Part shown: positions 1 through 64,000 of the stretch, piece after piece
Layout: the number at the start of each line of letters is the position of its first letter
How positions within the stretch are numbered: the first letter of the stretch is position 1
Source: Escherichia coli
Lineage (GTDB): Bacteria; Pseudomonadota; Gammaproteobacteria; Enterobacterales; Enterobacteriaceae
NCBI GenBank assembly: GCA_005400705.1
Contig: GCA_005400705.1_4079.1
DNA: 64,000 nucleotides
Reading direction: 5' to 3' (one strand)
Translations under genes and position numbers: made by a program
Notes under the pieces: model-generated
The model's input: the letters and a program-made list of their open reading frames with translations, nothing else
What the model was told of the DNA's origin: nothing
Databases searched by the model: none

Positions 1-154
1 AATGTTTACTGATGGTGAACCGTGGCAGTCATGGGGTGATCCAAACTACTGTAAAACACTGTTCGTGATTCACAGTAACCCAAATAAAGTTGCACCATTT
101 GGTGAGACTGTACACTACGAATATGAAGCTGATAAAAAGCGTCAACGTAGTTAA
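1..154 (+). CDS. 3' end of an upstream gene (partial, product not recognised)
   Basis: Frame-2 open reading frame enters the window and stops at TAA 152-154, immediately followed by a stem-loop terminator; the competing 81-aa minus ORF 6..251 overlaps the terminator and promoter and is rejected. Confidence 0.35.
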   Translation, partial: MFTDGEPWQSWGDPNYCKTLFVIHSNPNKVAPFGETVHYEYEADKKRQRS

Positions 155-165
155 GTACTAAATAA

Positions 166-197
166 AGAGAACGGAATTTTCCGTTCTCTTCTTTTAT
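166..197 (+). terminator. intrinsic terminator (stem AGAGAACGG / CCGTTCTCT, T-tract)
   Basis: Perfect 9-bp inverted repeat with 6-nt loop followed by TCTTTTAT, 12 nt after the stop codon at 152-154. Confidence 0.7.
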
Positions 198-202
198 AAG
201 TG

Positions 203-230
203 GGGACAACTTATAAAAATATGATATAAT
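203..230 (+). promoter_or_regulatory. sigma70-type early promoter (GGGACA-N16-TGaTATAAT)
   Basis: -35-like GGGACA 203-208, 16-nt spacer, extended -10 TGaTATAAT 222-230; same architecture recurs at 21207, 44179 and 49898. Confidence 0.55.
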
Positions 231-264
231 AGTTAATGTACCAATATACATGGAGAGTATTAAA

Positions 265-510
265 ATGGAACAAGAAAATAATCAAATTCAACTAACCCTT
301 CTAGACCTAATCAATGCTGCAAAAATCATGGAAGCTGCTGTTGCACGAAACACCTTTAAAGTTGAAGAACTTGTTGAGGTTGCTCCAGTTGTATCTAAAT
401 TTGTTTCTTTTGCAAATGTAGCTCTTGAAGATATTAAAGCACAAGAAGATGCAGCTAAAGAAGAAGCTGAATCACAAGATAGTGAAACTCAAGAAGATAA
501 AGGAGAATAA
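265..510 (+). CDS. small highly acidic early protein (hypothetical)
   Basis: ORF-track frame 250..510; start moved to ATG 265 because GGAGAG at 252-257 gives a 7-nt spacing; C-terminal third is Glu/Asp-rich. Confidence 0.6.
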   Translation: MEQENNQIQLTLLDLINAAKIMEAAVARNTFKVEELVEVAPVVSKFVSFANVALEDIKAQEDAAKEEAESQDSETQEDKGE

Positions 511-512
511 TT

Positions 513-1169
513 ATGGCAGCTATTCGTCATGTTGGTGTAATGCGTAATACAGGTTCTCGTGTTTTTGTTGTTTGGCGTTCACTACCAGATGATCCTGAAC
601 ACTGCCTTATCGTTTATCGTGATTCACTACCAGAAGCATATGTTCACGCAGTAACTGATATTGTTATGGGTCATGGTCAATCTAATATTGATTTGTGGGA
701 AGTAATGCATAAAATTGGTTATCTCGATGGACGCAAAATGCTAGATGTTCTACACAACATGCAGCATCTACGTCGCGTTCGTACTTGTGACATTGATATG
801 CACACTGGTGGTAATAATAAAATTTCTCTTGATGTTCTAAACAAAGCATTAGATGAAAATCAAGCGAAAGTACAAGAAGATGGTAAAGTAAAAGACTTTA
901 ACCCATTCAATCCACAAGAAGCAGACACTAAAGTAGAAGAAGCTACTATTGTAGAAAAACTTCTCTCTGATGCACAAAAATATGAACAACTGGCTAAAGA
1001 ACATTATGAACGTGCATACAATTTAGAGCCAAGCTTGCGTCCGCAAACACAAGTTGTTGAACAACCGAAAGATAGTAAAACAATTTATCTAGAAATTCCA
1101 GAAGGTATTTCACAGACTAAAGCTATTGAGAAAGTAAAACAACTATTTGCAGAACGTAAAGCAAAATAA
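513..1169 (+). CDS. hypothetical protein
   Basis: 218-aa ORF with AAGGAGA RBS upstream of ATG 513; tightly packed in the same operon; no family recognised. Confidence 0.6.
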   Translation: MAAIRHVGVMRNTGSRVFVVWRSLPDDPEHCLIVYRDSLPEAYVHAVTDIVMGHGQSNIDLWEVMHKIGYLDGRKMLDVLHNMQHLRRVRTCDIDMHTGGNNKISLDVLNKALDENQAKVQEDGKVKDFNPFNPQEADTKVEEATIVEKLLSDAQKYEQLAKEHYERAYNLEPSLRPQTQVVEQPKDSKTIYLEIPEGISQTKAIEKVKQLFAERKAK

Positions 1170-1172
1170 AAT

Positions 1173-1766
1173 ATGAAAAAGAATGAATTAGATGAAGCAA
1201 TTAAAGGTTTATCTAATGTATGTTTTAGTGGCGGGGCAGCAGGTGCTGACCGCCTTTTTTCTATCTATGCAAAAAATAATGGATTTGAAGTTATTAATTT
1301 TTCATTCAAAGGTCATGAGCATAGTGTAGATGAAAGTACTATATTAGAAATACCATCCAATATTCTATCTGATATTTCTATATTAAATCAACTAAACATT
1401 GCATGTTACTCGTTGCAGCGAAAAGTACCAAAGCCTGGTTCTTATGTTTACAACTTACTTGCAAGGAATAGTTATCAGATACTTAATACAGAAAGAATAT
1501 ATTGTATTGCAAATATCACATCACCAACTAAGGTAAGTGGTGGTACTGCATGGGCAGTACAGATGTATATGGATTCAGTTGAAAATCCTGAAATTTATTG
1601 TTATGATATGAATTCACGTTCAGTATTTTATTTCGATACAGTACTGAAAGAGTTCACACAAACATTCGTCGTTCCAGCACCACATGGTAACTGGACTGGT
1701 ATTGGTTCACGCAATGCCACCGAAAAACATATGGAACATTTTATTACATTTTTCAAGGAAGAATAA
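1173..1766 (+). CDS. Rossmann-like SLOG/DprA-like protein (putative nucleotide-binding or nucleotide-processing)
   Basis: 197-aa ORF with N-terminal glycine-rich loop FSGGAAGADRLF and later VSGGTAWAV, reminiscent of DprA/LOG/YpsA (SLOG) signatures; stop overlaps the td start (TAATG). Confidence 0.4.
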   Translation: MKKNELDEAIKGLSNVCFSGGAAGADRLFSIYAKNNGFEVINFSFKGHEHSVDESTILEIPSNILSDISILNQLNIACYSLQRKVPKPGSYVYNLLARNSYQILNTERIYCIANITSPTKVSGGTAWAVQMYMDSVENPEIYCYDMNSRSVFYFDTVLKEFTQTFVVPAPHGNWTGIGSRNATEKHMEHFITFFKEE

Positions 1767-2695
1767 TGAAACAACTACAAGAACTATATCAAAAAATTCT
1801 AGATGAAGGCGTAGAAAGCGTTGACCGTACTGGTGTTGGAACAATCAAACTTATCGGTCAACAAATGCGTTTTGACCTTAAAGATGGTTTCCCAGCAGTG
1901 ACGACAAAACGTCTAGCTTGGAAAGCAATGACTTCAGAATTACTATGGTTTATTGAAGGTTCCCATGATGAGCGTCGCCTTTGTGAAATTTTGCATGGAA
2001 CTCGTGATACAGAAAAGAAAACTATTTGGACAGATAATTACCTAAATCAAGGCGTTGCTCTTGGTTATACTGATGGTGAGTTAGGTCCAGTGTATGGTAA
2101 GCAATGGCGTGAATGGGAAGATTATAAATTTAGTTCCAGTACTGAAGAAATTCAAGAATTAAAAGATAAAGGATACAAAGTTATCGATTATACTGGATCG
2201 CATGGTGTTGTTATGAAACGTACAACTGACCAATTACAGGAACTAATCAAAGGTATAAAGTCCGATCCATATGGTCGTCGCCATATTCTAAGTGCATGGA
2301 ACGTTGGTGAGCTTGATGATATGACGTTACCACCTTGTCATAGCTTTGTACAATTTTGTGTAGTACAAGGGAAACTAAGCTGCATTCTACATCAAAGATC
2401 CGCTGATCTATTTTTGGGAGTTCCATTTAATATCAGTAGTTATTCACTACTAACTCATATGATTGCACAAATTACTGGTTTAGATGTTGGTGAATTTATT
2501 TGGAATGGTGGTGATTGTCACATTTATAAAAACCACGTTGAACAAGTAAAAGAACAACTACAGCGAAAACCTCGTGAATTACCTGAATTGTGGCTTGATC
2601 CTACAATTACTAATATTGAAGATTTCACTATGGATTCTTTTAAATTAGTGAATTACAACCCAATGCCAACAATTAAAGCACCTATGGCTGTATAA
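1766..2695 (+). CDS. td: thymidylate synthase
   Basis: 309-aa product with canonical ThyA motifs including catalytic LPPCH (TLPPCHSFVQF) and a T4 Td-like N-terminus; uninterrupted reading frame. Confidence 0.95.
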   Translation: MKQLQELYQKILDEGVESVDRTGVGTIKLIGQQMRFDLKDGFPAVTTKRLAWKAMTSELLWFIEGSHDERRLCEILHGTRDTEKKTIWTDNYLNQGVALGYTDGELGPVYGKQWREWEDYKFSSSTEEIQELKDKGYKVIDYTGSHGVVMKRTTDQLQELIKGIKSDPYGRRHILSAWNVGELDDMTLPPCHSFVQFCVVQGKLSCILHQRSADLFLGVPFNISSYSLLTHMIAQITGLDVGEFIWNGGDCHIYKNHVEQVKEQLQRKPRELPELWLDPTITNIEDFTMDSFKLVNYNPMPTIKAPMAV

Positions 2696-2698
2696 ACG

Positions 2699-2730
2699 AA
2701 AAGGGAGAACTGATGTTCTCCCTTTTTTAT
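2699..2730. terminator. bidirectional intrinsic terminator between convergent td and fibre gene
   Basis: AAGGGAGAAC / GTTCTCCCTT inverted repeat with 4-nt loop, A-tract before and T-tract after. Confidence 0.75.
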
Positions 2731-4694
2731 TATCTAATTGTTACCAATGTTCTTCCGTCGAAACGTACATCAGGAGTTGAAGGTATACTAAACACTACGT
2801 TAGTGCCGTTAAACGTAACGCTATCGACCTCAACACGAGTATAGACACCAGGACTAACCTGTTCCTGTATCTCTGCTGTGACGATGTTTGAGGCTGTTAC
2901 AGTAAGGGTGTAGTAGTTACCACTTAATACCCAAGATGAAATTGTAAAAGCATCGGTTCTCACTGAACCTGAACCAATTGGAACCCATTGACCTTGAACT
3001 TTTTGCATTGAAGTACGCTCGGTATTGGAGTATGCAATCATACCATCAACGCCAACAGAGTTATCAATAGTAGCTAGTACTGGTAATTGGATACCATATC
3101 TATTAAAACGTGTTCTTATAGTTCCATTATCATAGATACTTACATCAGCATAATTACCCATTGATAGTTTTAAATCAGAACTAACTAATTGGATTGTACT
3201 TTGATTAGTAGTACTTTCTAATGTAATTATACCATTAGCTAATAGATTTATATTTTTAAATTTATTAGTTGTTCCATTGAAATTAGTGTTTGCTGTAAAC
3301 GTACTAACTCCATTAACTGTAATTGTATCAGATGCAGCATCGCCTAATGTAGTATTACCTTGAATGTTCAAATTACCACTAGCAGTGATATTACTAGCTG
3401 ATGTATCACCAGTCAATGTACTTGTACCATCAACCACAATATTACCATGAAACGCACTTTCACCATTTTTAAATTCAACTTGTACTTTATTCATTGAACT
3501 AAATGAAATAATATTACTACTAGCACTTAGTCCAACATTAGTATTGGTTGCATTATCAAATCTTAGTACTGGGGTTGATGCTGGGGTTGAAGTTGTTTGG
3601 TATAATGTTAATGTTGAATTATTAATTCTAATACGTTCAGTTCCAGCAGTACTGAAACCAATTGCATCATCTGCTGGATGAAACATACCAGTATTAGCGT
3701 CTGACCATTTTGCAGGATCATTACCTGGGTTATTGGTTGGATCAAATGGATTGTTATTAAATGTCAATGCTGGTGCTGCTGCACTACCATAGACCACACC
3801 AAAACGCCCTGAGCCGCTTGTTCCATCATTATACATGGAATCACCAGTTCTACGTAAACATTCAATCACAACGTTATCTATGGATGTTTGTACGGTTCCT
3901 GCGTTTGTTCTAAATTGACGATGGTTTGCAATCATTACTGTATTGTCATATAATACAGAAGCAGCAGAAATGCTTGTTCTTGACTGGCGTAGACGTATGT
4001 TTTTATCTTCAGTTATAATGATCCAATCACCATCTGATAGTGCGGTTTGGTTCATTGGAACGCCTGAAGCAAATGGTTTGGTTAAGTCAGCATCTGTTGC
4101 TAAATTTTTAAGACCATCATGACCAGTACTAGGAATAGATGCAGTAATAATTCTTGCAAAAGCGTATGTTACAAGTTTAGCACCAGATATATTTGGATTG
4201 GAGTCAACATAATATAAAATTTCAATCCAATTACCTTGACCAGTTGGGTTCGTAGGTGTAAATGTAACCGGACTTGTTTGTGGGTTATTTGCTTCAAAGT
4301 GTGCTTGTGCTGCATCCATAATACCACGAACAACATAATAATCACCATTTAGTGATGCTGCTGGTGCTGGTAGTGGTGTTTGTGCTAAAGGTGGATCAAT
4401 ATCATCTGGGATAGGATTGTATGTACCAACAAACTGTAAACCACTAGTTACTGAATCTGGTAATTGGGAAGTAAGAAGTTTACCATTTGCATCTAAGTTT
4501 GCAAAGCGGCGATATGCCATAGTACCATCTTCAAAATCCAGAACACCTTCAAATGATTTCCATTCCTTATTGTATCTAATCATCCCTGATCTTATTACAT
4601 CAGCGGTTTCTTTTGATGGTGCTTTCGGTAACTCTAAAAAAGATTTACTATCAATAATTACACCACCATCACCTCTAATTCGATTTATACTCAT
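2730..4694 (-). CDS. tail fibre / tailspike-like protein
   Basis: 654-aa ORF; C-terminal half is Ser/Thr/Asn/Gly-rich beta-strand repeat sequence typical of phage fibres; GAGG RBS; part of a multi-fibre cluster. Confidence 0.6.
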   Translation of the reverse strand: MSINRIRGDGGVIIDSKSFLELPKAPSKETADVIRSGMIRYNKEWKSFEGVLDFEDGTMAYRRFANLDANGKLLTSQLPDSVTSGLQFVGTYNPIPDDIDPPLAQTPLPAPAASLNGDYYVVRGIMDAAQAHFEANNPQTSPVTFTPTNPTGQGNWIEILYYVDSNPNISGAKLVTYAFARIITASIPSTGHDGLKNLATDADLTKPFASGVPMNQTALSDGDWIIITEDKNIRLRQSRTSISAASVLYDNTVMIANHRQFRTNAGTVQTSIDNVVIECLRRTGDSMYNDGTSGSGRFGVVYGSAAAPALTFNNNPFDPTNNPGNDPAKWSDANTGMFHPADDAIGFSTAGTERIRINNSTLTLYQTTSTPASTPVLRFDNATNTNVGLSASSNIISFSSMNKVQVEFKNGESAFHGNIVVDGTSTLTGDTSASNITASGNLNIQGNTTLGDAASDTITVNGVSTFTANTNFNGTTNKFKNINLLANGIITLESTTNQSTIQLVSSDLKLSMGNYADVSIYDNGTIRTRFNRYGIQLPVLATIDNSVGVDGMIAYSNTERTSMQKVQGQWVPIGSGSVRTDAFTISSWVLSGNYYTLTVTASNIVTAEIQEQVSPGVYTRVEVDSVTFNGTNVVFSIPSTPDVRFDGRTLVTIR

Positions 4695-4714
4695 TTAAAT
4701 ATTTCCTCAGAATA

Positions 4715-4722
4715 GATTTATA
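4715..4722 (-). promoter_or_regulatory. T4-type late promoter-like element (TATAAATC)
   Basis: Reverse complement of 4715-4722 is TATAAATC, followed by CTATTC, 20 nt upstream of the fibre gene ATG. Confidence 0.4.
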
Positions 4723-4741
4723 TGATGTATTTATTTTAGTT

Positions 4742-4772
4742 AAAAGAAAAGGCCAAGCATAGGCTTGACCTT
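4742..4772 (-). terminator. intrinsic terminator after the 259-aa gene
   Basis: On the minus strand a 10-bp stem AAGGUCAAGC / GCUUGGCCUU (one G-U pair) is followed by UUUCUUUU, directly 3' of the stop at 4779. Confidence 0.6.
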
Positions 4773-4778
4773 AAAAAA

Positions 4779-5558
4779 TTAACGTATACGTTCAGGAATA
4801 TCAACACCTTCATATACCCAAGTTGCAGCTTGTTGTGCCTTATAAATTGCATCAGGATCTAAATCATCAACTGCATCAATTGCTGCACACTGATTGTCAC
4901 ATTCTGTAAACAATTGCTCAATCATAGCAAAGGCTCCAGTGTATAGTTGTGTCATTTCAGTAGCAGATAATTTTACAATTGCGTCATCAAGAAAAATAGA
5001 AACACTTTCAGAACCTGAAGTGACTTGTGTATAGTAATTAAGAAGCATTTGACGACCAGACATATCAGTACTGTAACGATGACCATTGAACATATAACCA
5101 GAATTCATACGATTTGTACGTTCTGATATAGTTCTTGCTTTTAAATCAGCTTTAACATCTGCTATTGGCATATCAATATAATGATATGTTTTAAGAACAG
5201 TTAGTGCTTTATATTCTTCGGTAGCGTCTTCTAAAAATTCAACAATAGGTTGATTTTCATCTTTTAATTTAATAAACTCCAACGGTTGTTCAATAGCATT
5301 AACATTTCCAACATTTTTATACACTAACCACCAAAAACCTTCTTCTTTTCTAACAGCATCATTAGGTTCTACTGGGGAACCATCTTTACTTGAAATACCA
5401 TAAAGAGTTCTAATATCACTATAAAGATAACGATAGGTTTGTGGATCTTCTGGTGTTGCACCAGGACGTTCTTTAAGTCCTTTTACACCAATTGGATTGG
5501 AAATAATGTTTCCCAATTCATAATTTTCTTTTGAATTTCCTTTCACATATGTGAACAT
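4779..5558 (-). CDS. hypothetical protein between two fibre genes
   Basis: 259-aa ORF with GAGGTAG RBS; no family recognised. Confidence 0.55.
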   Translation of the reverse strand: MFTYVKGNSKENYELGNIISNPIGVKGLKERPGATPEDPQTYRYLYSDIRTLYGISSKDGSPVEPNDAVRKEEGFWWLVYKNVGNVNAIEQPLEFIKLKDENQPIVEFLEDATEEYKALTVLKTYHYIDMPIADVKADLKARTISERTNRMNSGYMFNGHRYSTDMSGRQMLLNYYTQVTSGSESVSIFLDDAIVKLSATEMTQLYTGAFAMIEQLFTECDNQCAAIDAVDDLDPDAIYKAQQAATWVYEGVDIPERIR

Positions 5559-5581
5559 ATAACTACCTCACTTGTTATGAT

Positions 5582-5606
5582 GGTGTCACCCAAAATGAGT
5601 GACACC
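5582..5606 (-). promoter_or_regulatory. perfect 8-bp inverted repeat (GGTGTCAC N9 GTGACACC) in an intergenic leader
   Basis: Lies between the stop of the giant fibre gene (5623) and the RBS/start of the 259-aa gene (5558); no adjacent U-tract, so not a canonical terminator. Confidence 0.4.
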
Positions 5607-5622
5607 TTTATTATTATAATTA

Positions 5623-8600
5623 TTAAGCAGTACGTTGTGCAATAAACATATCTGTTACTGGACTCACACCGTCATAAATGACTTGGTAGATAGTTACAGA
5701 GTTTGCAGTTTTGTTCAGTGTGCCATCAACAACCGCATAAGTACCATCAGTAGTAAAGTTTCTATTACCTGTTGCATCTTGTTTCACATAAATGTATACT
5801 GAAGATGCTTTACCACCACCGATTAGACCAGTGATTGGTGCTAGAGTGGTATCTTGATCTAGAGTGATAAAGTATACGTTGCTAGTACCGTCTGGGGTCC
5901 AAGTACCAGTTGGTGCGATAACAGAAGAAGTTACTTGATTAGGAATAACATCATATTTTTTAGTAGTTACTGTTGTTGTAGTTAGGTCAGCATTAGTAGT
6001 TGTCAATTGACCAGTTACAGTTACATCTTTATCAAATACTGCATTTTCTTTGAAAGAAGATGTTGCATTGACAGTTAATGTATCAGCAGCAGCGTCACCT
6101 AAAACAACACTACCATTTGCAGTCATTAAACCAGTAACAGTTAAAGTACCACCGATTGTTGCTGCTCCAGTAACAGATGCACTAGCAAGTGTTGCTGCAC
6201 CAGAAGTAGTAATGGTAGTTACTGAAGTTGCTGCTAGGGTTGCAGTACCTGTTGCAGAAATATCACCACCAACAGTTAGGTTACCAGAAGTAATTCCAAC
6301 GGTTCCAGTAATGTTAGCACCACTTGACATCGTTACTGCACCACCAAATGAACCAGTAGTAGTTACTTCAAGGGTGTTCCCTTTTAGTAGACCAGTTGCA
6401 GTAATACTTGTACCTGCGGTAATACTAGTACCAGCAGCAACACTGTTGGTTGCAGTTAATGATTTAACAGCCACGTCAGAGTTTGCTTGGTTTAGTGTTG
6501 CGTTTAGTAGACCAGTTACTGTAAAGTTACCGTTGTTAACTACGTTACCATTGATTGTTAAGTTGTTGTTTTGTGAACCAACATCACCAATAGTTGCTGA
6601 TTTGGAAATCAACTCTGCACCAGAAGTAATGTTACCCGCTGCACTAATAGTGTCAGCCGCAACAACTGCATAAGGTTCAATTGTTTGACCACTAACGTCA
6701 ATATCAGCGTTGATACCACCATCTACACGCAAGGAGCCTGCAATGTAAGTATTAGGGAAAATCTGAACTGTCTCTGGTTGATCACCAATTTTAGTACCGA
6801 TAATAACATCAGAACCAGTTTTAACTGCACCAGAGGTTGTTAGTGAACCTAAAGTTGTAGCACCAGTTACACCTAATGTTCCACCAATTGTTGCGTTATT
6901 GGTAACTGCTAATGCAGCACCTTCACCATTAAGAGCGATTGATGGAGCAGATACTGCACCAGTTACGCCTAATGTGCCACCAATTGTTGCGTTGCCATCT
7001 GAATGTAGAGTTGTAGCTACAGAAAGACTGTTAGCAACTACATCAGTACTAGCTAAATCCAATGCACCTGGGGTTAATGTACCAGTAATGTTAACATTAT
7101 TACCAAAGGTTGCTGCACCAGTCACATCTAGTGTAGTACTAAATGTACCAGAGGTTGCAGAGATTGCACCTGAATCTAGTGATCCAACAGTTGCTTTCCC
7201 AGTTACACCTAAAGTTCCACCAACAGTTCCATTTGTGGTTACATCCAATGTACCAGTACTTAGTTCTTGTGCGGTTACCTTACCGGATGCAGTAACAGTT
7301 GAAGTGGAAACGCCACCAGTTAGAGTACTAGCACCAGTAACACTTAATGTGGTTGCAGCAGTTACGCTATTTACGCTAAGATCAGCACCGGATAAGTCCA
7401 AACCACCTTCAGGAACAAATACACCCTTAACAGTTAGTTTTTGTACTGTACTATCACCTGTTACATCCAAGGTAGAAGCAGTTAAACCACCATTCATACT
7501 TGCTGCACCAGTAACACCTAGTGTAGTGGTTACAGTAGCACTATTAAGTGTTGAACTACCAGAAATATTAGCACTAGGAGCAGTAATAGTTCCAGAATCA
7601 ACTTGTATACCACCTGCAACAACCTGAATTCCACCAGCATTAACTGTTAGTTTACCAGCAGTATTCAATGTATTTGAAACTGTTGTTGCACCAGTTAAAG
7701 TTGTAGTACCAGTTACACCTAAGTTACCAGAAATAGATGGACTACCTGTAATATTACCAGTAGTTAGTATCAAATCAGTACCTACGGTAGTGGAGCCAGT
7801 ACTTTCTAGTGTCACACCAACGATGTTTGCAGAACTTAGGTTAATAGTACCATCAACAGTTAAGTTACCTTGAACGGTTGCATCACCTAGAGAAGTTAAT
7901 GTCTTCACAGACACATCAGTTGTGCTAAGATCAATAACACCCGCAGTTAGTGTTCCAGATACTGCTAAATTACCAGTAATCGCGGTATTTTTAGTAATGG
8001 ATACATTTTCTGCCGCTGAAGTAATAGAACCAACAGTAAGTACACCACCAACAGTTGCGTTATTAGTTACATTTAGAGCAGTTCCAACACCAGATAGTGT
8101 TGCTGACCCACCAGTAATTGCACCTGAGATTGAAGCTGTTGCTGCTGAAACATCACCAGAAACTACTGCATTTGTTGCATTTAGAGCAGACACTGTAACT
8201 TCAGTACTTTGAACTTTAGGTAGAACGTTGATACCTTCTGCACTACTAACTGTAATAATACCAGTACTTGTTAGAGATTTAACAGATACATCAGCACCAC
8301 TTAAATCAACTGTACCAGAAACAACAAGATCTCCACCAATATTTGCTCCAGCGGTAGTAGTAATGGATTTTGCACTTACATCAGTTGTGCTCAAATCAAT
8401 TGCACCTGGTGTTACTGTACCAGAAACTGTTAGGTCACCAGTAATAGATGTATTATTGGAAATAGATACACCATCAACGTTACTAATTGTTGGGGTTTCT
8501 ACAGAAACTGCTTTAACTTTACCTGAAGAAGTTACGTCAGCTACGGTAGATGCACCAGTAACATTCAAATTAGTAATATTTGCAGTTGTTGAACCAAGGG

Positions 8601-11148
8601 TTGCAATAGTTGCATCAGTACTTTGAAGTTTAGGTAGAACACTACTAATTGTGGATTCATTACTAACAATTGCACCAGTACTAGTTAAAGATTTGACAGT
8701 AACATCAGCCGTAGTAAGATCTACTGTACCATTAACAGTTAGGTTACCACCAATAGTTGCACCAGCAGTAGTAGTAATGGATTTAGCATTAACATCAGTT
8801 GTTGCTAGATCGATAGAGCCTGGAATAACTGCACCAGTAACAGTTAGGTCACCAGTTACATTTGTATTATTGGAAATAGTGACACCACTTGCATTTGAAA
8901 TGGTTGGGGTAACCAACGATGCAGTTGTAGTTTCACCAGTTACAGTTAAAGTTGACCCAACTAGAACAGATGAGCTTGAGTAAATTGTACCCAAATTAGC
9001 AGATCCGGTAACAGTTATATCATCAGCATTAACAGTAGTTGCCGTTATGGTAGTACTATTAAGTACTGGAAGTACGTTAGCATTAACAAGATCATTACTT
9101 TTAACAATACCAGAAGTAGTTAATGATTTAACATTAAGGTCGGCTGCTGATAAATCAAAAGAGCCTTGAACTACTAAATCACCACCAATAGTTGCACCAG
9201 CAGTAGTAGTGATTGATTTAGCATTAATATCGGTAGTGCTCAAGTCTAGAGAACCAACAGTTAAGCTACCAGTAATATCAACATTTTCTGTAAAGTTAGT
9301 ATTACCACTAATAGTTGGTGCAGTCAGAGTTGTTGCACTAATATTAGTACCGTTAATTGTTTGCCCACTTACAGTTCCACTCGCAGTGATAGTAGGGGCC
9401 GTTACTTCAGTAGATGCACTAATTGTTGGTGCAGATACAGAAGTTGTACCAGTAATAGAACCAGAACTTACTGAACCAGCGGATAATGCACCAGAAAGAG
9501 TTGCAGTTGTACCAGCAATATCACCAGTAACAGTTAGTTTAGCACCCACGGTAGTGTTACCAGTACTTTCAAGTGTTGCACCTTTAATATTTGCTGCCGC
9601 GACAACAGAATTAGGTGTTAGATCCTGCCCACTAACATCAACAGTTAGTCCAGTTACTGTTCCAGTAAATTCAACATCATTAAGAATTGCTTTACCACCA
9701 ACTTGTAGGAATGGTGTACCTGGAGCTTGTGTTTCGTTACCAGTAATAGTTAGGTAATCTAGTTTGTTTAGACCGTTACCAGTAATACCATAAGTGGAAA
9801 GAGAAGCGTTACCGAAAGTTGCTGTTTTAAGAACGTTCAATGTAGAAGGAGAAACGACTTCTGATTGAACTTCGTTAGGTAGAATAACTGTTGGGCGTTG
9901 ACCAGGTGCAGTATATCCAAAACCTAGTTTCACTGCCGCATCTTGACTATTTTGGCCTAAGCTGATAGATTTAAAGGATGCAGTACTGTTATAACCAGTA
10001 ATATTAGAACCAAGAGTAACACCACCAACTAATGAAGTTGCACCAGTAACGTTCAATGATACTGCATTAATATCGTCTAGTTGGAATGATCCACCAAGAA
10101 GACCAGAAACATTAATGTTATTAAAATTAGCAGTTCCAGTACTTTCAATATTTGGAATAGTTGCAGTTCCGGTTACTTCAAAGTCAGCAACTTTGGTTTT
10201 GCCTTTTTGAACTTCTAATAGTGGTGTGTCTGGAGATTGTGTGTTGTTACCAGAAACTGTTAGATAATCCAATTTGTTTAGACCATTACCAGTAATACCA
10301 TAAGAAGATAATGACGCATTACCAAAAGAAGCAGAGGTCAATACTGTCAAGTTTGCAGGTGACATTAGCTCGGACTGAATTTCGTTTTGTAGAATAACAG
10401 TTGGGCGTTTACCAGGAGCAGTGTAAGGGAAGCTTAATCTGAAGGTTTGTGATTCAGAGTTAGAACCAATACGAATGTCTTTAAAAGTAGCAGTACTGTT
10501 AATACCAGTTACGTTAGCACCGAAAGTCACTGCACCTTGTTGGTTAGATGCACCAGAAACGTTCAATGTTACTGCATTTAAGTCAGAAAGATTAAACTGA
10601 CCACCTAATGTACCACTAATGGTTACATCTTTAAAAGTAGCAGTTCCAGTACTACTAATATCGGTTGTACTTACATTAGTAATTTCTGCGGAATTAGCAG
10701 TAATTTTATCAAATGCAGAAGTAGTACCAACATCAGCAGTAATATTACCTTTAAATGCTGTTGTTTCAGCAACTTCTAAGTTTTTAACTTTAGTTGCTTG
10801 TAGAGTGGTTGTACCAGCAGTTTGTGTGAAATCAGAACCAACTGATACAGTACCGTTAAAGGTAGCGTTTGAATTAATTGTTGCTGTATCAGACCCGACA
10901 ACTGCACTACCGATTGTAGTATTACCCTCAACACCAAGACCACCAGAAAGTGTTGCTTTGCCACCAACATCTAAAGTAGATGTAATGTTGGCAGTTGATG
11001 ATTCAATGGCAGTAAAAGTTGCATTTGCAAAAGTTACAGTACCATTTACAGTTAGGTTATTATTGAAAACAGCATTTCCTTTGACTAAAAGATCCTTACC
11101 AACCGTACCAGCACCAGTAATATCTAAGTCAGTTTTTATTGAGTACAT
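5623..11148 (-). CDS. giant fibrous tail protein (long tail fibre / adhesin-like, 1841 aa)
   Basis: Very long ORF rich in Thr/Ser/Gly/Val/Asn with internal tandem protein repeats; GGAGGG RBS upstream of ATG 11148. Confidence 0.7.
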   Translation of the reverse strand: MYSIKTDLDITGAGTVGKDLLVKGNAVFNNNLTVNGTVTFANATFTAIESSTANITSTLDVGGKATLSGGLGVEGNTTIGSAVVGSDTATINSNATFNGTVSVGSDFTQTAGTTTLQATKVKNLEVAETTAFKGNITADVGTTSAFDKITANSAEITNVSTTDISSTGTATFKDVTISGTLGGQFNLSDLNAVTLNVSGASNQQGAVTFGANVTGINSTATFKDIRIGSNSESQTFRLSFPYTAPGKRPTVILQNEIQSELMSPANLTVLTSASFGNASLSSYGITGNGLNKLDYLTVSGNNTQSPDTPLLEVQKGKTKVADFEVTGTATIPNIESTGTANFNNINVSGLLGGSFQLDDINAVSLNVTGATSLVGGVTLGSNITGYNSTASFKSISLGQNSQDAAVKLGFGYTAPGQRPTVILPNEVQSEVVSPSTLNVLKTATFGNASLSTYGITGNGLNKLDYLTITGNETQAPGTPFLQVGGKAILNDVEFTGTVTGLTVDVSGQDLTPNSVVAAANIKGATLESTGNTTVGAKLTVTGDIAGTTATLSGALSAGSVSSGSITGTTSVSAPTISASTEVTAPTITASGTVSGQTINGTNISATTLTAPTISGNTNFTENVDITGSLTVGSLDLSTTDINAKSITTTAGATIGGDLVVQGSFDLSAADLNVKSLTTSGIVKSNDLVNANVLPVLNSTTITATTVNADDITVTGSANLGTIYSSSSVLVGSTLTVTGETTTASLVTPTISNASGVTISNNTNVTGDLTVTGAVIPGSIDLATTDVNAKSITTTAGATIGGNLTVNGTVDLTTADVTVKSLTSTGAIVSNESTISSVLPKLQSTDATIATLGSTTANITNLNVTGASTVADVTSSGKVKAVSVETPTISNVDGVSISNNTSITGDLTVSGTVTPGAIDLSTTDVSAKSITTTAGANIGGDLVVSGTVDLSGADVSVKSLTSTGIITVSSAEGINVLPKVQSTEVTVSALNATNAVVSGDVSAATASISGAITGGSATLSGVGTALNVTNNATVGGVLTVGSITSAAENVSITKNTAITGNLAVSGTLTAGVIDLSTTDVSVKTLTSLGDATVQGNLTVDGTINLSSANIVGVTLESTGSTTVGTDLILTTGNITGSPSISGNLGVTGTTTLTGATTVSNTLNTAGKLTVNAGGIQVVAGGIQVDSGTITAPSANISGSSTLNSATVTTTLGVTGAASMNGGLTASTLDVTGDSTVQKLTVKGVFVPEGGLDLSGADLSVNSVTAATTLSVTGASTLTGGVSTSTVTASGKVTAQELSTGTLDVTTNGTVGGTLGVTGKATVGSLDSGAISATSGTFSTTLDVTGAATFGNNVNITGTLTPGALDLASTDVVANSLSVATTLHSDGNATIGGTLGVTGAVSAPSIALNGEGAALAVTNNATIGGTLGVTGATTLGSLTTSGAVKTGSDVIIGTKIGDQPETVQIFPNTYIAGSLRVDGGINADIDVSGQTIEPYAVVAADTISAAGNITSGAELISKSATIGDVGSQNNNLTINGNVVNNGNFTVTGLLNATLNQANSDVAVKSLTATNSVAAGTSITAGTSITATGLLKGNTLEVTTTGSFGGAVTMSSGANITGTVGITSGNLTVGGDISATGTATLAATSVTTITTSGAATLASASVTGAATIGGTLTVTGLMTANGSVVLGDAAADTLTVNATSSFKENAVFDKDVTVTGQLTTTNADLTTTTVTTKKYDVIPNQVTSSVIAPTGTWTPDGTSNVYFITLDQDTTLAPITGLIGGGKASSVYIYVKQDATGNRNFTTDGTYAVVDGTLNKTANSVTIYQVIYDGVSPVTDMFIAQRTA
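7900..9300. repeat. intragenic tandem repeats (about 4 copies, ~420 bp / ~140 aa each)
   Basis: Near-identical DNA blocks around 8340-8410, 8760-8825 and 9190-9260 (GCACCAGC(G/A)GTAGTAGT(A/G)AT(G/T)GATTT...), with a more diverged copy near 7930; encode the repeated unit IDLSTTDVSAKSITTTAGA-IGGDLVV..VDLS.ADV.VKSLTSTG; boundaries approximate. Confidence 0.65.
9636..10656. repeat. intragenic tandem duplication (2 copies, ~510 bp / ~170 aa each)
   Basis: DNA near 10250-10310 repeats near 9730-9790; protein segments from about residue 165 to 335 and 335 to 505 are near-identical; boundaries approximate. Confidence 0.6.
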
Positions 11149-11244
11149 TTATACCCTCCATTATAACCTTGTTAATATGTATATATTTAGTTTTATTATG
11201 CTGTTATCCAACAATTAATACATTATTTGACAAAAGCAAATATA

Positions 11245-11285
11245 ATAAAAAACCAGACTTATTTAGAACAAGTCTGGTTCTTTTT
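11245..11285 (-). terminator. intrinsic terminator after the 298-aa fibre gene
   Basis: 9-bp stem ACCAGACTT / AAGTCTGGT flanked by an A-tract and a T-tract, immediately 3' of the stop at 11288. Confidence 0.65.
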
Positions 11286-11287
11286 TA

Positions 11288-12184
11288 TTACTTACCAGAG
11301 ATGACAATCTTACCACTGAAAGAAATATCAGAAGTGAAGATTACATCACCAGTACTACTAATTTGTGTATCAGTCACTACCAATTCAAATGGAGATGACG
11401 CAACACTCCCAGGTGTTTTATTTGCATAAATTGAAATATACAAATTATCTGGTGTTTGATTGTGTTCAGATGCAGGAATAGTGATTGTAAAATCACCAGC
11501 ACTAGAAACCCAATCTGCTTGGTTTACCAATTTACTATAAGGTACTGTCATTGTTGTTGCTCCTATAATGTTTACTTTAACACTTGCATAATCTGTGATT
11601 TGACCAATCACATCAATTGTTATATCCCCAATACCACTAACTGTTACTGTGGTTTGGAATACTGATTCCAATGCAACATTACCTGGGTCACCTTGTAGTT
11701 GGATCATAATATCAGAACCTCTACCATGAACTGATTCTGGTAGTGTGTAAGTATAATGATCAGTAGTATCTGGTACTAATGTAAATGCAGAAACAGGAAC
11801 TATTTCAGTAGTTACATATGAGCTATCAGTTCCAGGTGAGCTACCTTTAAATGGTTTCCAAATACCAAGATCTTTAATATAAATTTGAAGAACATTAGTA
11901 CTATCAACCAAAAAGTAAACGTCACCATCTAGACCAATAGAATCGGATGGTGCTGTTGTTCCACGTAAGATACCAGAACTACCACCACCACTGTGTGCGT
12001 TTAAATATCCCAATGTAACCAAGTGTGTGTTTGCAGTTGGTTCACCTGCTGAAATTGGAAGAAGTTGTGTTCCTGAGTAGTTTTGAATTTGCACAACACT
12101 ACCATTTGTGGTAATCTGTGCACCATTCTTCCCAAGAATGAAGGACTTCTTCATGGTTCCTTCTAAATTAGAAAAAACTGCCAT
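11288..12184 (-). CDS. tail fibre / receptor-binding protein with shared N-terminal anchor
   Basis: 298 aa; N-terminus MAVFSNLEGTMKKSFILGKNG is near-identical to the N-terminus of the adjacent 713-aa tailspike. Confidence 0.6.
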   Translation of the reverse strand: MAVFSNLEGTMKKSFILGKNGAQITTNGSVVQIQNYSGTQLLPISAGEPTANTHLVTLGYLNAHSGGGSSGILRGTTAPSDSIGLDGDVYFLVDSTNVLQIYIKDLGIWKPFKGSSPGTDSSYVTTEIVPVSAFTLVPDTTDHYTYTLPESVHGRGSDIMIQLQGDPGNVALESVFQTTVTVSGIGDITIDVIGQITDYASVKVNIIGATTMTVPYSKLVNQADWVSSAGDFTITIPASEHNQTPDNLYISIYANKTPGSVASSPFELVVTDTQISSTGDVIFTSDISFSGKIVISGK

Positions 12185-12200
12185 TTTAATATAATCTCCT

Positions 12201-14342
12201 TTATGGTAGGGTTATGTAAGTTACGGGTTGGGCGGCTTTTAATGCTGCACCAGCGGCAGTTGCTGTTATGATAGGATCTGCAATATCAATTCTATATACG
12301 TTGTTTACAACATACACTGCACGAGTTATATACGTTCTCAAATCACCACCATTTTCACCAGCACCAGATATAATAATCTCAGTACCAGCAGCTTTTGCAT
12401 ATTGGTTTTCACCCCATGACACACCCAATGCTTCTATATATGTTTGTCCTACTACGGTTTGTCTAATAGTGTCGTATTTTCCGAAAAAAGAACCACCAAC
12501 GGTCACAATATATTTTCCACCAGATTGCTTATGTATAATAGTACCTTCTGGGAAATAACGACCACCCGGAAAAGTGTCGTAGGGAATATAATATTGTTCA
12601 ACTACTGGTATCAGTACTGGGCCACGGTGACCTGTACCATCGATTGCAGTTGTAACTTTAAAGTTATTAGATGATTGGTCTATTCTGTCTACATACATTT
12701 TAGAAAAACTATATTTTGAAACATTACAATCATCTTGAACAACACAGTTAGTCCAATTAGTATAAGTATATTTAGAGCGAGTATAGATACCACCACCTTC
12801 GCCTTCTGTAGAGAGATGTTGACCAATTACGTCTAATTCTTTAGTTCTAATATCACTAAATTTAGATGATGATGGTAAACCACGCCAAAGAATTTTAGAA
12901 CAGGTGATATTGCTCAATTCTGTATTATTTAACCAATTGTCAGAACCGGAAGTATAAACAAGTATAGAAGACTCTGGAATATAGAGATTAGAAATTTTAA
13001 AGTTTCTAGGTGGTCCAGCAAAACGACCAGAAGTTACACCCCAGTTTATTGAAACCATTCTATTTGTGATAGAAGGATCATTAAGCAAATGACCAGTCAA
13101 CCCATCAATAATGAATTCTTTAGAACCATAAGTTATAACACCAGCAGTGGTTAATCCAGTACCGACAGAAACTAAAGATGATGGATAAACTTCATTATTA
13201 AGTATTTTAAAGTCCATGCCTAATTCAACGTGGATACATTGTCTAACATTATATAGTCTGTTATTTTTAATAACAAAGTTTCTGACATATTGTGTATCTG
13301 GTGCATCTAAACCATAAGGACCAGAACCAGCAACACCAATACCAATACCCCAGTTTGAAAGTGGGATTGGAGCGTTAGAACCATCAACGTTTTCAATTAC
13401 GTTTCCTTCAATCACAAAACCATCAGGATAATGTGAGTTAATTACGTTTAGTTCAATTGCATCACCATAGATATCATGTATGTGGTTATATGAATATCTA
13501 CCAACCTTCATTTTCTCACCAGTACCTTGTTGAAGAACACCATACTTACATTGGGTCATTTCATTAAAGCAAAAATCTATTGTTCCTGGTTGTGTCATAC
13601 CTTGCATTAAAAATGCAGCAGTACTTGTGATGTTTATAAATTTATTAAAATAAAACTTACCATCTCCACCGAAGAATTTTAAATAACATCCAGTAAGTGT
13701 TGCAAATTGTATTTGGGAATTAATAACGGATACCATAGTACCACCGTTACCAGTAATAGTTCCCCCAAACCAAGTTACATCTTCCAGGTATATTGCAGTT
13801 TTGATACGGTAATTACCACCAGCCTGAATTTGGATTTTATTTTCTTTAGCATAAGCAGCACATAAATTTACAGCAGCAGTGTCATCAGTTTCGCCATCAC
13901 CTTTAGCACCAAATTCTTCTGGTGTTATATAAAACTGGGCCTGTTGAACTGTACCTCCAGTAATAAGTCCGATGAAATCGCCACCATTTTTACTGGATAG
14001 AACTTTTTTATTAATGTATAATGATTTTACCCATGTACCATTGCTTTTTGCAAAAATATCAACAATACCATCTTCATCAATTTGAAAATACGTATTATTG
14101 TTCTTTCCTATATCATCGGTAGGTGGTACAACACCAAATAATGCATTAGGGTTATCTTCAAGATATTTTACGTTAACTGCTGAATTAGGATCAGATGAAG
14201 TTCCTACCTTCAGTGGTAGGAACTGTTCTCCTAGATAATCTTTTATAGAAACTGAATCATTGATAAAATTTATTGAAGCACCTTTTTTCCCCAATATGAA
14301 TTTGGGCTGCATAGTTCCTTCAAAATTAGAAAATACTGCCAT
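12201..14342 (-). CDS. tailspike with right-handed beta-helix (pectate-lyase-like putative depolymerase)
   Basis: 713 aa; shared N-terminal anchor MAVFSNFEGTMQPKFILGKKG; GDGETDDTAAVNLCAAYAKENKIQIQAGGNYRI resembles the Pectate_lyase_3 N-cap; followed by parallel beta-helix-like repeats. Confidence 0.65.
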   Translation of the reverse strand: MAVFSNFEGTMQPKFILGKKGASINFINDSVSIKDYLGEQFLPLKVGTSSDPNSAVNVKYLEDNPNALFGVVPPTDDIGKNNNTYFQIDEDGIVDIFAKSNGTWVKSLYINKKVLSSKNGGDFIGLITGGTVQQAQFYITPEEFGAKGDGETDDTAAVNLCAAYAKENKIQIQAGGNYRIKTAIYLEDVTWFGGTITGNGGTMVSVINSQIQFATLTGCYLKFFGGDGKFYFNKFINITSTAAFLMQGMTQPGTIDFCFNEMTQCKYGVLQQGTGEKMKVGRYSYNHIHDIYGDAIELNVINSHYPDGFVIEGNVIENVDGSNAPIPLSNWGIGIGVAGSGPYGLDAPDTQYVRNFVIKNNRLYNVRQCIHVELGMDFKILNNEVYPSSLVSVGTGLTTAGVITYGSKEFIIDGLTGHLLNDPSITNRMVSINWGVTSGRFAGPPRNFKISNLYIPESSILVYTSGSDNWLNNTELSNITCSKILWRGLPSSSKFSDIRTKELDVIGQHLSTEGEGGGIYTRSKYTYTNWTNCVVQDDCNVSKYSFSKMYVDRIDQSSNNFKVTTAIDGTGHRGPVLIPVVEQYYIPYDTFPGGRYFPEGTIIHKQSGGKYIVTVGGSFFGKYDTIRQTVVGQTYIEALGVSWGENQYAKAAGTEIIISGAGENGGDLRTYITRAVYVVNNVYRIDIADPIITATAAGAALKAAQPVTYITLP

Positions 14343-14356
14343 TATGACATCCTCCC

Positions 14357-15520
14357 TTAAATATTATCTTGAATCGGTTGGATAGGAGCTTGCCATGAAA
14401 GAGTACAAATAATTTCCATTTTTCCATAAGGACTGTTGTTAACAGAATCGTTGAATACACATGAAATAATTTCATCAACATCGGATGCTGCATGATTAGT
14501 TTCATTAACAATAAAACGCATCTGACGATTGATATCAAAGTATGAAGTTGGTGCAATTACAGTTCCACCAATATCTTCTTGTGCTTCACCACCAAAACGT
14601 ACAAACATATCAGTTACAGGAAGAGAATAAGGTTGTATAACGTTTACATCAATATTAGAAACTACATATCCAGCAGGACACGTACCAATAACTAATAGTG
14701 CGTTAGTCCATGAGCTATCTATTGTATTTCTAATAGAAATTGTATCTTTACCTGGTGCACCTGGTTCGCCTTGTATACCTTGAATACCTTGCTGACCTTC
14801 TTTACCACGGAATAGAATACCATCACTCCACTCTTTTGAAGGAGGGGTTGTTGTAGTTACTTCATCAACATAATATAGTTTTCCATCAGTGTTGTTATAA
14901 AAACAATAATCAACTGGAAGATTTTCAATACTTGGAAATTGATCACCACTGCTATCAATATGGAAACGACCACGCGGACCTTGTTCACCACGGAAAGGGA
15001 TACCATCACTCCAAGTGGCAGTTACACTTTGATAGAAATAAAGCTTACCATCTTGTGTATTATAAAATGTATAGTTATTAAAAAGACCAGTTGTTGGGAA
15101 AGAAGTCCCAGCACTATCAATGTGGAACGGCTTACCCGCTTCACCAGTATCACCTTTACCAAACTCAACACTAATCCATGTACTTGTCGGATCTTGTGCA
15201 TCGTTTGATTTAAAGTATAGAGTACTGGTATTGTTAGCCAAGCTTAAGTAGCACCACCCAAGTGGTTCACCAACTTTAAATTGTTCGGAAGGAATTTCAA
15301 AACCAATCTCATTAGGATAAAAGTTTTTACCATTCTCGCCATTCTGTCCTACAACAAGACCTAAATCTTGAATTGTGTTATCTGCATAGGTTACAATTAA
15401 ATGCCCAGCACCATTAATAACTAGACTTTTGATGCCGGAGTTATTACATGAACCACTGGACCCATTGTTAAATGAAATTGTCATAATATTTCCCTTGTAT
15501 GAGTTAATGTCATATACCAA
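14357..15520 (-). CDS. tail fibre protein with collagen-like Gly-X-Y tract and internal repeats
   Basis: 387 aa; GKEGQQGIQGIQGEPGAPGKD is an uninterrupted Gly-X-Y run; repeated units GE.G.PFHIDS.G..FP ... DGKLY. Confidence 0.6.
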   Translation of the reverse strand: MVYDINSYKGNIMTISFNNGSSGSCNNSGIKSLVINGAGHLIVTYADNTIQDLGLVVGQNGENGKNFYPNEIGFEIPSEQFKVGEPLGWCYLSLANNTSTLYFKSNDAQDPTSTWISVEFGKGDTGEAGKPFHIDSAGTSFPTTGLFNNYTFYNTQDGKLYFYQSVTATWSDGIPFRGEQGPRGRFHIDSSGDQFPSIENLPVDYCFYNNTDGKLYYVDEVTTTTPPSKEWSDGILFRGKEGQQGIQGIQGEPGAPGKDTISIRNTIDSSWTNALLVIGTCPAGYVVSNIDVNVIQPYSLPVTDMFVRFGGEAQEDIGGTVIAPTSYFDINRQMRFIVNETNHAASDVDEIISCVFNDSVNNSPYGKMEIICTLSWQAPIQPIQDNI

Positions 15521-15594
15521 TATTTATCAGTACAAAATACATTTCGTTATCATTAATAAATAAATGAAAGTTCACTACTAAAAGGGCTTAAACA

Positions 15595-16092
15595 ATGGCA
15601 TTAAGATCAAAAGACTTTCTCTTCAGAAGAAAAACAAAAGATGGTTCATGGCAAGATTTTCCTGAATCTGATAGCTGGTATCCAGCTAACTTGGATTATC
15701 ACTGGAATGAACAAACGTTACCACTAGCAAGTGGTGGCTACTATGGCTGTACTACAGGTTTACATACGATTTCATTTACACTACGTAATTTTATTGGTAG
15801 AATTTATGTGTTAGCTACATTAGCTAGTAATCCTACTGATGATGATTGGTTTCCAATTAAATTCACTGAAAGTTGTAATTATTATCTTGAATTTACTGAT
15901 ATGGTTATTTTAAATCCAAATGGTGGAGATTTAATTAGACAACAAGGAACTACCGGAACATTTGCTGAAACAGTAACTGGTAATTTTACTTACCTTAAAG
16001 TTGGTATAGACCGTGATTATATTAGTAAGTATCCATCAGATGTCCAAAAAAGTTTAGCTGGGAAGTTAGAACAAATTTTAATTAACTACTAA
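15595..16092 (+). CDS. hypothetical protein (probable virion component)
   Basis: 165-aa ORF diverging from the fibre cluster; no family recognised. Confidence 0.5.
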   Translation: MALRSKDFLFRRKTKDGSWQDFPESDSWYPANLDYHWNEQTLPLASGGYYGCTTGLHTISFTLRNFIGRIYVLATLASNPTDDDWFPIKFTESCNYYLEFTDMVILNPNGGDLIRQQGTTGTFAETVTGNFTYLKVGIDRDYISKYPSDVQKSLAGKLEQILINY

Positions 16093-16101
16093 GGATTAGA
16101 A

Positions 16102-16710
16102 ATGAAATTAGAAACAGAACAACCAAAACTATTTGTTAAAGGTCATGTCCTAATTACTGACGTTACTGATCCATCAAATCAAAAAATCGTTTTAGATAAA
16201 TCTAACGCTATTCACCCTGAAAATATGAGTACTGCCATTGCTAATGCGTTAGCATATAATCAAGACAGTACTGGTATTCCTATTGGTTCTATTAGCGAGA
16301 TGCGTTTTGGTAATGGTGGTACAGTAGTTTTAAGTACTGGGCGTGTTACTTATAAAAAACCACGTGTTACATCATTTGGTGGTTTGTATTCACAAACATA
16401 TTTGAAAAAAATCAACCCACGAATTACGGCAGGTATTGATTCACAATACAATAATATTACAACTGTACATATACCAGGTCAGTCCTATACTGATATTGTA
16501 TGTATTTGTACTCTAGGGTTAGGTGAACCATCCGACCAAGGTGTAAGCTCAGGGACAAGCATGGATGGAACTTATGTATTTGATGAATTGGGATTGTACA
16601 CGGATGGCGATAGTGGTATTCCTTTAACCCATATCATTTTTCACCCAGTTGAGAAAAGTGCAAACCGTGTCTTACAAATTAAATACACAGTTCGTGTACA
16701 ATTACAATAA
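16102..16710 (+). CDS. hypothetical protein (probable virion component)
   Basis: 202-aa ORF, close-packed in the same operon. Confidence 0.5.
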   Translation: MKLETEQPKLFVKGHVLITDVTDPSNQKIVLDKSNAIHPENMSTAIANALAYNQDSTGIPIGSISEMRFGNGGTVVLSTGRVTYKKPRVTSFGGLYSQTYLKKINPRITAGIDSQYNNITTVHIPGQSYTDIVCICTLGLGEPSDQGVSSGTSMDGTYVFDELGLYTDGDSGIPLTHIIFHPVEKSANRVLQIKYTVRVQLQ

Positions 16711-16722
16711 TGGGGACATATA

Positions 16723-17823
16723 ATGAGTGTTAATTATACAATTTATAGAAGTAATGGTAGTGTTTATGCTACCATTCCAAATAATGTTATTTTAGGACCA
16801 AACCAGCCAGGAAGTAACCCAGTTCCGTTAAATTTAGTTGGTAGAAACAAAGTAAGTTATGGTCAAGCATGGAACGAAAACTTTTTACATTTAGTTGAAA
16901 ATTTCAGTTCAGCATCTGCACCACGTGGCAACGTCAATGGTCAACTTTGGTATAGAAACACTGGTAGTACTGGTGAGTTATTGATATCATTAGTTGATAA
17001 TGCTAGACAACCTGCTGATATGGTAAGTGAAGCTGAATGGGCGGCTATCCCTATGATTACTGTTTTTAACACAGTACCTGATGGTGAAAATAGTGTTATG
17101 GGTCGTATGGTATTAACTAGTAACGGTGATTCTCTTCGTGTGTTAATGAAAAACAAAGAATGGCGTGAAATTCAAACATCTAGACCAGAAAACAAAGAGT
17201 ATTCATCATTATTAGATATTAACTATGATAATGGTAAAAAATATATAGAGTTCACACAAAGTAACAGTACTAAACCAATTGCGTATTTTAACTTAGGCGG
17301 TACTTCACAAGTAGATACAAATAACTGGACAACATTAACTAATGGTACTGGTGTATTTGAATTTGGTAGCAACTATTTCTATGAATTAAAAATTATGATT
17401 AGAGAAGTAAATGATTCTTCTGGTGAGATAGTTTCTCTTCCATATAATTCAAAAACCTTTTTTATAAAAGGGCAATTCTATGTAGATAATCAAGGAACTT
17501 TTGTTCCTGGTTCGGTTGGGGCAAGTCAAATGCCAGACCCACGTAGGATTACACAATTAGAATCCATAAAAGATGTTATTACCAGTAGTCGCCCAAACTG
17601 GGACGTAAATATTGTTATTAATGGTGTAGATCCATCTATCCCAAATCCTAATGGAACATCTAAAGCTGATTATGAAAATTGGGTTATCAATTCTCTAAAC
17701 TCAAATAAAAATTTAGGTTTTCGAGTTGATGGTAGCATTAGTAATCTAACTGCTGGTGAATCCGTTAAACTACAAGCATCCGTGTTGTTAAATATTACAG
17801 GTATTCCTATTATTGGAGTATAA
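16723..17823 (+). CDS. hypothetical structural protein (fibre/baseplate-associated?)
   Basis: 366-aa ORF with fibre-like Asn/Ser/Gly-rich composition; ends at a strong terminator. Confidence 0.5.
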   Translation: MSVNYTIYRSNGSVYATIPNNVILGPNQPGSNPVPLNLVGRNKVSYGQAWNENFLHLVENFSSASAPRGNVNGQLWYRNTGSTGELLISLVDNARQPADMVSEAEWAAIPMITVFNTVPDGENSVMGRMVLTSNGDSLRVLMKNKEWREIQTSRPENKEYSSLLDINYDNGKKYIEFTQSNSTKPIAYFNLGGTSQVDTNNWTTLTNGTGVFEFGSNYFYELKIMIREVNDSSGEIVSLPYNSKTFFIKGQFYVDNQGTFVPGSVGASQMPDPRRITQLESIKDVITSSRPNWDVNIVINGVDPSIPNPNGTSKADYENWVINSLNSNKNLGFRVDGSISNLTAGESVKLQASVLLNITGIPIIGV

Positions 17824-17852
17824 AAAAAGGAGCCACATGGCTCCTTTTTGTT
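17824..17852. terminator. bidirectional intrinsic terminator
   Basis: AGGAGCCA / TGGCTCCT inverted repeat flanked by A-tract and TTTTTGTTTT between convergent genes. Confidence 0.75.
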
Positions 17853-18317
17853 TTAATATCTATATGGTAAACTGTTGACAAACTGTGTACCTTCACGTAT
17901 ACTTTCCCATAGTGAGTAAAAATCTTTCATTAAGTTTGTGTTAAGTAAAGTATTTTTAGCACCAGGGTGTAATGGTTTAGGCCAAGAACCAATTCTAACC
18001 CAAGCATAACCAGAGCTTTCATGATTTAAAGTCGGTACAAATTCATTCTCAACTACAATAACAAATGAATAATATTTAAATTTACCATTTTTTGTACAAA
18101 ATACGTCAAACGGTATAATATCAATAATGTTAGGTATTGAGTCGCCCAACTCTTCTTTAATTTCTCTCATCAGACCTTGTAATGGTGTTTCGTTATGTTC
18201 AAGCTTTCCACCAACAAATGCCCAGTTGTTAGAATAGGTACTTCTTTCAGAACGCAAGTTTAACATCATATGTCCAGTACTTTTTGATAAAAATATAGCA
18301 CCAACCGCTTCATTCAT
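17853..18317 (-). CDS. Nudix hydrolase
   Basis: 154 aa with Nudix box GGKLEHNETPLQGLMREIKEELG (GX5EX7REUXEEXGU). Confidence 0.85.
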   Translation of the reverse strand: MNEAVGAIFLSKSTGHMMLNLRSERSTYSNNWAFVGGKLEHNETPLQGLMREIKEELGDSIPNIIDIIPFDVFCTKNGKFKYYSFVIVVENEFVPTLNHESSGYAWVRIGSWPKPLHPGAKNTLLNTNLMKDFYSLWESIREGTQFVNSLPYRY

Positions 18318-18330
18318 AACAACACCTCCT

Positions 18331-19674
18331 TTATTTGTCAGTGAAAGTTATTTTCCAATACCCCTGACGATACACAGGCATGATACTTTTATGCCATTTA
18401 AATTTGTCATTATATCTATAATAACCATTGTCTTCTTTATTATAAATGTAATTTCGTACAGTAGATGGATCAATTAATTGTGCACCATCATTTGTAATTT
18501 TAAACAAATAATTTGATGGGATTTCGGTTTCTTTATAAATGATGTTATGTATACTGTTATTTACATAATATTGTTCAGGTAATGCATTTGAAAGTACTGA
18601 ATCTTTCTGCACAAACCCATGTATAGTGTAATCAACAGTATAATTTGTATTATCAAGCTGTACTATAATTTTGTTGGCATCTTCATTTTCACCATAGGAC
18701 GCTATATGACCTTTTAGTGGGTTGTCTTCTTCAATAGATTGTTGAAATTTAATCCCTACTTTTTTATCATCAAAATTTGGTTCTAGATATTTAAGATATT
18801 TTTCCCATGAATATATTCCACCGTTGGGAGAAACCGCTGATAGCGATTGGCTAACCAAGGTAAGTTGGTATGTATCAGGTAAATTATACTTGGAATTAGT
18901 AATTTCTTCAACTTTAATGCATAAGTTCTTTGGTGTAAAAACATCTGTTATTATATCTGAATAATTTCCCATTTCAAAATCAAATTCGTCACGAGCACCT
19001 TTAATATTTGTAGTAATCTGTTGAATTAATTTTGGTTTTTCAACAATAGCTGGCAAAGAAAACCATATTGTCGTTTCAAATGTTAAAACCATTATATCCA
19101 AATCTGGGTCAGTTCCTTGTGGAAAACCACGAGTAGAAAACTGACAATCTATTAGTTCTACATCACTAAGCGATGTCCAATCTAACGGGTTATCAGATAA
19201 TTGAAGTTGTATACTAGGTGCAAACAAAGTTGAGATTTGTTCGAATAATTCCATTTTAGTTTGAGTTTGAGTTACCCAAATATTCAAATCAAACGTAAAA
19301 GTCCAAGGTACTGGGTTATGTCTTACAATTTTGTATTGTGTGTCAAGTTCTTTTGTGTACTCATTAATAGCAGGGGTCTTGTTAGACCCCATTACTATAG
19401 TTTCGTTGGCATTAGAACGAATATTTTTACGATCCAACTTTAGTTGATTAACACTTATGGTCATTATAGGTGCTGATGGGAGAACATTTTCACTATTCCC
19501 ATTTATAATTGCTGCTGCCATTCTTGAAATATCGGCATAGCGACATGGAACCTTTTTGTATTTTGGGTTTCCATTAGCATCAACACCATTTTGTACTTGA
19601 AATTCACCAAAAACTCTGATAAGATGTTTCAGTACTCTGCGAAATTGACCGTCATAATAATAATCTATTTTCAT
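18331..19674 (-). CDS. virion structural protein (baseplate/tail-associated, unassigned)
   Basis: 447-aa ORF translationally coupled (4-bp overlap) to the upstream structural ORF; no motif recognised. Confidence 0.45.
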   Translation of the reverse strand: MKIDYYYDGQFRRVLKHLIRVFGEFQVQNGVDANGNPKYKKVPCRYADISRMAAAIINGNSENVLPSAPIMTISVNQLKLDRKNIRSNANETIVMGSNKTPAINEYTKELDTQYKIVRHNPVPWTFTFDLNIWVTQTQTKMELFEQISTLFAPSIQLQLSDNPLDWTSLSDVELIDCQFSTRGFPQGTDPDLDIMVLTFETTIWFSLPAIVEKPKLIQQITTNIKGARDEFDFEMGNYSDIITDVFTPKNLCIKVEEITNSKYNLPDTYQLTLVSQSLSAVSPNGGIYSWEKYLKYLEPNFDDKKVGIKFQQSIEEDNPLKGHIASYGENEDANKIIVQLDNTNYTVDYTIHGFVQKDSVLSNALPEQYYVNNSIHNIIYKETEIPSNYLFKITNDGAQLIDPSTVRNYIYNKEDNGYYRYNDKFKWHKSIMPVYRQGYWKITFTDK

Positions 19675-21164
19675 TCTGTGTCCTTATGTATGCGATAAAC
19701 AGTATTAGGTTTAACTGCGTCATGTAATGGAACTTTGTTATCACTATTTACAAACTGTGTAAGTGCTAGGTCTGCACCTTCCCACGGTTTTCTTCCACCA
19801 TAATCAAAAATAACCCATGAATTCTTAGTTGCATTGAATTCCCATAACGTAACTGGGGTATAATCGGTACGATAGAAATAGTCACCATCTACTGCATCAG
19901 TCGGGAACATATTTCCTTCAGGGACAGTACCTCGTGCTGGTGGAATTTTAGGACGATAATCTTGTTGGGAATCAATATTACCATATACACAATTGGACGT
20001 GAATGGTTCATTGACATAAGTTACCTTTGGTTCCCCCCACTTGTCATCATTATACTGATAAATGTGTGGTTCTTTATAAAAAATACAAAAATCTTCCACA
20101 TCTTCTGGTGGAACATCACTGGTAGTATATTCTACATCACAATTTAACCATTTTTTAGCACTTTTATCATATTGATACAACGTATAACCTGTTACATCTG
20201 CGTCATTTTCTTTAAAGAAGAAGTCACCATCCATTGGTTTTCTGGGAAAGATAGTTCCACGCTTGACTTCCACAGAAATCCATGTATCATTAACAAACTC
20301 TTTGAGTACTGGGTATGTTTTTTTCAAAAAATACATTCCATCGGCAGGTTCTTCTGGGAAATCATAACCATTAAGCATATATTTTGATAAATCTACAGTA
20401 TCAGGTCGATCATCATACAAATGTTCATTTGTAAAATGAATGTAGGGTACTTCATCATCAGCTTGCATGATGATACGGTTCATGATATCCATTTCATTGC
20501 CATAGTTACTGTTTTCCGACGAACCATCATCGGTATTTCCATTACCATTATTAGGGTCATCTGGATTATCAGGATAATTATTGTTACCGAGTAAATCGGA
20601 GTACTCAGGTGAGTCGGTTAGCGGTTTAACTCTAAGTTTATAAATGTGATGTTGCCACGTAACCGAGTATCCCTCAGATGTACGAAATGCATCTTGGACG
20701 ACATAGAAGCGGTTTAGACCTGTATCTTTACCCAATACATCAAAATCACGTAAATTTGGTAGTTCTATCACATCCCCTGGCATGATTTTTCTACCTAAAC
20801 GCTGCATCATTGTATTATAATGGATTGTGATGTCCATAGTGTTGAAATTAAAGAACAATCCTGGGATTTTCAAGTCTGGAGTTGCTTCTTGAACTTGATA
20901 GACACAACTAAGTGTGATAGCTTCAAGGTTGTAGTTTCTGTTTGGTGTGTCACCAAAAATTAAATCGCCAATACTTGACACAACTGATCCTGAAGATGTA
21001 TAATCACCTCCATAGGATAAGTCAGTGTTGTCAGCAACTTGTTTTGGACCGACATATGCATAAAGCCACATGTCAACTCCACCAATGTTGTATTGTTCAG
21101 CAATGGCAGAATCAATGAACTTGTAATCATTGGTTCTACCTTTTTTCCACATTCTATATGTCAT
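19671..21164 (-). CDS. virion structural protein with three DG-x-(Y/F)F repeats
   Basis: ORF-track 19671..21176 begins with TTG; start moved to ATG 21164 which has a GGAGA RBS; repeated EPADGMYF / KPMDGDFFF / DAVDGDYFY units. Confidence 0.45.
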   Translation of the reverse strand: MTYRMWKKGRTNDYKFIDSAIAEQYNIGGVDMWLYAYVGPKQVADNTDLSYGGDYTSSGSVVSSIGDLIFGDTPNRNYNLEAITLSCVYQVQEATPDLKIPGLFFNFNTMDITIHYNTMMQRLGRKIMPGDVIELPNLRDFDVLGKDTGLNRFYVVQDAFRTSEGYSVTWQHHIYKLRVKPLTDSPEYSDLLGNNNYPDNPDDPNNGNGNTDDGSSENSNYGNEMDIMNRIIMQADDEVPYIHFTNEHLYDDRPDTVDLSKYMLNGYDFPEEPADGMYFLKKTYPVLKEFVNDTWISVEVKRGTIFPRKPMDGDFFFKENDADVTGYTLYQYDKSAKKWLNCDVEYTTSDVPPEDVEDFCIFYKEPHIYQYNDDKWGEPKVTYVNEPFTSNCVYGNIDSQQDYRPKIPPARGTVPEGNMFPTDAVDGDYFYRTDYTPVTLWEFNATKNSWVIFDYGGRKPWEGADLALTQFVNSDNKVPLHDAVKPNTVYRIHKDTE

Positions 21165-21206
21165 GATTGTCTCCAAAATAAATCGGGTATATCTTTATTT
21201 ACCTTG

Positions 21207-21234
21207 TAGACAAACCGTAAGAATGTGATATAAT
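21207..21234 (+). promoter_or_regulatory. sigma70-type early promoter (TAGACA-N16-TGaTATAAT)
   Basis: -35-like TAGACA 21207-21212, 16-nt spacer, extended -10 TGaTATAAT 21226-21234, about 40 nt upstream of the clpA-like start. Confidence 0.6.
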
Positions 21235-21274
21235 GTTTATTAATTAGAGTGACGTGAATCACATAGGAGAATAC

Positions 21275-23563
21275 ATGAATCTTACTCAATTGTTCAAAAA
21301 AAGCGACGAACTGGCAACATCTCTAGGTCATACATTCTTGACTATTGACCACGTAAGTGCCACAGTACTGACTATTGATAGCATCAAGAACGTATTTGAA
21401 GATATGAACATTGATGCAGACAAACTGCACAACCGCCTAATGAACTATCTTAAAAATACAACAGTTCCACATGCACCAAAAAGTGTTAAAGATGAAGACG
21501 CGAATCGCACTTCACTTCTAGTGAATCGCGTTGTACATGAGCTTTCAAAAAAATCAGTTATTGAACAACTAAAAAGTGATGATTTTTCGATTGATGCATA
21601 TTTTGTTCTATTCGAATGTCTGTCTTTCCCTAACACAGCACTAGAAGCTGCGTTAAAAGAAGAAGGTGTTAGCTGTACTGAAGCTGCACGTGCATTACAG
21701 AAACACGTTGAGTCACTTGATAAGGGTATCAACTTACAAAGTATTAATGACGAACCGATTGGAGATAAAAAAGTGGCCCAACAGCAGCAATCATCTAAAC
21801 AAAAAGGTTTGGAAGACTATACAACGAATCTAACTGCTCTTGCAAAAGAAGGCAAACTAGATCCTATGATTGGTCGCCAGAAAGAATTGTCTGCATTGAT
21901 TGAGACTCTTGCTCGCAAAACCAAAAAGAATGCTATTCTCACTGGTGAAGCTGGTGTAGGTAAAACACAAATCATCGACGGGCTTGCACAAGCTATTGCT
22001 GATGGTAACGTACCTGAACACTTGAAAGACGTTGAAATTCTTTCACTAAATGTTGGTGCATTGACTGCTGGTACTAAGTATCGTGGTGAGTTTGAAGAAC
22101 GCATCGACAATTTGCTAAAAGAACTAAAGAAACGTGAAAATACTATTGTTTTCATTGATGAAATTCATATTATGGTTGGGGCTGGTTCCGCAAGTAATGG
22201 TTCTATGGACATGAGCAATATGCTTAAGCCAGCACTTTCACGTGGTGAGATTCGTGTAATTGGTGCAACAACATATGATGAATATCGTAAAAATATCGAG
22301 AAAGATAGTGCATTAACTCGTCGTTTTATGAAAATTGACGTAGTTGAGCCGACAATTGATGAAACTCGTGCAATTGTTAATGGTTTGAAACCAACGTATG
22401 AAAAATTCCATAATGTTGAGTTCACATCTGATGCAATGGATGCTGTAATTTCTCTCAGTGATAAATTCCTGAAGAATAAGCACTTCCCAGATAAAGCAAT
22501 TGATCTAATGGACGCTGCTGCTGCAAAAGTTCGTTCACGTGACAACAATAGTAAGCTTATTACTGCCAATTTGATTCAAGAAGTTGTTGCTGGTATTGCC
22601 AATTTGGATATCAACGTGGTTGCATGTACTGAAAGTGATCGTATGCGTAATCTACCAGATGCACTACGCTCACGTGTATACGGTCAAGAGGAAGCTATTC
22701 AAAAATTAGTTGATAACGTGATGGTAGCTCGTGCAGGACTGCGTGACAAATCTAGTGTTCAGGGTGCATTTATGTTTGTTGGACCATCTGGCACTGGTAA
22801 AACAGAAATTACCAAAGCATTAGCAGATGCAACTGGTGCGGAACTGATTCGCTTTGATATGTCAGAATTTTCTCAAGAACATACTGTTTCTAAACTAATT
22901 GGTTCACCTCCAGGTTATGTTGGTCATGATTCTGGTAACGGTTTACTGTTGGATAAAATTGAGCAGTTCCCTAATGCAGTACTGTTACTTGATGAAATTG
23001 AAAAAGCAGATCGTAAAGTCCTACTAACCTTCCTACAGGTTTTGGATGAAGGTCGCCTGACTGGTTCACAAGGTAAAACTGTATATTTTAATAACGTAAC
23101 TGTTATTATGACTACAAACCTTGGTGCAGCAGATTCAACGAAGCGTAGTATTGGTATGAGCGGTAGTGATACTGCACAAGACAAGGCAATTAAAGCATTC
23201 TTGCCACCAGAGTTCATTAACCGTATTGATAGTATCGTTACGTTTAAAGACCTAAGCAGTGAAGCTATTGACAGCATCATTGATAAGTTCATGGGCAGTT
23301 TGAATGAACAAGTCAAAGACCGCAATGTTAAAGTTACATTGACAAAAGCTGCACGTGAATGGCTTGCGAAAAATGGGGTAAAAGTTGGCATGGGTGCACG
23401 TCCAATGAAACGTACCATTGAACAAAACATTCGTGTACCACTAGCTAAAGAAATGTTGTGTGGTTCACTTGTTAATGGTGGAAACATTACATTTGATGTT
23501 ATTGATGGTAAAATCGGTATTAAACCGAAACGTTCCAAAGCTGTAGATAAAGCACTGGCATAA
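21275..23563 (+). CDS. clpA: ClpA-type two-ring AAA+ unfoldase (Clp ATPase)
   Basis: Clp N-domain; D1 Walker [10 protein letters not shown]1 pore loop [10 protein letters not shown]1 Walker B IVFIDEIH; D2 Walker [10 protein letters not shown]2 pore loop GYVGHD, D2 Walker [10 protein letters not shown]; long colinear similarity to E. coli ClpA as recalled from memory; start set at ATG 21275 (AGGAGA RBS) rather than the GTG at 21254. Confidence 0.9.
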
Positions 23564-23565
23564 AA

Positions 23566-23598
23566 AAGAAAAGGAGAGCAATATGCTCTCCTTTTTTA
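23566..23598. terminator. bidirectional intrinsic terminator
   Basis: AAGGAGAGC / GCTCTCCTT inverted repeat followed by TTTTTATT between convergent clpA-like and giant baseplate genes. Confidence 0.75.
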
Positions 23599-26500
23599 TT
23601 ACTTAACTAATAATATATTTTTAATATCATTACCACTAACTTGTAGACTATCAGTGTATACTGAAAGATCTATAGTGTAACTATTTTGTGTGTAACGTTT
23701 TAACATATCATAATTACCTAAATTAATTCCATTGAAAGAATATGTAGTATTAAGTTTAAAATCATGTTCTGCACTATACATTACACCACGGAGTAAATTA
23801 TTTGCATTTCTAACTTCAACTTTTTCATATCCAATCGATATAATATCATTCATGTTCGCGGCTGAACCGGATAAAACATTATTTCTAATACTATAAGGAC
23901 TTATTGATTTAGGTTGAGAAACATAGGTTGTATTTTCTTCACTAATGGTTGTGATGTTAGTAACAGTACCACCAACAACACCGATATACATACCGTCAAC
24001 CATTGGGAATCCATAAACCCATATCCCTTCATTATTTCTAAACGGTTGAATAACACTTGAATCATATTCAATAACGTTGATTTCTAAACTATCAGTCATT
24101 TTAGTTCTTGCTAATTCACTAAGAACTCCCGCACCAGTAATTGGTAGGTTATAACCGTTGTCGATAGTAATTCCATCAACATCAAATATTTCGTTAGAGA
24201 TTATCCAAACGTCAACGTCATCTGGTGTTATTCCGTCATTGTACTTACCACCATTTAAAGTAGTATCGTAGAAAACATCATAATTAATTACATCAATTGT
24301 GTAATTTCTATTTTGTTCGTACAATTTGATACCATTCTTCACAAATTCTGGGTCAGCAAATGTTCTAACACGAACAATGTTCAATGCAAGAGGCTGTACT
24401 GGCTCATTTTGTTGTGCAAGAGTGATATTATCATAACGGAGAACTGTACCAGTACTCTCATCAATCAATTCAATCGTTTCTTTACCTGTATTTCTTACAG
24501 TGAATAGGATCGGAGTTGTATTGTTTTTGATGTTAGATACACGCAAGATTGTTTCCCATGTGTGATTTTGATATCTCACAAAATCTTCACCATCAGGAGT
24601 GAAAATCATCACCTTATCACCATCAGATAGGTCATTGTCAACTATTTCTGCTTCAGTTAAGCTATTAATAGATCTCACACGATAGAAATATTTTTCATCA
24701 AACTTCGATGTTGTTTTATTAATATCATTTTCAATCTTAGCATATGAAGGAATACTTACAATTGCTTCTGTATGTTTATATGGATTGATAATTGCCATAC
24801 CTTCAGTTTGATATCTGCTGTTATCACGTAATTGTACAAGAGATACATTGTCAAACCCATATCCATCAACTGTAAATCTAATTTGACCTACATCACGCCC
24901 AGAAGGGTTTATGTCAGATATATCCACAATATAAGGATCAACTTCATCATCTTTAACTTCCCATTTTATTGAAGAAGTTTGAGATTCCAATGCTAGGTTA
25001 TCAAATGCATTCATATCATTGAAGTACTTAGCTTCAGTAATACTATCAAGTATATATTGATAATCAGAATACATTGGATTATTTTGATCTAGTGGTAAAT
25101 CATCAAGATTTATTTCAGCTAGTTCAACCATTTCACCATTTGTGATAAAATAATCTTCCATGAAATCATCAATACTTTGTTCATCAGGTATACTTTGATA
25201 TACACCGTTAACATTTAAGTAAACATATTTTCGTGGAATCATTGTAATTGCATAGATATCAATTGGGGTCTTACTAAGAATCTCTTCAGCTTTTTCGTAC
25301 TTATCAGTAGCGTCTTTGTCGAATAACCCTCTCATACCTGCTAATACGTGAATAGCATCAGTATAGAAACGGGTATCACCACCTACTTCATCATAACGAT
25401 AAACATATACACCATACTCAACTTCAAGTTTAACTTTTACTTCATAGTCTGATGCGTCAGGATTTTTATCTTTAATTAATGAAATGTATTTTTGATACAA
25501 TTCACTGCTTATTTCAAAATATCCATAGTTATAATCATTACTAGAAGAAAAGCCTAATGGAAGTCTAGTACTAGGATTGTCATTATAAGTAAGTCCACTA
25601 AATCCACATCCAACTTCATCGTGAATTTTCTCATCACTTATATCTTTATAAAGTTTCAAACGGTTTGCCAATGTGTTATACTGAACATATTGTCTAAGGT
25701 CAGTAAACATATCGTTATGCGTTGATTCTTTATAAACACGTTCCAATGTAGCAGTGAATTCATCAGTTGCTTCTAAATCTTCCGCATGGTCTTTATACCA
25801 CTGGTTAACGCCATATGCTGTTCCTAGTGTTACATCCAATTCTGGATAGTAGATTTGCATTTGATAAGCAATAAGAAGATCGAAAGTTTCTTCACTATAT
25901 TCTGGGAAAGAATATATATAACGTTGTAATTCATAGTTACTAACAGCATCCTTTTCATTGGATTGATATTTGTTATTAACACTTACTAATTCATTTATGC
26001 TTGCCAAATCTTCATTTGGTTTACACTGAATATTATCATAATGCATAATAATATCAATTTCTTGGAATCTTCTATTTGGTGTAACGAAATCACTTGGTAG
26101 TGAACCTACCTGTTCCCATTTTTGGGTAATTTCATTAAATTGAGCGTACTCATAATCCCAAATATCTTTTTCAGTTTTGATCCAAGAACCATCAACGAAA
26201 ATATATCCATTAGGATCTAAATCATTACATAGACCTTTTATTAAATCATCATCAGATGTCTTTTGCTCTATTTGTGAACGAATTTTAGTTCTATAAGGTT
26301 TAACTTCTTCAAAATATTCAACAATTTGATTAATCAAATTATCGTTTGAATAGTTTTGAACTAATGATTGTTCCAAACCAACAATATAGATATATGATGT
26401 TTTAAATACCCAATCCACAACACTTTGTTCAACATGTACATATTTGACCATATCAAAAACAATTTCGCTTTGATGTAAATCGAAAGAATTTTTGAGTAAA

Positions 26501-29500
26501 GCTAGTGCTTTACGAACGTTGATTTCACGATTGCTTAGTGAACCATTATCATTATGAACACTATAATCTGCGTAAAGCATATCATTGAGTTCAACTGTAC
26601 TGTTTTCACGACCAATCGCTTTCCAATAAATTGAATCGCGTGATTGTGATTTAATATACAATGTCCAAATGTTTTCACTATCGGTAACTCTGATAATATC
26701 GCCAACTTGGTAGTTTTTAGTATTAGCATCTTCTAAGCTTGACTCTTGAGTATAAGTCGTGTTACTATCATACCCAACATCATACCAATCAGCATATGAC
26801 CAGTACTGAGTCATGTCCAATGAAGTTCCTAGTGATTCAACATAATCAGATTGTTTAATCATTTTATGTTGTCCCTCACCTTTGTTCTCTAACGTTATAG
26901 TAACAACACTACCCGCGTTTGCTGGACTATTCATTAACTGAATATATCCATTTTCGTCGAAGTGAATAAAATAAACAGCACTAGAAGTTAATGGATTTGG
27001 TAGATATCCACTAGTACTTAAAATAACAGCGTCATTTTCTTTAAATTTATCACTTTCAACTGCAATAACTAATTCATTATTGTAAGACAATACACGGAAA
27101 GAAACTTCATTCGGATTAACTTCAGTGGTTTTAACATTAAACACATCTTCCATAACAACACTATTAGTGGTTATGTTTTGTGACCTATAATAATTATTAG
27201 CACTTTCTACAAAGTTTCTACGAGCTTCTATAACATTTTGGAACCAAGTTTTGTTTGATCCTAAACCGTTATCAACATCTGGATATAATAAATTAATCAC
27301 AGAACCTGATTCAGTTGTTTCTTGACCAATTAGTGAGTTCCACATTGAATCCCAAATTAGTGGGTTAAAGTTATAGCTGTCACCTTCTTTACATAGTTGA
27401 TACTGGTCATGTTTAACAACTTCAGTACTATCCATGTAATAAGAAACAGTTAAAATACTAGTATCATCATTCACTTTAAATTGCATATTACTAAGAATAA
27501 ACGAGTTTTCATTGATTGGAGCGAACCAAGGAATGTTTAGCTGTGTTGGATCTTTAATAATACGAGCAATGTCAGTACATGATTTTGTTCTGGTATGTAG
27601 TGGTGGTACATAAATTGTATCACGTACCCAGAAATAGTATTTTGTCACATAACTATCAGTTGAACTATCATATTCCAAAAATGTACTATAATTATCTTCA
27701 AGTGCAGTTCCACTTGGTAGATACATAGTATTATTTTTGTTTTTCTTAGCAACATCTTTACAGTATTTGTCCCAGTTATATGGCTCAACTGGTGAACAAA
27801 CCCACTCTAACACATCAATTGTACTATGTGGTAATAAACGACCCCAGTTGTAACGTTTGTATTCATTTGTTGCATCAATGTCAACATTACCGTCTGCGTC
27901 ATAAATTGCACGAGTATAATCCAAATAAAATGCAGTGCTAGTGTTCCACCATACTTGACCAACTTTATCAGCACCCCAAGCTTGGATTAACTCTCCATTA
28001 CTATTATACTGTGCAGGATCAACTGGTGAAGTATATGTTACGTTTTGCATAGCCGCACCTGGAATAACACCATTAATTGGGTCATAAACGTTTAGATATA
28101 ACTCAGTAATGTTAGTACGTTCGTCATATGTCGTTGGACGATCAAATAAAGTACTTTGTGGTGCTTTAAAACTATATTTCTTGTCAATGTAAGCTTGACG
28201 TTCATCAGTACTGACAAAACGTGATACATAACGATACAAACGTGGGCGTGTATCTGGATCAGTAAATTCAATATCAATAGAAGTGTCAAATGGAACTACC
28301 ATAACTTTAGGATCAGAACCAGCAGTATAATATTGACTTTCTACTGTTAAAGTATCTGGCATAAAGTTAGTTTCATCAACAAAATAATAATAATCACCAT
28401 CTTCAAGTGGTACATTATCAGTTAATGTTACTTTACAAAATTGTTCAGCATACACATCGGTATTTTCAATAGGTGTTATAGAAACCATTTGTACATTAGT
28501 ATCAACCAATTCAAAAATGTTCCACAAACCATTACCGTCTTTAAACATCCACACAGATTCAGGATTTTCACCTTTACCATTAGTATAAGTTATGCGGTCA
28601 TTATATGCAGTACTGAAATCTTTTGTTGTGTACGATACTTCATCCAATGTTACTGGACCAATATCTGGAAGTTGGATATTTTCACTTCTTCCACTACGCA
28701 TTGGGAATGAGAACTTACCATTTGGACGTGTAATCCAACGAGGATCTTTACCCTGCTCACCGAAGTATACAATATGATTACCATTACCATTTGAAGTTGC
28801 ATTTACATCAAAAGAAACCATTTGAGGTTGTTGTTTAAATTGGTCATTAATCAATTTAAATTGAAGATTTTTCTTACCATCAATATTACCATATGTACCA
28901 ATTTTAAATGCCCATTCTTGTAATGCTTTATATTCATCTGTGTCATATGATTTAGAAACACGAAGTACACGTTCTAAAACTTGGTTAGTACCTTTATCAT
29001 GAATGAATCCTTTATAGAAATCAACACGACTAACATCACTACTAATCATACGCTGTAGATAATCACGAGATTGATAACCAATCAAATGGTTTGACAACTC
29101 TTGTAATTGTACATCACTTACTGGAGTTTCACTATCATAATAATGTTGGAAATCCGACACTAATTTTTCAAATGATGGTAGTGTTCCAGCTTCCAAGATA
29201 ATAAATCCAGGAGCTTGTAGACGACCAGTCCATGAACCAGTAATGTAGCCATACATTTTAATTAATTCTTGAATAGAACCATAAGTTGGCTGATAGATAT
29301 AATCACCAAAAATAGTCTTATCATCAAAAATAACAGCATGTTCATATGAACACAAACTTAAACGAATTAATGCTATACGTTTATTGGATTCTAAAGTTCT
29401 AACAGTAAAGATATTACCAATACGAGAAGTTTCAATTTCATATTGACGTATACCTTGGTTGTTATCATCAAGTAATGACCACACACCACCGTTATTTTGT

Positions 29501-32500
29501 GTAATAGATTGAACTGAACCAAAGTCTGCACCAAATTTAGCATTTGCTGCACTTGGTGTACAAGAAATAAATTCACCCGTTACCAGAGAATTCTGACTCC
29601 AGATCACAAAATCTTTAGCAATAGTGTTCCAATCTTGTTGAGCACCACTATCATTTACATCTTCAAAAATCCAGCCATGTTCTTTAAGATATTCACCATA
29701 ACCACAAATAAAAGTATAAACTTCTTGGTAACTATTAAAAACTTTACCATATTCAATGGAAGCTTCAGATTTCCATTCGTTATAATGAACAACATTGCGG
29801 TTTTCTAATTTAAGAGTTACTTTTCTACCATTTTTCACTGGCAGTTTATATTTGAATTTAGCACCAACTAAATCATATCCATCAATCTGATATGCACTAC
29901 CATTCCAAGTAATTTTGATAGCACTCATTTGTTCATCACGAATATTATTCGAGCGAACAAGACCAATAGTTTGGTTTTCTTGTGAAATAAGACCAAATGA
30001 TTTAGCATTGAATGTTAGCTGATCTGCTTTAGTAAAACCACCAATTTTATGACCAACATTTATATAAGAAGAACGAACTACATCCCCATATTTGGTTGTA
30101 ATGTTTTTATTTTGATACATCAAATAATCACTAACAAACATTTGATAACCAATTGTTCTTGTGTTATTTTCACCATGAACTACAGTGTTTTTATCAAAAT
30201 TAATACGCTTACGTGTATCACCATAAAGGAATTGTGAACCATCAGTGAATACTTCTTTTAAATTGTCATTTCGGGTATCCCAAAAATAGTTAGCAAATTG
30301 TGCAGGTTTAGCTTTATACAAAAGTAGCATTTGGTCATATGCAAACAATGTAGTGTTCATGTATGTAAATTCCATGTCACCCATGTCACCATATGCCCAA
30401 GGTTCTGCTCTATGATTTAAAGAACCAGACACTAAACCTAAAATTTCAGGTGCAATATATTCAACAACACAAATATCAATACCGGAAGATGTTTTATTAC
30501 CAGTTTTTGTGATTTTAAATGGCTGTACACCAAATCTTTTATATTTGTCATACTGTCCACGGCGATCACCAGACAAAATAGTACCAGTACTACTATCTCC
30601 GATAGTGCCGTCGATATCCCATAGACCACTAGGAACTAAATCTCCTTGTTCATTCATAACAAGTGCTTCATATACATATACCACATCACTATCACGCTCA
30701 CCAACTTGAACAGCAGTTGGTTCATATTCTTGGTTCCACCAAGTTGGACGCTGTGAAAAGCCAAACATTTCCCACGGATGTGTTGCAGGGCGATATGTAC
30801 CATATTGGTCAGTATAAATTGCACGCCATGAACCACGAGCAGGAATTTCAGTACTTTGACCATTAACTACATAATAAGTGCCAGTATAGTTCCAAGTTCT
30901 CCAATTGTTAGGATCATAATCATGTGTACTATTACTGATACCATTAGTTGCGGTGAAGTTAATGTATCCACGTAGTAATAATGTTTGTTTCTCTTCAGCA
31001 CTATATTCAGTTTTAGTGAAATATGGTGTAGGGAAAAGGTCATCACTATTCAATACTGGTACGTAATCAACATCTTTGAATTTATTATCAATACTATTAA
31101 AAATTCTATTTTCTAATTCATATACAACATCATCCATTTTATCAACACCATTGATAACACGGTATGCTTTGGAAATAATACCAGTATGACTGATGTTATA
31201 ACAGCTTGGTTTACTACCAGCAGTGAGGAATGTCGCTTTTTCTGGTACATATGCTTGAAGAATACCTAAGAACTGTGGTGTTGGTGGTATAAATGCACGA
31301 ATGAATCCAGAAGTACTTCCAACATTATCATAATAGAATGGGAATGAACTATCACGTCCCATATTAATAGTAGTTAAAATTGCATCAACAATGTTTGCAG
31401 CACTATTTTGTAAAAAGTCTGATGGATTTTCATCATACATACGAAGCATTTGTGTATTAAATTTATTAATGAATCTAAAATATTCAGATTGCATAAACAT
31501 AGTTGCTTCAAACAAATCAATATCTTCATTTGCAGTATGTGCCATCAATGGAAGCATAGATGCTTCATTTTGGATAATTTTAGTACCTACGCCATTATTA
31601 ACCAATCCTTTAGCCAAACGTTCTTCATAGTCATTGAAATCATCAGAAGAACCACGTGTAATGTTCTTTTGAATAATATCCTGAAAATGTAAAGTGTAGT
31701 CACCTTGGTTAATGTATATAATATTAGAATTATATGGGTTATTTTGTAGGTTGATTGGAACTTCATATGCACCTAATTCTTTATTAGGAGTTACAGTACT
31801 GCTATAAGTTCTGATTTGAATAACAGAATCTTCATCCAAATCTACAGTACTATCTAGAGTGATGCTTTGTACTTGACCTTTTGAAACATTTTTGGTATAT
31901 TTGGACACATCAACACCATCAACCACAACTTCAATAATATCAGAATCATTATCTAAAACTTTTTGTGCCAATTCGAATGTATGGTCATATTTTACAATCT
32001 GAACACCATCACCAGTAATTGGATGCCAATCTAGATAAGTTTCACGGTCAGCTTTATAGTACTGATATGTTCTATCAACTTCAATAACATATGCATACAT
32101 ACCATCAACTGGTTCTTTAAAAACTTCCATATCATAAACAGTACTGAATACACGATACATATCAGTACGTTGGACTTGTGGAGTTTGTTTTACAAATTGT
32201 TTAGAGTACTCTTCTGAACGAACCCAATCGGTTTGAAGATTCATTTCATTATTTTCATCAATAATGTTATAATAGTATAAACCATCAATTTCAACTTCTT
32301 TCCCAAGATGGTCATAGGTATAACGTTGGGATTGTAAAAAGTTTTCATAAATGTAATAATTATAATCACCAAGTTCAATGTTATATCCATATACACTATC
32401 AGTTGCATAGTTGTAATTTATTTTAAAACCAAACAACTCTGAACCTTTAAAGTTACTTGATGGATATGTAGTACTGTTGTCAAGTTTGATACCATTACGA

Positions 32501-33570
32501 TCATAAAGTTGGAATTTAGGGAATATGTTAACACTAGTTTTTGATTGTGCACGAACCCACAAAGATCCATTCCAGTACATAGAACTATTACCATACTCAT
32601 TACCTTTAGTGATTAGAACAACATCACCATCTTGAGGTTCACCACTTGGGCGTGATTCGGTTTCTTCTTCTGGATCTAGTGCTAAACCATAAACACGCGT
32701 ACCATCTTGCATTTTTTTCACATATACATTATAAATTCTATTGTTTTCACCATTGTTACCAATACTGGTGAATAGAATACGCATTCCATCTTGCGGAATA
32801 ATACCATCAATACGTATACCACTATTAATATCTTTTTGAACGATATCTTCAGGTTTAATAATATCAGAGAACAGATCAACAGTTCCACGGAATTTTGTAC
32901 CGTAGTTCATTAGCTCAATATTTTTATTATATTCAATAATTGGTGCACGTGCACGAATAAAACGTGAATCTTGCATTAATTCTTCAGTTAATATTGAGCC
33001 ATCTTCTAATGTTTCACCTAAAGTATACCAAAAGTTTTGTAGTGACCATGTATTACCATTAAGTGCTCCACGTTCCATTACAATGTAATCAGGTGAAGTA
33101 ATATTATAAGAGTTTTTAGTATCCCAAAGATATGAGCTAAAATTGTTCATTTTATTTGGGTTAATAGCTGGAGTCCATGCATAAAACTTACCGTTGAACA
33201 AACGGCTTTCATTATCGGTTAGTGCTCCATAATGATTCATGTATCCAACTAGATCATCATAAAATTGAATTGAACGAATTGTCGAATCATCATTTTTTGA
33301 GACGTAAGCAGTGGACAACTGATAAAGTTGACGTGCTACAGTACTTTCATGTAAGAAGATATTACCAGCAGCGGCAGGAGAACCCATATCACCAATATAG
33401 CCGTCAACTAATTCGTTTTCAGCCGGATTAAACCATTGTTGAATAACATCATCACTGACTTTTTGAATATCTTCTAAGCCTTGCATCCACTCAGGCAATC
33501 TTTTAATAAAAAGCTTCTTCTGTACTGCTTCAGCCATCTGTGTAGGTTGAAACTTAAAATTATTAGTCAT
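23599..33570 (-). CDS. giant baseplate wedge / tail structural protein (about 3320 aa, gp7-like position)
   Basis: Single uninterrupted ORF of about 10 kb directly downstream of the gp6-like gene; ORF track gives 33600 as start but ATG 33570 has a GGAG RBS at 6-nt spacing and the first ATG has none. Confidence 0.55.
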   Translation of the reverse strand: MTNNFKFQPTQMAEAVQKKLFIKRLPEWMQGLEDIQKVSDDVIQQWFNPAENELVDGYIGDMGSPAAAGNIFLHESTVARQLYQLSTAYVSKNDDSTIRSIQFYDDLVGYMNHYGALTDNESRLFNGKFYAWTPAINPNKMNNFSSYLWDTKNSYNITSPDYIVMERGALNGNTWSLQNFWYTLGETLEDGSILTEELMQDSRFIRARAPIIEYNKNIELMNYGTKFRGTVDLFSDIIKPEDIVQKDINSGIRIDGIIPQDGMRILFTSIGNNGENNRIYNVYVKKMQDGTRVYGLALDPEEETESRPSGEPQDGDVVLITKGNEYGNSSMYWNGSLWVRAQSKTSVNIFPKFQLYDRNGIKLDNSTTYPSSNFKGSELFGFKINYNYATDSVYGYNIELGDYNYYIYENFLQSQRYTYDHLGKEVEIDGLYYYNIIDENNEMNLQTDWVRSEEYSKQFVKQTPQVQRTDMYRVFSTVYDMEVFKEPVDGMYAYVIEVDRTYQYYKADRETYLDWHPITGDGVQIVKYDHTFELAQKVLDNDSDIIEVVVDGVDVSKYTKNVSKGQVQSITLDSTVDLDEDSVIQIRTYSSTVTPNKELGAYEVPINLQNNPYNSNIIYINQGDYTLHFQDIIQKNITRGSSDDFNDYEERLAKGLVNNGVGTKIIQNEASMLPLMAHTANEDIDLFEATMFMQSEYFRFINKFNTQMLRMYDENPSDFLQNSAANIVDAILTTINMGRDSSFPFYYDNVGSTSGFIRAFIPPTPQFLGILQAYVPEKATFLTAGSKPSCYNISHTGIISKAYRVINGVDKMDDVVYELENRIFNSIDNKFKDVDYVPVLNSDDLFPTPYFTKTEYSAEEKQTLLLRGYINFTATNGISNSTHDYDPNNWRTWNYTGTYYVVNGQSTEIPARGSWRAIYTDQYGTYRPATHPWEMFGFSQRPTWWNQEYEPTAVQVGERDSDVVYVYEALVMNEQGDLVPSGLWDIDGTIGDSSTGTILSGDRRGQYDKYKRFGVQPFKITKTGNKTSSGIDICVVEYIAPEILGLVSGSLNHRAEPWAYGDMGDMEFTYMNTTLFAYDQMLLLYKAKPAQFANYFWDTRNDNLKEVFTDGSQFLYGDTRKRINFDKNTVVHGENNTRTIGYQMFVSDYLMYQNKNITTKYGDVVRSSYINVGHKIGGFTKADQLTFNAKSFGLISQENQTIGLVRSNNIRDEQMSAIKITWNGSAYQIDGYDLVGAKFKYKLPVKNGRKVTLKLENRNVVHYNEWKSEASIEYGKVFNSYQEVYTFICGYGEYLKEHGWIFEDVNDSGAQQDWNTIAKDFVIWSQNSLVTGEFISCTPSAANAKFGADFGSVQSITQNNGGVWSLLDDNNQGIRQYEIETSRIGNIFTVRTLESNKRIALIRLSLCSYEHAVIFDDKTIFGDYIYQPTYGSIQELIKMYGYITGSWTGRLQAPGFIILEAGTLPSFEKLVSDFQHYYDSETPVSDVQLQELSNHLIGYQSRDYLQRMISSDVSRVDFYKGFIHDKGTNQVLERVLRVSKSYDTDEYKALQEWAFKIGTYGNIDGKKNLQFKLINDQFKQQPQMVSFDVNATSNGNGNHIVYFGEQGKDPRWITRPNGKFSFPMRSGRSENIQLPDIGPVTLDEVSYTTKDFSTAYNDRITYTNGKGENPESVWMFKDGNGLWNIFELVDTNVQMVSITPIENTDVYAEQFCKVTLTDNVPLEDGDYYYFVDETNFMPDTLTVESQYYTAGSDPKVMVVPFDTSIDIEFTDPDTRPRLYRYVSRFVSTDERQAYIDKKYSFKAPQSTLFDRPTTYDERTNITELYLNVYDPINGVIPGAAMQNVTYTSPVDPAQYNSNGELIQAWGADKVGQVWWNTSTAFYLDYTRAIYDADGNVDIDATNEYKRYNWGRLLPHSTIDVLEWVCSPVEPYNWDKYCKDVAKKNKNNTMYLPSGTALEDNYSTFLEYDSSTDSYVTKYYFWVRDTIYVPPLHTRTKSCTDIARIIKDPTQLNIPWFAPINENSFILSNMQFKVNDDTSILTVSYYMDSTEVVKHDQYQLCKEGDSYNFNPLIWDSMWNSLIGQETTESGSVINLLYPDVDNGLGSNKTWFQNVIEARRNFVESANNYYRSQNITTNSVVMEDVFNVKTTEVNPNEVSFRVLSYNNELVIAVESDKFKENDAVILSTSGYLPNPLTSSAVYFIHFDENGYIQLMNSPANAGSVVTITLENKGEGQHKMIKQSDYVESLGTSLDMTQYWSYADWYDVGYDSNTTYTQESSLEDANTKNYQVGDIIRVTDSENIWTLYIKSQSRDSIYWKAIGRENSTVELNDMLYADYSVHNDNGSLSNREINVRKALALLKNSFDLHQSEIVFDMVKYVHVEQSVVDWVFKTSYIYIVGLEQSLVQNYSNDNLINQIVEYFEEVKPYRTKIRSQIEQKTSDDDLIKGLCNDLDPNGYIFVDGSWIKTEKDIWDYEYAQFNEITQKWEQVGSLPSDFVTPNRRFQEIDIIMHYDNIQCKPNEDLASINELVSVNNKYQSNEKDAVSNYELQRYIYSFPEYSEETFDLLIAYQMQIYYPELDVTLGTAYGVNQWYKDHAEDLEATDEFTATLERVYKESTHNDMFTDLRQYVQYNTLANRLKLYKDISDEKIHDEVGCGFSGLTYNDNPSTRLPLGFSSSNDYNYGYFEISSELYQKYISLIKDKNPDASDYEVKVKLEVEYGVYVYRYDEVGGDTRFYTDAIHVLAGMRGLFDKDATDKYEKAEEILSKTPIDIYAITMIPRKYVYLNVNGVYQSIPDEQSIDDFMEDYFITNGEMVELAEINLDDLPLDQNNPMYSDYQYILDSITEAKYFNDMNAFDNLALESQTSSIKWEVKDDEVDPYIVDISDINPSGRDVGQIRFTVDGYGFDNVSLVQLRDNSRYQTEGMAIINPYKHTEAIVSIPSYAKIENDINKTTSKFDEKYFYRVRSINSLTEAEIVDNDLSDGDKVMIFTPDGEDFVRYQNHTWETILRVSNIKNNTTPILFTVRNTGKETIELIDESTGTVLRYDNITLAQQNEPVQPLALNIVRVRTFADPEFVKNGIKLYEQNRNYTIDVINYDVFYDTTLNGGKYNDGITPDDVDVWIISNEIFDVDGITIDNGYNLPITGAGVLSELARTKMTDSLEINVIEYDSSVIQPFRNNEGIWVYGFPMVDGMYIGVVGGTVTNITTISEENTTYVSQPKSISPYSIRNNVLSGSAANMNDIISIGYEKVEVRNANNLLRGVMYSAEHDFKLNTTYSFNGINLGNYDMLKRYTQNSYTIDLSVYTDSLQVSGNDIKNILLVK

Positions 33571-33611
33571 TTTTGGACTCCATATAATTCGTTCATTCAT
33601 TTGATTTATTT

Positions 33612-33643
33612 ATGATATAAAAAAGGCGTTCCGAAGAACGCCC
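33612..33643 (-). terminator. intrinsic terminator after the gp6-like gene
   Basis: On the minus strand GGGCGTTC-TTCG-GAACGCC hairpin (UUCG tetraloop) followed by TTTTTTATAT. Confidence 0.65.
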
Positions 33644-33649
33644 GTTATA

Positions 33650-36600
33650 TTAAGAACCGATATTAATATTACTTTTAGCTAGTGAGTTAACAATTTGAAC
33701 ATTTTCAACAGATGCAGTACTCAAAAATATTTGGTCTGAACGTGAAGGGATTTCAAATAGAGAGCCAAATTTTGAATTTGGATTTTGTGCAACTATAACA
33801 ATGGTACTAATATGTCTACCTAACTGTGAGTGTATGTAAGTACACAAATCAGTATAATAGAAACTTTCACCGAAATCCCAGTTATCAACATTGAAGTATT
33901 CATTAGTTAATGCTATAACATTTTGACGAATTTCATCGTCACTCATTGTGCTGTTTGGTAATTTCACTACTTTAAAATCAGCTTTGTAATCTTCAGCAGC
34001 ACTGTTGCCAAATAAAGGTAAGTACTCAGCACTATGCCAAATAATACTATCACTAATGACTATTTTTTGTTCAACATCTTTGAACATATCTTTCAATTCA
34101 ACCGATGTAGGTGGTTTAGGAATACTACCAACAGCATTATTTTTCAACCAAACGTCAACTTCAGTTTTATATGAATTGGTTAATACATACATATCAATTA
34201 AGTTTGTTCTACTAGGATCAATGCGATTGTCGTCAGGTGCATAGTGTTTCCAATGGAAGTCTATACTAGTACGTGCATTAGTTTTAACAGTGTACTGTGA
34301 AGTAACATCTTTGTATCCATAATAATCTAGCTTCTGATTCTCGTCAGCATTAGTTCCCATGTTATTAATTGCACGATAAAAAGCCAATTCAGGACTAACA
34401 GTGCCAGTATCATCGGAATAAGTTAAATTACTAATTAGCTGTCCTAAACGATCATTGTTATTACCAACTGTTTGTTCAATAAAATAATATTTACCATCAT
34501 AGTTAAAACCAACTAAAAATCCAGAACCTTTACTATATAATCCACTCAATGTGGTTGAACGAATTGCGTTATTTCTAACAAATTCAGTTCTTTTATATGC
34601 ATTCGGCTCTGCCAAGGCTTGTTCCATTGTATAAGACCACGATGAATCAAGAAGTGTGAAGGTATCATTTGGTAACGACAGTACTGATATAGTGAAATCA
34701 CTATTTTCCTGAAATACCAAAATACCACCATATTTTAATGCATCGGTTCCAGTCCAAGTAGGAACAATTTCTTTAAATTGGTTTGGTTCCAATGGTATAC
34801 CATTACTATCTACTTTCCTAGATGTAACAATAACACGAGAACCATCTAGATAGCCATTCTCTTGTTGAATTGTGTCATAAATTTGAAAATCTATATTACT
34901 TGTCAATCCTGAATTACTACTACTAGTAGTGTTAGATGATAAAATTTCAATCTTATCACTTTGAACTGTACCAGTACTAATATCAGTAATTTTTTTAGAT
35001 GATACAAAGTAAAATCTTACTTTTTCTCCACCCACAAAAATATATTCAATACCGTTAGCATCAAATTCCCAAGTTTCTGCTGTATATTTTACATTAATTA
35101 TAATTAAAACTTCATTTCCATTATATACAATAGTATCATCATTGGTACTTACTTCAATAGGAACCCATGATGTCGTTTCTTTGTCATGTACAATAACAAA
35201 ATCAGTTTTTTTATCTAGCATAGCAGAAATTGCTTGAACTTCAACCGAGTTAAATCTAGTTCTATATGGTAAAATGTACTCTATGGCTTGCATTCCACTT
35301 GGAACCGATGTACTCAGTACATAAAATCCATTATCCAATACACTAACTACACTAGCCCATATAGTAGTTCCAGAATTAGAAAATTTAATTAGAGTACCAA
35401 CCTGATATGAACCATAAACTGTACCAGATGAACCCAAAATTCTACCATATGTGTTAGTTGTATAATTTGAATTGTATACCGGAGTCCATGCTTGTTGTAT
35501 TTCAATACCAATTGTATTTGATGGAAACGCTTGGTAACGTTGTATTACCGCATTTTCACCAATCAATGGTTGAATATTGTCAATAACAATACTAGCATTT
35601 GTTTTTGTAGTTGGTAGCAATAATGATCTATTAAATTGTGTGTTTTCTTGATATAATGCACCATCATCACTAAAAACATCGGTATTTTGATACTTACCAG
35701 TAGGATCATTAATATCAATAAATCTTGATTGTCCACTATAAATTCTATTAATAGCTTTAGATTTAAGTACAGTATTGCCTAAACTAAGTGGTGCAATATT
35801 ATAATCTTCACCATTGACAAAACGGTTTTGTGTATAGTACATTTGTGGTGCACGTGCTTTAATCTGCTCAATAGTCTCTGCACTTTGTGCACGGTCGGAC
35901 TCATATTGTAATGAAAAACGTATATCCAATGTACTAGATTCATAACTTGACTGTGTTTTTGTACGATATGTATATTTTACGCTTTTATTTTGAATTTCAG
36001 AAGTTTTAATGTTATATGTTTTACCATTACTAACACGATACCATACACGGAACGTCCCACGGGGAACAACACCACTTCTTGAGTCTGGGTACTTAATTGT
36101 TATTTGGTCTTTATCACGAGTAGTAACAGCAAAAATTGTTTTTAATTGACGATTAACAGTGTTATATGCAATACTTTCCATTGATGGAACTTTTGTCCAT
36201 TTGGTACGAACAATACCATCTTCATTTATTTCTTGAACCCATACATCAGTTTCGTTGATATTATCAACGTTAATATCTTGTATACGGTTCTCTTCACGGA
36301 TAGCATATTGATAATCTTGATATGTCAATGTACCTTGTACGAAATATACAAAAAACCCAGTATTTGGTGAGCTAAATCCATTACCATCATTTTGATAAAC
36401 AATATATTTTTGCTCTTGTGGTTCTGGATGTCGTTCTTCAACACCAACAGACGTAATATCAGGATTCACTACTTCAAATGTCATAGATTCACCATTGACA
36501 GTTGCAACAAATGGAATACTGGGTGCTGTCATTGGGATGGTGTTCATTCGATATAGTTGGCGGGAGACACCATTAACATCAATACGCTTGACTGGATTAC

Positions 36601-37111
36601 CAAATTGGTTAGTACTGACAAATGAACTGTTCATTACTAGAATAAAGTTTTCATACCAGTTAGCATCCATCGGGTCATTCCAACGAATGATTTTATCTTT
36701 TAATGATTCATTAAAACTATTACGAACATCTTGGTTTGTTTTAATTTCGGTTAATTTAGCAACTGCACGACCTGGATATGAGCGGCGTGGTGAGTAAGAA
36801 ATCATTTTAGCTAGTTTTAGTACTGATGCACGACGAGTTGCAGTATCTAAAAAGTTTTCACGTGTGTTCAAATCCATACGAAATGCCAAGTTCTGACCTA
36901 GCATAGAAATCGTATCTAAAATAAAAATAAACTGGTCGTTTTCGATCCAGTCGTTGAATGAGTCTGGGTAAGTTGCACGTAGATAATCAATCATACTCTG
37001 ACGGATAGTATCGAAATCATAAGCTGTTAGATTGATTTTATAAAAACTTTCATATACTTGAGTCCAATCCTCACCACTATATAAATTAGACTGTCTTTTT
37101 TGTTGTGACAT
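33650..37111 (-). CDS. baseplate wedge protein, gp6 / Baseplate_J-like
   Basis: 1153 aa; N-terminal region (YDFDTIRQSMIDYLRATYPDSFNDW...LDTISMLGQNLAFRMDLNTRENFLDTA) follows the Baseplate_J/gp6 N-terminal pattern; sits between gp25-like and giant wedge genes. Confidence 0.6.
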   Translation of the reverse strand: MSQQKRQSNLYSGEDWTQVYESFYKINLTAYDFDTIRQSMIDYLRATYPDSFNDWIENDQFIFILDTISMLGQNLAFRMDLNTRENFLDTATRRASVLKLAKMISYSPRRSYPGRAVAKLTEIKTNQDVRNSFNESLKDKIIRWNDPMDANWYENFILVMNSSFVSTNQFGNPVKRIDVNGVSRQLYRMNTIPMTAPSIPFVATVNGESMTFEVVNPDITSVGVEERHPEPQEQKYIVYQNDGNGFSSPNTGFFVYFVQGTLTYQDYQYAIREENRIQDINVDNINETDVWVQEINEDGIVRTKWTKVPSMESIAYNTVNRQLKTIFAVTTRDKDQITIKYPDSRSGVVPRGTFRVWYRVSNGKTYNIKTSEIQNKSVKYTYRTKTQSSYESSTLDIRFSLQYESDRAQSAETIEQIKARAPQMYYTQNRFVNGEDYNIAPLSLGNTVLKSKAINRIYSGQSRFIDINDPTGKYQNTDVFSDDGALYQENTQFNRSLLLPTTKTNASIVIDNIQPLIGENAVIQRYQAFPSNTIGIEIQQAWTPVYNSNYTTNTYGRILGSSGTVYGSYQVGTLIKFSNSGTTIWASVVSVLDNGFYVLSTSVPSGMQAIEYILPYRTRFNSVEVQAISAMLDKKTDFVIVHDKETTSWVPIEVSTNDDTIVYNGNEVLIIINVKYTAETWEFDANGIEYIFVGGEKVRFYFVSSKKITDISTGTVQSDKIEILSSNTTSSSNSGLTSNIDFQIYDTIQQENGYLDGSRVIVTSRKVDSNGIPLEPNQFKEIVPTWTGTDALKYGGILVFQENSDFTISVLSLPNDTFTLLDSSWSYTMEQALAEPNAYKRTEFVRNNAIRSTTLSGLYSKGSGFLVGFNYDGKYYFIEQTVGNNNDRLGQLISNLTYSDDTGTVSPELAFYRAINNMGTNADENQKLDYYGYKDVTSQYTVKTNARTSIDFHWKHYAPDDNRIDPSRTNLIDMYVLTNSYKTEVDVWLKNNAVGSIPKPPTSVELKDMFKDVEQKIVISDSIIWHSAEYLPLFGNSAAEDYKADFKVVKLPNSTMSDDEIRQNVIALTNEYFNVDNWDFGESFYYTDLCTYIHSQLGRHISTIVIVAQNPNSKFGSLFEIPSRSDQIFLSTASVENVQIVNSLAKSNINIGS

Positions 37112-37172
37112 AATTTATTCCTTTAAATCAGTAAAGTACTAGATCAGTACTGGGAATTATATATAGAAATAT

Positions 37173-37200
37173 TTATTCAAAAAGAAAAGCACTCCGAAGA
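37173..37200 (-). terminator. intrinsic terminator after the gp25-like gene
   Basis: AAGCACTC-TTCG-GAGTGCTT hairpin on the minus strand followed by TTCTTTTTG. Confidence 0.6.
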
Positions 37201-37212
37201 GTGCTTTTATAA

Positions 37213-37608
37213 TTATAAAGACGAAACTGAATATGTTGCCATTCGATTATTACTTCTTGCATCAAATACTATAGTAAGTTCTTCTAATGCGTCCAATACT
37301 ACGTACTGTAATACAATATTCATTTGGTATCCATATTCTATTCTTGAAATTTGTAATTTTTTAAGATTTAAACGTGGGTCTAAGCTAATTATTCTACGGG
37401 CATCTGCTTCTAAAAGGTTGATAGTATTATAACCTTCCAATTCAAATAGCAAATCCCATGCAATAAACCCATAGTCAGCATCAAATGCTCGTTCACCTTT
37501 TTTTGTATTGAAATGATTCATTAAATCTTGGCGAACCAATTCACTATCATACAATGTTTCAGTTCTACCAACTACAGGGGTAGAAAACCCTTTAAAAACA
37601 ACTGCCAT
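37213..37608 (-). CDS. baseplate wedge subunit, gp25 / GpW-like
   Basis: 131 aa; size, position (after spike and lysozyme, before gp6-like) and sequence pattern (RAFDADYGFIAWDLLFE) consistent with the gp25 family. Confidence 0.55.
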   Translation of the reverse strand: MAVVFKGFSTPVVGRTETLYDSELVRQDLMNHFNTKKGERAFDADYGFIAWDLLFELEGYNTINLLEADARRIISLDPRLNLKKLQISRIEYGYQMNIVLQYVVLDALEELTIVFDARSNNRMATYSVSSL

Positions 37609-37623
37609 TGTCTATTTCCTTTA

Positions 37624-38112
37624 TTATACGGATTCAACGATACGTGCCATCTTTTCCGCTCGTGAAGTGGTTTGTTTATACCATGTACTATCACGCAATT
37701 CTTTACCAGCAGTTTTGTAATCAGCTTTACCTAATGCGGTCATTGCTTTTTTAAATTTCAAAACTTTGGTTTTTCCCATTTGGAATACCATTAACCATAA
37801 TACACGTTGTACCTGTACTGGTGCAGTCATACCGAATTGTTCATAAATTGATTTTGCATCATTGTACGCAGTTTGAGCATCTTTGAGAAGAAGTTGGTCA
37901 GCTTGAGCTTCGGTCAAACCATTCTTGAAATTTTCACCAGGAAGAACTAGATGACCATAACCAATAGTATCAAGACCTAAACTGTCTTTATATACCCAAA
38001 ACTTATCATTTTTAAAATAACCAAGTTTTTTCTGATAAGCAATAGTTCCTTCAAATTCTTTAATTTCCTTAAAAAATTGCTCATCTGTATTTTTAATTTC
38101 CCATTTACTCAT
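37624..38112 (-). CDS. T4-type lysozyme (GH24 muramidase), free-standing
   Basis: 162 aa with EFEG...YKDSLGLDTIGYGHL, MVFQMGKTKVLKF and STWYKQTTSRAEKMARIV matching T4 lysozyme motifs; catalytic Glu and Asp equivalents present. Confidence 0.85.
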   Translation of the reverse strand: MSKWEIKNTDEQFFKEIKEFEGTIAYQKKLGYFKNDKFWVYKDSLGLDTIGYGHLVLPGENFKNGLTEAQADQLLLKDAQTAYNDAKSIYEQFGMTAPVQVQRVLWLMVFQMGKTKVLKFKKAMTALGKADYKTAGKELRDSTWYKQTTSRAEKMARIVESV

Positions 38113-38128
38113 AAAGATATCCTCGTTT

Positions 38129-38136
38129 TATTTATA
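38129..38136 (-). promoter_or_regulatory. T4-type late promoter (TATAAATA)
   Basis: Exact TATAAATA on the minus strand 16 nt upstream of the lysozyme ATG, followed by a GAGGA RBS. Confidence 0.5.
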
Positions 38137-38148
38137 GTGCTAAAATAT

Positions 38149-40812
38149 TTATTGACATGCCTCCAAACGACGAGCCATTAACTCCGCACGGCGTGTGGTT
38201 TGGCGATACCAAGCAGAATTACGGATTTGTGCCGCTGCTTGTTTGTAATTACCTTTTGCCATTTCTGATAACATAGTTTTAAATTTCAATACACCACCTT
38301 TACCCATCTGAAATACCATTTGGCATAGTACTTGTTGAGCAAGATAAGGAGTTTTCATGTTATATGATGCATAAATTGATTTGGCATCATAAATTGCTTT
38401 ACTACTATCACGAACTAACATATCGTTGGCTTGCTGTTCAGTTATTCCATCTGAAAAGTTTTCACCACTAATAATCAAGTGACCATAACCAATAGTTGGA
38501 TACCCACGACTATCCAAATAACGCCAGAATTTACCATTACGATAATATCCTTTTGCTTGTTGGTATTGTAATGTACCTTCATATTCTTTTAATTCAGAAA
38601 TAAACTGTGCATCACCTGGAACAACTTTCCAATCGATTGCAGTTTTATCAACATTTCCAATATTATAGGTAGGTTGCTCCACCGGAGTTGTTGAAGCTCC
38701 ACTTCTCTGTGTTCTTCTCCTACGAGGCACATGACGAGAACCACGTTGAGAATATCCAGTACCTATCGTTTTGATTTTTGTTGTAACTACCAATTCATCA
38801 CTATCAACTGAAGGTTGTACAACTGCTTTTGGAGCAGATTGATTAGTTGCTTGACCACCAATTAATGTTTTATTCGCCGCATCAGACCCTGTTCCTGTTT
38901 GTGAAGCATAAAATAATCCTGGGTCAACAGAACCACTGAATCCAAGAACATTTGCTGATGTAACACGAATTTCAAACTGTATGACACCATTTGCTTTTCC
39001 AACAACTTGACCTTTTTGAACAACATCTTTGTTTAATAAATCAGATTGAATATTATAAAAAATAGATTTATATCCAGACTTATGTTGTATTAAAAGAGCA
39101 CCATTAGTAATTACTACCACACCACCATCTGGTGCAACTACATCACCTTTACATTGTATTTCCCAACCTGAACGGTCTGCCTTTCCTCCACTTTGTGTTG
39201 GAACACCTTTCCCCCAGTAACCATATTGTCGAATAGTACCGCTACATGGCATTAACATATGTAAACCTTCATATGTAATACTATATCCAGTCATCCCAGG
39301 ATCAGATGTCATCAAATCTTGTGATTGAACTTGTTCAGTTTCTGATGTATAGTTAACAAACTGAACAGCTTCAGTGTCTTGTGCTACGGGTAATTCTGGT
39401 GATACATCATTTGCTGGTTGTGGTTGTACTGGTGATTCACTAGAACCACTTCCACCACCTTGTCTTGGTGGTTCAACATAACTACCATGATTTTCAGCGT
39501 TAACCCATGCAGCAATATCATGAATGTGTTCATTAAGACCAGCAGATGGTGTTCTAAAGTTTGGTGCAGTAAATTCAGCAGTACCGCTATTACCACCACT
39601 ATTAACTGTTAATGTTTGACCACCACCACTAATAATTGCTGATGATGATCCAATTAGGTTTGCAGATGTTGCGGCAGAAATAGAAGCATTTGAACCAGCC
39701 GTAATATCAGTACTGCTACCACTTTGCATACGTAATGATGCAGCAGTAACTAAACGAAGGTCTGCCCCAGAATTAACAACAACTTGACCACCAACTTTTG
39801 CATCAAGAGCACCAATTAGATCTAATTTAGTATTTGCACCAACTCGTGCATTGAAATCTTGTCCGGTTTCAATATTATATGAACGTCCAGCAGTAATATT
39901 AATATCTTGACCAGCACGAATATTAATATTCTTATCACAGTGCATGTCAATATCACCTTCACCAGTGAATTTTATACGTGCAGTGCCATCACGGTTAATT
40001 AAAAGAACATCACCAGTAGCTTCTGATAAAAGAAGTTGTGCACCACTACGTGTTTTTATTACGACACCTTCATTTTTACGAGAACCAACACGTGTATCGT
40101 TTACTGGGTTATTAAATTGTGTATCTTGATATCCATCTGGGTCTTGATCCCACGTTGGTGCTGTTAATTCCTCTTCAGTATATCCATCATCAATAATAAA
40201 ACTATTACCACGTGGCGAAGACATACCATATACAGTACTGGTGGTTTGACGAGTACTACTACGATTCGCCAACCCAGCTTCTTCGTCATATAAAAGGTTT
40301 TGCTTTTTAAGACCTGCGATAATTGGAACGTTAGCATATTTGTCTTGCATATCGGTAGTGATAGTGTTACGATCATAGTCAGTAACAGGAAGTGGCATAT
40401 CAGTTCCACCATAATTACTTACTTCAGTTGCCATACCAGGAACCATAGTATTCATACGCTGGTCATATACACAACCAATCCAATATGCTTGGAATGTACG
40501 GGCTTGTGCAAAAATTACAACAACTGTACACCCTACATCTGGTGGTACTGCCCAAAAACCATATCCTTTTGGATATTGACCATATGCATCAGCACTTGGA
40601 ATACCTGGTGTTTTGCCAGCAAAAGGAGACATGTAAGATGCTTCTATCCATGATTCTTTTGAGTTTTTATCACTTTGAGAACCTTGTATCCAAACTTTCA
40701 GTTTTCCTGATTTAGTTGGATCTCTGTTATCCATAACAGTTGCTAACTGCGGATAAGATGGGTCAAAACGACCCAACTGCTGTTGTGCATACTTTTTACT
40801 TGTATCTGCCAT
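38149..40812 (-). CDS. baseplate central spike (gp5/VgrG-like) fused to an M23-like domain and a C-terminal GH24 lysozyme domain
   Basis: 887 aa: N-terminal OB-fold-like region; beta-helical repeat region (NINIRAGQDINITAGRSYNIETGQDFNARVG...); M23-like barrel lacking obvious HxH; Arg-rich linker; C-terminal 150 aa paralogous to the free lysozyme (YEGTLQYQQ...PTIGYGHLI...MVFQMGKGGVLKF...). Confidence 0.7.
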   Translation of the reverse strand: MADTSKKYAQQQLGRFDPSYPQLATVMDNRDPTKSGKLKVWIQGSQSDKNSKESWIEASYMSPFAGKTPGIPSADAYGQYPKGYGFWAVPPDVGCTVVVIFAQARTFQAYWIGCVYDQRMNTMVPGMATEVSNYGGTDMPLPVTDYDRNTITTDMQDKYANVPIIAGLKKQNLLYDEEAGLANRSSTRQTTSTVYGMSSPRGNSFIIDDGYTEEELTAPTWDQDPDGYQDTQFNNPVNDTRVGSRKNEGVVIKTRSGAQLLLSEATGDVLLINRDGTARIKFTGEGDIDMHCDKNINIRAGQDINITAGRSYNIETGQDFNARVGANTKLDLIGALDAKVGGQVVVNSGADLRLVTAASLRMQSGSSTDITAGSNASISAATSANLIGSSSAIISGGGQTLTVNSGGNSGTAEFTAPNFRTPSAGLNEHIHDIAAWVNAENHGSYVEPPRQGGGSGSSESPVQPQPANDVSPELPVAQDTEAVQFVNYTSETEQVQSQDLMTSDPGMTGYSITYEGLHMLMPCSGTIRQYGYWGKGVPTQSGGKADRSGWEIQCKGDVVAPDGGVVVITNGALLIQHKSGYKSIFYNIQSDLLNKDVVQKGQVVGKANGVIQFEIRVTSANVLGFSGSVDPGLFYASQTGTGSDAANKTLIGGQATNQSAPKAVVQPSVDSDELVVTTKIKTIGTGYSQRGSRHVPRRRRTQRSGASTTPVEQPTYNIGNVDKTAIDWKVVPGDAQFISELKEYEGTLQYQQAKGYYRNGKFWRYLDSRGYPTIGYGHLIISGENFSDGITEQQANDMLVRDSSKAIYDAKSIYASYNMKTPYLAQQVLCQMVFQMGKGGVLKFKTMLSEMAKGNYKQAAAQIRNSAWYRQTTRRAELMARRLEACQ

Positions 40813-40825
40813 AATATTTTATTCC

Positions 40826-43075
40826 TTAATCAACTATACTATCGTGACGTTTGAGTGCACGAATTACAATTGCAGCTTGAATTTGTTGTGTAAAAGAACC
40901 ACCTGCACCAAAATCATGAACAATTTTATTAACACGATAAATTGTTTGGTTAAATGTGGTTGGTGTATTAATATCCAAAACACCAGTGTTATCATTTATT
41001 GATATTACTGGTTGTAATTTCAGTAATAGATACGCTTCAGATGTTATATAATTTGCTACATGATAATCATCTGGGTTAATTTCCATATCTTCACCATTAA
41101 TTACTTGTTCTAGATATTGTAAGTAAGAGTAATCACTCCACCCTAACCAGTACGGGTCGCCTACTACACGCATATCGAGTTTACACAAAAAAGGTCTATT
41201 GTAATAGTTGTCACGTATTTTACGTCTATCCATTTCATATGTGCTGCTGTTATCGTTTAACGAAGCGGATAAAGTTGTTTCATTGTTAGTTGCTTCGGTT
41301 GGCATTGTGAACACTTCACCATAACGGTGACCAACACCATCAGTACCGCCATCGTTTTCTTCATAAGTGGTTACATAATCCTCAATATATTGAGGTAAAA
41401 CATTGACTTGATAGTTATTATAACGGTCTTGTTCTTCTGCGTTACCAACCTGCATTTGATTTTTTGCTAAAGTTTCAACTTCAGTTAACAATTGTTGTTG
41501 GGCTTGTGTTAACATCCCTCCTAAATCACGAGTTACACGTAAATCACTTGTTTTTGCCCATGCGTCTGGTATACTATTGTATTGTACACCTTGAATATTG
41601 AGTTCTTGGGATGTATGTGTACCTGCATGGTTCGCTACATCTTGTATCGGACCAGGGTTACGTGTAGTGGCTACGAAAAATTGCTGATCGAATTTCAAAT
41701 CCAAATCAAGTATCTCACTATTAAGCCCACTAAATTGATAATTATAAGTTTTCATGTTTATTTTTGGTTTTTGATCATTAGGATCTACGTATTTTTCTGC
41801 GTTCTCGAAAAAGTACTCAAATGTGAAATTTTCAGGTTGTAAATCCGATTCATGAACAATATCACCTATTTTAAATCTAACAATATAAAAAATTACTTTA
41901 TAAACAGAAGTATTACGATAATTATCAAAACCAACGTATTGTTTAACTGGTATAATGTTTACAAATTGACGCACACTAGTACTATCATCGGCTTGTACAG
42001 TACATGTATCAATAACGTCATCAATAATTCGAGATATAGGAGTACTTGGGTTCCATGAAAAGTTTTTAGAACCTTGTGCACCACTTTTAGTTGTTCCGGC
42101 CTCTGCCATTTGTTTAGAATCATAGTTTATAAACAAATCTTGCAAATCAGGTGCTACTTTAAATTCGAAAAATTTACCTTCGGATAATTCACCAAATTTA
42201 TATCTAAGATAACCATATTGTTGGTCAGCCATCTGATTTAATTTATCTTCTAAATCAAAGCAGAAGTCACCAAAGTTTTCAGCAGTACAATTGAATGGTT
42301 CTTTTAAGGTCCATTCAATGTTATCAACTAAAGCTGCTCTATTATGAACTAAGTTCATAGTATACATCATAGTACTACCACTTTGTGAAGCACTTGCAGT
42401 AACACTATTAATTTTAACTGACCAGCGTCTTGTTGTTTCTGGGATAATTTCAGGTATTCCATTTTTATTAAAGCCAATAAACTTTAATTCCAAGATCAAT
42501 GGCAAGTCCATAAATTTATGATATCTAAGTTTGTTACTTAACGAAATTAATTCATCATAAAGACTCATACTATTATTTTCAGACATATTAAGTACTGCTG
42601 TATTAAAACAATAGTTTGTTGTCATTCCTGGTGTTGAAGGTCCAGCTTGTGTCATTTGTACACTAGTGATATTATATTTGCCAGTAACACCACTTTCTGA
42701 TATCACATGTCGTTGCACTTCTGCATCTGGGTAAAGCCAAAAGTTTTTAAAATCATCTTTATCTAAGGCAAATAAACAAAAGTGCCATGTTGGATTATCA
42801 TATTTCAATAATTTATTGTCATACGGTATTACAAACTGACTTAAATCTAGATCTTCATAAACTTGATCAACACTAGCACTTTGTTTTGGTAATGATACTA
42901 CATTACTTACATTTGCTTTGTAATTATTTTTTGTAATAGTTTTTACATCATTTTGTAATGTATTTGCTGTAGCTTTCAAACTATCAAGTGCATTAGATGT
43001 GGTGGTTTTAGCCTTACCAGTAATACTTGTAATATCATTTTGAAAATTATCAACTGTACTTCGTAAATCTGCCAT
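40826..43075 (-). CDS. baseplate hub protein (gp27 / GpD-like), tentative
   Basis: 749-aa ORF immediately upstream of the spike gene and downstream of a LysM-like protein, the conserved hub position; GGAG RBS; assignment is by synteny, not motif. Confidence 0.4.
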   Translation of the reverse strand: MADLRSTVDNFQNDITSITGKAKTTTSNALDSLKATANTLQNDVKTITKNNYKANVSNVVSLPKQSASVDQVYEDLDLSQFVIPYDNKLLKYDNPTWHFCLFALDKDDFKNFWLYPDAEVQRHVISESGVTGKYNITSVQMTQAGPSTPGMTTNYCFNTAVLNMSENNSMSLYDELISLSNKLRYHKFMDLPLILELKFIGFNKNGIPEIIPETTRRWSVKINSVTASASQSGSTMMYTMNLVHNRAALVDNIEWTLKEPFNCTAENFGDFCFDLEDKLNQMADQQYGYLRYKFGELSEGKFFEFKVAPDLQDLFINYDSKQMAEAGTTKSGAQGSKNFSWNPSTPISRIIDDVIDTCTVQADDSTSVRQFVNIIPVKQYVGFDNYRNTSVYKVIFYIVRFKIGDIVHESDLQPENFTFEYFFENAEKYVDPNDQKPKINMKTYNYQFSGLNSEILDLDLKFDQQFFVATTRNPGPIQDVANHAGTHTSQELNIQGVQYNSIPDAWAKTSDLRVTRDLGGMLTQAQQQLLTEVETLAKNQMQVGNAEEQDRYNNYQVNVLPQYIEDYVTTYEENDGGTDGVGHRYGEVFTMPTEATNNETTLSASLNDNSSTYEMDRRKIRDNYYNRPFLCKLDMRVVGDPYWLGWSDYSYLQYLEQVINGEDMEINPDDYHVANYITSEAYLLLKLQPVISINDNTGVLDINTPTTFNQTIYRVNKIVHDFGAGGSFTQQIQAAIVIRALKRHDSIVD

Positions 43076-43086
43076 ACGTTACTCCA

Positions 43087-43401
43087 TTAGCCTATGTTTC
43101 GAGTACCATTAAGATAATTTTGTACTCTTTGATTTGCTGGTATTCTAATTGTTACTCCACTTTTAAAATTATATATAGGATCTTCTCCTAGTATGTCTGG
43201 ATTTAACAATGCGAAAATATAATATAAGCGTTCATTACCATACATTTCGTATGCTAAACGCCAAGGTTGATATTCATATTTCAATGGGATCTCATAAAAA
43301 TCATCAGTATCAGCCGGAACAATATCACGTGGTAAATTATACCCAAGATACCATGTTTGTTTCACCTTAGCGTAAGGTGAGTATTGACTATAGTTGGACA
43401 T
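43087..43401 (-). CDS. LysM-like tail protein (GpX-like), tentative
   Basis: 104 aa; C-terminal segment YEIPLKYEYQPWRLAYEMYGNERLYYIFALLNPDI...SGVTIRIP fits the LysM pattern; position before the hub as in pyocin/Mu-like modules. Confidence 0.4.
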   Translation of the reverse strand: MSNYSQYSPYAKVKQTWYLGYNLPRDIVPADTDDFYEIPLKYEYQPWRLAYEMYGNERLYYIFALLNPDILGEDPIYNFKSGVTIRIPANQRVQNYLNGTRNIG

Positions 43402-44132
43402 TAAATGAATCCTCCTTTACGTAATAGTTCACCACGTTTGAATGCATTGAGGTTGAACGTTTTAGTCATATAATCCGATGTTGGTTGTTCTTCAAGTTGT
43501 AACATAACTGAGATTTTTTGTGGAACCCAAACTTCATCTTGTGGGTTCATATATCCAGTACTTCTAAGTTGTTCGAAGAATTTTCTACTATCCATGTCGG
43601 ATAAATTAAAAGTACTATCGCTACTATTCAACGGAACTTGAATATAAGAAACATCATTTGGGTAAGTAAAATTATAAGATTTTAAAATAACAGGAATATC
43701 ATTATATGTATAACGACCATATCCACTTAGAAGTAAGATTGGTGGTGGTGCACCTGCAATTGCGAGTTCGGGGTTATTAGCCGAAGCAGCTTGTCTACCA
43801 AAATCCATCAACGAAACAGAACGTATAAAATGAACACATGCCAACGCATACATAGCTTCTGCTGCTGTATTCGCATAAAATTCACCCTGAATCGTGAAAA
43901 CTGTATTAGTAGTGTTCTTATAGTTGTTATAGTTACTGTTAGTATGTATAGGGGACTGTGTTTCATACTGAATTGACCTTTGTTCAGTAATTGTTGGTGT
44001 TACAGTCCAAACCAACCCATTAGTTGGACGCAGAAACGAAAGTAGAGTTGGTTCGGAGCTATCTCCAAAATCACCATATACATAGTTAGCACCTGCGGCT
44101 TTAGGTCGTAATCGAATTCTACGATCAATCAT
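43401..44132 (-). CDS. baseplate/tail tube-associated protein (tube initiator-like?), tentative
   Basis: ORF-track 43401..44222; start moved to ATG 44132 (MIDRRIRL...) which has a GGAGAA RBS at 8-nt spacing; first gene of the baseplate operon. Confidence 0.4.
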   Translation of the reverse strand: MIDRRIRLRPKAAGANYVYGDFGDSSEPTLLSFLRPTNGLVWTVTPTITEQRSIQYETQSPIHTNSNYNNYKNTTNTVFTIQGEFYANTAAEAMYALACVHFIRSVSLMDFGRQAASANNPELAIAGAPPPILLLSGYGRYTYNDIPVILKSYNFTYPNDVSYIQVPLNSSDSTFNLSDMDSRKFFEQLRSTGYMNPQDEVWVPQKISVMLQLEEQPTSDYMTKTFNLNAFKRGELLRKGGFI

Positions 44133-44178
44133 CTTTTTGATTCTCCATAATAAGGGAACATTTGATGTATTTATACGT

Positions 44179-44206
44179 GGGACAAACTGCTTTTTGGTGC
44201 TATAAT
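44179..44206 (+). promoter_or_regulatory. sigma70-type early promoter (GGGACA-N16-TGcTATAAT)
   Basis: GTGGGACA 44177-44184, 16-nt spacer, extended -10 TGcTATAAT 44198-44206; shares the core TGGTGCTATAAT with the promoter at 49898. Confidence 0.6.
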
Positions 44207-44263
44207 AACATTGATGGTACAAGGATTGTACCTATTGGATTTAAACATGGAGAGTAAAATACA

Positions 44264-45103
44264 ATGACAAATAGACCAAAGCGTAAAAAGTATCTCAATA
44301 ATGCTGATTTACTGCGTGAAATACAAAAAAGTAAAATTTCATATTGCTGGTTATTAGACAAATCATATAGTATGTATGATTATATTGTTTTTCATGAGTC
44401 AGAAATTACTGCTGAGTTACTAGAAAAAGCTAAGGCAGCCCGAATTAAACGACTGAACAATGAAATGCTTGATAGTATTCGTGAAAAGGAAAATATGAGT
44501 GCTAAAAAAGCTAAAGAATATGCAGATGAACACAATTTAGTTATCACTGACGTTCCAATTGATGAAGTTGTTATTCGTGTTATTACAGATGAACATATTC
44601 CACCAGATACTAGAGTTAACTTTGAACCATTCAAGCATTATATTGTAGATAATGAAGGTATTCTCTATGAAGTTTGTCGTTCTCACTGGAAAGGCGACCT
44701 TGAAACTGGTGAATTCAGTACTGTTCATGGTAAAATTACAAATGAACTTGGGAAGATGTTCATTAAACTTGCAGAGGAAATCTCACACAAATCTAATTAC
44801 AGAAACTATACATACTTAGATGAAATGATGGGTGATGCAAGAATACAATTAGTTAAAAACGCACTTCTCTTTAAAGAGAGCATTCTTTATAAAAAAGATA
44901 AACCAGCAGTTCAGCTAAATCCTTTCTCTTACTATACATCATTCGTAAACAATAGTTTTCGTTCTATATTGAATAGTGAGAAAAATGTTCGAAATATACG
45001 TGATGATTTACTTGAAATGCATGGCTTTACGCCATCACATACACGTCAAATTGAAATTGAATTGAACATGATTGAAAGGAAAAATGAAGATGGCTCTGTT
45101 TGA
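44264..45103 (+). CDS. late-transcription sigma factor, gp55-like
   Basis: 279 aa; N-terminal KKYLNNADLLREIQKSK resembles the gp55 family N-terminus as recalled from memory; conserved T4 synteny gp55-gp47-gp46. Confidence 0.55.
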   Translation: MTNRPKRKKYLNNADLLREIQKSKISYCWLLDKSYSMYDYIVFHESEITAELLEKAKAARIKRLNNEMLDSIREKENMSAKKAKEYADEHNLVITDVPIDEVVIRVITDEHIPPDTRVNFEPFKHYIVDNEGILYEVCRSHWKGDLETGEFSTVHGKITNELGKMFIKLAEEISHKSNYRNYTYLDEMMGDARIQLVKNALLFKESILYKKDKPAVQLNPFSYYTSFVNNSFRSILNSEKNVRNIRDDLLEMHGFTPSHTRQIEIELNMIERKNEDGSV

Positions 45104-46121
45104 TAAAGCAATTACATTCACTGATATTCACTTAGGTTTAAAGAATAACAGCAAGCAACACAATGAAGATTGTTTAAACTTCATTAAATTCATGATTGAT
45201 GTAGCTAAAAAAAATAATATCAAAGTTTGTGTTTTTATGGGAGATTATTTTCATAATAGAAGTAATATCAATATCCAAACACTAAACTATGGTTTACAAA
45301 TTCTTCAATTATTAAATGATAATTTTGAAAAAGTATATTTTTTAGTAGGCAACCATGATATGTATCATAAAAACAAACGTGATATAACAAGTATCAATAT
45401 GGCTCAAGTTTATGAAAATATAGAATTCATTAATGAAATTACAACATTTGATGATTGTACTTTCATTCCATTTATGATTGAAGATGAATATAAGTTGTTA
45501 CCTCAACTAAAAAGTAAGTATGTTTTTGGTCACTTAGAGTTACCAGGTTACTTGCTTAACAAGATGGTAGAAATGCCTGATCATGGAAAAGAAACAGAAG
45601 GTTCTTTTGGTGGTTGTGAGTATGTTTTTAGTGGGCATTTTCATAAAAGGCAGTCAAAAACAACTTCAAAAGGAACTCGTGTAGTTTATACTGGTAATTG
45701 TTTTCCACATAATTTTTCCGATACATGGGATGATGCAAGAGGTGTGATGATTCTTGAACATGGTAAAGAACCTATTTTCAAGTCATGGGATAATGCACCA
45801 AAATATAGAACATTCACACTTTCTGAATTGTTGACTGATCCAAGCTATTATCTACAAGATAACACAATATCAAAAGTTCAAGTTGATATATCAATAACAA
45901 CTGATGAGATTAGTTTTATTCGTGATACATTTACTAAACTTTATAACATTAGGGAGTTTAATGTTGTAACTAGCAAGCAAAGTATTTCAGAATTAATCGA
46001 AGATGGTGTTAGTTTTGAAAGTACTGAATCAGTTGATGAGATAGTTTTACAGCAAATTATGGAAATTGATTCACCAATGTTTGATAAAAATCTTCTAATC
46101 CAAATTTACAGATCGTTATAA
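45090..46121 (+). CDS. recombination endonuclease subunit gp47 (Mre11-like)
   Basis: Calcineurin-like phosphoesterase motifs (FTDIHLG, GDYFHN, LVGNHDM); ORF-track 45072 start is TTG; ATG 45090 has an AAGGA RBS at 9 nt. Confidence 0.8.
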   Translation: MALFDKAITFTDIHLGLKNNSKQHNEDCLNFIKFMIDVAKKNNIKVCVFMGDYFHNRSNINIQTLNYGLQILQLLNDNFEKVYFLVGNHDMYHKNKRDITSINMAQVYENIEFINEITTFDDCTFIPFMIEDEYKLLPQLKSKYVFGHLELPGYLLNKMVEMPDHGKETEGSFGGCEYVFSGHFHKRQSKTTSKGTRVVYTGNCFPHNFSDTWDDARGVMILEHGKEPIFKSWDNAPKYRTFTLSELLTDPSYYLQDNTISKVQVDISITTDEISFIRDTFTKLYNIREFNVVTSKQSISELIEDGVSFESTESVDEIVLQQIMEIDSPMFDKNLLIQIYRSL

Positions 46122-46129
46122 GGGACTAT

Positions 46130-48277
46130 ATGCTAAACATTACACGTATATCTATGAGGAACTTCTTTTCATTTGGTAATGCACCACAATCAATTGATTT
46201 GAATGGTTCCGACATTTCATTAGTACTGGGTCAAAATAATGATGCAGTTATTGAAGGTGGTGACAGTACCGGACGTCGAAATGGTGTAGGGAAAAGTGCT
46301 ATTATTCAAGGATTAGTTTTTGGATTATTTGGTAAAAGTATTGGTAATGATATTAAAATTCCGAACCTAGTCAATAAAACTAATGGCAAAAATTGTGAAG
46401 TAGTTGTAGAGTTTGAAAAAGATGGTGTACAATATCTGGTTGAACGTGGGAGAAGTCCCACGTATTTCAATTTTGTTACTTTAGGGAAAGATAATAAAAT
46501 TGAAGATGAATCAAGGGGAGAAAAGAAAGACACACAAGAAGATTTGAATGAAATTCTTGGTATATCTCAATTATTATTTGAACATATTGTAGTACTGAAT
46601 GCTAACGTTGAACCTTTCTTAGCTTTATCCACACAAAAACAACGTGATATGATAGAAGAACTTCTTGGAATAACACAGTTGACGGAAAAAGCTGAAATGC
46701 TAAAGGAGATGTATAAGGATACTAAACGTTTAGCCGAACAAGAAAAGTTCAAAAATGAAACTGTAGCTGCAAGTAATGAACGTATTCAAAAAAGTATTGA
46801 GACACTACAAGAACAGGCAAACCAGTTTGAAATTGATAAAAATAATAGAGTATCTAAGTTAAATGAAGAGTTGAATATATATAAAACTTTAGACTTTAAT
46901 GACCTCTATGAAGCTGCTGATATAAAAGAGAAAGCTCTTATTCATAACGCAAAGCGTGGGGAAATCGAACGCCGTGTACAAGAGTTGGCTTTAAAATTTG
47001 ATGCATATGACCGTGAACTTGAAAGATCTAAAAGAGAATTAAATCTAAGCATTGATAAGCTAAAAACTATTGATATTAGTGCAGAATTGGAAAATCATAA
47101 TGAGTTGGAGATATGGAAACAGTTAGAGGGTATTCTAAAAGAGAATAATAACCAAAAACGTTTCAAAGAACAAAAACTAAACTCACTAAAAATAGCTTTA
47201 AAAGGATATGAATGTTCAATTAATGCTGAAATTGACAAATTATCAACAGTTGAAAACAGCAAATGTCCACTTTGTATGTCTGAATTAGAACATAACGAAC
47301 ATACTTCTTCAATTAAAGACAAAATCCAAAGTACTATTAATGATCTTCAAGCTAAAATTGATAGTTCTTCTTCTGAAATTGAAACATTACTTCAAGAAAT
47401 TGATAGTATTGAGATTTTTGATATGCCACCTAAGCCTGTGACATATTATAATACACTTTCAGAAGCACAAATGCATGAACATAAGCTTCAAGAATTGGTC
47501 AGAAAGAGTGAAGAAGAACAAATAAACATCTATGCAAATGAACTTATGTCATCATATGATGAACTTAACTCATATGAACTAATGGAAGTTCCAGATACAT
47601 TAAACAAATATGAAGTTAAAGAGTTAGAAATGACTGTAAATTCATTATCACAGCAATTAGATCGTGAATTGAAGACTACTAACACATTTATTAGCCAAAT
47701 TAATACCCTGAAGACTGATTCTTTAGTACCAATCGATTATAGCGACTATAATAATCTTGATAAAATGTCAAATCACCAAGATTTCTTGGTTAAATTACTT
47801 TTAAACAAGGATTCTTATGTCCGTAAACGTATTATTGAGCAAAATATCTCATATTTGAATACACGACTTCAGTACTATATCGATATGTGCGGTTCTGAGC
47901 ATAATGTTGTGTTTTTGAATGATTTGAGTGTTGAAATTGAGAAGAGTGGACAGTACTTTGACTATAAACAGCTTAGTAGAGGTGAGCGTACAAGGGTAAA
48001 CATCGCATTATCTTGTGCTTTCCGTGATACATATGAGTCATTATACCAAAGTATTAATATTCTTATCATTGATGAGATGATTGACCAAGGTCTTGACTCA
48101 AGTGGTGTTCTACGTGTGTGGTCTATCTTCCAAGATATGGCTGCTGTACGTGGTAAGAACGTTTATGCTATTTCCCACAGAGAAGAGTTACTATCTAAGA
48201 CTGAAAAAATCCTCAAAGTTGTTAAAGAGGACGGTTTCAGTACTGTTGAATATGCAACCCTTGACGATGTTTTCTAA
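46130..48277 (+). CDS. recombination endonuclease subunit gp46 (Rad50/SbcC-like ATPase)
   Basis: N-terminal Walker A GRRNGVGKS, long central coiled-coil-like region, C-terminal Walker B ILIIDEMIDQGLD. Confidence 0.85.
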   Translation: MLNITRISMRNFFSFGNAPQSIDLNGSDISLVLGQNNDAVIEGGDSTGRRNGVGKSAIIQGLVFGLFGKSIGNDIKIPNLVNKTNGKNCEVVVEFEKDGVQYLVERGRSPTYFNFVTLGKDNKIEDESRGEKKDTQEDLNEILGISQLLFEHIVVLNANVEPFLALSTQKQRDMIEELLGITQLTEKAEMLKEMYKDTKRLAEQEKFKNETVAASNERIQKSIETLQEQANQFEIDKNNRVSKLNEELNIYKTLDFNDLYEAADIKEKALIHNAKRGEIERRVQELALKFDAYDRELERSKRELNLSIDKLKTIDISAELENHNELEIWKQLEGILKENNNQKRFKEQKLNSLKIALKGYECSINAEIDKLSTVENSKCPLCMSELEHNEHTSSIKDKIQSTINDLQAKIDSSSSEIETLLQEIDSIEIFDMPPKPVTYYNTLSEAQMHEHKLQELVRKSEEEQINIYANELMSSYDELNSYELMEVPDTLNKYEVKELEMTVNSLSQQLDRELKTTNTFISQINTLKTDSLVPIDYSDYNNLDKMSNHQDFLVKLLLNKDSYVRKRIIEQNISYLNTRLQYYIDMCGSEHNVVFLNDLSVEIEKSGQYFDYKQLSRGERTRVNIALSCAFRDTYESLYQSINILIIDEMIDQGLDSSGVLRVWSIFQDMAAVRGKNVYAISHREELLSKTEKILKVVKEDGFSTVEYATLDDVF

Positions 48278-48284
48278 TTAAAGA

Positions 48285-48312
48285 TAAAGGGAGCCTTAGC
48301 TCCCTTTTTTTA
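48285..48312. terminator. bidirectional intrinsic terminator after gp46
   Basis: AAGGGAGC-CTTA-GCTCCCTT hairpin followed by TTTTTTAT; the stop codon of the convergent minus-strand nuclease gene lies in its loop. Confidence 0.75.
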
Positions 48313-48787
48313 TATCAACCATATTTAATTTACCGTCCTTAATCAGCTTTCTAGCTTGCTTTACACGAGCAGTAGTGTTACTACCAGGGACAACTCCTAA
48401 CCCTTCCAGAATCGCGTTTTGCTGTGTTGCTGGAAGCCTTTTAAACTTATTAACATCCACAGTTAGTGCTGTGTGATGTATGACTTGCTCTTCAGGTGGA
48501 ATGTTATTGTTCTTTTCAAGATAATCTGCCAGATTTCTTAGTACTTCATGAAGAGGTTTATCAGTTAAATGGCCCAGACAGCGTTTAAATGAATTTGCGA
48601 CCCTTCCTTCCCATCCATTCACCTCATTTTGAAGAACCTGTCTACAATGTTGATTTCCACCATGATAGTGGTCAAGTACTGGTTTAGTTATTTTTATTCC
48701 TATAATGGGGTCAATACCATTTTGTTTTTTTAGTAGTTCTTTTCTGTAAGCTGCTGCTTCATTGGGATTTTTCAATCTCTTTTTCAT
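48296..48787 (-). CDS. HNH / endonuclease VII-like (beta-beta-alpha-Me) nuclease
   Basis: 163 aa with LDHYHGGNQHCRQVLQNEVNGWEG resembling the His-Me finger core of T4 endonuclease VII / HNH proteins, as recalled from memory. Confidence 0.4.
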   Translation of the reverse strand: MKKRLKNPNEAAAYRKELLKKQNGIDPIIGIKITKPVLDHYHGGNQHCRQVLQNEVNGWEGRVANSFKRCLGHLTDKPLHEVLRNLADYLEKNNNIPPEEQVIHHTALTVDVNKFKRLPATQQNAILEGLGVVPGSNTTARVKQARKLIKDGKLNMVDIKKGS

Positions 48788-48793
48788 AGCGTT

Positions 48794-48822
48794 TTGTCCT
48801 GTTTCTGTAAATAATGTATATT
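48794..48822 (+). promoter_or_regulatory. putative sigma70 promoter of the homing endonuclease gene (TTGTCC-N17-TATATT)
   Basis: -35-like TTGTCC 48794-48799 and -10-like TATATT 48817-48822 upstream of ATG 48848; weaker match than the other promoters. Confidence 0.3.
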
Positions 48823-48847
48823 AAAAAGTTTTGTGAGGTACACAAGA

Positions 48848-49804
48848 ATGGCTAAAATTACACAACAACAATTCATAGATAAATCAATGAATATTCATGG
48901 TAGTATTTACACATACAATAAAACAATATATGTCAATGCACACCATCCAATAACTGTTACGTGTAACATTCACGGTGACTTCACAGTAGTTCCTAATAAA
49001 CACATTTCTGCAAAACAAGGTTGTCCAGTTTGTTCTGATATTGCAAAGAAAGAACGAAAGTCTAAAAAATCTCTGGGGTCATTCTTCACTGAAGCTACCG
49101 AAGTTCATGGTGATAAGTATGATTACTCAAAAGTGTTTTTTAACATTCGTTCAGAAAAGATTACTATTATATGCAAAGAAAAAGGTCATGGTGAATTTAA
49201 TCAAGTAGTTAGTAATCATCTATCTGGACAAGGTTGCCCTGAATGTGCCAAAATTCAAAATGGATTAAAGAAGAGAACTCCAGAAGATGTGTTCTTTGAA
49301 GATTGTAAGTTCATACACATGGATAATTATGATTACTCTAATACAAAATATAATGGCATGTATGAAACCATTACACCATTATGTAAGAGACATGGGGAAT
49401 TCACCGTACTAGCTACTAAGCATTATCATAGAAAACAAGGGTGTCCAGTTTGTTCAGACCAAGAACTAAAATCAAAACCTGTTATTGAAATTCAGAATTT
49501 TTTAAAAACGTGTGATATAATGTTTGAAATGGAAAAGAAATTTGATAGTTGTAAAAACATCAATCATTTACCATTTGATTTTTATATTCCTGAACTTAAT
49601 CTACTAATAGAATATGATGGTATCCAACACTTCAAACCAATAGAATACTTCGGTGGAGAAGAAGGTTTAGCTGAACAACAACGAAATGATGAAATTAAGA
49701 ATAAGTATTGTTATGATAATAATATTACTTTACTTAGAATAAAGTATTCAGATGACCACATTAAAATTATAAAAGACTTCATATCAAAAAATATAAATTA
49801 TTGA
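48848..49804 (+). CDS. free-standing homing endonuclease-like protein: zinc-ribbon repeat array plus Vsr/PD-(D/E)xK-type nuclease domain
   Basis: Three ~45-aa repeats ending in GCPxC (YDYS...HG.F...GCPVCSD) followed by LLIEYDGIQHF...RND.IKN...LLRI resembling the very-short-patch-repair-like endonuclease fold; ORF-track start is GTG at 48833; ATG 48848 has a GAGG RBS. Confidence 0.6.
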   Translation: MAKITQQQFIDKSMNIHGSIYTYNKTIYVNAHHPITVTCNIHGDFTVVPNKHISAKQGCPVCSDIAKKERKSKKSLGSFFTEATEVHGDKYDYSKVFFNIRSEKITIICKEKGHGEFNQVVSNHLSGQGCPECAKIQNGLKKRTPEDVFFEDCKFIHMDNYDYSNTKYNGMYETITPLCKRHGEFTVLATKHYHRKQGCPVCSDQELKSKPVIEIQNFLKTCDIMFEMEKKFDSCKNINHLPFDFYIPELNLLIEYDGIQHFKPIEYFGGEEGLAEQQRNDEIKNKYCYDNNITLLRIKYSDDHIKIIKDFISKNINY

Positions 49805-49816
49805 ATAGTTTTTATG

Positions 49817-49850
49817 AACCAAGTAATGTTTTGTTACTTGGTTTTTTTAT
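49817..49850 (+). terminator. intrinsic terminator
   Basis: AACCAAGTAA / TTACTTGGTT 10-bp stem with 7-nt loop followed by TTTTTTTAT. Confidence 0.75.
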
Positions 49851-49897
49851 ACTTCAAAAATGTACTAAGTACTTTTTTATTTTTTTATGATATTAGT

Positions 49898-49925
49898 GGG
49901 AAGATTTTAAAAATGGTGCTATAAT
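49898..49925 (+). promoter_or_regulatory. sigma70-type early promoter (GGGAAG-N16-TGcTATAAT) with no ORF downstream
   Basis: GTGGGAAG 49896-49903, 16-nt spacer, extended -10 TGcTATAAT 49917-49925; near-identical core to the gp55 promoter. Confidence 0.55.
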
Positions 49926-49973
49926 GTTTGTTGTAGTAATGACAATCCTGTTGAATGCAGAAATGCATATAAA

Positions 49974-50060
49974 TTAGAACCTGATCCTATCGAAAATGTA
50001 GATGGCAGATGAGCAGTTCAACAGTGCGATGAGCAAAAGAAACCCGTTAGATGTGGGCAT
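49974..50060 (-). CDS. candidate 28-aa hydrophobic peptide (MPTSNGFLLLIALLNCSSAIYIFDRIRF), antisense to the putative ncRNA
   Basis: ATG 50058-50060 on the minus strand preceded by GAGGGG at 8-nt spacing; predicted single hydrophobic helix; no convincing minus-strand promoter found. Confidence 0.2.
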   Translation of the reverse strand: MPTSNGFLLLIALLNCSSAIYIFDRIRF

Positions 50061-50362
50061 AGTTTGAACCCCTCACGGCAATGCGGCTCAATAAAGAACT
50101 CCGATAAGCATACAGAGAGTTCCTAGATAGACATATAAGGATCGCACCTTACCAGATTTGCTAAGGGAGTTTATTAAGTGATTTTAATAAACAGCCTGAA
50201 GTTTGATTGTATAGACTTTCAGGTGAGTGTCAGGATGATTAAGACTGACGACCGTTGCACATGACTGCGATAGAGAGAAACAGAGCAACCCGCTTTCGTT
50301 CTTAATATATTTTTAAGAAATTCGCAATACAATAAATGCTGAAACCATCAGCGTCAAGAAAT

Positions 50363-50388
50363 AGAGACTTCATTGTCTCTTTTTTATT
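50363..50388 (+). terminator. intrinsic terminator (AGAGAC-TTCATT-GTCTCT, TTTTTTATT)
   Basis: 6-bp stem with 6-nt loop followed by a T-tract; a second GC-rich 9-bp hairpin (50393-50414, UGCG loop, one U-G pair) follows with no T-tract. Confidence 0.6.
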
Positions 50389-50600
50389 GTCTTCATTCCC
50401 CTGCGGGGGGATGAAAATGTCCTCAACAAATCCCGTCAAGTATTAAATCTTTTAAAGTTCTTTATAATTAATTTAATTAAATGAATATGAGTTACGTAGT
50501 AACGAATATTCTTCAGCTAACGAATGAAATGAGTTAGATGAATCTAATAATATTAAAATTAATCCTTTCATAATTCAATTCAAATAATTCTGTAGTTTAA

Positions 50601-50630
50601 AACCAAAAAAACCAGCAACAATGTGCTGGC
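50601..50630 (-). terminator. intrinsic terminator after the 69-aa/278-aa operon
   Basis: CCAGCA-CATTGT-TGCTGG hairpin on the minus strand followed by TTTTTTTGG. Confidence 0.6.
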
Positions 50631-50640
50631 TATATGAAAA

Positions 50641-50850
50641 TTAGTGCTTCTCGTTTTGTTTTTTAATTTTTTTATTAAAAGACTTAACTAATAAGTCTCT
50701 ATCTATTAATGGCATATTAAGGAGTGTTCCATAGTCAATGTTATCCATATATACAGAACATTCCATTAGTGCATTTTTGATTTCTGACTTATTCAGTTCT
50801 ATCTCCTTCAGTACTTCTTGTATTTCTTCAGGAGATGACTGGAGAAGCAT
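50641..50850 (-). CDS. small hypothetical protein
   Basis: 69-aa ORF whose start overlaps the stop of the upstream 278-aa gene by one base. Confidence 0.45.
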   Translation of the reverse strand: MLLQSSPEEIQEVLKEIELNKSEIKNALMECSVYMDNIDYGTLLNMPLIDRDLLVKSFNKKIKKQNEKH

Positions 50851-51686
50851 TACTCGAAAAAATGACTAGGATCATATTTTAGTCCATCAATTTCCCATTG
50901 ATGATTACATCCATCACATTCTACTTCCATACTATGAGATACACCAATTTCAAGTACTTCATCCATTTTTTCACGAATTAGTTTAAGTACTCCCTTCGAT
51001 TGTTGTCCAAGCCATTCATTAATAAATTCTTTTTCAACTACTTCATCACCATCTGGTGTTATAATTTTTGCAATAACTCCACCAATCATATCGAAGTTAA
51101 GTTGAGCCATGTTTTCAAATACTTCAGAAAATATTTTTACTTTTTCATCTTTATCAATATCAGCAGTTTCAAGAAACTTAGTCTTCTGCTGCTCACTGAA
51201 CATGCGTTCAGCAAACGATGAATATTCTTTCCATGTCAGTGGTCTAAATTCTAAACGTAGTCCATTATCTAAATCAATTGATGGGATTTCTTCAAATGCT
51301 TGTGCAGTTTCAAGAAGATATGATAGATTACGTTCAAATCGACCTTCTTTTTCACATTCAGGACATACAACGTTAATATCATATGTTTCTTCTTTAGAAG
51401 CAACTTTAATAGCAATAAGAAGCATTTCAACGTCATTTACATACAACTCATCAGCGTCAATTACATTAGGAACACAGTTTTCAATAACACGGGATACTGC
51501 ATCTCCGTTTAGTAACATATCGGGGGTATTAAGTGTCATTTCATCACGTGCACTACGTGCACAAACTCCACATTTGACACCTTTTGGACCTAGAACTCCT
51601 TCTTTATAAGGAATAACGCCGTTTGTAACTAACTTAGTACTGATCTCTTCAATTTTAGTGTACTTAGCAAGTGGATTCATAGCCAT
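50850..51686 (-). CDS. late protein with three CxxC motifs (function unassigned)
   Basis: 278 aa; CGVC, CPEC and CDGC spaced through the protein; GGAGA RBS; late promoter upstream. Confidence 0.55.
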   Translation of the reverse strand: MAMNPLAKYTKIEEISTKLVTNGVIPYKEGVLGPKGVKCGVCARSARDEMTLNTPDMLLNGDAVSRVIENCVPNVIDADELYVNDVEMLLIAIKVASKEETYDINVVCPECEKEGRFERNLSYLLETAQAFEEIPSIDLDNGLRLEFRPLTWKEYSSFAERMFSEQQKTKFLETADIDKDEKVKIFSEVFENMAQLNFDMIGGVIAKIITPDGDEVVEKEFINEWLGQQSKGVLKLIREKMDEVLEIGVSHSMEVECDGCNHQWEIDGLKYDPSHFFE

Positions 51687-51720
51687 TTTATTAAATCTCC
51701 ATGTAATAAATGTGTTTTAG

Positions 51721-51728
51721 TATTTATA
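51721..51728 (-). promoter_or_regulatory. T4-type late promoter (TATAAATA)
   Basis: Exact TATAAATA on the minus strand 34 nt upstream of the 278-aa gene ATG. Confidence 0.5.
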
Positions 51729-51776
51729 AGACTAAAAAAGATTAAATTAAACTAATTTTTATATTCTCTATAGTTT

Positions 51777-51784
51777 CATAAATA
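51777..51784 (+). promoter_or_regulatory. late promoter-like element (CATAAATA)
   Basis: One-mismatch TATAAATA variant 32 nt upstream of the 734-aa gene ATG, divergent from the promoter at 51721. Confidence 0.3.
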
Positions 51785-51816
51785 TTTCTATAATACATCT
51801 ATTAAAAGGGAATGTT

Positions 51817-54021
51817 ATGGCTGGAAATACAAGTGATTACCTACTCCAGCAGTTGGTTAATCAAACTAAAGATAACAACGATAGTTTGAGTGCTATTCGT
51901 GAGTTATTGGCTGAAAATATAAAAAATGATAGAAAGAAATCCGGTTCTAAAAGTGGAAAACGTAATGGAAGTAATTCATCAAGTACTGGAAACCGTGGCT
52001 CTCGAACAAATAACAAAGCTGATGATGGTAAAGAATTTGGAAAAATATTCAAATCATTATCATCTGAAGTATCGAATGTCGGCAAAACTATGATGAGTAC
52101 GTCTGCAAACGTTAGCAATGTTGTAAACTCACTAGGAATGAGTGCATCTTCATTTGCTGGTTCATTAGCAATGATCCCAGGTCCAGTTGGTGCAGCAGCA
52201 TCTGCATTCAAATTGGTTGCTGACGCTGGTTTAGCAGTTTATAATGTGTTAAATGCACAGCTTGAAGTTTATAATAGAATAAACAGTGCTGGTGTCGCTC
52301 TATCTGAAGGTTACGGCTCCATATTAAAAGGTGCTGGTGCATCAATGATGAGTATTGATGCATTTGGTGAAGCATTACAAACTCATAGTGCCGTTGTTGC
52401 ACAATTAGATGGTGCATATGGTGATGGTGTTTCTACATTTGGTAAATTATTGGGTACTGTGCAACAAGCACAAAATCAATTAGGTTTATATGGTGTTTCT
52501 CAAAAAACATTAACTGATTTAACTGCACGTAATATTAAATTCCAAAAGCAATTTGGTGGAAGAGAAATGTTACGTAGTATGGATCAAGCAAAAAGTACTG
52601 AACAGTTTATCATGAGTATGACTAAGTTTAGTAAAAGTATGGGTGAGTCAGTTGATGCACTATTAAATAAAACACAAAACTTAGATAAATCATTAGACAC
52701 ACGTTCAATGCAAATCGCATTACAAAACTATTCTGGATTATCTAGTAAAGCAGCAGTTGCAACATCAAAAGCATTTAACGAAGCTGCTGCCAGTATGGGT
52801 GATGCTGGTGCAGATTTTCTACGTTTAATTTCACATCGTTTAACTATTGGTGGAGTACCAGATGATTTATTGACTCCAGTACTGAACCAATTTGCTGATT
52901 TAGGTGAGAACTTGGTACGTAGTGGTGTTACTGATTCACAAGAAATTCGCCGTCAACAATTGGAATTTGTTAAAAAGAACAAAGAACTAATAAAGCAAGA
53001 TTTATTAAATCAGATACAATTAGGAAACACTACGGCAGCAACCTTCAACCAACAACTACTTGATATGGAAGCTGCGATTAATGATCCTAAGAGTCAACCA
53101 GCAGATAAACTAACACAATTCACTGATAGATTCAATAGATGGATTAGTAAAGAATTTACTGAACCATTTAATAAAATGTATGCAGATACACAAAATTCTA
53201 TTGCGGATTACCTTACTGATATTGCAGACCGTACTGATGGTGCATGGGAATTCATCGGAGAGTTAGCACTTGATGGTTTTGGTTTGGTTCCTATTGCGAA
53301 AGATGCAGTTGCGTATTTGGATAGGATTGGTGGTGAGTTTGAGCAGTGGTTAGAAGGGTTAGGTACTGAAATTTTTGGTAGTGGATATAATAAAGTTTCA
53401 GAAGCATTTGATAGCTTTATGAATAACCTAATGGATCTTCCTGGTAAACTTTGGGATTCTGTTAAAGGTTGGTTTGGTGGTTCAGACGACAAAGTAAAAG
53501 TAGAAAACAATTCTGTTACCGATGGTGCAGAAAAAGTTAATAATTATTTTGAAGAAAAAATGAATTCATTTGGTGATTATATTTCTAGTTCATTTGATGG
53601 TTTTTTAAAATGGAATTCAAGTAGAAACTTTAAACAACCAAAACCCCTTGATGAATCAGTTGCTGAAAAACTTATTAGTAGTGGTCTTGAAAATAAGCCA
53701 AGAGCAACTGCGAGAATCGAAAAATCTGAACATGTTGCACCATATGTTACCATAACTCCAAAAACTTTTGATAAATCAGCATGGGGTCCAAATGAACCAC
53801 CAATTCAAGCTGAACCGGACGATTATGAGGCCATGAAAGCGATGATAAATAGTGGTAGTAGTATGGCAAATGCTAATAATAATGCCACAATATCAGAAGA
53901 CATGAAAGAGTTACTTAAAAAACTTGCTGATGTTAATGAGCAATCTCTATCTGCTGTGCAACAGACAAATAACTATCTAAGAACTATCTCTGAAAACACT
54001 CAAGGTGAGAGAAACAGTTAA
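51817..54021 (+). CDS. virion protein upstream of portal (possible tape-measure-like or internal head protein)
   Basis: 734 aa, predicted largely alpha-helical with Ala/Gly/Ser-rich tracts and an N-terminal Ser/Asn/Lys-rich region; function not assigned. Confidence 0.5.
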   Translation: MAGNTSDYLLQQLVNQTKDNNDSLSAIRELLAENIKNDRKKSGSKSGKRNGSNSSSTGNRGSRTNNKADDGKEFGKIFKSLSSEVSNVGKTMMSTSANVSNVVNSLGMSASSFAGSLAMIPGPVGAAASAFKLVADAGLAVYNVLNAQLEVYNRINSAGVALSEGYGSILKGAGASMMSIDAFGEALQTHSAVVAQLDGAYGDGVSTFGKLLGTVQQAQNQLGLYGVSQKTLTDLTARNIKFQKQFGGREMLRSMDQAKSTEQFIMSMTKFSKSMGESVDALLNKTQNLDKSLDTRSMQIALQNYSGLSSKAAVATSKAFNEAAASMGDAGADFLRLISHRLTIGGVPDDLLTPVLNQFADLGENLVRSGVTDSQEIRRQQLEFVKKNKELIKQDLLNQIQLGNTTAATFNQQLLDMEAAINDPKSQPADKLTQFTDRFNRWISKEFTEPFNKMYADTQNSIADYLTDIADRTDGAWEFIGELALDGFGLVPIAKDAVAYLDRIGGEFEQWLEGLGTEIFGSGYNKVSEAFDSFMNNLMDLPGKLWDSVKGWFGGSDDKVKVENNSVTDGAEKVNNYFEEKMNSFGDYISSSFDGFLKWNSSRNFKQPKPLDESVAEKLISSGLENKPRATARIEKSEHVAPYVTITPKTFDKSAWGPNEPPIQAEPDDYEAMKAMINSGSSMANANNNATISEDMKELLKKLADVNEQSLSAVQQTNNYLRTISENTQGERNS

Positions 54022-54032
54022 GGACGAAAATA

Positions 54033-55772
54033 ATGAGTTGGAAACGACATATGACAGTGGGAAGGTCTAAACTATCGACCATCCCAAATCAGTCCAGTAA
54101 TAGCAATAAATCAACAGGAACGAAAACAAATTTCGCTTCCTATCTTCCTGTTGTATATAATGGATTGGCAAACCGTACTGAGCGTTATAGTCAGTATGAG
54201 CAAATGGACCAAGATCCTGAAATTAGAACTGCATTGAATATAATTGCTGACTTTTGTACCCAAAGTACTGAAGATTTTGGTTTACCATATAAAATCAAAT
54301 ATAAAGATGATATTGGTGATACTGAAGTAACGACTATTGAAGATCGTTTAGATGCATGGACTGAACAAAATGATTTTAAAACACGAATGTATGAAATTGT
54401 GCGTGGTCTTCTGAAATATGGTGATCAATTTTTCATTCGAGATCCAGAAACATTCGATTGGTATTGGGTAAGTCCCAAAAATGTTGAGCAAGTATTTGTT
54501 AACGAAGCCACTGGTAAAACACCAGTAATTTATTATATACGTGACGTATCATTAAATTTGAAAGATAAAGTTTTTAGTAACCTTCAAGTAGGATTTGATA
54601 AAACCGCTTATCCAGGAGCTATTCCGACAACAATGGGTGGTGGTGGTTCAGTAGCTGCGGGTGGTGCATCTGGTTTTACAAGTCAAGGAAATACTGCTGA
54701 TCCATTCAGTACTAACGGTCAATTAGACGTTATTCCTGTTGGTGCAGAACACGTAATTCATCTAACGCTAAATACAGGACAAGATGGGGTATGGCCTTTT
54801 GGTACTAGTATACTTGAGGACGTATTTAAAGTCTATAAGCAAAAAGAACTTCTGGAAGATAGTATCATAATTTATCGTGTACAACGTGCACCTGAGCGTC
54901 GTGTATTTAAAATTGATGTTGGTGATATGCAAGCACACCAAGCAATGGCTTATGTTGAAAGATTTAAAAATGAAATCCACCAGCGTAGAATACCTTCAAA
55001 CAAAGGTGGAAGTACTTCATTAATGGATGCAGCATATAATCCATTAAGCATTTTAGAAGACTACTTTTTCCCACAAACTTCTGAAGGTCGTGGTTCAGAT
55101 GTTCAAACATTACCAGGCGGTGATAACTTAGGACAAATTGATGACTTACGTTATTTCAATAATAAATTGATTCGTGGTCTTCAAATACCAGCTTCTTATC
55201 TACCACAAGGTCCAGATGATGGTGGTGTTTCATTATTTGGTGATGGTGCTACACAAGCTATGGCAAGTGAATTGCGATTCAATAATCAATGTATGCGTTA
55301 TCAACGTTTAGTTGCAAAACATTTTGATGCTGAATTCAAAAGATTTATGGTTAAAAATGGATATAACATTAGTACTTCATCTTTTGAAGTTATTATGAAT
55401 CCACCTATTAACTTAGCTTCTTATCGTAAAGCTGAACTAGATGCTAAACTAATTAATACATATCTTCCTCTTAATGACTTGCCTTATATGGCGAAACAAA
55501 CAATTCTTGAAAAAATGGGCTTTTCTAAAGCTGATATTGTTAAGAATGAACAAATGTGGTTACAAGAGAATCCACAAGATGGTTCCCAACCTTCTGGTGG
55601 TGAAGAAGATTCCGCAGGATTACAGTCTGTTGGTATTGATGCTCCAAATGATCCTGGAATGGATCTTGGTATTGATGGAGAAGGTAATTTGGAAAGTGCT
55701 GATGCCGAATACCAAGAGCAACAGAGTGGAAGTGGTGGTTTCAACCCTAATAATTTAGGCAATTCTTTTTAA
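54033..55772 (+). CDS. portal protein (gp20-like)
   Basis: 579 aa; IYRVQRAPERRVFKIDVGDM...QTLPGGDNLGQIDDLRYFNNKLIRGLQIP parallels the T4 gp20 core ([20 protein letters not shown]...DTLPGADNTGNMEDIRWF...) as recalled from memory. Confidence 0.85.
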   Translation: MSWKRHMTVGRSKLSTIPNQSSNSNKSTGTKTNFASYLPVVYNGLANRTERYSQYEQMDQDPEIRTALNIIADFCTQSTEDFGLPYKIKYKDDIGDTEVTTIEDRLDAWTEQNDFKTRMYEIVRGLLKYGDQFFIRDPETFDWYWVSPKNVEQVFVNEATGKTPVIYYIRDVSLNLKDKVFSNLQVGFDKTAYPGAIPTTMGGGGSVAAGGASGFTSQGNTADPFSTNGQLDVIPVGAEHVIHLTLNTGQDGVWPFGTSILEDVFKVYKQKELLEDSIIIYRVQRAPERRVFKIDVGDMQAHQAMAYVERFKNEIHQRRIPSNKGGSTSLMDAAYNPLSILEDYFFPQTSEGRGSDVQTLPGGDNLGQIDDLRYFNNKLIRGLQIPASYLPQGPDDGGVSLFGDGATQAMASELRFNNQCMRYQRLVAKHFDAEFKRFMVKNGYNISTSSFEVIMNPPINLASYRKAELDAKLINTYLPLNDLPYMAKQTILEKMGFSKADIVKNEQMWLQENPQDGSQPSGGEEDSAGLQSVGIDAPNDPGMDLGIDGEGNLESADAEYQEQQSGSGGFNPNNLGNSF

Positions 55773-55793
55773 ACATAAATAACAGTGTATAAG

Positions 55794-55819
55794 AATGAGG
55801 GTTTATTTTTACCCTCATT
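55794..55819 (+). terminator. stem-loop after portal (possible attenuator or partial terminator)
   Basis: Perfect 9-bp stem AATGAGGGT / ACCCTCATT with U-rich 8-nt loop, followed by TATAATGCATATTT rather than a clean T-tract. Confidence 0.3.
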
Positions 55820-55845
55820 TATAATGCATATTTCAAGGAGATCAA

Positions 55846-56073
55846 ATGTTAAAGGACATCTTTGAATCTAGCAGTGATTCAATGTACGACCCTGAAGATG
55901 ATCAGAACGTATATAAAATTACTGATTCCAGAAAACCGAAACTAACATTACAAGTATTAAACAACTTAAGAAAGTACCGTGAATTTAAAGCACATGAAGA
56001 ACAACGCCGCAAAAATGTGGTTGCAGTTGTTTATGCCGCTGCACCAACAGGTGACGGTTCTGGGTTAATGTAA
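55846..56073 (+). CDS. small prohead core-like protein (gp67-like position)
   Basis: 75-aa ORF with AAGGAGA RBS between portal and the acidic protein; assignment by position only. Confidence 0.4.
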   Translation: MLKDIFESSSDSMYDPEDDQNVYKITDSRKPKLTLQVLNNLRKYREFKAHEEQRRKNVVAVVYAAAPTGDGSGLM

Positions 56074-56162
56074 ATCAAAAATCGCACTTTTTAAAGCTTT
56101 TAAAAAAGGCGATTTTATTCAGTACTAAATAATATCATACTTTATACGAATGTAATATATCT

Positions 56163-57011
56163 ATGGAGGATATAATGGCGAATTTAAAACTACTACAAGA
56201 AGCAATTGCGGCGTTTGCAAATGGCGAACAAGATATTGCTGATAAAAAAATGCGTAAGTATTTCGTTGAGCAAGCTCAAGAAATTAACAAACAACTAGAA
56301 GAAAGCATGGAAGATGAAGATTGTGAAGTCGAAGTTAAAGTCAAAGATGAAGAAAAGCTTGACGAAGATTTTGATGTACAACCAGACGAAGGTCTAAATG
56401 CTGAAATCGAATACACCCTTGGTGAAGAAGATGAAAGTGCAGAAGAAGAAGTTGAATTCTCTGCTGATGAAGATGGTGACGGTGAAGACGATGTTGACGT
56501 TGAAGTGAAAGCTGATGCTGATGTTCCTTCCGAAGACCAATGGGAATCAATCCAAGATGCTTTCCGTGGCCTACAACAAATGTTTGATGAAATCGGTGAC
56601 GGTGAAGTTGATCTAGATTCTGAAGAAGAAGTAGAAGATAGCGAAGAAGAAGTTGGCGTTGACGGTGACGACGAATTTGCTGATGTTGAATTCGGTGATG
56701 AAAAATTCGGTGAATCCTTCAAACTAGAAAAAGTTGCTCCAGTTGATAAGAAAGAAAAAGCTGGCACTCATTCCAAATCTCCAGTAGCACCAGAAGCTAA
56801 ATCTCCAGTAGCAGGAGCAGAGCCAGTTAAATTCGCTAAGAAAACTGACCAAGCACCACTACTAGACCTAGATGATAAATCTGTTCTACCAAAAGATAGT
56901 CTAGATCTTGGTAAAAATGCTCGCGGTGAAATGAAAGATGTTAAAGCACCAAAAACTACTGCATCTAATTCTAAATCACCACTAAGCAAAGCACAACCTA
57001 AACTAAAATAA
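56163..57011 (+). CDS. highly acidic prohead core / scaffold-associated protein (gp68-like position)
   Basis: 282 aa with long Glu/Asp-rich tracts; the true start may be ATG 56175. Confidence 0.5.
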   Translation: MEDIMANLKLLQEAIAAFANGEQDIADKKMRKYFVEQAQEINKQLEESMEDEDCEVEVKVKDEEKLDEDFDVQPDEGLNAEIEYTLGEEDESAEEEVEFSADEDGDGEDDVDVEVKADADVPSEDQWESIQDAFRGLQQMFDEIGDGEVDLDSEEEVEDSEEEVGVDGDDEFADVEFGDEKFGESFKLEKVAPVDKKEKAGTHSKSPVAPEAKSPVAGAEPVKFAKKTDQAPLLDLDDKSVLPKDSLDLGKNARGEMKDVKAPKTTASNSKSPLSKAQPKLK

Positions 57012-57031
57012 ATATCTGAAAGGAGATCATT

Positions 57032-57655
57032 ATGAGTAGTATGATTCGTGAATGGTCTTCATTCAATGATTCTAAAGTTGTTTTGGAACATCGTGATAAT
57101 GGATTTGGTGGGCGTGACTGCTATCTTCGTGGTATTGCTATTCAAGCCGACCAACGAAATTTGAACGAGAGAATTTACCCTTTATCTGAAATTACAAGGG
57201 CAGTAAATAACATGAACCAGCGTTTAGCTAAAGGTGAAAGCATTCTTGTTGAATGTGACCATCCAGAAACACTAACTATTAACCTAGACCGAGTAGCAGC
57301 AATGATTACTAAGGTTTGGATGGAAGGTGCTAATGGTATGGCAGAAATCAAACTACTTGATACTGCACATGGTCAAAATATCCGTAAAATGCTAGAGGCT
57401 GGTGTAAAACTTGGTGTAAGTTCTCGCGGTTCCGGTAACGTTGATTATAATGGAATAGTTTCTGATTTTGAAATTATCACTATTGATATTGTTGCTCAAC
57501 CTAGTGCTCCAGAAGCATACCCAACAGCGGTATTTGAATCTCTGATGAGTAAGTACGGATCACCTTGTAATAGTTCTAAAAAAATCACTGAATCTAAAAA
57601 AGTAAATAATTTAGATTCTGAAATATACGATTTTTTCAAGAAATTAAAAGGTTAA
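57032..57655 (+). CDS. prohead core protease (gp21-like)
   Basis: 207 aa; NERIYPLSEI..., GVSSRGSGNVD and AQPSAPEAYPT parallel T4 gp21 (NKRLYPKRIL, GVSSRGLGSLT, GPSAPDAWVT) as recalled from memory. Confidence 0.8.
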   Translation: MSSMIREWSSFNDSKVVLEHRDNGFGGRDCYLRGIAIQADQRNLNERIYPLSEITRAVNNMNQRLAKGESILVECDHPETLTINLDRVAAMITKVWMEGANGMAEIKLLDTAHGQNIRKMLEAGVKLGVSSRGSGNVDYNGIVSDFEIITIDIVAQPSAPEAYPTAVFESLMSKYGSPCNSSKKITESKKVNNLDSEIYDFFKKLKG

Positions 57656-57666
57656 CATTTTAAAAA

Positions 57667-57674
57667 TATAAATA
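57667..57674 (+). promoter_or_regulatory. T4-type late promoter (TATAAATA) overlapping a 9-bp inverted repeat
   Basis: Exact TATAAATA 48 nt upstream of the scaffold ATG; overlaps the inverted repeat ATATCTGTA N8 TACAGATAT at 57672-57697. Confidence 0.5.
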
Positions 57675-57721
57675 TCTGTATGTTGAAGTACAGATATTTC
57701 AGTACTTAAAGGAGAGAACGA

Positions 57722-58837
57722 ATGTCTAAATTAGAAAAGCTTCTAAAAGAATCATCTCTTTCTGATGAGGCAAAACAGCTAATTCAGGAAGCATGGAATG
57801 AAGAAAAGAATACACTAGCCGCAGAGATGCGTGAAGAAATGAAAGGCCGTTATCAGCAAGATTTGGCTGAACTAACCGAAGGTTTGAACACTATGGTTAC
57901 TCAAGTCATTGCTGAAGAAATGGGTGCTGTATATGAAGAGAAAAAACGTCTCGTTGAAGATCGTGTAACTCTACGTAAAACACTAAGCAATTTCTCTGCG
58001 TTTTCAAACTCTGTTTTGGCTGAAGAAGTTAAACAAATGCGTAAAGAACGTAAGCATCTTCATGAATGCATGGGTAAATTCGTTAATTTTTCTAACGGTA
58101 TCCTAGCAGAAGAGCTAAAAGAATTCCACACTGAAAAACGTCAACTAGTTGAAACTCGCGTTAAACTACTTGCTGAAGGTTCACGTCAAATTGCTGAAGC
58201 TCGTAATAACTTCATCAAACGTACATCTGAAAGTGCTGCTAAATATATTGCAGAAACCACTCAGAAGAATCTATATGCGTTGAAACAAGATCTAGTGGAA
58301 GCAAAACAAAATATGTTTGGTCGTAAAATCTTTGAAGCATTTGCTCAAGAGTTTAATGTCAAACAATTTAATGAAAACTCATTGCTACGTTCCCTAACTG
58401 AATCAATTAAATCTAAAGAAGATGAAATTGCTCAAGTTAAGCAAGAACTACATGAAACTGCTAATGCGGTTAAAGCTGCTAAAACCAAACTACGTATTAT
58501 GGAAGATGCACAAGCACGTAATGCGATTATGTCTGAACTAGTAAAACCACTAACTGCACAGCAAAAACAAATTATGGAATCTCTTCTAGCTACTTCACCT
58601 ACTGAAAAGCTTAAAGAAGATTTCAGCAAGTACCATAAGTCAGTACTTAACGGTACTAAAGTAAATGAATCTGCTACCACTCGTCAAGCAGTTCAGTCTT
58701 CCGCTAAGAAAACTCTTGCAGAAGGTAAAGTAATCACTGGCAACCGTCAGGCTATTGTTGAAAGCGAAGAAATGACCGCTGACGATATGGCATTCCTAAA
58801 AGAACTCGATGTTCTTTCAGGTATCAATAAAAAATAA
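57722..58837 (+). CDS. prohead scaffold protein (gp22-like)
   Basis: 371 aa, charged and coiled-coil-like (Glu/Lys/Ala/Leu-rich), between protease and major capsid genes. Confidence 0.6.
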   Translation: MSKLEKLLKESSLSDEAKQLIQEAWNEEKNTLAAEMREEMKGRYQQDLAELTEGLNTMVTQVIAEEMGAVYEEKKRLVEDRVTLRKTLSNFSAFSNSVLAEEVKQMRKERKHLHECMGKFVNFSNGILAEELKEFHTEKRQLVETRVKLLAEGSRQIAEARNNFIKRTSESAAKYIAETTQKNLYALKQDLVEAKQNMFGRKIFEAFAQEFNVKQFNENSLLRSLTESIKSKEDEIAQVKQELHETANAVKAAKTKLRIMEDAQARNAIMSELVKPLTAQQKQIMESLLATSPTEKLKEDFSKYHKSVLNGTKVNESATTRQAVQSSAKKTLAEGKVITGNRQAIVESEEMTADDMAFLKELDVLSGINKK

Positions 58838-58875
58838 ACATTTTAAAGCATTTTAATAATCAAATTTTTCAGTTC

Positions 58876-58883
58876 TATAAATA
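58876..58883 (+). promoter_or_regulatory. T4-type late promoter (TATAAATA) of the major capsid gene
   Basis: Exact TATAAATA 45 nt upstream of the capsid ATG, followed by an AAGGAGA RBS. Confidence 0.55.
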
Positions 58884-58928
58884 ATATCATACTGAAAAAC
58901 GAATATAACATCTTTAAGGAGATATATA

Positions 58929-60104
58929 ATGTCACAACTACTAAATGAATCCAAATGGGTAGCAGTAAAAGAGAAACTAGTTGAAGGTCTACAGGGTACT
59001 CGTAAGTCTGTAATGGAAACTGTTCTTGATAACCATCGTAAAGTTATGCTAACTGAATCCGCAACTTCTGGTGCAACTACCGCTGGTAACATCGCTACTC
59101 TAAACAAAGTGATTCTACCAATTATGCGTCGTGTAATGCCAACCGTTATTGCTAACGAAATCATCGGTGTTCAACCTATGACTGGTCCAGTTGGTCAGAT
59201 CCACACCCTACGTGTACAATATGCTGATAACGCACCTGGTGTAATCGCTGGTGAAGAAATGCTTTCTCCATACAAAATCGCTAAATCTTACTCTGGTGAT
59301 CTAAATGCGGATAATAGCAACCCACAAGCTGCTCCTACTAGCCAACTAGAAGGTACTATGGGTCGTCGCGTTAACATCCGTATTCTACGTGAAACTGTTG
59401 AAGCGAAATCTCGTCGTCTATCTGCACGTTGGACTGTTGAATCTGCACAAGATGCTCAATCCCAACATGGTGTTGACGTTGAAGCAGAACTAATGGCTGC
59501 AATCGCTCAAGAAGTTACTGTAGAAATCGACCAAGAGCTACTAAGCCGTCTACGTGCACTACCTGGTGCTGCTGCTGTAACTTATGACCAATCTAAAGTT
59601 ACTGGTGTTGCAACCTTCGTTGGTGATGAGCACGCTGCTCTAGCTACTCTAATTAACCGTCAAGCAAACGAAGTTGCTCGTCGTACTAAGCGTGGTGCTG
59701 CAAACTGGGCTGTTGTTTCCCCAACTGCACTAACCATTCTACAATCTGCTACTACTTCTAGCTTTGCACGTACCACTGAAGGTACTTTTGAAGCACCAAC
59801 TAACGTTAAGTTTGTAGGTACTCTAAACAGCACTATGCGTATTTTCGTTGATACCTATGCTAGTGATGCAGAAGATATTCTAATTGGTTATAAAGGTAAT
59901 GCGGAAACTGATGCTGGTGTATTCTATTGCCCATACATCCCACTAATGGCTTCTGGTACTGTAATGGACCCTAACACTGGTGAACTCGTGACCACATTTT
60001 TAACACGCTATGGCTACGTTCAGCTAACCGACAGTACTTCATCTCTTGGTAACGCTGCTGACTACTACAGCAAAATCGCTATCAAAAACGTTACTTTCAT
60101 GTAA
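58929..60104 (+). CDS. major capsid protein (gp23-like)
   Basis: 391 aa; PTVIANEIIGVQPMTGPVGQIHTLRVQY, EAKSRRLSARWTVESAQD and GYKGNAETDAGVFYCPYIPL parallel T4 gp23 (PNLIAFDICGVQPMNSPTGQVFALRAVY, EAKSRQLKAAYSIELAQD, GYKGPNEMDAGIYYAPYVAL) as recalled from memory. Confidence 0.85.
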   Translation: MSQLLNESKWVAVKEKLVEGLQGTRKSVMETVLDNHRKVMLTESATSGATTAGNIATLNKVILPIMRRVMPTVIANEIIGVQPMTGPVGQIHTLRVQYADNAPGVIAGEEMLSPYKIAKSYSGDLNADNSNPQAAPTSQLEGTMGRRVNIRILRETVEAKSRRLSARWTVESAQDAQSQHGVDVEAELMAAIAQEVTVEIDQELLSRLRALPGAAAVTYDQSKVTGVATFVGDEHAALATLINRQANEVARRTKRGAANWAVVSPTALTILQSATTSSFARTTEGTFEAPTNVKFVGTLNSTMRIFVDTYASDAEDILIGYKGNAETDAGVFYCPYIPLMASGTVMDPNTGELVTTFLTRYGYVQLTDSTSSLGNAADYYSKIAIKNVTFM

Positions 60105-60146
60105 TTATAAACGATTTAAAAGATTTAATCAAGAATATAAAAACAA

Positions 60147-60177
60147 TAGGGACTCTTCGGAGTCCCTTTTCTTTTGT
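60147..60177 (+). terminator. intrinsic terminator after the major capsid gene
   Basis: AGGGACTC-TTCG-GAGTCCCT hairpin (UUCG tetraloop) followed by TTTCTTTTGTGTT. Confidence 0.8.
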
Positions 60178-60190
60178 GTTAAAAAAATGC

Positions 60191-60219
60191 TTGACAGAAT
60201 ATTTTTAATTATATATAAT
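60191..60219 (+). promoter_or_regulatory. consensus sigma70 promoter (TTGACA-N17-TATAAT)
   Basis: Perfect -35 TTGACA 60191-60196 and perfect -10 TATAAT 60214-60219 with a 17-nt spacer, between the capsid terminator and the homing endonuclease ORF. Confidence 0.65.
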
Positions 60220-60252
60220 TATCAAATCGAAACCAAGTTGAGTAAATTGAAA

Positions 60253-61341
60253 ATGTTAATTGAAAATTTCAAAAAGAAAATGAATGAAAAATATGGAATG
60301 TATGGTGAGTTTGATTTTAATTCGATGATTTTTAAATCTAGCAAAACTACCTTGAAATGTAACAAATGTGGTATTGAAAATACAAAGTCTGCAATTCGTC
60401 ATATCTCATGTACTTGCTCTAACTGTTATAGTAACATGTCCCAGCGTTCCAATAATGATGATTTCATTTTAAAAGTTGAAAAGAAATTCGGGACTGAAAA
60501 ATTTAAATTTGATAAATTGGTTTATGTTAATGCAAAAACTCCAGTTACAATATTCTGCACTAAACATAATGGTTATTTTCACATAACACCAAATAAGTTA
60601 TTAACTGGTGCTGGATGTAACGTTTGTAATATTAATGTAGTGCATACGAATAATGAATTTATAAAAATTGTTAAACGTAATTATGGTGATAAATTTAGTT
60701 TCCAAAAAACCAACTATATTAACAGAACAACAAAAGTCACAGTGCATTGCAATGAAGGAAATCATGATTGGGAAGTTGATCCAAAAACATTGATACTTGG
60801 GAAGTCAGGATGTGGTATATGTTCAGGTAAAGGTGGGAGAACAACCGAGCAATTTATTGCAGAAGCTGTAAAAGTTCATAACAATAATTATGATTACTCA
60901 TCTGTTATGTATGAGCATAGTGAAAAAATGGTCGAGATAAAATGCAACAATTGTAAAAATATTTTTCATCAGCAACCTAAAGCACATTTGACAGGTCGTG
61001 GTTGTCCAAAATGCGGTAAGTATGGTTATCAGACTTCCAAGCCTGGATATTTTTATGTACAGAAACTAACTAATAAAGATAAAACCGTTTACAAATATGG
61101 AATCACTGGTGATATGAAACGTAGAGTGAACGAACAGAGTCGTGATTCTGAATTCGTCCATGAAGTACTAGTAGAACGTTTCTTCGAAGATGGTAATAAA
61201 CCCCTCTTACTGGAAAAGTTTATCAAGCAGTACATTGAAAGTGGAGTAGTAAGTACTGAAGAGTTGCCGTCAGGATTTACTGAAACGTTTGATGAAAAGT
61301 ATCTAAAATCTGTACTGGAAATTGTAAATACCTTTAAGTAA
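60253..61341 (+). CDS. free-standing homing endonuclease-like protein: zinc-ribbon repeat array plus T5orf172 (GIY-YIG-like) nuclease domain
   Basis: Four ~45-aa repeats ending in GC..C (F.F...Y.N.....V...C...H..F...P..L.G.GC.VC); C-terminal GYFYVQKL...YKYGITGDMKRRVNEQ resembles T5orf172; ORF-track start 60046 would overlap the capsid gene and terminator, so ATG 60253 downstream of the promoter is preferred. Confidence 0.6.
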   Translation: MLIENFKKKMNEKYGMYGEFDFNSMIFKSSKTTLKCNKCGIENTKSAIRHISCTCSNCYSNMSQRSNNDDFILKVEKKFGTEKFKFDKLVYVNAKTPVTIFCTKHNGYFHITPNKLLTGAGCNVCNINVVHTNNEFIKIVKRNYGDKFSFQKTNYINRTTKVTVHCNEGNHDWEVDPKTLILGKSGCGICSGKGGRTTEQFIAEAVKVHNNNYDYSSVMYEHSEKMVEIKCNNCKNIFHQQPKAHLTGRGCPKCGKYGYQTSKPGYFYVQKLTNKDKTVYKYGITGDMKRRVNEQSRDSEFVHEVLVERFFEDGNKPLLLEKFIKQYIESGVVSTEELPSGFTETFDEKYLKSVLEIVNTFK

Positions 61342-61364
61342 ACAATCTAAAGGAGTTGACACGG

Positions 61365-61715
61365 ATGTTAACTGTATACAAATTTAAAAGAGAAGAGTAC
61401 TTAAAGAGCCAGTACTCAAATATAGAAATAAATGTTCCTTATGGTACGTTAGTTGGATACGATGAAGCCACTGAAACATTGTATTATAATGATGATAGAT
61501 TAGATTATAGTTTAGATTCTTTCATAGAAGATATACTTAATACACATACTGAAGATATGTTGTATGAAGAATACATCGATCATTATAGAGAACGTATGTC
61601 GCTGCTGCATTCTGATGCTCCTGTGCTAAACATTGCACAAGAACCCTCGGAATTTCAGCCACATAATCCTTTTCAACGTTTAATTGATATTGGTTTAAAA
61701 TTCACTATTAATTGA
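61365..61715 (+). CDS. hypothetical protein
   Basis: ORF-track 61356 start is TTG; ATG 61365 has an AGGAG RBS at 9 nt; no family recognised. Confidence 0.45.
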   Translation: MLTVYKFKREEYLKSQYSNIEINVPYGTLVGYDEATETLYYNDDRLDYSLDSFIEDILNTHTEDMLYEEYIDHYRERMSLLHSDAPVLNIAQEPSEFQPHNPFQRLIDIGLKFTIN

Positions 61716-61754
61716 TAGATAAATATCTCCATATTAATGATGGAGATTGAATCT

Positions 61755-62063
61755 ATGTCACAGATATGTTATGTTATAATAAACTCTGCATGGCCTGACT
61801 ATGTTAAGATTGGTTTCACTTCTAAATCTGAAATGACAGAGCGTTTGAGAACGTATCAGACAGCTACCCCGTTTCGTGATTTTGAAGTTTATCATGAAGT
61901 TCACTTTGAAGACGCACGTTTAGCTGAAAAAGAGATACATAAAAGGCTTAAACAAATGAATGCAACTAGACAACCAAACACGGAGTGGTTTAAAATGTCT
62001 AAAAAGATAGCAGCAAACATCATTGATTCTGTGTGGGATGATATGGATAACGACTTGCTATAG
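61755..62063 (+). CDS. stand-alone T5orf172 (GIY-YIG-like) domain protein
   Basis: ICYVIINSAWPDYVKIGFTSKSEMTERLRTYQT fits the T5orf172 core; start set at ATG 61755 (GGAGA RBS at 8 nt) rather than 61737. Confidence 0.55.
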   Translation: MSQICYVIINSAWPDYVKIGFTSKSEMTERLRTYQTATPFRDFEVYHEVHFEDARLAEKEIHKRLKQMNATRQPNTEWFKMSKKIAANIIDSVWDDMDNDLL

Positions 62064-62103
62064 GAATAAATATAGTATATATTAATCATAAAGGGATTTA
62101 TAC

Positions 62104-63729
62104 ATGAGCATAAGTTTTAATAACCCATTGGATACAATGACCAGTACTGGTGCTAATGGATCTTTAGAACTAATAGTGCTTGGTGGTACACCAACTAACC
62201 CAAGACCTATTCGTTTTAATTCGTCATCAGTTATTATACCAGTACAAACTTTACCTACTGGTGAACAAGGTGCAATGGTTTTTGATCGAAGCGAATTAGT
62301 TTTGAAGTATCATAACGGTACAAGTTGGGTTGCAGTATATGATACTGATACTATTTTGGAACCAATTAGAATTTCATTAGATGAAGTAAACCGAAAATTA
62401 AATTTAAAAGTAGAAAGTGTAACATACAGTAGTAGTACTGTTCCTAGTGCAAGTATTAGTGGAACAACCTTAAACATTGTATTCCCTACTGCTTCTAGTG
62501 GTGGTTCTGGTCCAACTGGTCTTTACACTTCACTTAAACCTGGTGCTATTACACAATATTCATTGACTTCTGGACAAACTGTTGCTAGTATTCGTGAACA
62601 GATGTCTGGAGTAACTAATGGTCAAAGTGGTCGTAATGGTTCACAAGGTTCTCCGTGGAAAACTTCTGATGGTTGGTGTTTTGCTGATGGTATGTGGTGG
62701 CAATGGGAGGGGGAAAATGGTACAATCACTAAACAAGTTCCAAATCTTAACCAAGAAGCATACTTGAAAGGCATTACCACATCAGGCGTAACTAAAACTG
62801 ATAGTGTGATTGCAAGTAGTGCATCAATTAGTGGTACTGCGATATCAATTGCTCAACTTCCACCGCACTCATTTAGTTTCAGTGGAACTACTGGTGCTGC
62901 TGGTCGTCATGGTCATAGCCAAGCACTAAGAGGTATGGACAGAAGTGGTCTTAATGCGTTAACATCCAGTAACGACAACGGAATCCCAACTGTAATTAAT
63001 AACATTAACGAAGCACCTGATCACGTGCATAGTTTCAGTGGTTCAACCAATACCGTTGGTAGTGGACAAGCACATACCCACGGAATTAGCAATATTGACG
63101 TACCACACTTTAATGTGGCATACTTATATAACATTGCTGAGTCTAACGTTGCATTGAGTGAAAAAGTTGCAAACACCCGTTATGTACTTAAAACTGGTGA
63201 TGTAATGACTGGTTCATTGACTATTGCTAACAGTGCTTCTATACGTTCAAATGACACTTCATTAGTACTTTACTTCCGTAACGCTACTAATGGTGAACGT
63301 GCAGCAATTTATCATAATTCATCTAACAATACATTACGTTTGAGAAGTAATGGTGGTTCGGAAGTTACAATTAACTCTTCTGGTGTACTTTATGCCCCAT
63401 CAGTTACTGGTGCATCATTGTCTATTTCTGGAAACACTGCAACTGTTGCCAGTAAAAACATCGTAAGATCTATTAACGGTAACAACGCTGATGTAAACGG
63501 TAACGTAACTTTAACACTAGGTGCTGTACAAGATGTTCGTTTAAGTAAAAGAACAACTACGCGACATGTTCCTGATTCTTCTTGGAACTATGTACCTGAA
63601 GGTGCTACACTTGATGGGTTGTTTATTTCAGTAAATGGTAGTTCAGGTACACACGTTGAAGGTTTGAGTTGGAGATATACACAAAAACTTGTAAATGGTG
63701 TATGGACTAACGTAGTAGTGGAGTCTTAA
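62104..63729 (+). CDS. tail fibre protein with phage tail-collar domain
   Basis: 541 aa; WCFADGMWWQWEGENG...AQLPPHSFSFSGTTGAAGRHGHSQ...APDHVHSFSGS...AHTHGI resembles the tail-collar fold of T4 gp12-type fibres; VLKTGDVMTGSLTI fibre motif. Confidence 0.7.
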   Translation: MSISFNNPLDTMTSTGANGSLELIVLGGTPTNPRPIRFNSSSVIIPVQTLPTGEQGAMVFDRSELVLKYHNGTSWVAVYDTDTILEPIRISLDEVNRKLNLKVESVTYSSSTVPSASISGTTLNIVFPTASSGGSGPTGLYTSLKPGAITQYSLTSGQTVASIREQMSGVTNGQSGRNGSQGSPWKTSDGWCFADGMWWQWEGENGTITKQVPNLNQEAYLKGITTSGVTKTDSVIASSASISGTAISIAQLPPHSFSFSGTTGAAGRHGHSQALRGMDRSGLNALTSSNDNGIPTVINNINEAPDHVHSFSGSTNTVGSGQAHTHGISNIDVPHFNVAYLYNIAESNVALSEKVANTRYVLKTGDVMTGSLTIANSASIRSNDTSLVLYFRNATNGERAAIYHNSSNNTLRLRSNGGSEVTINSSGVLYAPSVTGASLSISGNTATVASKNIVRSINGNNADVNGNVTLTLGAVQDVRLSKRTTTRHVPDSSWNYVPEGATLDGLFISVNGSSGTHVEGLSWRYTQKLVNGVWTNVVVES

Positions 63730-63730
63730 T

Positions 63731-64000
63731 ATGAAAACGTATACAAATTTCAAAAAATATATACCAGTAGAAAAAAAACATGGAGATAATGTTCTTTATC
63801 TATTGTCAGATGAGGGTATTGACTGGTATGATTGTCAAACCGAATTCAGACAAGATACTTTAAAAGTTCAGTACTCTGACGATGGTTATATTGCACAAGC
63901 ATCATATGATGTAACATTGTTAGTACCGTATGGATACAGTGTTTCTGAGTTGGAGCATGATGGAGATGAAGATGAAGTAGTTGGTAAAATCTATGATGGA
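63731..64000 (+). CDS. tail fibre assembly chaperone (Tfa-like), 5' partial
   Basis: Open frame from ATG 63731 to the window edge (not in the ORF track, no stop); MKTYTNFKKYIPVEKKHGDNVLYLLSDEGIDWYDCQTEFRQDTLKVQY matches the N-terminal pattern of lambda/T4-type Tfa chaperones. Confidence 0.6.
   Translation, partial: MKTYTNFKKYIPVEKKHGDNVLYLLSDEGIDWYDCQTEFRQDTLKVQYSDDGYIAQASYDVTLLVPYGYSVSELEHDGDEDEVVGKIYDG

What the first reader, a model, noticed from the sequence alone, without database searches (positions are those of the whole stretch)
23599..33600. Giant (about 3300-residue) baseplate-position protein
A single ~10 kb ORF occupies the position normally held by a ~1000-aa gp7-type wedge protein, immediately after the gp6-like gene. 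It is likely a fusion of wedge and peripheral or adhesin functions. The annotated first ATG lacks an RBS, whereas ATG 33570 has one and lies downstream of a CATAAATA element.
Basis: partly seen in the sequence, partly recalled or inferred. Interest (0 to 1): 0.5.

Follow-up and report, generated by a model that had tools for sequence, protein, structure and literature searches.

The report
Giant jumbo-phage baseplate-module virion protein
The 10-kb gene is real and encodes a 382-kDa virion protein, already known by mass spectrometry but never given a function, that sits where simpler tailed phages encode their gp7-type baseplate wedge protein yet shows no detectable sequence or fold similarity to gp7 or to any solved structure.

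Summary
An intact ORF lies at 23599..33600 on the minus strand, directly after the gp6-like gene. The window is a 121Q/PBECO4/phAPEC6-type (RaK2-like) jumbo coliphage. The true start is the second ATG (33570), giving 3323 aa and 381.9 kDa.

The protein is already published as a virion protein of unknown function: phAPEC6 gp245 and CBB_236 were both detected by mass spectrometry.

New here:
- It belongs to a very large family (1567 clusters at 50% identity) in which essentially all full-length listed members are giant (about 2200-6400 aa).
- Residues 1-~2450 form a conserved core, with insertion hot-spots that carry CBM5/12, FG-GAP or LamG domains in distant members.
- The last ~870 aa are lineage-specific.
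- In one lineage the C-terminal module (from residue ~2366) is a separate gene.
- The order gp25-like, gp6-like, giant recurs in several divergent lineages.

Best reading: a positional and functional analogue of gp7 that also builds the peripheral baseplate. That role is inferred, not shown.

The parts
23599..33570 (-). Coding sequence of the giant virion protein as it is most likely translated (3323 aa + stop; 381.9 kDa, pI 4.6)
   Evidence: ORF list and translation. Start supported. Mass. Virion MS of the 98.5%-identical phAPEC6 gp245 and of CBB_236.
33571..33600 (-). In-frame 10-codon extension to the first ATG; most likely not translated
   Evidence: No SD. The extension is absent or non-conserved in homologues. 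In RaK2 and CBB the upstream ATG is not in frame with the ORF. The CATAAATA motif ends only 7 nt before it.
33578..33581 (-). Shine-Dalgarno GGAG, 7 nt before ATG 33570
   Evidence: Conserved in 121Q, RaK2 and CBB.
33607..33614 (-). CATAAATA, a T4-late-promoter-like element (NATAAATA)
   Evidence: NATAAATA motifs lie 17-59 nt upstream of many structural genes in the window. The motif is conserved in RaK2 and CBB. A gp55-like late sigma factor is annotated at the equivalent of 44264..45103. Promoter function is inferred.
33624..33643 (-). Intrinsic-terminator-like hairpin between the gp6-like gene and the giant gene
   Evidence: The hairpin is kept with compensatory base changes in RaK2 and CBB.
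23569..23595 (-). Terminator-like hairpin (12-bp stem plus T-run) immediately after the stop codon
33196..33570 (-). Residues 1-125: conserved, partly helical N-terminal segment; candidate anchor to the gp6-like pair
   Evidence: Invariant L25-P26, Q30, E33 and Q36 across the family. AlphaFold pLDDT is below 50 for residues 1-71 even though the segment is conserved. In myophage A-1(L) the gp7-like gp32 contributes residues 1-107 to the wedge helical bundle (PMC10966104). The role here is inferred.
26476..33570 (-). N-module, residues 1-~2365: family-wide conserved core
   Evidence: BLAST and MAFFT conservation maps. Residues 1-1200 modelled at pLDDT 85.4, pTM 0.78 with no PDB match. The homologue P0072 ends at this boundary.
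28126..28353 (-). Residues ~1740-1815: main insertion hot-spot of the family
   Evidence: Distant homologues carry 500-1700 extra residues here. Occupancy and identity drop in this stretch.
26221..26475 (-). Residues 2366-2450: highly conserved helical block (…EVKPYRTKIR…) that opens the C-module
   Evidence: Invariant columns. Predicted as long helices with pLDDT below 50. It is the N-terminus of a separate ORF in L004/L005.
23602..26220 (-). Residues 2451-3323: lineage-specific, faster-evolving C-terminal region
   Evidence: Almost no match in the 49 distant homologues (at most 4, residues 2451-2550 only). Identity is about half that of the core within the RaK2-like clade, but the region stays collinear. 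Confident beta-domains occur in model 2, with no significant PDB match.
33650..37111 (-). gp6-like baseplate wedge gene (1153 aa), the presumed partner
   Evidence: phrog_10646 and phrog_219. DUF8360 in orthologues. Weak in-register hhalign match to the T4 gp6 N-terminus.
37213..37608 (-). gp25-like sheath-initiator/wedge gene (131 aa)
   Evidence: phrog_43. Annotated as GPW/gp25 in 121Q.

Best explanation
The gene encodes the largest structural protein of a RaK2-like jumbo myophage. I read it as a baseplate protein that fills the gp7/gpI/TssG slot of the wedge and also builds most of the intermediate and peripheral baseplate.

Proposed mechanism, with shown and inferred steps marked:
- Shown from sequence, function inferred: the gene appears to be a self-contained late transcription unit. 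It has a NATAAATA late-promoter-like element and terminator-like hairpins on both sides.
- Well supported: translation starts at ATG 33570 and gives a 3323-aa, 382-kDa acidic protein.
- Shown in near-identical and related phages: the protein is incorporated into virions.
- Inferred: one copy per wedge (six per virion) docks through its conserved, partly helical N-terminal ~100 residues onto two copies of the enlarged gp6-like protein, next to gp25-like and gp53-like subunits.
- Inferred: the conserved ~2300-residue globular core takes the place of T4 gp7's outer domains and of gp8/9/10/11. No such homologues are annotated in the flanking 40 kb of 121Q, and the CBB authors' table of T4 homologues lists only gp6, gp25 and gp53 for the baseplate wedge.
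- Inferred: the core offers docking sites for fibres. The separable, faster-evolving C-module (residues 2366-3323) lies at the periphery.
- Inferred: fibre-borne signals would pass through this protein to the gp6 ring to trigger sheath contraction.
For: Intact ORF and context. Virion MS: phAPEC6 gp245, 381.88 kDa, 17 peptides, next to gp244 'baseplate wedge'; CBB_236, 21 peptides, next to CBB_237.

The order [gp53-like]-[~750-900 aa]-[gp5-like hub, lysozyme domain where detected]-[gp25]-[~1125-aa gp6-like DUF8360]-[giant] recurs in members only 25-30% identical (L003, L004/L005). L008 has PAAR-gp25-DUF8360-giant. The same gp6-like/giant adjacency is reported for PA5oct (gp128/gp129) and AP-J-162 (gp56-58). 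This mirrors P2 V-W-J-I-H and T4 6-7. In L003 and L008 fibre genes (Gp34_trimer/Peptidase_S74, Collar) follow shortly after.

The N-terminal segment is family-invariant, always N-terminal in the 150 best hits, and has low pLDDT as a monomer. That fits an obligate hetero-oligomer interface like the N-terminal helical bundle of A-1(L) gp32.

The modelled first 1200 residues are non-repetitive and compactly folded (pTM 0.78, mixed alpha/beta), so that part is neither a fibre nor a tape measure.

Against: No sequence, profile or fold similarity to T4 gp7 or P2 gpI. These tests have limited power. The gp6-like positive control reached only E 0.002 by hhalign, and the shared gp7/gpI element is small and ordered only in the complex.

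In two distant members (L009, L010) the giant gene is not next to gp25/gp6 genes. It is instead followed by a 'baseplate hub' family gene.

Location in the baseplate, copy number and contacts have never been observed. The phAPEC6 tail map is only ~25 A. Residues 1201-2123 were not modelled. Other unassigned structural proteins in the module (749 aa, 501 aa, 273 aa) could be the true gp7 analogue.
Confidence: 0.58

Rival explanations
1. It is a baseplate component, but only a peripheral scaffold or fibre-docking platform. The true gp7/gpI-type partner of the gp6-like pair would be one of the other unassigned structural proteins of the module (749 aa at 40826..43075, 501 aa at 19671..21176, or 273 aa at 43401..44222).
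For: No homology or fold match to gp7 or gpI. Adjacency to gp6 is lost in L009/L010. Several virion proteins in the module have no assigned role. Small-domain similarities are to fibre and tailspike adaptor domains, not to wedge cores.
Against: In P2-, Mu- and T6SS-type clusters the gene immediately after the gp6/J/TssF orthologue is the gp7/I/TssG orthologue (established knowledge; P2 order). The giant holds that slot in several divergent lineages. Its conserved N-terminal segment looks like a disordered-alone interface.
Confidence: 0.25
2. It is a virion protein located elsewhere: tail-sheath or capsid 'hair' fibres as seen on phAPEC6 and CBB, a tape-measure-like or ejected internal protein, or a virion-borne enzyme.
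For: phAPEC6 and CBB have unusual whiskers whose genes are unassigned. The function has never been tested. The strictly invariant E1410-H1411...D1416 and other motifs in the unmodelled middle region could in principle be catalytic.
Against: Baseplate-module synteny holds across lineages. There are no repeats or fibre-like features, and the modelled N-terminal part is a compact multi-domain fold. No enzyme family hit appears in Pfam, NCBIfam or PDB sequence searches. The mixed alpha/beta composition is unlike tape-measure proteins.
Confidence: 0.1
3. It is primarily a host adhesin or receptor-binding protein fused to a wedge domain.
For: Distant homologues contain CBM5/12, FG-GAP and LamG domains, and one isolate's copy is annotated 'chitin-binding type-3 domain-containing protein'. 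The C-terminal ~870 aa evolve about twice as fast as the core.
Confidence: 0.07

Closest known systems
T4 gp7 baseplate wedge protein (1032 aa; Pfam PF21428/PF21456/PF21427; PDB 5IV5)
   Same: The gene lies directly after the gp6 orthologue in a gp5/gp25/gp6/gp53 baseplate module. The protein is a large multi-domain virion protein. It is presumed to link the inner wedge to the peripheral baseplate and fibres.
P2 gpI / Mu gp48 / TssG / A-1(L) gp32: minimal gp7-type wedge subunits
   Same: The gene order matches: spike, gp25-like, gp6-like, then this gene, then fibres. A-1(L) gp32 uses its N-terminal ~107 residues for the wedge helical bundle and its C-terminus to hold a fibre. That is the layout proposed here.
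   Different: Those proteins are 150-370 aa and this one is 3323 aa. No Tail_P2_I Pfam hit was found and hhalign probability was at most 0.2%. An apparent N-terminal 'LLP...E' motif resemblance was not supported.
phAPEC6 gp245, CBB_236, RaK2 ORF070, PA5oct gp128, AP-J-162 gp58 (phrog_10938)
   Same: These are true homologues, from 98% down to about 30% identity. They are the largest or among the largest ORFs of their genomes. phAPEC6 gp245 and CBB_236 were detected in virions by MS. All lie next to the gp6-like gene.
   Different: None in kind. This window's gene is simply another member. In all those records it is called 'hypothetical', 'structural' or 'virion structural' protein, with no function assigned.
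Afp12/Pvc12/Alg12 of extracellular contractile injection systems (fused gp6-like plus gp7-like parts)
   Same: They set a precedent for enlarged, composite wedge proteins. Their gp7-like outer part is described as an evolutionary hot-spot that binds different fibres (PMC8894135).
   Different: No homology was tested or seen. Here gp6-like and the giant protein are separate genes. The size difference is large (Alg12 was modelled only to residue 551, against 3323 aa here).

Membership tests
T4 gp7 family (baseplate wedge protein gp7) | Sequence or profile similarity to gp7 (Pfam PF21428, PF21456, PF21427; gp7 family alignment) | tested here: not met
   Pfam scan: 0 families at E<=0.01. BLASTP against T4 gp7: best E 0.81. 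Segment HMMs against T4 baseplate proteins: scores near 0. hhalign of the 27-sequence giant alignment against 17 gp7 sequences: probability 0.5%. Power is limited, since the gp6 control gave only E 0.002.
T4 gp7 family (baseplate wedge protein gp7) | Fold similarity to the solved gp7 structure | tested here: not met
gp7 / gpI / TssG functional class (third chain of the wedge heterotrimer) | Gene immediately downstream of the gp6/J/TssF orthologue within the gp25-gp6 block | tested here: met
   Met in the window, 121Q, L003, L004/L005 and L008, CBB and RaK2, and PA5oct and AP-J-162. Not met in two distant members, L009 and L010.
gp7 / gpI / TssG functional class (third chain of the wedge heterotrimer) | A terminal helical segment that forms the core bundle with two gp6-type chains | tested here: inconclusive
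   Conserved helices are predicted at residues 21-47 but with pLDDT below 50. That is compatible with an interface that folds only on binding. No complex prediction or map is available.
gp7 / gpI / TssG functional class (third chain of the wedge heterotrimer) | Virion component at six copies per baseplate | not testable with these tools
   Virion presence is shown by published MS. Copy number and location are unknown.
P2 gpI family (Pfam Tail_P2_I, PF09684) | Profile similarity to Tail_P2_I | tested here: not met
   No Pfam hit even at E<=10 on 11 N-terminal slices. hhalign against a P2 gpI alignment: probability at most 0.2%. That alignment had low diversity (Neff about 2).
phrog_10938 giant virion structural protein family | End-to-end match to the family profile | tested here: met
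   5792.8 bits, residues 11-3330 against profile positions 1-3324 of 3324. 185 word-indexed homologues and 1567 representative clusters for the N-terminal 470 aa.
Phage receptor-binding proteins / adhesins | A recognisable binding module (CBM, Ig-like, lectin, beta-helix) in this protein | tested here: not met
Phage receptor-binding proteins / adhesins | A mosaic, host-correlated hypervariable distal region | tested here: inconclusive
   The C-terminal 870 aa diverge about twice as fast as the core, but they remain collinear across phages of different enterobacterial hosts.

The most novel reading that the evidence does not exclude
The family may represent a structurally new solution to building a contractile-tail baseplate. 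A single ~2400-residue conserved polypeptide with folds unlike any solved structure would replace both the gp7-type wedge subunit and the separate peripheral proteins (T4 gp8/9/10/11). It would do so throughout a very large, mostly uncultured clade of jumbo and mega phages, and would serve as a modular chassis into which carbohydrate-binding and other modules are inserted at fixed hot-spots.
Probability: 0.35. Interest if true: 0.6.

Novelty: new variant of a known kind. Interest (0 to 1): 0.42.

Why it matters
RaK2-like and related jumbo phages, including therapy candidates against E. coli, Klebsiella and Pseudomonas, have elaborate baseplates that no one has resolved. Their largest gene is still labelled 'hypothetical' or 'structural'.

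If this protein is the wedge and peripheral chassis, it would be central to how fibres dock and how the firing signal is passed on. It would extend the conserved gp25-(gp6)2-gp7 core to a partner with no recognisable homology. It would also give annotators a name for more than 1500 protein clusters in metagenomes.

The high-confidence AlphaFold model with no PDB neighbour also marks the protein as a good target for finding new folds.

Tried and rejected
1. Direct homology to T4 gp7, tested by BLASTP, segment HMMs, Pfam and hhalign against a 17-sequence gp7 alignment. All negative.

2. An apparent 'LLP...Q/E' N-terminal motif resemblance to P2 gpI (Tail_P2_I). Not supported by Pfam at E<=10 or by hhalign.

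3. Similarity of the conserved helical block or any other region to gp6-type N-termini (pseudo-threefold idea). hhalign was negative.

4. I briefly read PF12322 'T4_baseplate', found in the gene after the giant in L009/L010, as gp8. That would have bracketed the giant as 6-[7]-8. Checking showed gp8 is PF09215, and PF12322/phrog_150 is a 'baseplate hub' family, so the argument was dropped.

5. PDB sequence searches with the single protein and with a 27-sequence profile: 0 hits at E<=1 and E<=10 respectively.

6. Internal repeats by self-BLAST: none, so it is not a repeat-built adhesin.

7. Literature search for a structural or functional assignment of this protein in RaK2, CBB, phAPEC6, PA5oct, phiKp24, AP-J-162 or recent jumbo-phage cryo-EM papers: none found.

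8. NCBIfam: no hit.
Full report
OBSERVATION. The window contains an uninterrupted minus-strand ORF at 23599..33600 (3333 codons). Megablast places the window in the 121Q/PBECO4/phAPEC6 group of jumbo coliphages (Asteriusvirus, RaK2-like). The gene is 97-98.5% identical over its full length in 20 records and is intact in at least 35 records.

The upstream neighbours on the same strand, in order, are:
- a 1153-aa gp6-like wedge protein (33650..37111; phrog_10646, phrog_219 E 1.2e-20)
- a gp25-like protein (37213..37608)
- a free lysozyme (37624..38112)
- a gp5-like hub/lysozyme (38149..40812)
- a 749-aa structural protein
- a gp53-like protein (43087..43401)
Downstream lie a ClpA/B-like ATPase on the other strand, a 501-aa structural protein and a gp15-like protein.

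START CODON AND EXPRESSION SIGNALS. ATG 33600 has no purine-rich motif in the 25 nt before it. ATG 33570 has GGAG ending 7 nt upstream, which is the arrangement seen for nearly all ATG-start genes in the window.

Four further lines support ATG 33570:
- The PHROG profile of the family aligns from residue 11.
- RefSeq 121Q annotates the second ATG.
- Homologues down to 25% identity begin at the equivalent of M11, while the 10-residue extension occurs only in the closest relatives and is not conserved.
- In RaK2 the upstream ATG runs straight into a stop, and in CBB it opens a short out-of-frame uORF, whereas the ATAAATA motif, GGAG and the second ATG are conserved.

CATAAATA (33614..33607) belongs to a set of NATAAATA motifs found 17-59 nt upstream of many structural genes in the window. 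It resembles the T4 late promoter TATAAATA (established knowledge), and a gp55-like late sigma factor is encoded nearby. The motif ends 7 nt before ATG 33600, so a late transcript would start at or beyond that ATG; this last step is inference.

Terminator-like hairpins flank the gene at 33643..33624 and 23595..23569. The upstream hairpin is kept with compensatory changes in RaK2 and CBB. The product from ATG 33570 is 3323 aa, 381,880 Da, pI 4.6.

WHAT IS ALREADY KNOWN. phAPEC6 virion mass spectrometry lists gp245, 'hypothetical protein', 381.88 kDa, 17 unique peptides, 7.6% coverage. It appears directly after gp244 'baseplate wedge', 131 kDa (PMC7247149). In CBB, CBB_236 'structural protein' (21 peptides) lies next to CBB_237 'baseplate wedge', and the authors used 'the largest ORF' to orient the genomes of all RaK2-like phages (PMC5259590). 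PA5oct gp128 (one of its two largest proteins) neighbours gp129 'baseplate wedge'. AP-J-162 has gp56 (131 aa, wedge), gp57 (1198 aa, wedge) and gp58 (4455 aa, 'structural protein').

THE FAMILY AND ITS ARCHITECTURE. A word-indexed search returned 185 homologues, and the 120 listed are all 2780-5638 aa. An exhaustive profile search with the first 470 residues found 1567 representative clusters (E<=1e-3; 774 at E<=1e-30). Almost all full-length hits among the best 150 are 2200-6362 aa, and the module lies at their N-terminus. Among isolates the family occurs in RaK2-like phages and in Atu_ph07, Sinorhizobium Phosso, PA5oct-like phages and Salicola SCTP-2. It is always annotated as hypothetical or structural, and once as 'chitin-binding type-3 domain-containing protein'.

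Mapping conservation on the query gives the following picture:
- Residues 1-~2450 are shared by all members.
- Recurrent insertion sites lie at ~150-160, ~460-580, ~1740-1815 (up to ~1700 inserted residues) and ~2135-2240.
- Residues ~2450-3323 have essentially no counterpart in the 49 distant members (at most 4 of them reach residues 2451-2550).
Distant members carry CBM_5_12, FG-GAP_2 and Laminin_G_3 domains. Within the RaK2-like clade the C-terminal region is collinear but diverges about twice as fast as the core. The protein has no internal repeats.

A NATURAL SPLIT. In the 2780-aa member P0072, the same junction sequence appears in two independent metagenomes (L004 and L005). The ORF ends at the equivalent of residue ~2365 with TGA, and a second in-frame TAA follows three codons later. 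Then come GGAG, 9 nt, ATG and a separate ORF of at least 384 aa that runs off the contig. This second ORF begins exactly with the conserved helical block of the giant: BLASTP E 6e-13 to residues 2366-2439, and phrog_10938 positions 2369-2457 at E 8.5e-18. The protein is therefore made of at least two separable modules, 1-~2365 and 2366-end. However, fused forms dominate the family, so the split may equally be a secondary fission.

SYNTENY. Members only 25-30% identical keep the order [~100-aa gp53-like]-[700-900 aa]-[gp5-like hub, with a detectable lysozyme domain in L003]-[GPW_gp25]-[~1125-aa DUF8360 gp6-like]-[giant] in L003 and L004/L005. L008 has PAAR-gp25-DUF8360-giant. Fibre genes follow soon after in L003 and L008. 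This is the P2 order V-W-J-I-H and the T4 order 6-7. Two other distant members (L009, L010) lack this adjacency. There the giant gene is followed by a PF12322/phrog_150 'baseplate hub' protein. I first mistook that family for gp8 and corrected this on checking.

TESTS OF HOMOLOGY TO gp7-TYPE PROTEINS. All were negative:
- Pfam, including the three gp7 domain families that T4 gp7 relatives carry
- NCBIfam
- BLASTP against T4 gp7
- HMMs of nine segments against eleven T4 baseplate proteins
- hhalign of a 27-sequence family alignment against 17 gp7 sequences, probability 0.5%
- Pfam at E<=10 on eleven N-terminal slices
- hhalign against a P2 gpI alignment, probability at most 0.2%
- hhalign against gp6-type proteins
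The power of these tests is modest. The positive control (four gp6-like sequences against T4 gp6) reached only E 0.002, although in register.

INTERPRETATION. The following are shown:
- an intact, conserved, late-type gene
- translation most likely from ATG 33570
- the product present in virions of close and more distant relatives
- membership of a huge family of giant proteins with a conserved core, fixed insertion hot-spots and a separable, lineage-specific C-module
- folds with no solved neighbour in the modelled 2400 residues

The following are inferred:
- The protein sits in the baseplate. The basis is module synteny in many lineages.
- It plays the part of gp7/gpI/TssG. The basis is its slot after gp6. 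In addition, its N-terminus is conserved and of low confidence as a monomer, as expected for the N-terminal helical bundle that the gp7-like gp32 of A-1(L) contributes to the (gp31)2-gp32 wedge.
- Its large core substitutes for the T4 peripheral proteins. No gp8-11 homologues are annotated in the flanking 40 kb of 121Q, and the CBB authors' table of T4 homologues lists only gp6, gp25 and gp53 for the baseplate wedge.
- Its hot-spots and C-module face outward.

I put 0.58 on this reading. The rivals are a peripheral scaffold with another protein as the true gp7 analogue (0.25), a non-baseplate virion location or enzymatic role (0.10), and a primarily adhesin role (0.07).

NOVELTY AND SCORE. The gene and its virion association are already published, so the bare observation is not new. 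What is not in the literature I could search:
- the family-wide picture (more than 1500 clusters, with nearly all full-length members seen being giant)
- the core/hot-spot/C-module anatomy
- the natural split
- the explicit negative result for gp7 homology, together with the absence of any PDB neighbour
A specialist would not be startled that a jumbo phage has a giant baseplate-module protein. The combination of ubiquity, size, unknown folds and a key structural slot still makes it a worthwhile cryo-EM target. Interest is 0.42. I class it as a new variant of a known kind, namely a baseplate wedge or peripheral protein.

Noticed in passing
L004:18340-18400 and L005:12750-12810 (homologue P0072 and the next ORF): The giant protein is naturally split in one lineage. 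The first ORF ends with TGA, followed by a second in-frame TAA, then GGAG-9nt-ATG and a separate ORF that starts with the conserved helical block (window residues 2366-2439). The junction is identical in two independent metagenomes.
   Followed up: yes
window 21254..23563 (+): A ClpA/ClpB-type double-AAA+ ATPase (AAA_2, ClpB_D2-small, Clp_N) is encoded convergently, right after the giant gene's terminator. A phage-encoded unfoldase or chaperone next to a 382-kDa structural gene might assist its folding or assembly. It is not adjacent in the metagenomic relatives examined.
   Followed up: partly
window 37624..38112 (-) and 38149..40812 (-): A free-standing 162-aa lysozyme matches the C-terminal lysozyme domain of the adjacent 887-aa gp5-like hub protein (phrog_13211 positions 727-885, E 1.7e-63). 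This looks like a local duplication of the hub lysozyme domain.
   Followed up: no
window ~37112..37212, compared with L001:10721-11485 (121Q): 121Q carries an HNH homing-endonuclease gene ('associated with group I intron') between the gp25-like and gp6-like genes. The window has only about 100 nt there, so this mobile element is polymorphic within the species group.
   Followed up: no
window 16102..16710 (+); L003:21654-22241; L008:24941-25543: A ~200-aa protein of unknown function (phrog_11259) follows the giant gene within a gene or so in two distant relatives. It is encoded about 7 kb away in the window. It may be a conserved partner of the giant protein.
   Followed up: partly
window 33624..33643 (-); L011 and L012 equivalents: The hairpin between the gp6-like and giant genes is conserved in RaK2 and CBB through compensatory stem changes (GGGCGTTC/GAACGCC, GGCGTCC/GGACGCC, GGGCATC/GATGCCC). 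This argues that it is a functional terminator or RNA structure.
   Followed up: partly
window 33650..37111 (-): The gp6-like wedge protein is itself enlarged (1153 aa against 660 aa in T4). Its orthologues next to every syntenic giant gene carry Pfam DUF8360, although my Pfam copy gave no hit for the window protein. The enlargement appears to co-occur with the giant protein.
   Followed up: partly
Phage records OR699183.1, OR699181.1 and NC_027399.1 (hits H14, H20, H46): In a few public records the same gene is annotated as 3-5 separate 'hypothetical proteins'. This probably reflects sequencing or annotation errors rather than real gene fragmentation.
   Followed up: no
L009 and L010 (homologues P0088, P0087): In two distant, T4-like-portal contexts the giant gene is not next to gp25/gp6. 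It is followed instead by a PF12322/phrog_150 'baseplate hub' protein, so the module has been rearranged in these lineages.
   Followed up: partly
window 12201..14342 (-) and 5623..11148 (-): A colanic-acid-degradation/tailspike-like protein (713 aa) and an 1841-aa long-tail-fibre proximal subunit lie 9-18 kb downstream. Dedicated receptor-binding proteins therefore exist besides the giant protein.
   Followed up: no

Follow-up and report, generated by a model that had tools for sequence, protein, structure and literature searches.

Of the 38 T4 core genes, 21 are present in the Rak2-like jumbo phages, whose portal and capsid proteins form a separate deep clade in published trees (PMC5259590). 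Mass spectrometry of phAPEC6 (PMC7247149) and CBB (PMC5259590) detected six of the eight products of the corresponding baseplate cluster in virions. Among the contractile-tail systems with assigned roles, Mu uses gp43 as initiator, gp44 as hub and gp45 as spike, followed by gp46, gp47 and gp48 (PMC11915804). T4 encodes its baseplate in two places, with 53-5-5.4-6-7 at 77-86 kb and 25, 26, 51, 27, 28, 29, 48 and 54 at 115-123 kb, so that the latter lie about 32 kb from 53-5-6-7.

The window, a stretch of 64,000 nucleotides of Escherichia coli DNA (assembly GCA_005400705.1), is 99.3% identical to Escherichia phage vB_EcoM_phAPEC6 (phAPEC6; Asteriusvirus, a Rak2-like jumbo phage). PBECO4 is 98.9% identical to the region at 100% coverage, and phAPEC6, PBECO4 and 121Q share 99.3-97.8% nucleotide identity with it over its whole length, with identical gene content and order. 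Coverage of the region reaches 80% or more in 36 database records. The module products correspond to phAPEC6 gp238-gp245, and the phAPEC6-type relatives differ from the cluster in essentially nothing; 121Q and JP4 carry an additional HNH endonuclease gene within it. We put the probability at about 85% that the cluster encodes the core of the baseplate of a Rak2-like jumbo myovirus, an Asteriusvirus scarcely different from phAPEC6, and that its gene order is ordinary. The annotation of the cluster is correct and was already known.

The near-identical sequence and gene order place the window with the named Asteriusvirus members. Its nearest relatives have no family assigned, and it falls outside the Straboviridae, the T4-like phages proper. 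Over 225 aa its portal shows 28% identity to T4 gp20; portal, protease and major capsid protein are of T4 type, and the T4-like head genes, gp46, gp47, gp55 and td reported by the first-pass annotation are all present. The features are given below (coordinates, strand, description).

1766-2695: td
23599..33600, minus: giant virion protein in the gp7 position, 3333 aa (by position)
33624..33643, minus: terminator-like hairpin 3' of the gp6-like gene (consensus scan)
33650..37111, minus: gp6-like wedge protein, 1153 aa (phrog_219, tblastn, hhalign)
37185..37208, minus: terminator-like hairpin and T-run directly 3' of the gp25-like gene (consensus scan, sequence)
37213..37608, minus: gp25-like wedge protein, 131 aa (PF04965, phrog_43)
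37624..38112, minus: free T4-type lysozyme, 162 aa (PF00959), paralogue of the spike C-terminal domain
38129..38136, minus: second TATAAATA late-promoter motif, 16 nt before the free lysozyme gene
38149..40812, minus: central spike with lysozyme, 887 aa (PF04717, PF10106, PF00959)
40826..43075, minus: baseplate hub, 749 aa (gp27 / Mu gp44 fold)
43087..43401, minus: gp53-like small baseplate protein, 104 aa (PF11246, phrog_7145/232)
43401..44132, minus: tube-initiator-like protein, 243 aa (fold match; gp48/gp54 / Mu gp43 tube-domain class)
44168..44175, minus: T4-type late promoter motif TATAAATA, 35 nt upstream of the initiator gene ATG
44264-45103: gp55, divergent from the baseplate module
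45072-46121: gp47
46130-48277: gp46
50850..51686, minus: gp26-like baseplate hub protein, 278 aa (PF12322 T4_baseplate, E 3.2e-24; phrog_150)
51721-51728: TATAAATA promoter motif before the gp26-like gene
51817..54021, plus: 734-aa virion protein before the portal, candidate tape measure

Components of the cluster

The minus-strand genes and the order claimed for them in the first-pass annotation are real, and every testable role was borne out by domain, profile and fold searches. Seven nearly gapless minus-strand ORFs occupy 33650-44132, the interval to which the whole module had been assigned, whereas the gene called the giant wedge lies outside it.

The 243-aa protein matches the gp48/gp54-type tube initiator by fold. 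Its gene overlaps the next one at a TAATG and the two are translationally coupled, with AAAGGAGGA upstream. The second gene had been described as LysM-like; it is real, but its 104-aa product does not match Pfam LysM, and its assignment rests on homology to gp53: Pfam Phage_gp53 at E 1.1e-4 (22.4 bits against a curated cut-off of 21), KVP40 gp53 at E 5e-6 and T4 gp53 at E 0.029. The LysM module of Mu lies within gp43, whereas the gp53-like protein here is encoded separately. The hub has a gp27-type fold that is extended at the N-terminus and interrupted by an insertion at about residues 463-630. Its model is of only moderate confidence (pLDDT 65.5); Foldseek ranked T4 gp27 (E 6e-6) over Mu gp44 (E 3e-4). 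In GenBank and RefSeq the hub and initiator, like the giant protein, are labelled only 'virion structural protein' or 'hypothetical', and the roles given here to the first two refine the existing annotation.

The spike is of gp5 type, with a gp5/gpV OB domain (residues 23-116), a DUF2345 beta-helix repeat (278-329) and a T4-type lysozyme (765-882), all above the Pfam cut-offs. Spike and lysozyme genes had been listed as separate functions; both were confirmed, with the correction that the spike gene itself also carries a lysozyme domain, which aligns with T4 gp5 residues 190-326. The domain order is unlike that of T4, where the lysozyme lies between the OB domain and the beta-helix rather than at the C-terminus. 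The free lysozyme is 52% identical over 158 aa to spike residues 728-885 and does not appear in the mass-spectrometry list of phAPEC6 virion proteins (PMC7247149). It is missing in PA5oct and Vibrio phage 2.275.O, and the PA5oct spike orthologue (477 aa) lacks both the extension and the lysozyme.

Homologues of gp25 and gp6 lie side by side. The gp25-like protein matches GPW_gp25 (E 1.7e-8) and T4 gp25 (E 2e-5). The gp6-like protein matches phrog_219 at residues 26-125 (E 1.2e-20) and cyanophage gp6 by tblastn (down to E 6e-7), and its family profile aligns with T4 gp6 over 299 columns (hhalign E 5.6e-4), the alignment being limited to about the first 350-440 of 1153 residues. This protein corresponds to phAPEC6 gp244, which is abundant in virions (PMC7247149).

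By analogy with the solved T4 and Mu baseplates, the trimeric hub, spike and tape measure would plug the tube, and a hexamer of the initiator would seed its polymerisation. The gp53-type adaptor and the gp25-like protein would link the hub to six wedges of (gp6)2 and a gp7 equivalent, the remainder of the giant protein would contribute to a large fibre-carrying periphery, and on contraction the spike lysozyme would digest peptidoglycan.

By its motifs, the module stands behind putative T4-type late promoters, and predicted terminators follow its gp25-like and gp6-like genes. An exact-match search found only five copies of TATAAATA in the window, all 16-47 nt upstream of late genes and in the correct orientation (chance about 2e-9). 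The copy before the initiator gene falls inside a longer, TTG-started ORF, and ATG 44132 is therefore the likely start. A homologue of the late sigma factor gp55 (phrog_234, E 8e-18) is encoded divergently, adjoining the first baseplate gene, and T4-type late transcription is thus recognisable at the level of the sequence.

Gene order among contractile-tail phages

The first-pass annotation had described the order as that of Mu/P2/pyocin-type systems. The Mu part of this description stands: initiator, hub, spike, gp25-like and gp6-like genes follow in the order of Mu gp43-gp48, with the giant gene in the sixth position, and the chance of five identified components falling in this order is about 1/120. 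The P2 part does not, as P2 is itself split in three, with X at 6.5 kb, V-W-J-I-H-G at 10.3-15.3 kb and FI-FII-E-T-U-D at 17.6-24 kb, and its hub and initiator are not contiguous with spike, gp25, gp6 and gp7. Mu also differs from the window in having the tape measure directly upstream of the initiator, where the window has the divergent gp55 gene. Nor is the baseplate 'simple', as had been proposed: the corresponding Mu proteins, gp47 and gp48, have only 360 and 180 aa, whereas those of the window comprise 1153 and 3333 aa.

A rival reading, which we regard as very unlikely, takes the module for a baseplate cassette of Mu-like or tailocin-like type that entered a T4-core genome by horizontal transfer. 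The best outside matches of gp53 (a T4-family Pfam), gp25, the gp6 N-terminus and the gp5-type lysozyme are to T4-like phages and cyanophages, and the Foldseek ranking of the hub likewise favours T4. Moreover, G+C is uniform over the region (0.32-0.37), the module appears from its motifs to be under T4-type late promoters, and the divergence of its proteins tracks that of the portal both in GAP32 (44-68% against 73%) and in PA5oct (21-37% against 42%).

The contrast with the split clusters of T4 holds. T4 gp53, gp5, gp25, gp6, gp26, gp27, gp48/54 and gp15 nevertheless have homologues or counterparts in fold here, and the window keeps the internal T4 order 53, 5, 6, (7), and has TATAAATA late promoters and gp55 in common with it; homologues of T4 gp7, gp8-gp12, gp28 and gp51 were not detectable in the window.

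The contiguous order was proposed to be the mark of a T4-core lineage that branches deeply and has its baseplate organised in the 'simple' manner. Agreement with Mu gp43-gp48, the split in T4, the position of the nearest relatives outside the Straboviridae and the published portal and capsid trees all speak for this proposal. It is weakened, however, by the Vibrio phage KVP40 (Straboviridae, Schizotequatrovirus), which has the same order as the window: gp48, gp53, a 423-aa probable gp27, gp5, 5.1, PAAR, gp25, gp6 and gp7. The 423-aa protein, encoded between gp53 and gp5, is a probable gp27 by position, size and a weak, collinear N-terminal match to T4 gp27 (pairwise E 0.011, phmmer E 0.0027). 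KVP40 differs in detail, as its gp5 has no lysozyme and a PAAR protein comes after it, whereas the window spike ends in a lysozyme and is followed by the free lysozyme, with no PAAR gene within the cluster. Its gp6 (652 aa) and gp7 (1165 aa) are of T4 size, with gp8-gp12 next, and its proteins are only 25-36% identical to those of the window, over short stretches. The T4-like cyanophage P-SSM7 also has gp25 and gp6 followed by a 7124-aa protein. With P2 split, the gp6-like protein and its giant neighbour large and the gp26-like gene and probable tape measure located elsewhere, the proposal appears improbable.

The window's order is also kept in GAP32, CBB and PA5oct. The hub gene of Vibrio phage 2.275.O lies elsewhere, and the hub-spike genes of Atu_ph07 and SCTP-2 are not upstream of gp25; baseplate order is therefore not fixed even within this group of phages. 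From these sequence comparisons, the order initiator, hub, spike, gp25, gp6 and gp7 position is common in contractile-tail phages (Mu, KVP40 and the Rak2-like clade), and among the four lineages compared, without phylogenetic reconstruction, the two-cluster split of T4 is the exception. The order thus says nothing special about the Rak2-like lineage and, given KVP40 and P-SSM7, does not separate it from accepted T4 relatives. The lineage is a distant relative of T4, as had been claimed, but on the basis of evidence published in 2013-2017 and not of gene order.

The giant protein in the gp7 position

The 3333-aa protein, named a giant wedge in the first-pass annotation, corresponds to phAPEC6 gp245, detected in virions (PMC7247149). 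It is a virion protein in the gp7 position, after the gp6-like protein, the fit being positional only, and homology to gp7 is undetectable. The Pfam domains that mark T4 gp7 (PF21428, PF21456 and PF21427) were not found in it, and HMM or profile comparison gave no similarity to T4 gp7, Mu gp48 or P2 gpI. As a control, the same profile method missed the hub and initiator relationships that fold searches prove, and the negative result therefore carries little weight. The protein has 996 related representative clusters, nearly all of 2000-6000 aa; its first ~2450 aa are conserved and its last ~850 aa are lineage-specific. Its true start may be Met11.

Less probably, the giant may instead belong to the periphery or serve as a fibre scaffold; the true gp7-like wedge subunit would then be the product of another gene or be represented by the C-terminal half of the gp6-like protein, which exceeds T4 gp6 (660 aa) by about 500 aa. 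The undetectable similarity is consistent with this, as is SCTP-2, where a gp15-like gene, and not a giant, follows the gp6-like gene. On the other hand, the gp7 homologue comes after the gp6 homologue in Mu, P2, T4 and KVP40, and the most widely conserved part of the giant, a domain of ~140 aa at the extreme N-terminus, is similar in size to Mu gp48 or P2 gpI. We consider that the N-terminal part of the giant is probably the gp7 equivalent.

Genes beside the portal

The module is not fully contiguous, contrary to the earlier description, as the gp26-like and 734-aa genes lie 7-10 kb from the main cluster, beside the portal. The gp26-like protein matches KVP40 gp26 weakly (E 0.008), and in KVP40 the gp26 gene also stands apart, beside a large protein of no assigned role. 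As noted in the first-pass annotation, the portal is preceded by the 734-aa gene, and the window has no sheath or tube gene. The 734-aa protein is a probable tape measure candidate: it is fast-evolving, its PDB matches are coiled-coil-like, and one member of its family matches a tape-measure PHROG (E 0.028). In Vibrio phage 2.275.O its homologue is flanked by the hub gene and the gp26-like gene, and the length of the protein scales with that of the tail (CBB, 722 aa and 123 nm; PA5oct, 798 aa and 136 nm).

Gene roles in the baseplate cluster

The cluster comprises seven closely packed minus-strand ORFs between 33650 and 44132, and an eighth, of 3333 aa, that lies beyond them on the same strand. 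The roles that the first-pass annotation had assigned to the seven proved right, by Pfam or PHROG matches for five genes and by fold searches for the hub and the initiator, and its observation as a whole is confirmed.

Genes of the baseplate cluster
43401-44132, minus strand: tube initiator, 243 aa, named by fold search
43087-43401, minus strand: gp53-like protein, 104 aa, Phage_gp53 match
40826-43075, minus strand: hub, 749 aa, named by fold search
38149-40812, minus strand: spike, 887 aa, gp5/gpV OB domain, DUF2345 beta-helix and C-terminal T4-type lysozyme
37624-38112, minus strand: free lysozyme, 162 aa, T4-type
37213-37608, minus strand: gp25-like protein, 131 aa, GPW_gp25
33650-37111, minus strand: gp6-like protein, 1153 aa, N-terminus matching the gp6 PHROG
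23599-33600, minus strand: giant protein, 3333 aa

Because sequence searches matched the hub and the initiator to no family or solved structure, their structures were modelled and submitted to fold searches, and only these searches resolved them. For the hub, initiator, gp6-like and giant proteins, neither single-sequence nor profile searches against PDB sequences returned anything useful. In BLAST comparisons of the window's proteins with T4 structural proteins, only gp5 (through its lysozyme domain), gp25 and gp15 were matched, with gp53 and gp6 matched weakly. tblastn further connects the gp6-like protein with cyanophage gp6 (E down to 6e-7), and its family profile aligns with T4 gp6 over 299 columns (E 5.6e-4). 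In this whole group of jumbo phages the two genes still appear as 'virion structural protein' or 'hypothetical' in GenBank and RefSeq, and the fold-based names are a small gain in annotation over the former term.

The initiator and gp53-like genes overlap at TAATG (43399-43403, minus strand), with AAAGGAGGA, a strong Shine-Dalgarno sequence, just upstream. Whereas Mu gp43 unites a tube domain and a LysM module in one protein, the window has two overlapping genes, which by analogy look like a split form of the Mu arrangement.

The spike differs from T4 gp5 in the placement of its lysozyme, which is C-terminal, beyond an extension of ~400 aa, rather than between the OB domain and the beta-helix; the PA5oct orthologue has neither extension nor lysozyme. 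The free lysozyme and the C-terminal lysozyme domain of the spike are tandem paralogues (52% identity), and the free lysozyme gene has its own late-promoter motif. The free lysozyme is not among the virion proteins listed for phage phAPEC6 (PMC7247149), and PA5oct and Vibrio phage 2.275.O lack it. The baseplate cluster contains no PAAR gene.

Further genes lie beyond the giant gene. A gp15-like tail completion protein of 447 aa (18331-19674, minus strand) matches the T4 gp15 family over its first ~230 aa only; its homologue in Salicola phage SCTP-2 (23739-25100) directly follows the gp6-like gene, the place that the giant gene holds in the window. Between the giant gene and the tail-completion genes lies a 769-aa AAA+ 'ATP-dependent protease'-like gene (21254-23563, plus strand), kept at the same place in GAP32.

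Gene order and phage identity

The cluster had been described as having the contiguous, simple-baseplate order of Mu, P2 and pyocin-type systems, and this order had been taken to point to a deep-branching T4-core lineage. Our comparison supports this interpretation in part. In Mu, the tape measure is followed by the gp43 initiator with its LysM module, the gp44 hub, the gp45 spike, gp46, gp47 and gp48 (roles from PMC11915804), which is the window's order, and in T4 the genes are indeed split, with 53-5-5.4-6-7-8 and following at 77-92 kb and 25/26/51/27/28/29/48/54 at 115-123 kb. However, the label is wrong for P2, whose genes form three separate blocks (X, V-W-J-I-H-G and FI-FII-E-T-U-D). The baseplate is not simple, with wedge proteins of 1153 and 3333 aa, nor is contiguity complete, as the gene of a gp26-like hub protein (PF12322, E 3e-24) stands apart from the cluster at 50850-51686. 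The window contains no sheath or tube gene; in phAPEC6 the sheath is gp277.

The inference of deep branching from gene order did not hold either. KVP40, a member of the Straboviridae, has the window's arrangement, with gp48, gp53, a 423-aa protein, gp5, 5.1, PAAR, two reverse genes, gp25, gp6, gp7 and gp8; the 423-aa protein matches T4 gp27 weakly and collinearly (pairwise E 0.011, phmmer E 0.0027). In P-SSM7, a T4-like cyanophage, gp25 and gp6 precede a protein of 7124 aa. Among the jumbo phages, GAP32, CBB and PA5oct retain the order. Vibrio phage 2.275.O has its hub gene relocated beside the gp26-like gene, and only gp25 and gp6 remain together in Atu_ph07 and SCTP-2. Among the phages compared, the contiguous order is thus a common arrangement and the split of T4 the exception. 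Contiguity in the manner of Mu is therefore no sign of deep divergence, and the order does not mark the window's lineage as deep-branching.

The arrangement of Vibrio phage 2.275.O may be called 'half-split': the hub gene, the homologue of a 734-aa gene of the window and the gp26-like gene stand beside the portal gene, and the initiator, gp53, spike, gp25, gp6 and giant genes stay together.

Baseplate loci of Vibrio phage 2.275.O
20007-24907 and 31743-42112: half-split baseplate genes

A Mu-like element as the horizontal source of the module was rejected on the grounds of uniform composition, T4-family proteins as the best outside matches, and a divergence of the module that tracks that of the portal.

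Over its full length, the region 33650-44222 shares 99.3% identity with Escherichia phage vB_EcoM_phAPEC6, 98.9% with PBECO4 and 97.8% with 121Q, and at least 80% of it is covered in 36 phage records. PBECO4 is placed in Asteriusvirus without a family, and these relatives are the 'Rak2-like' jumbo myoviruses of ~350 kb. Rak2-like phages carry 21 of the 38 T4 core genes, among them gp6, gp25 and gp53 in the same gene order as the window, and portal and capsid trees set them in a separate deep clade (PMC5259590). Mass spectrometry of phAPEC6 virions detected six of the eight cluster products (PMC7247149). For its group the baseplate cluster is ordinary, and it was known before; publications also cover the phage, its virion proteome and the distant kinship of Rak2-like phages to T4, and the importance of the cluster beyond annotation is small. 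In our literature search, no Rak2-like phage had a baseplate structure at high resolution.

HNH-type homing endonuclease genes stand among the structural genes at 48833-49804 and 60046-61341 (both plus strand). For the one that follows the capsid gene, PBECO4 has no counterpart in that position, and in 121Q and JP4 an HNH endonuclease lies within the baseplate cluster itself, where the match is broken into two pieces.

Late promoters and transcription units

The T4 late-promoter motif TATAAATA is depleted in the window: 10.9 copies would be expected in 64 kb, and five are present. Each of the five is correctly oriented, 16-47 nt upstream of a late structural gene (chance ~2e-9); these genes are the initiator, free lysozyme, gp26-like, scaffold-like and capsid genes. 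Next to the cluster, in divergent orientation, lies the gp55 late sigma gene.

Copies of TATAAATA in the window
38129-38136, minus strand: motif match
44168-44175, minus strand: motif match
51721-51728, minus strand: motif match
57667-57674, plus strand: motif match
58876-58883, plus strand: motif match

The copy at 44168-44175 falls within a longer, TTG-started ORF, which supports the ATG at 44132 as the initiator start, as the end coordinate of the first-pass annotation implies. Hairpins with T-runs follow the gp25-like, gp6-like and giant genes. Because several late-promoter motifs and hairpins occur within it, the cluster resembles several late transcription units in succession more than a single operon, the promoters, Shine-Dalgarno sequences and terminators here being motif assignments.

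The giant protein and the gene before the portal

The giant 3333-aa protein is a virion protein. Its family counts 996 representative clusters at 50% identity, nearly all of 2000-6000 aa, with a conserved domain of ~140 aa at the extreme N-terminus. A collinear conserved body reaches to about residue 2450 and is followed by a lineage-specific, variable C-terminal part of ~850 aa. The homologues and the PHROG profile begin at Met11, so the true start may lie 10 codons downstream of the annotated one.

The giant gene occupies the position of the gp7 homologues in T4, KVP40, Mu and P2, and we infer the gp7 role from this position. The three Pfam domains that mark T4 gp7 are absent. HMMs of three N-terminal segments gave no link to T4, Mu or P2 proteins, and neither Pfam searches at E up to 10 with ten divergent N-termini nor a profile search against the PDB gave a gp7 match. 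Comparisons by hhalign were negative with T4 gp7 alone and with a 41-sequence gp7 family, Mu gp48 and P2 gpI. As a control, the same profile approach also misses the hub and initiator relationships shown by folds, so that these negatives weigh little and do not refute the gp7 role. The P-SSM7 giant protein in the same position has no detectable relationship to that of the window.

We tentatively propose, at a probability of roughly 40%, that the giant is a fused 'all-in-one' wedge protein, in which the ~140-aa N-terminal domain, similar in size to gpI and gp48, would take the gp7 role in a (gp6)2-gp7 core and the next ~2300 conserved residues would stand in for the separate peripheral proteins that T4 has (gp8-gp11 class). 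If so, this would be a structurally undescribed design of the baseplate periphery in huge phages, and a widespread one, given ~1000 clusters at 50% identity that nearly all measure 2000-6000 aa. One lead from our analysis is this family of giant baseplate proteins, very large and widespread, in a putative gp7 role.

A second lead is a candidate tape measure gene beside the portal. The 734-aa virion protein encoded at 51817-54021 (plus strand) is probably the tape measure. Its homologue in Vibrio phage 2.275.O lies between the hub and gp26-like genes. In two phages, CBB (722 aa, 123 nm) and PA5oct (798 aa, 136 nm), protein length and tail length stand at the same 5.87 aa per nm. The protein evolves much faster than its neighbours, its profile matched only coiled coils in the PDB, which we regard as coiled-coil noise, and one of six family members weakly matches a tape-measure PHROG.

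What the first reader, a model, noticed from the sequence alone, without database searches (positions are those of the whole stretch)
37624..40812. Central spike with lysozyme moved to the extreme C-terminus plus an M23-like domain, next to a free lysozyme paralogue
The gp5-like protein reads OB-fold, beta-helix, M23-like barrel (no obvious HxH catalytic histidines), Arg-rich linker (RHVPRRRRTQR), then a GH24 lysozyme domain. This differs from T4 gp5, where lysozyme is internal and the needle is C-terminal. The adjacent 162-aa lysozyme is a clear paralogue of that C-terminal domain and has its own TATAAATA late promoter. This looks like a duplication in which one copy became a virion-borne lysin and the other a soluble enzyme.
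Basis: partly seen in the sequence, partly recalled or inferred. Interest (0 to 1): 0.5.

Follow-up and report, generated by a model that had tools for sequence, protein, structure and literature searches.

The report
Jumbo-phage tail spike carrying lysozyme payload

Summary
The window is an Asteriusvirus jumbo coliphage (98.9% nt identity to phAPEC6). The 887-aa ORF reads OB-fold (23-116), VgrG/gp5-type beta-helix (~245-420), an invariant HxH motif (H429/H431), a Gly-rich linker, an M23/LytM-fold domain (520-640), a basic stretch (RHVPRRRRTQR), then a GH24 lysozyme (725-887) that keeps Glu/Asp/Thr. The M23-like domain has one histidine and none of the zinc or catalytic residues, in any of the full-length homologues aligned. 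Its best structural matches are the non-catalytic regulators EnvC and DipM. The adjacent 162-aa lysozyme is 52% identical to the spike's C-terminal domain and has late-promoter motifs upstream.

The duplication is old. Own-pair identity (median 0.51 over 29 contigs) equals cross-phage spike-versus-free identity (0.50). It is also separate from T4's e/gp5 pair.

None of this is new. RaK2 gp078 (2013) and CBB_240 (2017: OB, central M23, C-terminal lysozyme, adjacent free lysozyme, ATAAATA late motif) were described. phAPEC6 gp241 and CBB_240 were found in virions by mass spectrometry. The 162-aa orthologue LysUE1 was shown to be muralytic.

Small additions here: the M23 domain is degenerate family-wide, the HxH lies before the payload, and distant spikes carry other payloads (GH19, GH24 alone).

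The parts
38149..40812 (-). 887-aa baseplate central spike gene (orthologue of phAPEC6 gp241, RaK2 gp078, CBB_240)
   Evidence: [quoted passage not shown] 99.9% aa identity to the phAPEC6/PBECO4 proteins. Found in virions by mass spectrometry in relatives.
40465..40746 (-). N-terminal OB-fold, residues 23-116 (gp5/gpV/VgrG hub-docking domain)
   Evidence: PF04717 Phage_base_V, E 7.9e-7, 29.8 bits against a cut-off of 23.8. The family profile aligns its DNRDPxxxGKLKV motif with VgrG OB-folds.
40081..40464 (-). Conserved region of unknown fold, residues 117-244, between the OB-fold and the beta-helix
   Evidence: Many invariant residues across 76 homologues, e.g. P125, P142, R148, D208-G210, W221. 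No Pfam hit. Patchy AF2 confidence.
39553..40080 (-). Triple-stranded beta-helix region, residues ~245-420
   Evidence: PF10106 DUF2345 at 278-329. Family profile hits the VgrG and phage central-spike beta-helices in the PDB at E 1e-4 to 3e-3. Not modelled as a helix in the monomer prediction, as expected for a trimeric fold.
39520..39528 (-). HxH motif H429-I430-H431, a candidate iron-binding histidine cage marking an apex
   Evidence: H429 and H431 are invariant in 76 full-length homologues and the context LNxHxH is conserved. HxH is the defining mark of Apex domains in P2 gpV-type spikes. Metal binding not tested.
39256..39462 (-). Linker after the HxH, residues 451-519: Gly-rich 452-458, conserved ANDV 467-470, predicted strand 478-486 and helix 490-499
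   Evidence: Alignment. AF2 secondary structure, with pLDDT <50 at 501-511.
38893..39255 (-). Degenerate LytM/M23-fold domain, residues 520-640, with no catalytic site
38704..38811 (-). Conserved segment ELVVxTxVxSIGSGYSQRGS plus the basic stretch RHVPRRRRTQR, residues 668-703
   Evidence: Conserved in the alignment; 81 of 87 sequences have at least two consecutive R/K here. Predicted strand 675-682, followed by a disordered stretch 701-719.
38152..38640 (-). C-terminal GH24 (T4-type) lysozyme domain, residues 725-887
38129..38152 (-). Two late-promoter-like motifs before the 162-aa gene: ATAAATA at 38146-38152 (overlapping the spike's last codon and stop codon, 33 nt from the ATG) and TATAAATA at 38129-38136 (16 nt from the ATG)
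   Evidence: 15 of 17 ATAAATA and 5 of 5 TATAAATA copies in the window lie within 60 nt upstream of ORFs of at least 90 aa. The same motif was proposed as the late promoter in CBB and GAP32.
37624..38112 (-). 162-aa free GH24 lysozyme (orthologue of phAPEC6 gp242, CBB_239, RaK2 ORF073, LysUE1)
   Evidence: ORF. PF00959, E 5e-9. 52% identity to spike residues 728-885. Catalytic E/D/T conserved in 72/72 orthologues. LysUE1 is muralytic. Not in virion proteomes.
44168..44175 (-). TATAAATA motif upstream of the 243-aa gene; likely promoter of the transcript that includes the spike gene
   Evidence: No such motif lies in the 13-nt gap before the spike gene (ORF coordinates) or at 40813-44167 on the minus strand. 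The motif sits 35 nt before the ATG at 44132.
44264..45103 (+). gp55-type late sigma factor gene, context for the promoter motif
   Evidence: phrog_12791 'sigma factor for late transcription' E 3.4e-154 and phrog_234 E 8.4e-18. Annotated as such in phAPEC6 gp237c.

Best explanation
The 887-aa protein is the trimeric central spike of the contractile-tail baseplate of an Asteriusvirus jumbo phage. Its N-terminal OB-fold plugs into the hub. The beta-helix is the membrane-piercing needle and ends in a conserved HxH motif (inferred: a P2 gpV-type metal cage, or apex). Each chain then continues through a flexible Gly-rich linker into a payload: a non-catalytic LytM-fold domain, a conserved strand plus basic stretch, and an active-looking GH24 lysozyme.

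On tail contraction the needle crosses the outer membrane. The three tethered lysozymes then cut peptidoglycan locally so that the tube can reach the inner membrane. This is the same job as the T4 gp5 lysozyme, but wired like an 'evolved VgrG', with the enzyme behind the needle rather than before it.

The dead LytM domain most likely acts as a binding module, either for peptidoglycan or for a partner protein. That is how other degenerate LytM domains work.

The neighbouring 162-aa gene is an ancient paralogue of the payload lysozyme. It is transcribed from its own late-promoter-like motif, is not packaged, and acts as a soluble muramidase late in infection.

Shown: domain identities and order, loss of the M23 catalytic residues, retention of the lysozyme catalytic residues, paralogy and its age, and (in the literature) virion presence and LysUE1 activity. 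Inferred: trimer geometry, metal cage, delivery of the payload to the periplasm, and the roles of the LytM domain and of the free enzyme.
For: Identity and context: 98.9% nt identity to phAPEC6. Gene neighbours are gp53-like, gp25-like and gp6-like wedge proteins.

Spike family: PF04717 and PF10106 above cut-off. The N-terminal profile hits VgrG and phage central spikes in the PDB.

HxH: H429 and H431 are invariant in 76 homologues. HxH marks Apex domains.

Payload: the LytM fold is supported, and the catalytic residues are absent in all homologues examined. The GH24 fold with E745/D767/T773 is supported. Predicted disordered linkers lie at 501-511, 660-664 and 701-719.

Virion presence: gp241 and CBB_240 by mass spectrometry.

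Free copy: 52% identity, muralytic orthologue, absent from virion proteomes, promoter motifs positioned like the other late motifs, and a late sigma gene nearby.

Age of the duplication: 29 contig pairs with own-pair identity 0.51, cross-phage 0.50, spike-spike 0.54 and free-free 0.61.

Modularity: distant spike homologues carry GH19 or GH24-only C-terminal domains.
Against: No trimer model or map exists, and the monomer AF2 model does not fold the beta-helix. So where the payload sits relative to the needle tip is unknown.

About 455 residues follow the HxH, whereas in P2 gpV only 12 do. HxH cages also occur in the middle of fibres, so the motif may not mark a true tip.

The published peptide counts (7 and 3) do not say whether the C-terminal payload stays on the mature virion or is cleaved off.

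RaK2 gp078 itself was not detected by mass spectrometry.

A separate TM-LysM-GH24 protein is the published endolysin candidate, which leaves the free enzyme's role open.

No enzymatic test of the spike's lysozyme domain has been reported in the papers read.
Confidence: 0.75

Rival explanations
1. The LytM-fold domain mimics EnvC or NlpD. Once delivered to the periplasm it binds host amidases (AmiA/B/C) and releases their autoinhibition, so the phage uses the host's own hydrolases alongside its lysozyme to open the cell wall.
Confidence: 0.1
2. The post-HxH payload is removed, or partly removed, by proteolysis during assembly or infection, at the Gly-rich site 452-458 or at the RRRR stretch. 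The mature needle would then have a clean tip, and the enzyme would be either lost or released as a free periplasmic enzyme.
For: T4 gp5 is itself cleaved during assembly, and the lactococcal Tal protein is cut at a Gly-rich site that removes its M23 domain (both from my own knowledge, not verified here). A Gly-rich motif with G452 conserved in at least 90% of sequences directly follows the apex. Dibasic or polybasic stretches are conserved in 81/87 homologues and are followed by a predicted disordered segment.
Against: No processing is reported. The phAPEC6 table lists the protein at its full predicted 95.9 kDa, but that is a calculated mass. If the payload were simply discarded, the strong conservation of its catalytic residues would be hard to explain, so at most this is a release mechanism and not a loss.
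Confidence: 0.2
3. The 162-aa lysozyme is the phage's main endolysin, the counterpart of T4 e, rather than an accessory enzyme.
For: It has a late-promoter motif, no signal peptide or transmembrane segment visible in the sequence, catalytic residues in 72/72 orthologues, and recombinant muralytic activity that needs outer-membrane permeabilisation, as for typical Gram-negative endolysins.
Against: The same genomes encode a 308-aa protein with an N-terminal hydrophobic segment, a LysM domain and a GH24 domain. The CBB authors proposed this as the endolysin and found it toxic on induction. No holin was identified next to the 162-aa gene in the window. The gene sits inside the baseplate module.
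Confidence: 0.4

Closest known systems
[quoted passage not shown]
   Same: They are orthologues: 99.9% aa identity to phAPEC6 and PBECO4, and about 58-68% to GAP32 and RaK2. Length and domain order are the same. They share the adjacent free lysozyme, the gp25-like gene and the ATAAATA late motif. The unusual architecture, the central M23 hit and virion presence are already published.
   Different: Nothing substantive. The papers did not note that the M23 domain lacks its catalytic residues, nor that a conserved HxH precedes the payload.
T4 gp5 (tail lysozyme) together with T4 e (endolysin)
   Same: Both have an OB-fold, a trimeric beta-helix and a GH24 lysozyme in one spike protein. Both phages also have a free GH24 paralogue. 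The baseplate gene context (gp53, gp25, gp6 homologues) is shared.
   Different: The order is OB, helix, payload here and OB, lysozyme, helix in T4. T4 gp5 lacks HxH and is capped by the PAAR protein gp5.4. T4 has no LytM domain. The two paralogue pairs arose separately: T4 e and gp5 group together at 100% bootstrap and lack the 13-residue insertion shared by both jumbo-phage copies, and neither jumbo copy is closer to e than to gp5.
P2 gpV and phi92 gp138 Apex-type spikes
   Same: OB-fold, beta-helix and a universally conserved HxH at the end of the helix.
   Different: In gpV the chain ends 12 residues after the HxH. Here about 455 residues of linker and enzyme follow. Iron binding was not tested.
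'Evolved' VgrG proteins of type VI secretion, such as VgrG-3 of Vibrio cholerae with a C-terminal peptidoglycan hydrolase (from my own knowledge)
   Same: The spike core is followed by a C-terminal enzymatic effector aimed at peptidoglycan. The core is homologous, with profile hits to VgrG1 and other VgrGs. C-terminal modules are interchangeable among relatives.
   Different: This protein has no fused gp27-like N-terminal module. It is a phage virion protein and not a secreted effector carrier.
phi29 gp13 (tail-knob enzyme with a lysozyme-like and an M23 domain)
   Different: The gp13 M23 domain is an active D,D-endopeptidase. Its domain order is lysozyme then M23. It is not a spike with an OB-fold and a beta-helix.
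EnvC, NlpD, DipM and SpoIIQ degenerate LytM domains
   Same: They share the fold and have lost the zinc and catalytic residues. They are among the best sequence-profile and structure matches, and EnvC is the top structural match.
   Different: They are bacterial division or sporulation factors. No partner is known for the phage domain, and sequence identity is only about 20%.
[quoted passage not shown]
   Same: It is a solved example of a central spike whose C-terminal end carries a putative wall-degrading enzyme beyond the conserved OB and beta core.
   Different: Its host is Gram-positive. The stalk is a coiled coil rather than a beta-helix needle, and the payload is a putative phosphodiesterase acting on teichoic acid.

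Membership tests
gp5/gpV/VgrG central spike family | N-terminal OB-fold (Phage_base_V) | tested here: met
   PF04717 at residues 23-116, 29.8 bits against a cut-off of 23.8. OB motif aligned to VgrG chains.
gp5/gpV/VgrG central spike family | Beta-helical repeat region after the OB-fold | tested here: met
   PF10106 at 34.7 bits against 30.7. Family profile hits the VgrG and central-spike beta-helices at E 1e-4 to 3e-3.
gp5/gpV/VgrG central spike family | Encoded in the baseplate module and present in virions | tested here: met
   Neighbours are gp53-, gp25- and gp6-like. Virion mass spectrometry of near-identical gp241 and of CBB_240 comes from the literature.
gp5/gpV/VgrG central spike family | Homotrimer at the tip of the tail tube | not testable with these tools
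   Only monomer prediction was available. No high-resolution baseplate map for this phage group was found.
T4 gp5-type tail lysozyme architecture | Domain order OB, lysozyme, C-terminal beta-helix | tested here: not met
   The order here is OB 23-116, helix 278-329 and beyond, lysozyme 765-882.
Apex-type spike (P2 gpV / phi92 gp138) | Conserved HxH motif at the end of the beta-helix | tested here: met
   H429 and H431 are invariant in 76 sequences. Criterion taken.
Apex-type spike (P2 gpV / phi92 gp138) | HxH lies near the C-terminus, so that the apex is the end of the chain | tested here: not met
   456 residues follow H431.
Apex-type spike (P2 gpV / phi92 gp138) | Fe ion held in a six-histidine cage | not testable with these tools
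   Needs metal analysis or a trimer structure.
GH24 T4-type lysozyme (both copies) | Phage_lysozyme domain above the curated cut-off | tested here: met
GH24 T4-type lysozyme (both copies) | Catalytic Glu11, Asp20 and Thr26 equivalents | tested here: met
   E, D and T are present in both window copies. Conservation is 86/87, 86/87 and 61/87 in spike domains and 72/72 for all three in free copies.
GH24 T4-type lysozyme (both copies) | Muramidase activity | not testable with these tools
   Lytic (turbidity and CFU reduction) activity was reported for the 162-aa orthologue LysUE1. No assay of the spike domain was found.
Peptidase M23 (active metallopeptidase) | M23/LytM fold | tested here: met
Peptidase M23 (active metallopeptidase) | Pfam PF01551 above the gathering score | tested here: not met
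   22 bits against 28.7 for the window protein. The homologue P0076 passes at 35.7 bits.
Peptidase M23 (active metallopeptidase) | HxxxD and HxH zinc ligands plus the catalytic histidines | tested here: not met
   The corresponding positions are R547..E551, N587 and V610-I611-Q612, mapped partly by eye. Independently of that mapping, the only His in 520-640 is H577, and the residues are absent in all homologues examined.
Degenerate LytM factor (EnvC/NlpD/DipM/SpoIIQ type) | LytM fold that has lost the catalytic site but is conserved | tested here: met
Degenerate LytM factor (EnvC/NlpD/DipM/SpoIIQ type) | Binds and regulates a partner hydrolase or other protein | not testable with these tools
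   No partner is known. Needs biochemistry.
T4-type late promoter | TATAAATA-like motif just upstream of late genes, together with a gp55-type sigma factor | tested here: met
   5/5 TATAAATA and 15/17 ATAAATA copies lie within 60 nt of ORF starts, although only about 2.5% of positions do. A late sigma gene is at 44264..45103. Transcription start sites were not tested.

The most novel reading that the evidence does not exclude
The conserved, catalytically dead LytM domain tethered to the spike is a phage-delivered mimic of the bacterial amidase activators EnvC and NlpD. Placed in the periplasm at the puncture site, it would switch on host amidases, or another host autolysin, to help the spike's own lysozyme breach the wall. 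That would make it a virion-borne hijacker of host cell-wall regulation.
Probability: 0.08. Interest if true: 0.7.

Novelty: already known. Interest (0 to 1): 0.22.

Why it matters
As it stands, this is a correct reading of a published feature of Rak2-like jumbo phages, so it adds little. Three points give it some residual value.

First, it is a clear case in which a phage lineage solved the same problem as T4 (carry a lysozyme on the needle and keep a free copy) by a separate duplication and with the opposite domain order. That is useful for thinking about modular spike evolution and its parallel with evolved VgrGs.

Second, the M23 domain is dead across the whole family yet conserved. This points to a binding or regulatory role that nobody has tested.

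Third, an HxH 'apex' motif followed by 450 residues challenges the simple rule that HxH marks the chain end of a spike. It raises a concrete structural question: where do three ~45-kDa payloads sit on a piercing needle?

Tried and rejected
(1) Orthology with the T4 pair (free = e, spike = gp5). Rejected: T4 e and gp5 cluster together at 100% bootstrap, both jumbo copies share an insertion that T4 lacks, and each hits gp5-lysozyme and T4L about equally.

(2) Recent tandem duplication or gene conversion. Rejected: own-pair identity equals cross-phage identity over 29 contig pairs.

(3) Active M23 peptidase. Rejected: no catalytic residues.

(4) TATAAATA as a chance match. A plain count suggested so, with 5 found against 10.9 expected. 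The positional test reversed that view.

(5) Exclusive sisterhood of the spike and free lysozymes. The neighbour-joining tree did not resolve it: spike domains are paraphyletic, the enterobacterial GH24 group is nested among them, and bootstrap support is 1%. No maximum-likelihood software was available. The shared W..D N-terminal extension and the 29-36% identity of the third paralogue are the only positive evidence.

(7) The 749-aa upstream protein as a gp27-type hub: no Pfam or PDB sequence hit, and not pursued further.

(8) Locating the mass-spectrometry peptides, to see whether the payload is in virions: no supplementary files are held for the phAPEC6 paper.

(9) A PAAR gene: none among the module neighbours scanned. 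The rest of the genome was not searched.


Full report
WHAT IS THERE. The window is a piece of an Asteriusvirus-type jumbo coliphage. Bases 37213-43401 are 98.9% identical to phAPEC6 and 97.8-98.6% identical to PBECO4, 121Q and other listed relatives. The two ORFs named in the finding lie exactly where stated, on the minus strand: 887 aa at 38149..40812 and 162 aa at 37624..38112. They sit inside a baseplate module. Reading 5' to 3' on the minus strand, this runs: a 243-aa virion protein, a gp53-like protein, a 749-aa virion protein, the 887-aa protein, the 162-aa protein, a gp25-like protein and a 1153-aa gp6-like wedge protein.

DOMAIN ORDER OF THE 887-AA PROTEIN. Pfam places the gp5/VgrG OB-fold (PF04717) at residues 23-116, VgrG-type beta-helix repeats (PF10106) at 278-329, and Phage_lysozyme (PF00959) at 765-882. 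All three score above their curated cut-offs. A profile built from the first 452 residues of ten homologues hits VgrG spikes and phage central spikes in the PDB at E 1e-4 to 3e-3, through both the OB motif and the beta-helix. The order OB, helix, lysozyme is therefore real and is the reverse of T4 gp5, which runs OB, lysozyme, helix.

THE M23-LIKE DOMAIN. For this sequence alone the call is weak: PF01551 gives E 1.9e-4 and 22 bits against a cut-off of 28.7, over residues 549-607. It is secured by three further results.
- Homologues pass the threshold, with P0076 at 35.7 bits, and 13 of the full-length relatives carry a precomputed PF01551 hit.
- A profile of residues 497-645 from 21 sequences hits SpoIIQ (3.5e-6), LasA, zoocin A, DipM, Csd proteins and EnvC among PDB sequences.

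Residues 520-640 contain a single histidine, H577. An active M23 site needs the HxxxD and HxH zinc ligands plus catalytic histidines. The corresponding positions read R547..E551, N587 and V610-I611-Q612. This mapping was done partly by eye, but the histidine count does not depend on it. The same loss is seen in every full-length homologue displayed, down to 36% identity, while the rest of the domain keeps many invariant residues. This is a degenerate LytM domain that has been conserved for something other than catalysis. According to the M23 review, such domains usually act through protein-protein contacts, as EnvC and NlpD do when activating amidases.

Two histidines at the end of the beta-helix, H429 and H431, are invariant across 76 aligned homologues within a conserved LNxHxH context. 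A Gly-rich stretch follows at 452-458. In P2 gpV-type spikes the HxH motif forms an intermolecular iron cage. It is described as the one universally conserved feature that identifies an Apex domain, and spikes without it (T4 gp5) carry a PAAR cap instead. In gpV the chain ends 12 residues later. Here 456 more residues follow. The same source notes that HxH cages also occur inside fibres, so I treat 'apex, then payload' as an inference and not a result.

LINKERS. The full-length AF2 monomer model (pLDDT 73.9) shows confident LytM and lysozyme domains separated by low-confidence segments at 501-511, 660-664 and 701-719. Two predicted strands, 478-486 and 675-682, flank the LytM domain. The second strand lies in a conserved motif, ELVVxTxVxSIGSGYSQRGS, which runs into the basic stretch RHVPRRRRTQR at 693-703. 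At least two consecutive basic residues occur there in 81 of 87 sequences.

THE TWO LYSOZYMES. The 162-aa protein aligns with spike residues 728-885 at 52% identity, without gaps (E 6e-57). Both copies keep the T4-lysozyme catalytic Glu, Asp and Thr. In the spike these are E745, D767 and T773. Glu and Asp are kept in 86 of 87 spike domains, and all three residues in 72 of 72 free copies.

Only two copies lie in the window. This phage type has a third GH24 protein elsewhere: phAPEC6 gp293c, 308 aa, with an N-terminal hydrophobic segment, a LysM domain and a GH24 domain. It is only 29-36% identical to either window copy. The CBB authors regard its homologue CBB_187 as the likely endolysin.

AGE AND INDEPENDENCE OF THE DUPLICATION. 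Free-copy orthologues in other genera are 55-66% identical to the window's free copy, which is closer than the window's own spike domain. I paired spike and free copies from 29 contigs. The median identities were:
- own pair: 0.51
- spike of one phage against the free copy of another: 0.50
- spike against spike: 0.54
- free against free: 0.61

The duplication therefore predates the radiation of the whole clade, and there is no sign of gene conversion.

T4 e and the T4 gp5 lysozyme domain group together at 100% bootstrap. They lack a 13-residue insertion after the catalytic Glu that both jumbo-phage copies share. Each jumbo copy hits gp5-lysozyme and T4L about equally in the PDB. The two lineages therefore made their spike-plus-free pairs separately.

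The neighbour-joining tree does not show that the spike and free copies form an exclusive clade. The spike domains evolve faster and come out paraphyletic. A group of ~150-aa enterobacterial GH24 proteins, 46-51% identical to the free copy, nests among them, and support for spike-plus-free monophyly is 1%. The positive evidence for sisterhood is limited to two points: a shared N-terminal extension with a conserved Trp and Asp that the bacterial and T4 groups lack, and the greater distance of the third paralogue.

PROMOTER. TATAAATA lies at 38129-38136(-), 16 nt before the ATG. A second ATAAATA at 38146-38152 overlaps the spike's stop codon and lies 33 nt before the ATG. A plain count gives no enrichment, with 5 copies against 10.9 expected. 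The positions tell a different story. All 5 TATAAATA and 15 of 17 ATAAATA copies lie within 60 nt upstream of an ORF of at least 90 aa, although only about 2.5% of positions do. On the minus strand most sit 33-36 nt from the ATG. A gp55-type late sigma gene lies at 44264..45103. The CBB paper proposed ATAAATA as the late promoter of Rak2-like phages. No motif precedes the spike gene, which is separated from the 749-aa gene by only 13 nt. It is probably transcribed from the motif at 44168-44175.

WHAT WAS ALREADY KNOWN. The following points are all published.
[quoted passage not shown] It described a beta-helix flanked by unmatched regions with a C-terminal lysozyme, and listed three lysozymes with their similarities.
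- The CBB paper (2017) described CBB_240 as an N-terminal gp5 OB domain, a possible central M23 domain (pfam01551, E 6.5e-4, also seen in other Rak2-like phages) and a C-terminal lysozyme. It noted the adjacent T4-type lysozyme CBB_239 and the gp25-like CBB_238, and stated that only 238 and 240 are confirmed structural proteins.
- phAPEC6 gp241, which is 99.9% identical to the window's protein, was detected in virions with 7 peptides. gp242, the 162-aa protein, was not.
- The 162-aa orthologue LysUE1 of phage UE-S1 was cloned and shown to lyse cells, more strongly with EDTA.

HOW IT MOST LIKELY WORKS. The protein is the trimeric central spike. The OB-fold docks in the hub and the beta-helix pierces the outer membrane. 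Three tethered payloads, each a LytM-fold module plus a GH24 lysozyme, reach the periplasm and cut peptidoglycan locally. This is functionally like T4 gp5 and architecturally like an evolved VgrG. More distant spike homologues support the modular view: they carry GH24 alone (P0094, P0115) or GH19 (P0099, P0107, P0110) behind the same core. Phage 812's solved central spike is a precedent for an enzymatic domain at the far end of a spike.

The role of the dead LytM domain is open. It could bind peptidoglycan, dock the payload on the virion, or regulate a hydrolase. The free lysozyme is a soluble late enzyme. Whether it or the TM-LysM-GH24 protein drives lysis is not known.

VERDICT. The additions from this analysis are minor: the family-wide degeneracy of the M23 domain and its EnvC/DipM-like fold, the invariant HxH ahead of the payload, the age and independence of the duplication, and the variety of payloads in distant relatives.

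Noticed in passing
window 23599..33600 (-): A giant 3333-aa ORF lies directly downstream of the wedge gene, with ATAAATA 6 nt before its ATG. It corresponds to phAPEC6 gp245 (381.9 kDa, 17 peptides in virions), which is annotated only as hypothetical.
   Followed up: no
window-wide; e.g. 51721-51728(-), 44168-44175(-), 37170-37176(-), 15521-15527(-), 4728-4734(-): ATAAATA/TATAAATA is depleted overall but sits almost exclusively within 60 nt upstream of ORF starts (15/17 and 5/5). On the minus strand the most common spacing to the ATG is 33-36 nt (5 of 8 copies). This fits a T4-like late promoter read by the gp55-type sigma factor encoded at 44264..45103(+).
   Followed up: partly
window 40826..43075 (-): A 749-aa virion protein (phAPEC6 gp240, 5 peptides) lies immediately upstream of the spike gene, where a gp27-type hub might be expected. 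It has no significant Pfam hit and no PDB sequence hit.
   Followed up: partly
window 43401..44222 (-): The 243/273-aa ORF matches only positions 263-507 of the 507-position profile phrog_12050. Some relatives therefore encode a protein twice as long, and this gene corresponds to the C-terminal half.
   Followed up: no
proteins P0191-P0236: A group of 145-164-aa GH24 proteins from enterobacterial sources (Pantoea, Serratia, Erwinia, Kluyvera, E. coli; contigs up to 5.4 Mb) is 43-52% identical to the free jumbo-phage lysozyme. They share its 13-residue insertion after the catalytic Glu, and their relation to the phage copies is unresolved.
   Followed up: partly
L004:26101-27027 (phAPEC6 gp293c; outside the window): This is the third GH24 protein of this phage type: 308 aa with an N-terminal hydrophobic segment, a LysM domain and a lysozyme domain. 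It is the published endolysin candidate and is 29-36% identical to the two window copies.
   Followed up: partly
proteins P0087-P0116: Distant homologues of the spike core (about 30% identity over the first 40%) end either at ~500-600 aa or carry other C-terminal wall-degrading modules: GH19 chitinase-like (P0099, P0107, P0110) or GH24 without the LytM domain (P0094, P0115). Some of the short ones have an LxxLxGHxH motif ~95 residues before their end, resembling the window's GLNEHIH.
   Followed up: partly
window 38704-38811 and 39403-39414 (-) (residues 668-703 and 467-470): Two short motifs flanking the LytM domain are conserved across the family: ANDV, and ELVVxTxVxSIGSGYSQRGS followed by a polybasic run. 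Strands are predicted nearby, at 478-486 (downstream of ANDV) and at 675-682 (within the second motif). Their role (docking, cleavage site or membrane interaction) is unknown.
   Followed up: no

Follow-up and report, generated by a model that had tools for sequence, protein, structure and literature searches.

The intergenic region upstream of the gp55-like late sigma factor gene in a 64,000-nt stretch of DNA (the window, by which we always mean the whole stretch analysed) holds a promoter-like motif that a preliminary description had grouped with three others on the plus strand as a recurring early class. This raises the questions of whether the four sites belong to one class, at what stage of infection they would act, and by what they would be read. 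The window derives from a jumbo myophage of Rak2-like type (genus Asteriusvirus); around the gp55 promoter, its identity is 99.8% to Escherichia phage SHEFM2K and 98.8% to 121Q. The complete genome of 121Q was put together from nine stretches, and its region of 277-341 kb is equivalent to the window. The ORF map of the window and the annotation of 121Q show the same layout, with mainly late structural genes, many of them on the minus strand, and a few plus-strand non-structural units interspersed; intergenic DNA makes up about 4% of the window. Separately, 121Q carries an HNH endonuclease gene between its gp6-like and gp25-like baseplate genes (stretch L001:13380-14144) that is absent from the window, where a 101-nt intergenic region (37112-37212) takes its place, a mobile-element polymorphism additional to the one described below.

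The four sites, which are the complete list for the window, are as follows.

202-230, plus strand: promoter S1, with box GGGGACA (202-208), 13 nt and extended -10 TGATATAAT (222-230).
21206-21234, plus strand: promoter S2, with box GTAGACA (21206-21212; 5/7 to the class box) and extended -10 TGATATAAT (21226-21234).
44178-44206, plus strand: promoter S3, with box TGGGACA (44178-44184; 7/7), 13 nt and extended -10 TGCTATAAT (44198-44206).
49897-49925, plus strand: promoter S4, with box TGGGAAG (49897-49903; 6/7, C to A at box position 6) and extended -10 TGCTATAAT (49917-49925).

All four plus-strand sites were read at the positions originally described, each with a spacer of 16 nt between the hexamers. 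The upstream hexamer had been given as GGGACA or TAGACA, which is correct for S1 to S3, whereas S4 reads GGGAAG. The -10 hexamer is an exact TATAAT in 4/4 sites, preceded by TGA at S1 and S2 and by TGC at S3 and S4. The boxes of S2 and S4 are the weaker ones, with box-only scores of about -1. The further resemblance noted between S3 and S4 was also found, as both carry TGGTGCTATAAT (44195-44206 and 49914-49925) and GTGGGA (44177-44182 and 49896-49901); GTGGGA is the 5′ part of the class box. The sites are all intergenic. S1 directly follows an intrinsic terminator (165-190), S4 directly follows a terminator at 49816-49844, and S2 is located in a divergent intergenic region. The distance from the -10 element to the gene start is 34-57 nt at S1 to S3, where the downstream genes have good Shine-Dalgarno sequences, while S4 faces a transcript without an ORF. 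Each site heads an insulated plus-strand unit closed by a strong terminator:

265-2695, plus strand: S1 unit, with two hypothetical genes, a DprA-like gene and thymidylate synthase; intrinsic terminator at 2698-2727.
21275-23563, plus strand: S2 unit, with a ClpA-like ATPase gene; bidirectional terminator hairpin at 23569-23595.
44264-48277, plus strand: S3 unit, with gp55-like late sigma, SbcD-like and SbcC-like genes; bidirectional terminator at 48286-48307.
49932 to about 50390, plus strand: S4 unit, a structured non-coding RNA of ~455 nt (49932-50390, its 5′ end placed from the promoter); intrinsic terminator at 50363-50380 followed by a T tract.

The core motif GACA-N13-TGNTATAAT has three exact matches on the plus strand of the window (S1 to S3) and none on the minus strand, compared with 0.05 expected on both strands from 200 dinucleotide shuffles. 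In 121Q it occurs 19 times on the plus strand and never on the minus strand, versus 0.23 expected, and our own comparison with the annotation tables placed 18 of these 19 sites in intergenic DNA directly upstream of genes or RNAs. A genome-wide motif search with a position-weight matrix had been proposed as a check of the class, and it did recover one: a leave-out matrix trained on 15 exact 121Q sites, all outside the window-equivalent region, ranked S1 to S4 first to fourth among ~128,000 window positions, with 18.9-22.3 bits versus 8.1 for the next best. When the matrix was iterated in 121Q, it returned 39 sites, all on the plus strand, of which about a quarter fall within annotated genes and may be false. 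The box was also recovered from the -10 side. Of 85 plus-strand occurrences of TGNTATAAT in 121Q, 25 match TGRRACR in register at 6/7 or better, compared with 0.95% of random positions and with none of the 16 minus-strand occurrences. Taken together without regard to the box, these 85 sites are most informative at -35 to -29 (TGGRACA), over an A tract (-44 to -40) and at a G in position -16. A class promoter would accordingly consist of TGnTATAAT in perfect form, preceded at a distance of 13 nt by the class-specific box T-G-R-R-A-C-R (about -35 to -29), with an A/T-rich tract farther upstream, and we put the class at ~25-40 copies per ~350-kb genome, all in sense orientation.

The genes behind the class sites of 121Q include ssb (two tandem copies), primase, an exonuclease, topoisomerase II, a DNA methyltransferase, ClpP-like, ClpA-like and nudix genes, the gene before DNA polymerase, tRNA genes and the gp55-like late sigma; four further sites precede ORF-less stretches.

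Comparison of the gp55 intergenic region in nine phages revealed that the order of elements is kept across genera (Asteriusvirus, Munch, Mimasvirus, Eneladusvirus and XaC1) while the rest of the region diverges: a minus-strand late promoter, the box, the spacer, TGnTATAAT, a leader hairpin and the Shine-Dalgarno sequence ACATGGAG. The box reads TGGGACA in the window, A4 and Munch, TGAGACA in EJP2, TGGAACG in GAP32, CBB and Yen9-04, and TGAAACG in XaC1. The gp55 promoter of RaK2 is diverged or degenerate (GAATAAAAAC), without TG in register. Two neighbouring elements of this region in the window are:

44168-44175, minus strand: T4-type late promoter TATAAATA for a minus-strand structural gene, 2 nt from the S3 box.
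44216-44232, plus strand: gp55 leader hairpin, whose stem covaries between genera and whose loop A(A/C)GGAT is conserved.

The back-to-back layout of late promoter and gp55 box is kept in all genera compared. Polymerase footprints on the two should overlap, so that gp55-directed late transcription could, speculatively, shut off the gp55 promoter. The stems of the leader hairpin read GTAC/GTAC, GTGC/GCAC, GGAC/GTCC, AAAAC/GTTTT and GAAC/GTTC across genera, and expression of the late sigma may be controlled post-transcriptionally at this hairpin.

In 7/7 relatives from several genera, the RNA promoter has both the box and TGnTATAAT, and the boxed motif is also carried by the RNA locus of CBB. 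In the window, the upstream half of S4 is within a mosaic patch relative to 121Q (window 48702-49866). This patch starts in the endonuclease VII gene, at its 5′ end, where identity to 121Q is only 75%, and reaches to ~50 nt upstream of the S4 -10 element; it includes an insertion:

48848-49804: inserted, mobile-looking ORF of 318 aa with treble-clef zinc-finger repeats and a DUF2726 nuclease-like domain; its own terminator is at 49816-49844.

Judged by its sequence, the inserted ORF looks like a homing endonuclease. Alignment to 121Q resumes at about 49866; several differences persist across the stretch with the S4 box, and from the -10 element on the two sequences are nearly identical. The RNA promoter of 121Q reads AGTGAGACAACTTTAAAGTTTGTGCTATAAT (GTGAGACAAC...TTTGTGCTATAAT), and the sequence downstream of it is 98% identical to the window; the upstream version of S4 also occurs in phage ECO103 4-12-1. 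The extra identity of S3 and S4 is lineage-specific and therefore marks no sub-class. The proposal that the late sigma gene and the RNA are co-regulated thus stands in the broad sense that both belong to the class, but not in the sense of a special pair within it.

The weakest reading, in which the sites are chance matches in AT-rich DNA without function, has on its side that generic sigma-70 consensus matches in the window show no enrichment over shuffles and that GTGGGA alone occurs there at chance level (16 found versus 16.3 expected), but it is refuted, practically beyond doubt, by the core-motif counts in the window and in 121Q, the leave-out matrix ranks, the complete strand bias, the intergenic placement, and the conservation of the gp55 and RNA promoters at orthologous positions across genera. 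Generic sigma-70 scans, being at shuffle level, cannot support the finding by themselves; the signal is the combination of elements in register. S1 to S4 are very probably members of one recurring, functional-looking promoter class.

A related class has already been predicted in Mimasvirus. The paper on the Pectobacterium phage CBB describes RpoD-like promoters that carry an UP-like tract and are gathered mainly in the presumed early region, and separates from these early promoters a divergent RpoD-like class in which TGAAACG replaces TTGACA next to a classic -10; the latter, reported for GAP32 too, heads genes of DNA synthesis as well as the gp55-like gene, and the late motif of CBB is ATAAATA (PMC5259590). 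Table S6 of that paper lists the MEME-predicted Promoter 1 as TG(A/G)AAC(G/A)-N13-TGnTATAAT (PMC5259590). Its members Porf_218, Porf_235 (ClpA) and Porf_244 (gp55) are orthologues of S1, S2 and S3, and Porf_193 (nudix) and Porf_262 (before DNA polymerase) match two class sites of 121Q. The same 29-nt register (7-nt box, 13 nt, TGnTATAAT) was found in the window, 121Q, CBB, GAP32 and Yen9-04. Because both the register and the orthologous members match, we regard the window sites as the Asteriusvirus version of the class predicted in Mimasvirus. The two versions share the box positions T, G, A and C and the orthologous genes served (ClpA, gp55, the CBB_218 unit, nudix and the pre-DNA-polymerase gene), and both stand apart from a canonical RpoD-like class and a late ATAAATA class. 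They differ in the box itself, which is TGGGACA/TGAGACA here and TGAAACG/TGGAACG there, both versions being predictions; the window boxes, by T1, G2, A5, C6 and purines at positions 3, 4 and 7, fit the common T-G-R-R-A-C-R and not the literal CBB consensus TGAAACG. The published list, from a scan limited to 100 nt upstream of ORFs, also differs in being without the RNA promoters. A description of the boxed class for Asteriusvirus was not found in the literature; the RaK2 paper makes no mention of promoters, and the N1M2 paper deals with phiKZ-like promoters.

How such promoters would be read can be considered separately for their two halves. Regions 2.4 and 3.0 of sigma-70 recognise an extended -10 element, and a canonical -35 element is then not needed. 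Through these two regions the host sigma-70 holoenzyme would be expected to recognise the extended -10 of the class promoters. The box T-G-R-R-A-C-R, on the other hand, is unlikely to serve as a -35 element, since conserved purines stand where the two T's matter most to sigma-70; in Mimasvirus, the box hexamer GAAACG agrees with TTGACA at only 2/6 positions. Host sigma-70 is expected to be essentially the same across the hosts of these phages. The box nevertheless reads TGGAACG or TGAAACG in sister genera, in the same register and before orthologous genes, from which we infer a phage-specified reader in addition to the use of sigma-70; this reader could be a phage-specified factor (activator) or a modified holoenzyme. 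An AsiA-like protein was sought in 121Q by tblastn with a T4 AsiA sequence as the only query, and the best match (E = 0.055) was not significant.

One candidate reader is the phage's own sigma-70-family sigma, which would recognise the box through an altered region 4.2:

121Q stretch L004:39267-40232, outside the window: gene 167 (CBB_513), a sigma-70-family protein in which the WW of region 2.3 is replaced by SS.

The product of gene 167 matches the Pfam models of sigma-70 regions 3, 4 and 2, of which region 3 alone exceeds the curated cut-off, regions 4 and 2 falling just short of it; its best solved relatives are RpoD, SigA and RpoS, and a hand alignment to a sigma-70 segment indicates that the recognition helix of region 4.2 differs at the -35-contacting positions. 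However, the conserved WW and other residues of regions 2.3/2.4 that read and melt TATAAT have been lost (ATWWIRQAITR has become ASSSIYMTVYN), and a protein without these -10-reading residues is an unlikely match for a perfect sigma-70 consensus extended -10. We therefore consider it rather improbable that this sigma reads the class.

The remaining question is timing, and here the label "early" given to these sites is not supported as it was put: a separate canonical class fits that label better, and the boxed class is attached to replication-stage genes. The canonical class of 121Q has the form AAAGTAC-TTGCAA/TTGACA-N16-TATAAT, without TGn, and occurs in 27 exact copies on the plus strand. 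Most of these are clustered at 135-153 kb, where dozens of tiny ORFs are each preceded by one copy, and this is likely to be the true early region. In the same region (stretches L005 and L006), the canonical promoters are followed by TTTACATC and a GC-rich hairpin. No member of the canonical class was found in intergenic, sense position in the window. The hexamers of S1 to S4 begin with GGG, TAG, GGG and GGG rather than with the TTG of the canonical early -35. Nor are the sites T4-type late promoters, as TATAAATA is absent from S1 to S4 on the plus strand; its five exact copies in the window are all intergenic and all located before structural genes. The phage has, as we conclude, three promoter classes, namely canonical early, boxed extended -10 and TATAAATA late, and the boxed one probably marks replication-stage rather than the earliest genes. 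If the box is read by a phage-specified factor, the class would be a delayed-early or middle regulon, a timing deduced from sequence and gene content; no transcription start or timing data for Asteriusvirus, Mimasvirus or Eneladusvirus were found in the literature consulted.

A reading closer to the original label is that these are plain early promoters, used by the unmodified host sigma-70 holoenzyme right after injection, with the box acting as a weak -35 element (GACA) for which the extended -10 compensates. Extended -10 promoters are established to function without a -35 element, and the perfect TGnTATAAT should be usable by the unmodified host holoenzyme from the first minute, so that "early" is still conceivable. 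The GACA kept in Asteriusvirus equals 4/6 positions of TTGACA, and sigma-70 region 4 could therefore contribute; the A-rich upstream tract resembles an UP element such as the CBB early class also has, and the 16-nt spacer is the same as in the canonical class. These points are offset by the replacement of the TT of TTGACA, the part most important to sigma-70, by conserved G/R, by boxes at the orthologous promoters of sister genera (TGAAACG or TGGAACG) that are not -35 elements, by the existence of a separate canonical class clustered in the small-ORF region, and by the genes served, which are those of replication, metabolism and the late sigma. We regard plain early use as unlikely, though as a reading that deserves to be kept in mind. 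The interpretation that we prefer, to which we give a probability of roughly 0.55, is that the boxed class consists of phage-wide, sigma-70-type extended -10 promoters with a phage-specified box reader, which would together form a delayed-early or middle regulon; its middle, factor-dependent part, taken by itself, is slightly favoured over the opposite.

The closest analogy for such a regulon is provided by the middle promoters of T4. These likewise combine a host-type -10 element, often with TGn, with a phage-specific element that replaces the -35; they serve replication, nucleotide-metabolism and late-sigma genes, and they are one of three classes beside canonical early and TATAAATA late promoters. 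The phage-specific element of T4, the MotA box (a/t)(a/t)TGCTT(t/c)A, has its centre at -30 and is read through sigma appropriation by AsiA and MotA. The phage class differs from it in the sequence and position of the box, and the MotA box is absent at S1 to S4. The extended -10 sigma-70 promoters of E. coli share with the class the TG at -15/-14, a perfect TATAAT and a non-canonical -35 region, whereas the conserved in-register 7-mer is found in the phage class and the cellular promoters are without a conserved upstream box.

The candidate RNA proposed downstream of S4 proved to be real, with strong covariation, a class promoter and a terminator. The 836-nt gap in which it is located (49805-50640) contains no ORF longer than 45 aa. 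ARAGORN found no tRNA or tmRNA, and Rfam gave nothing credible, either for the whole window at gathering thresholds or for 49800-50660 at E ≤ 1. Conserved counterparts of the gap region, with 67-76% identity, occur at 4-5 places per genome in CBB, GAP32 and in Erwinia, Serratia, Yersinia, Xanthomonas and Salmonella phages; for the window copy, synteny with endonuclease VII is kept in several genera. In 121Q there are exactly four copies, at about 90.3, 192.8, 247.5 and 326.6 kb, each with its own terminator and with its own class promoter immediately upstream (90270, 192745, 247441 and 326603). One of the paralogues is located directly downstream of gene 167. RNAalifold predicted 76 pairs from a 12-sequence alignment, 38 of them with compensatory double changes; 98% of the cells pair in the consensus structure, none of 500 shuffles reached any of the observed measures, and sliding the pair partners left only 4-14 pairs with double changes. 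Searches of IMG/VR with a conserved 27-nt motif of the RNA returned mostly ~350-380 kb jumbo contigs and three shorter contigs (23-174 kb), and the motif is limited to viral contigs of the Rak2-like jumbo-phage kind. The family was not found in the literature consulted. Just after the terminator, all paralogues and orthologues carry a further element:

50392-50415, plus strand: nearly invariant hairpin TTCATTCCCCTGCGGGGGGATGAA, without covariation.

Being conserved without covariation, this hairpin may act at the DNA or protein-binding level. It is followed by CTCAACAAATC(C/T)CGTCA at 50422-50438. Two further ideas about the RNA were set aside. As homologues, ncRNA001 and ncRNA002 of PA5oct, a distant relative in which RNA-seq supports them, would have supplied timing data, but they gave no nhmmer match and have promoters of another type. 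A reading of the four dispersed loci as multiple origins (R-loop primers) was considered, and GC skew offers no information on it, because the cumulative skew follows only gene orientation.

Tentatively, the box may be the operator of a phage-encoded middle-transcription system (an activator or sigma remodelling), MotA/AsiA-like but unrelated in sequence, that would be common to Rak2-like jumbo phages of several genera, with a ~450-nt structured RNA family as one of its outputs (4-5 paralogues per genome, each with a class promoter, a terminator and the invariant hairpin after it). The value of the promoter class itself is modest, as it was already predicted in related phages. What Asteriusvirus phages (121Q, PBECO4, phAPEC6 and therapeutic relatives) gain is a three-class transcription map, and conservation of the boxed class across genera with a genus-specific box makes the question of the box reader directly testable. 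The more valuable by-product of the promoter finding is the RNA family, which is strongly covarying, clade-restricted and without an Rfam match, and which deserves a separate follow-up.
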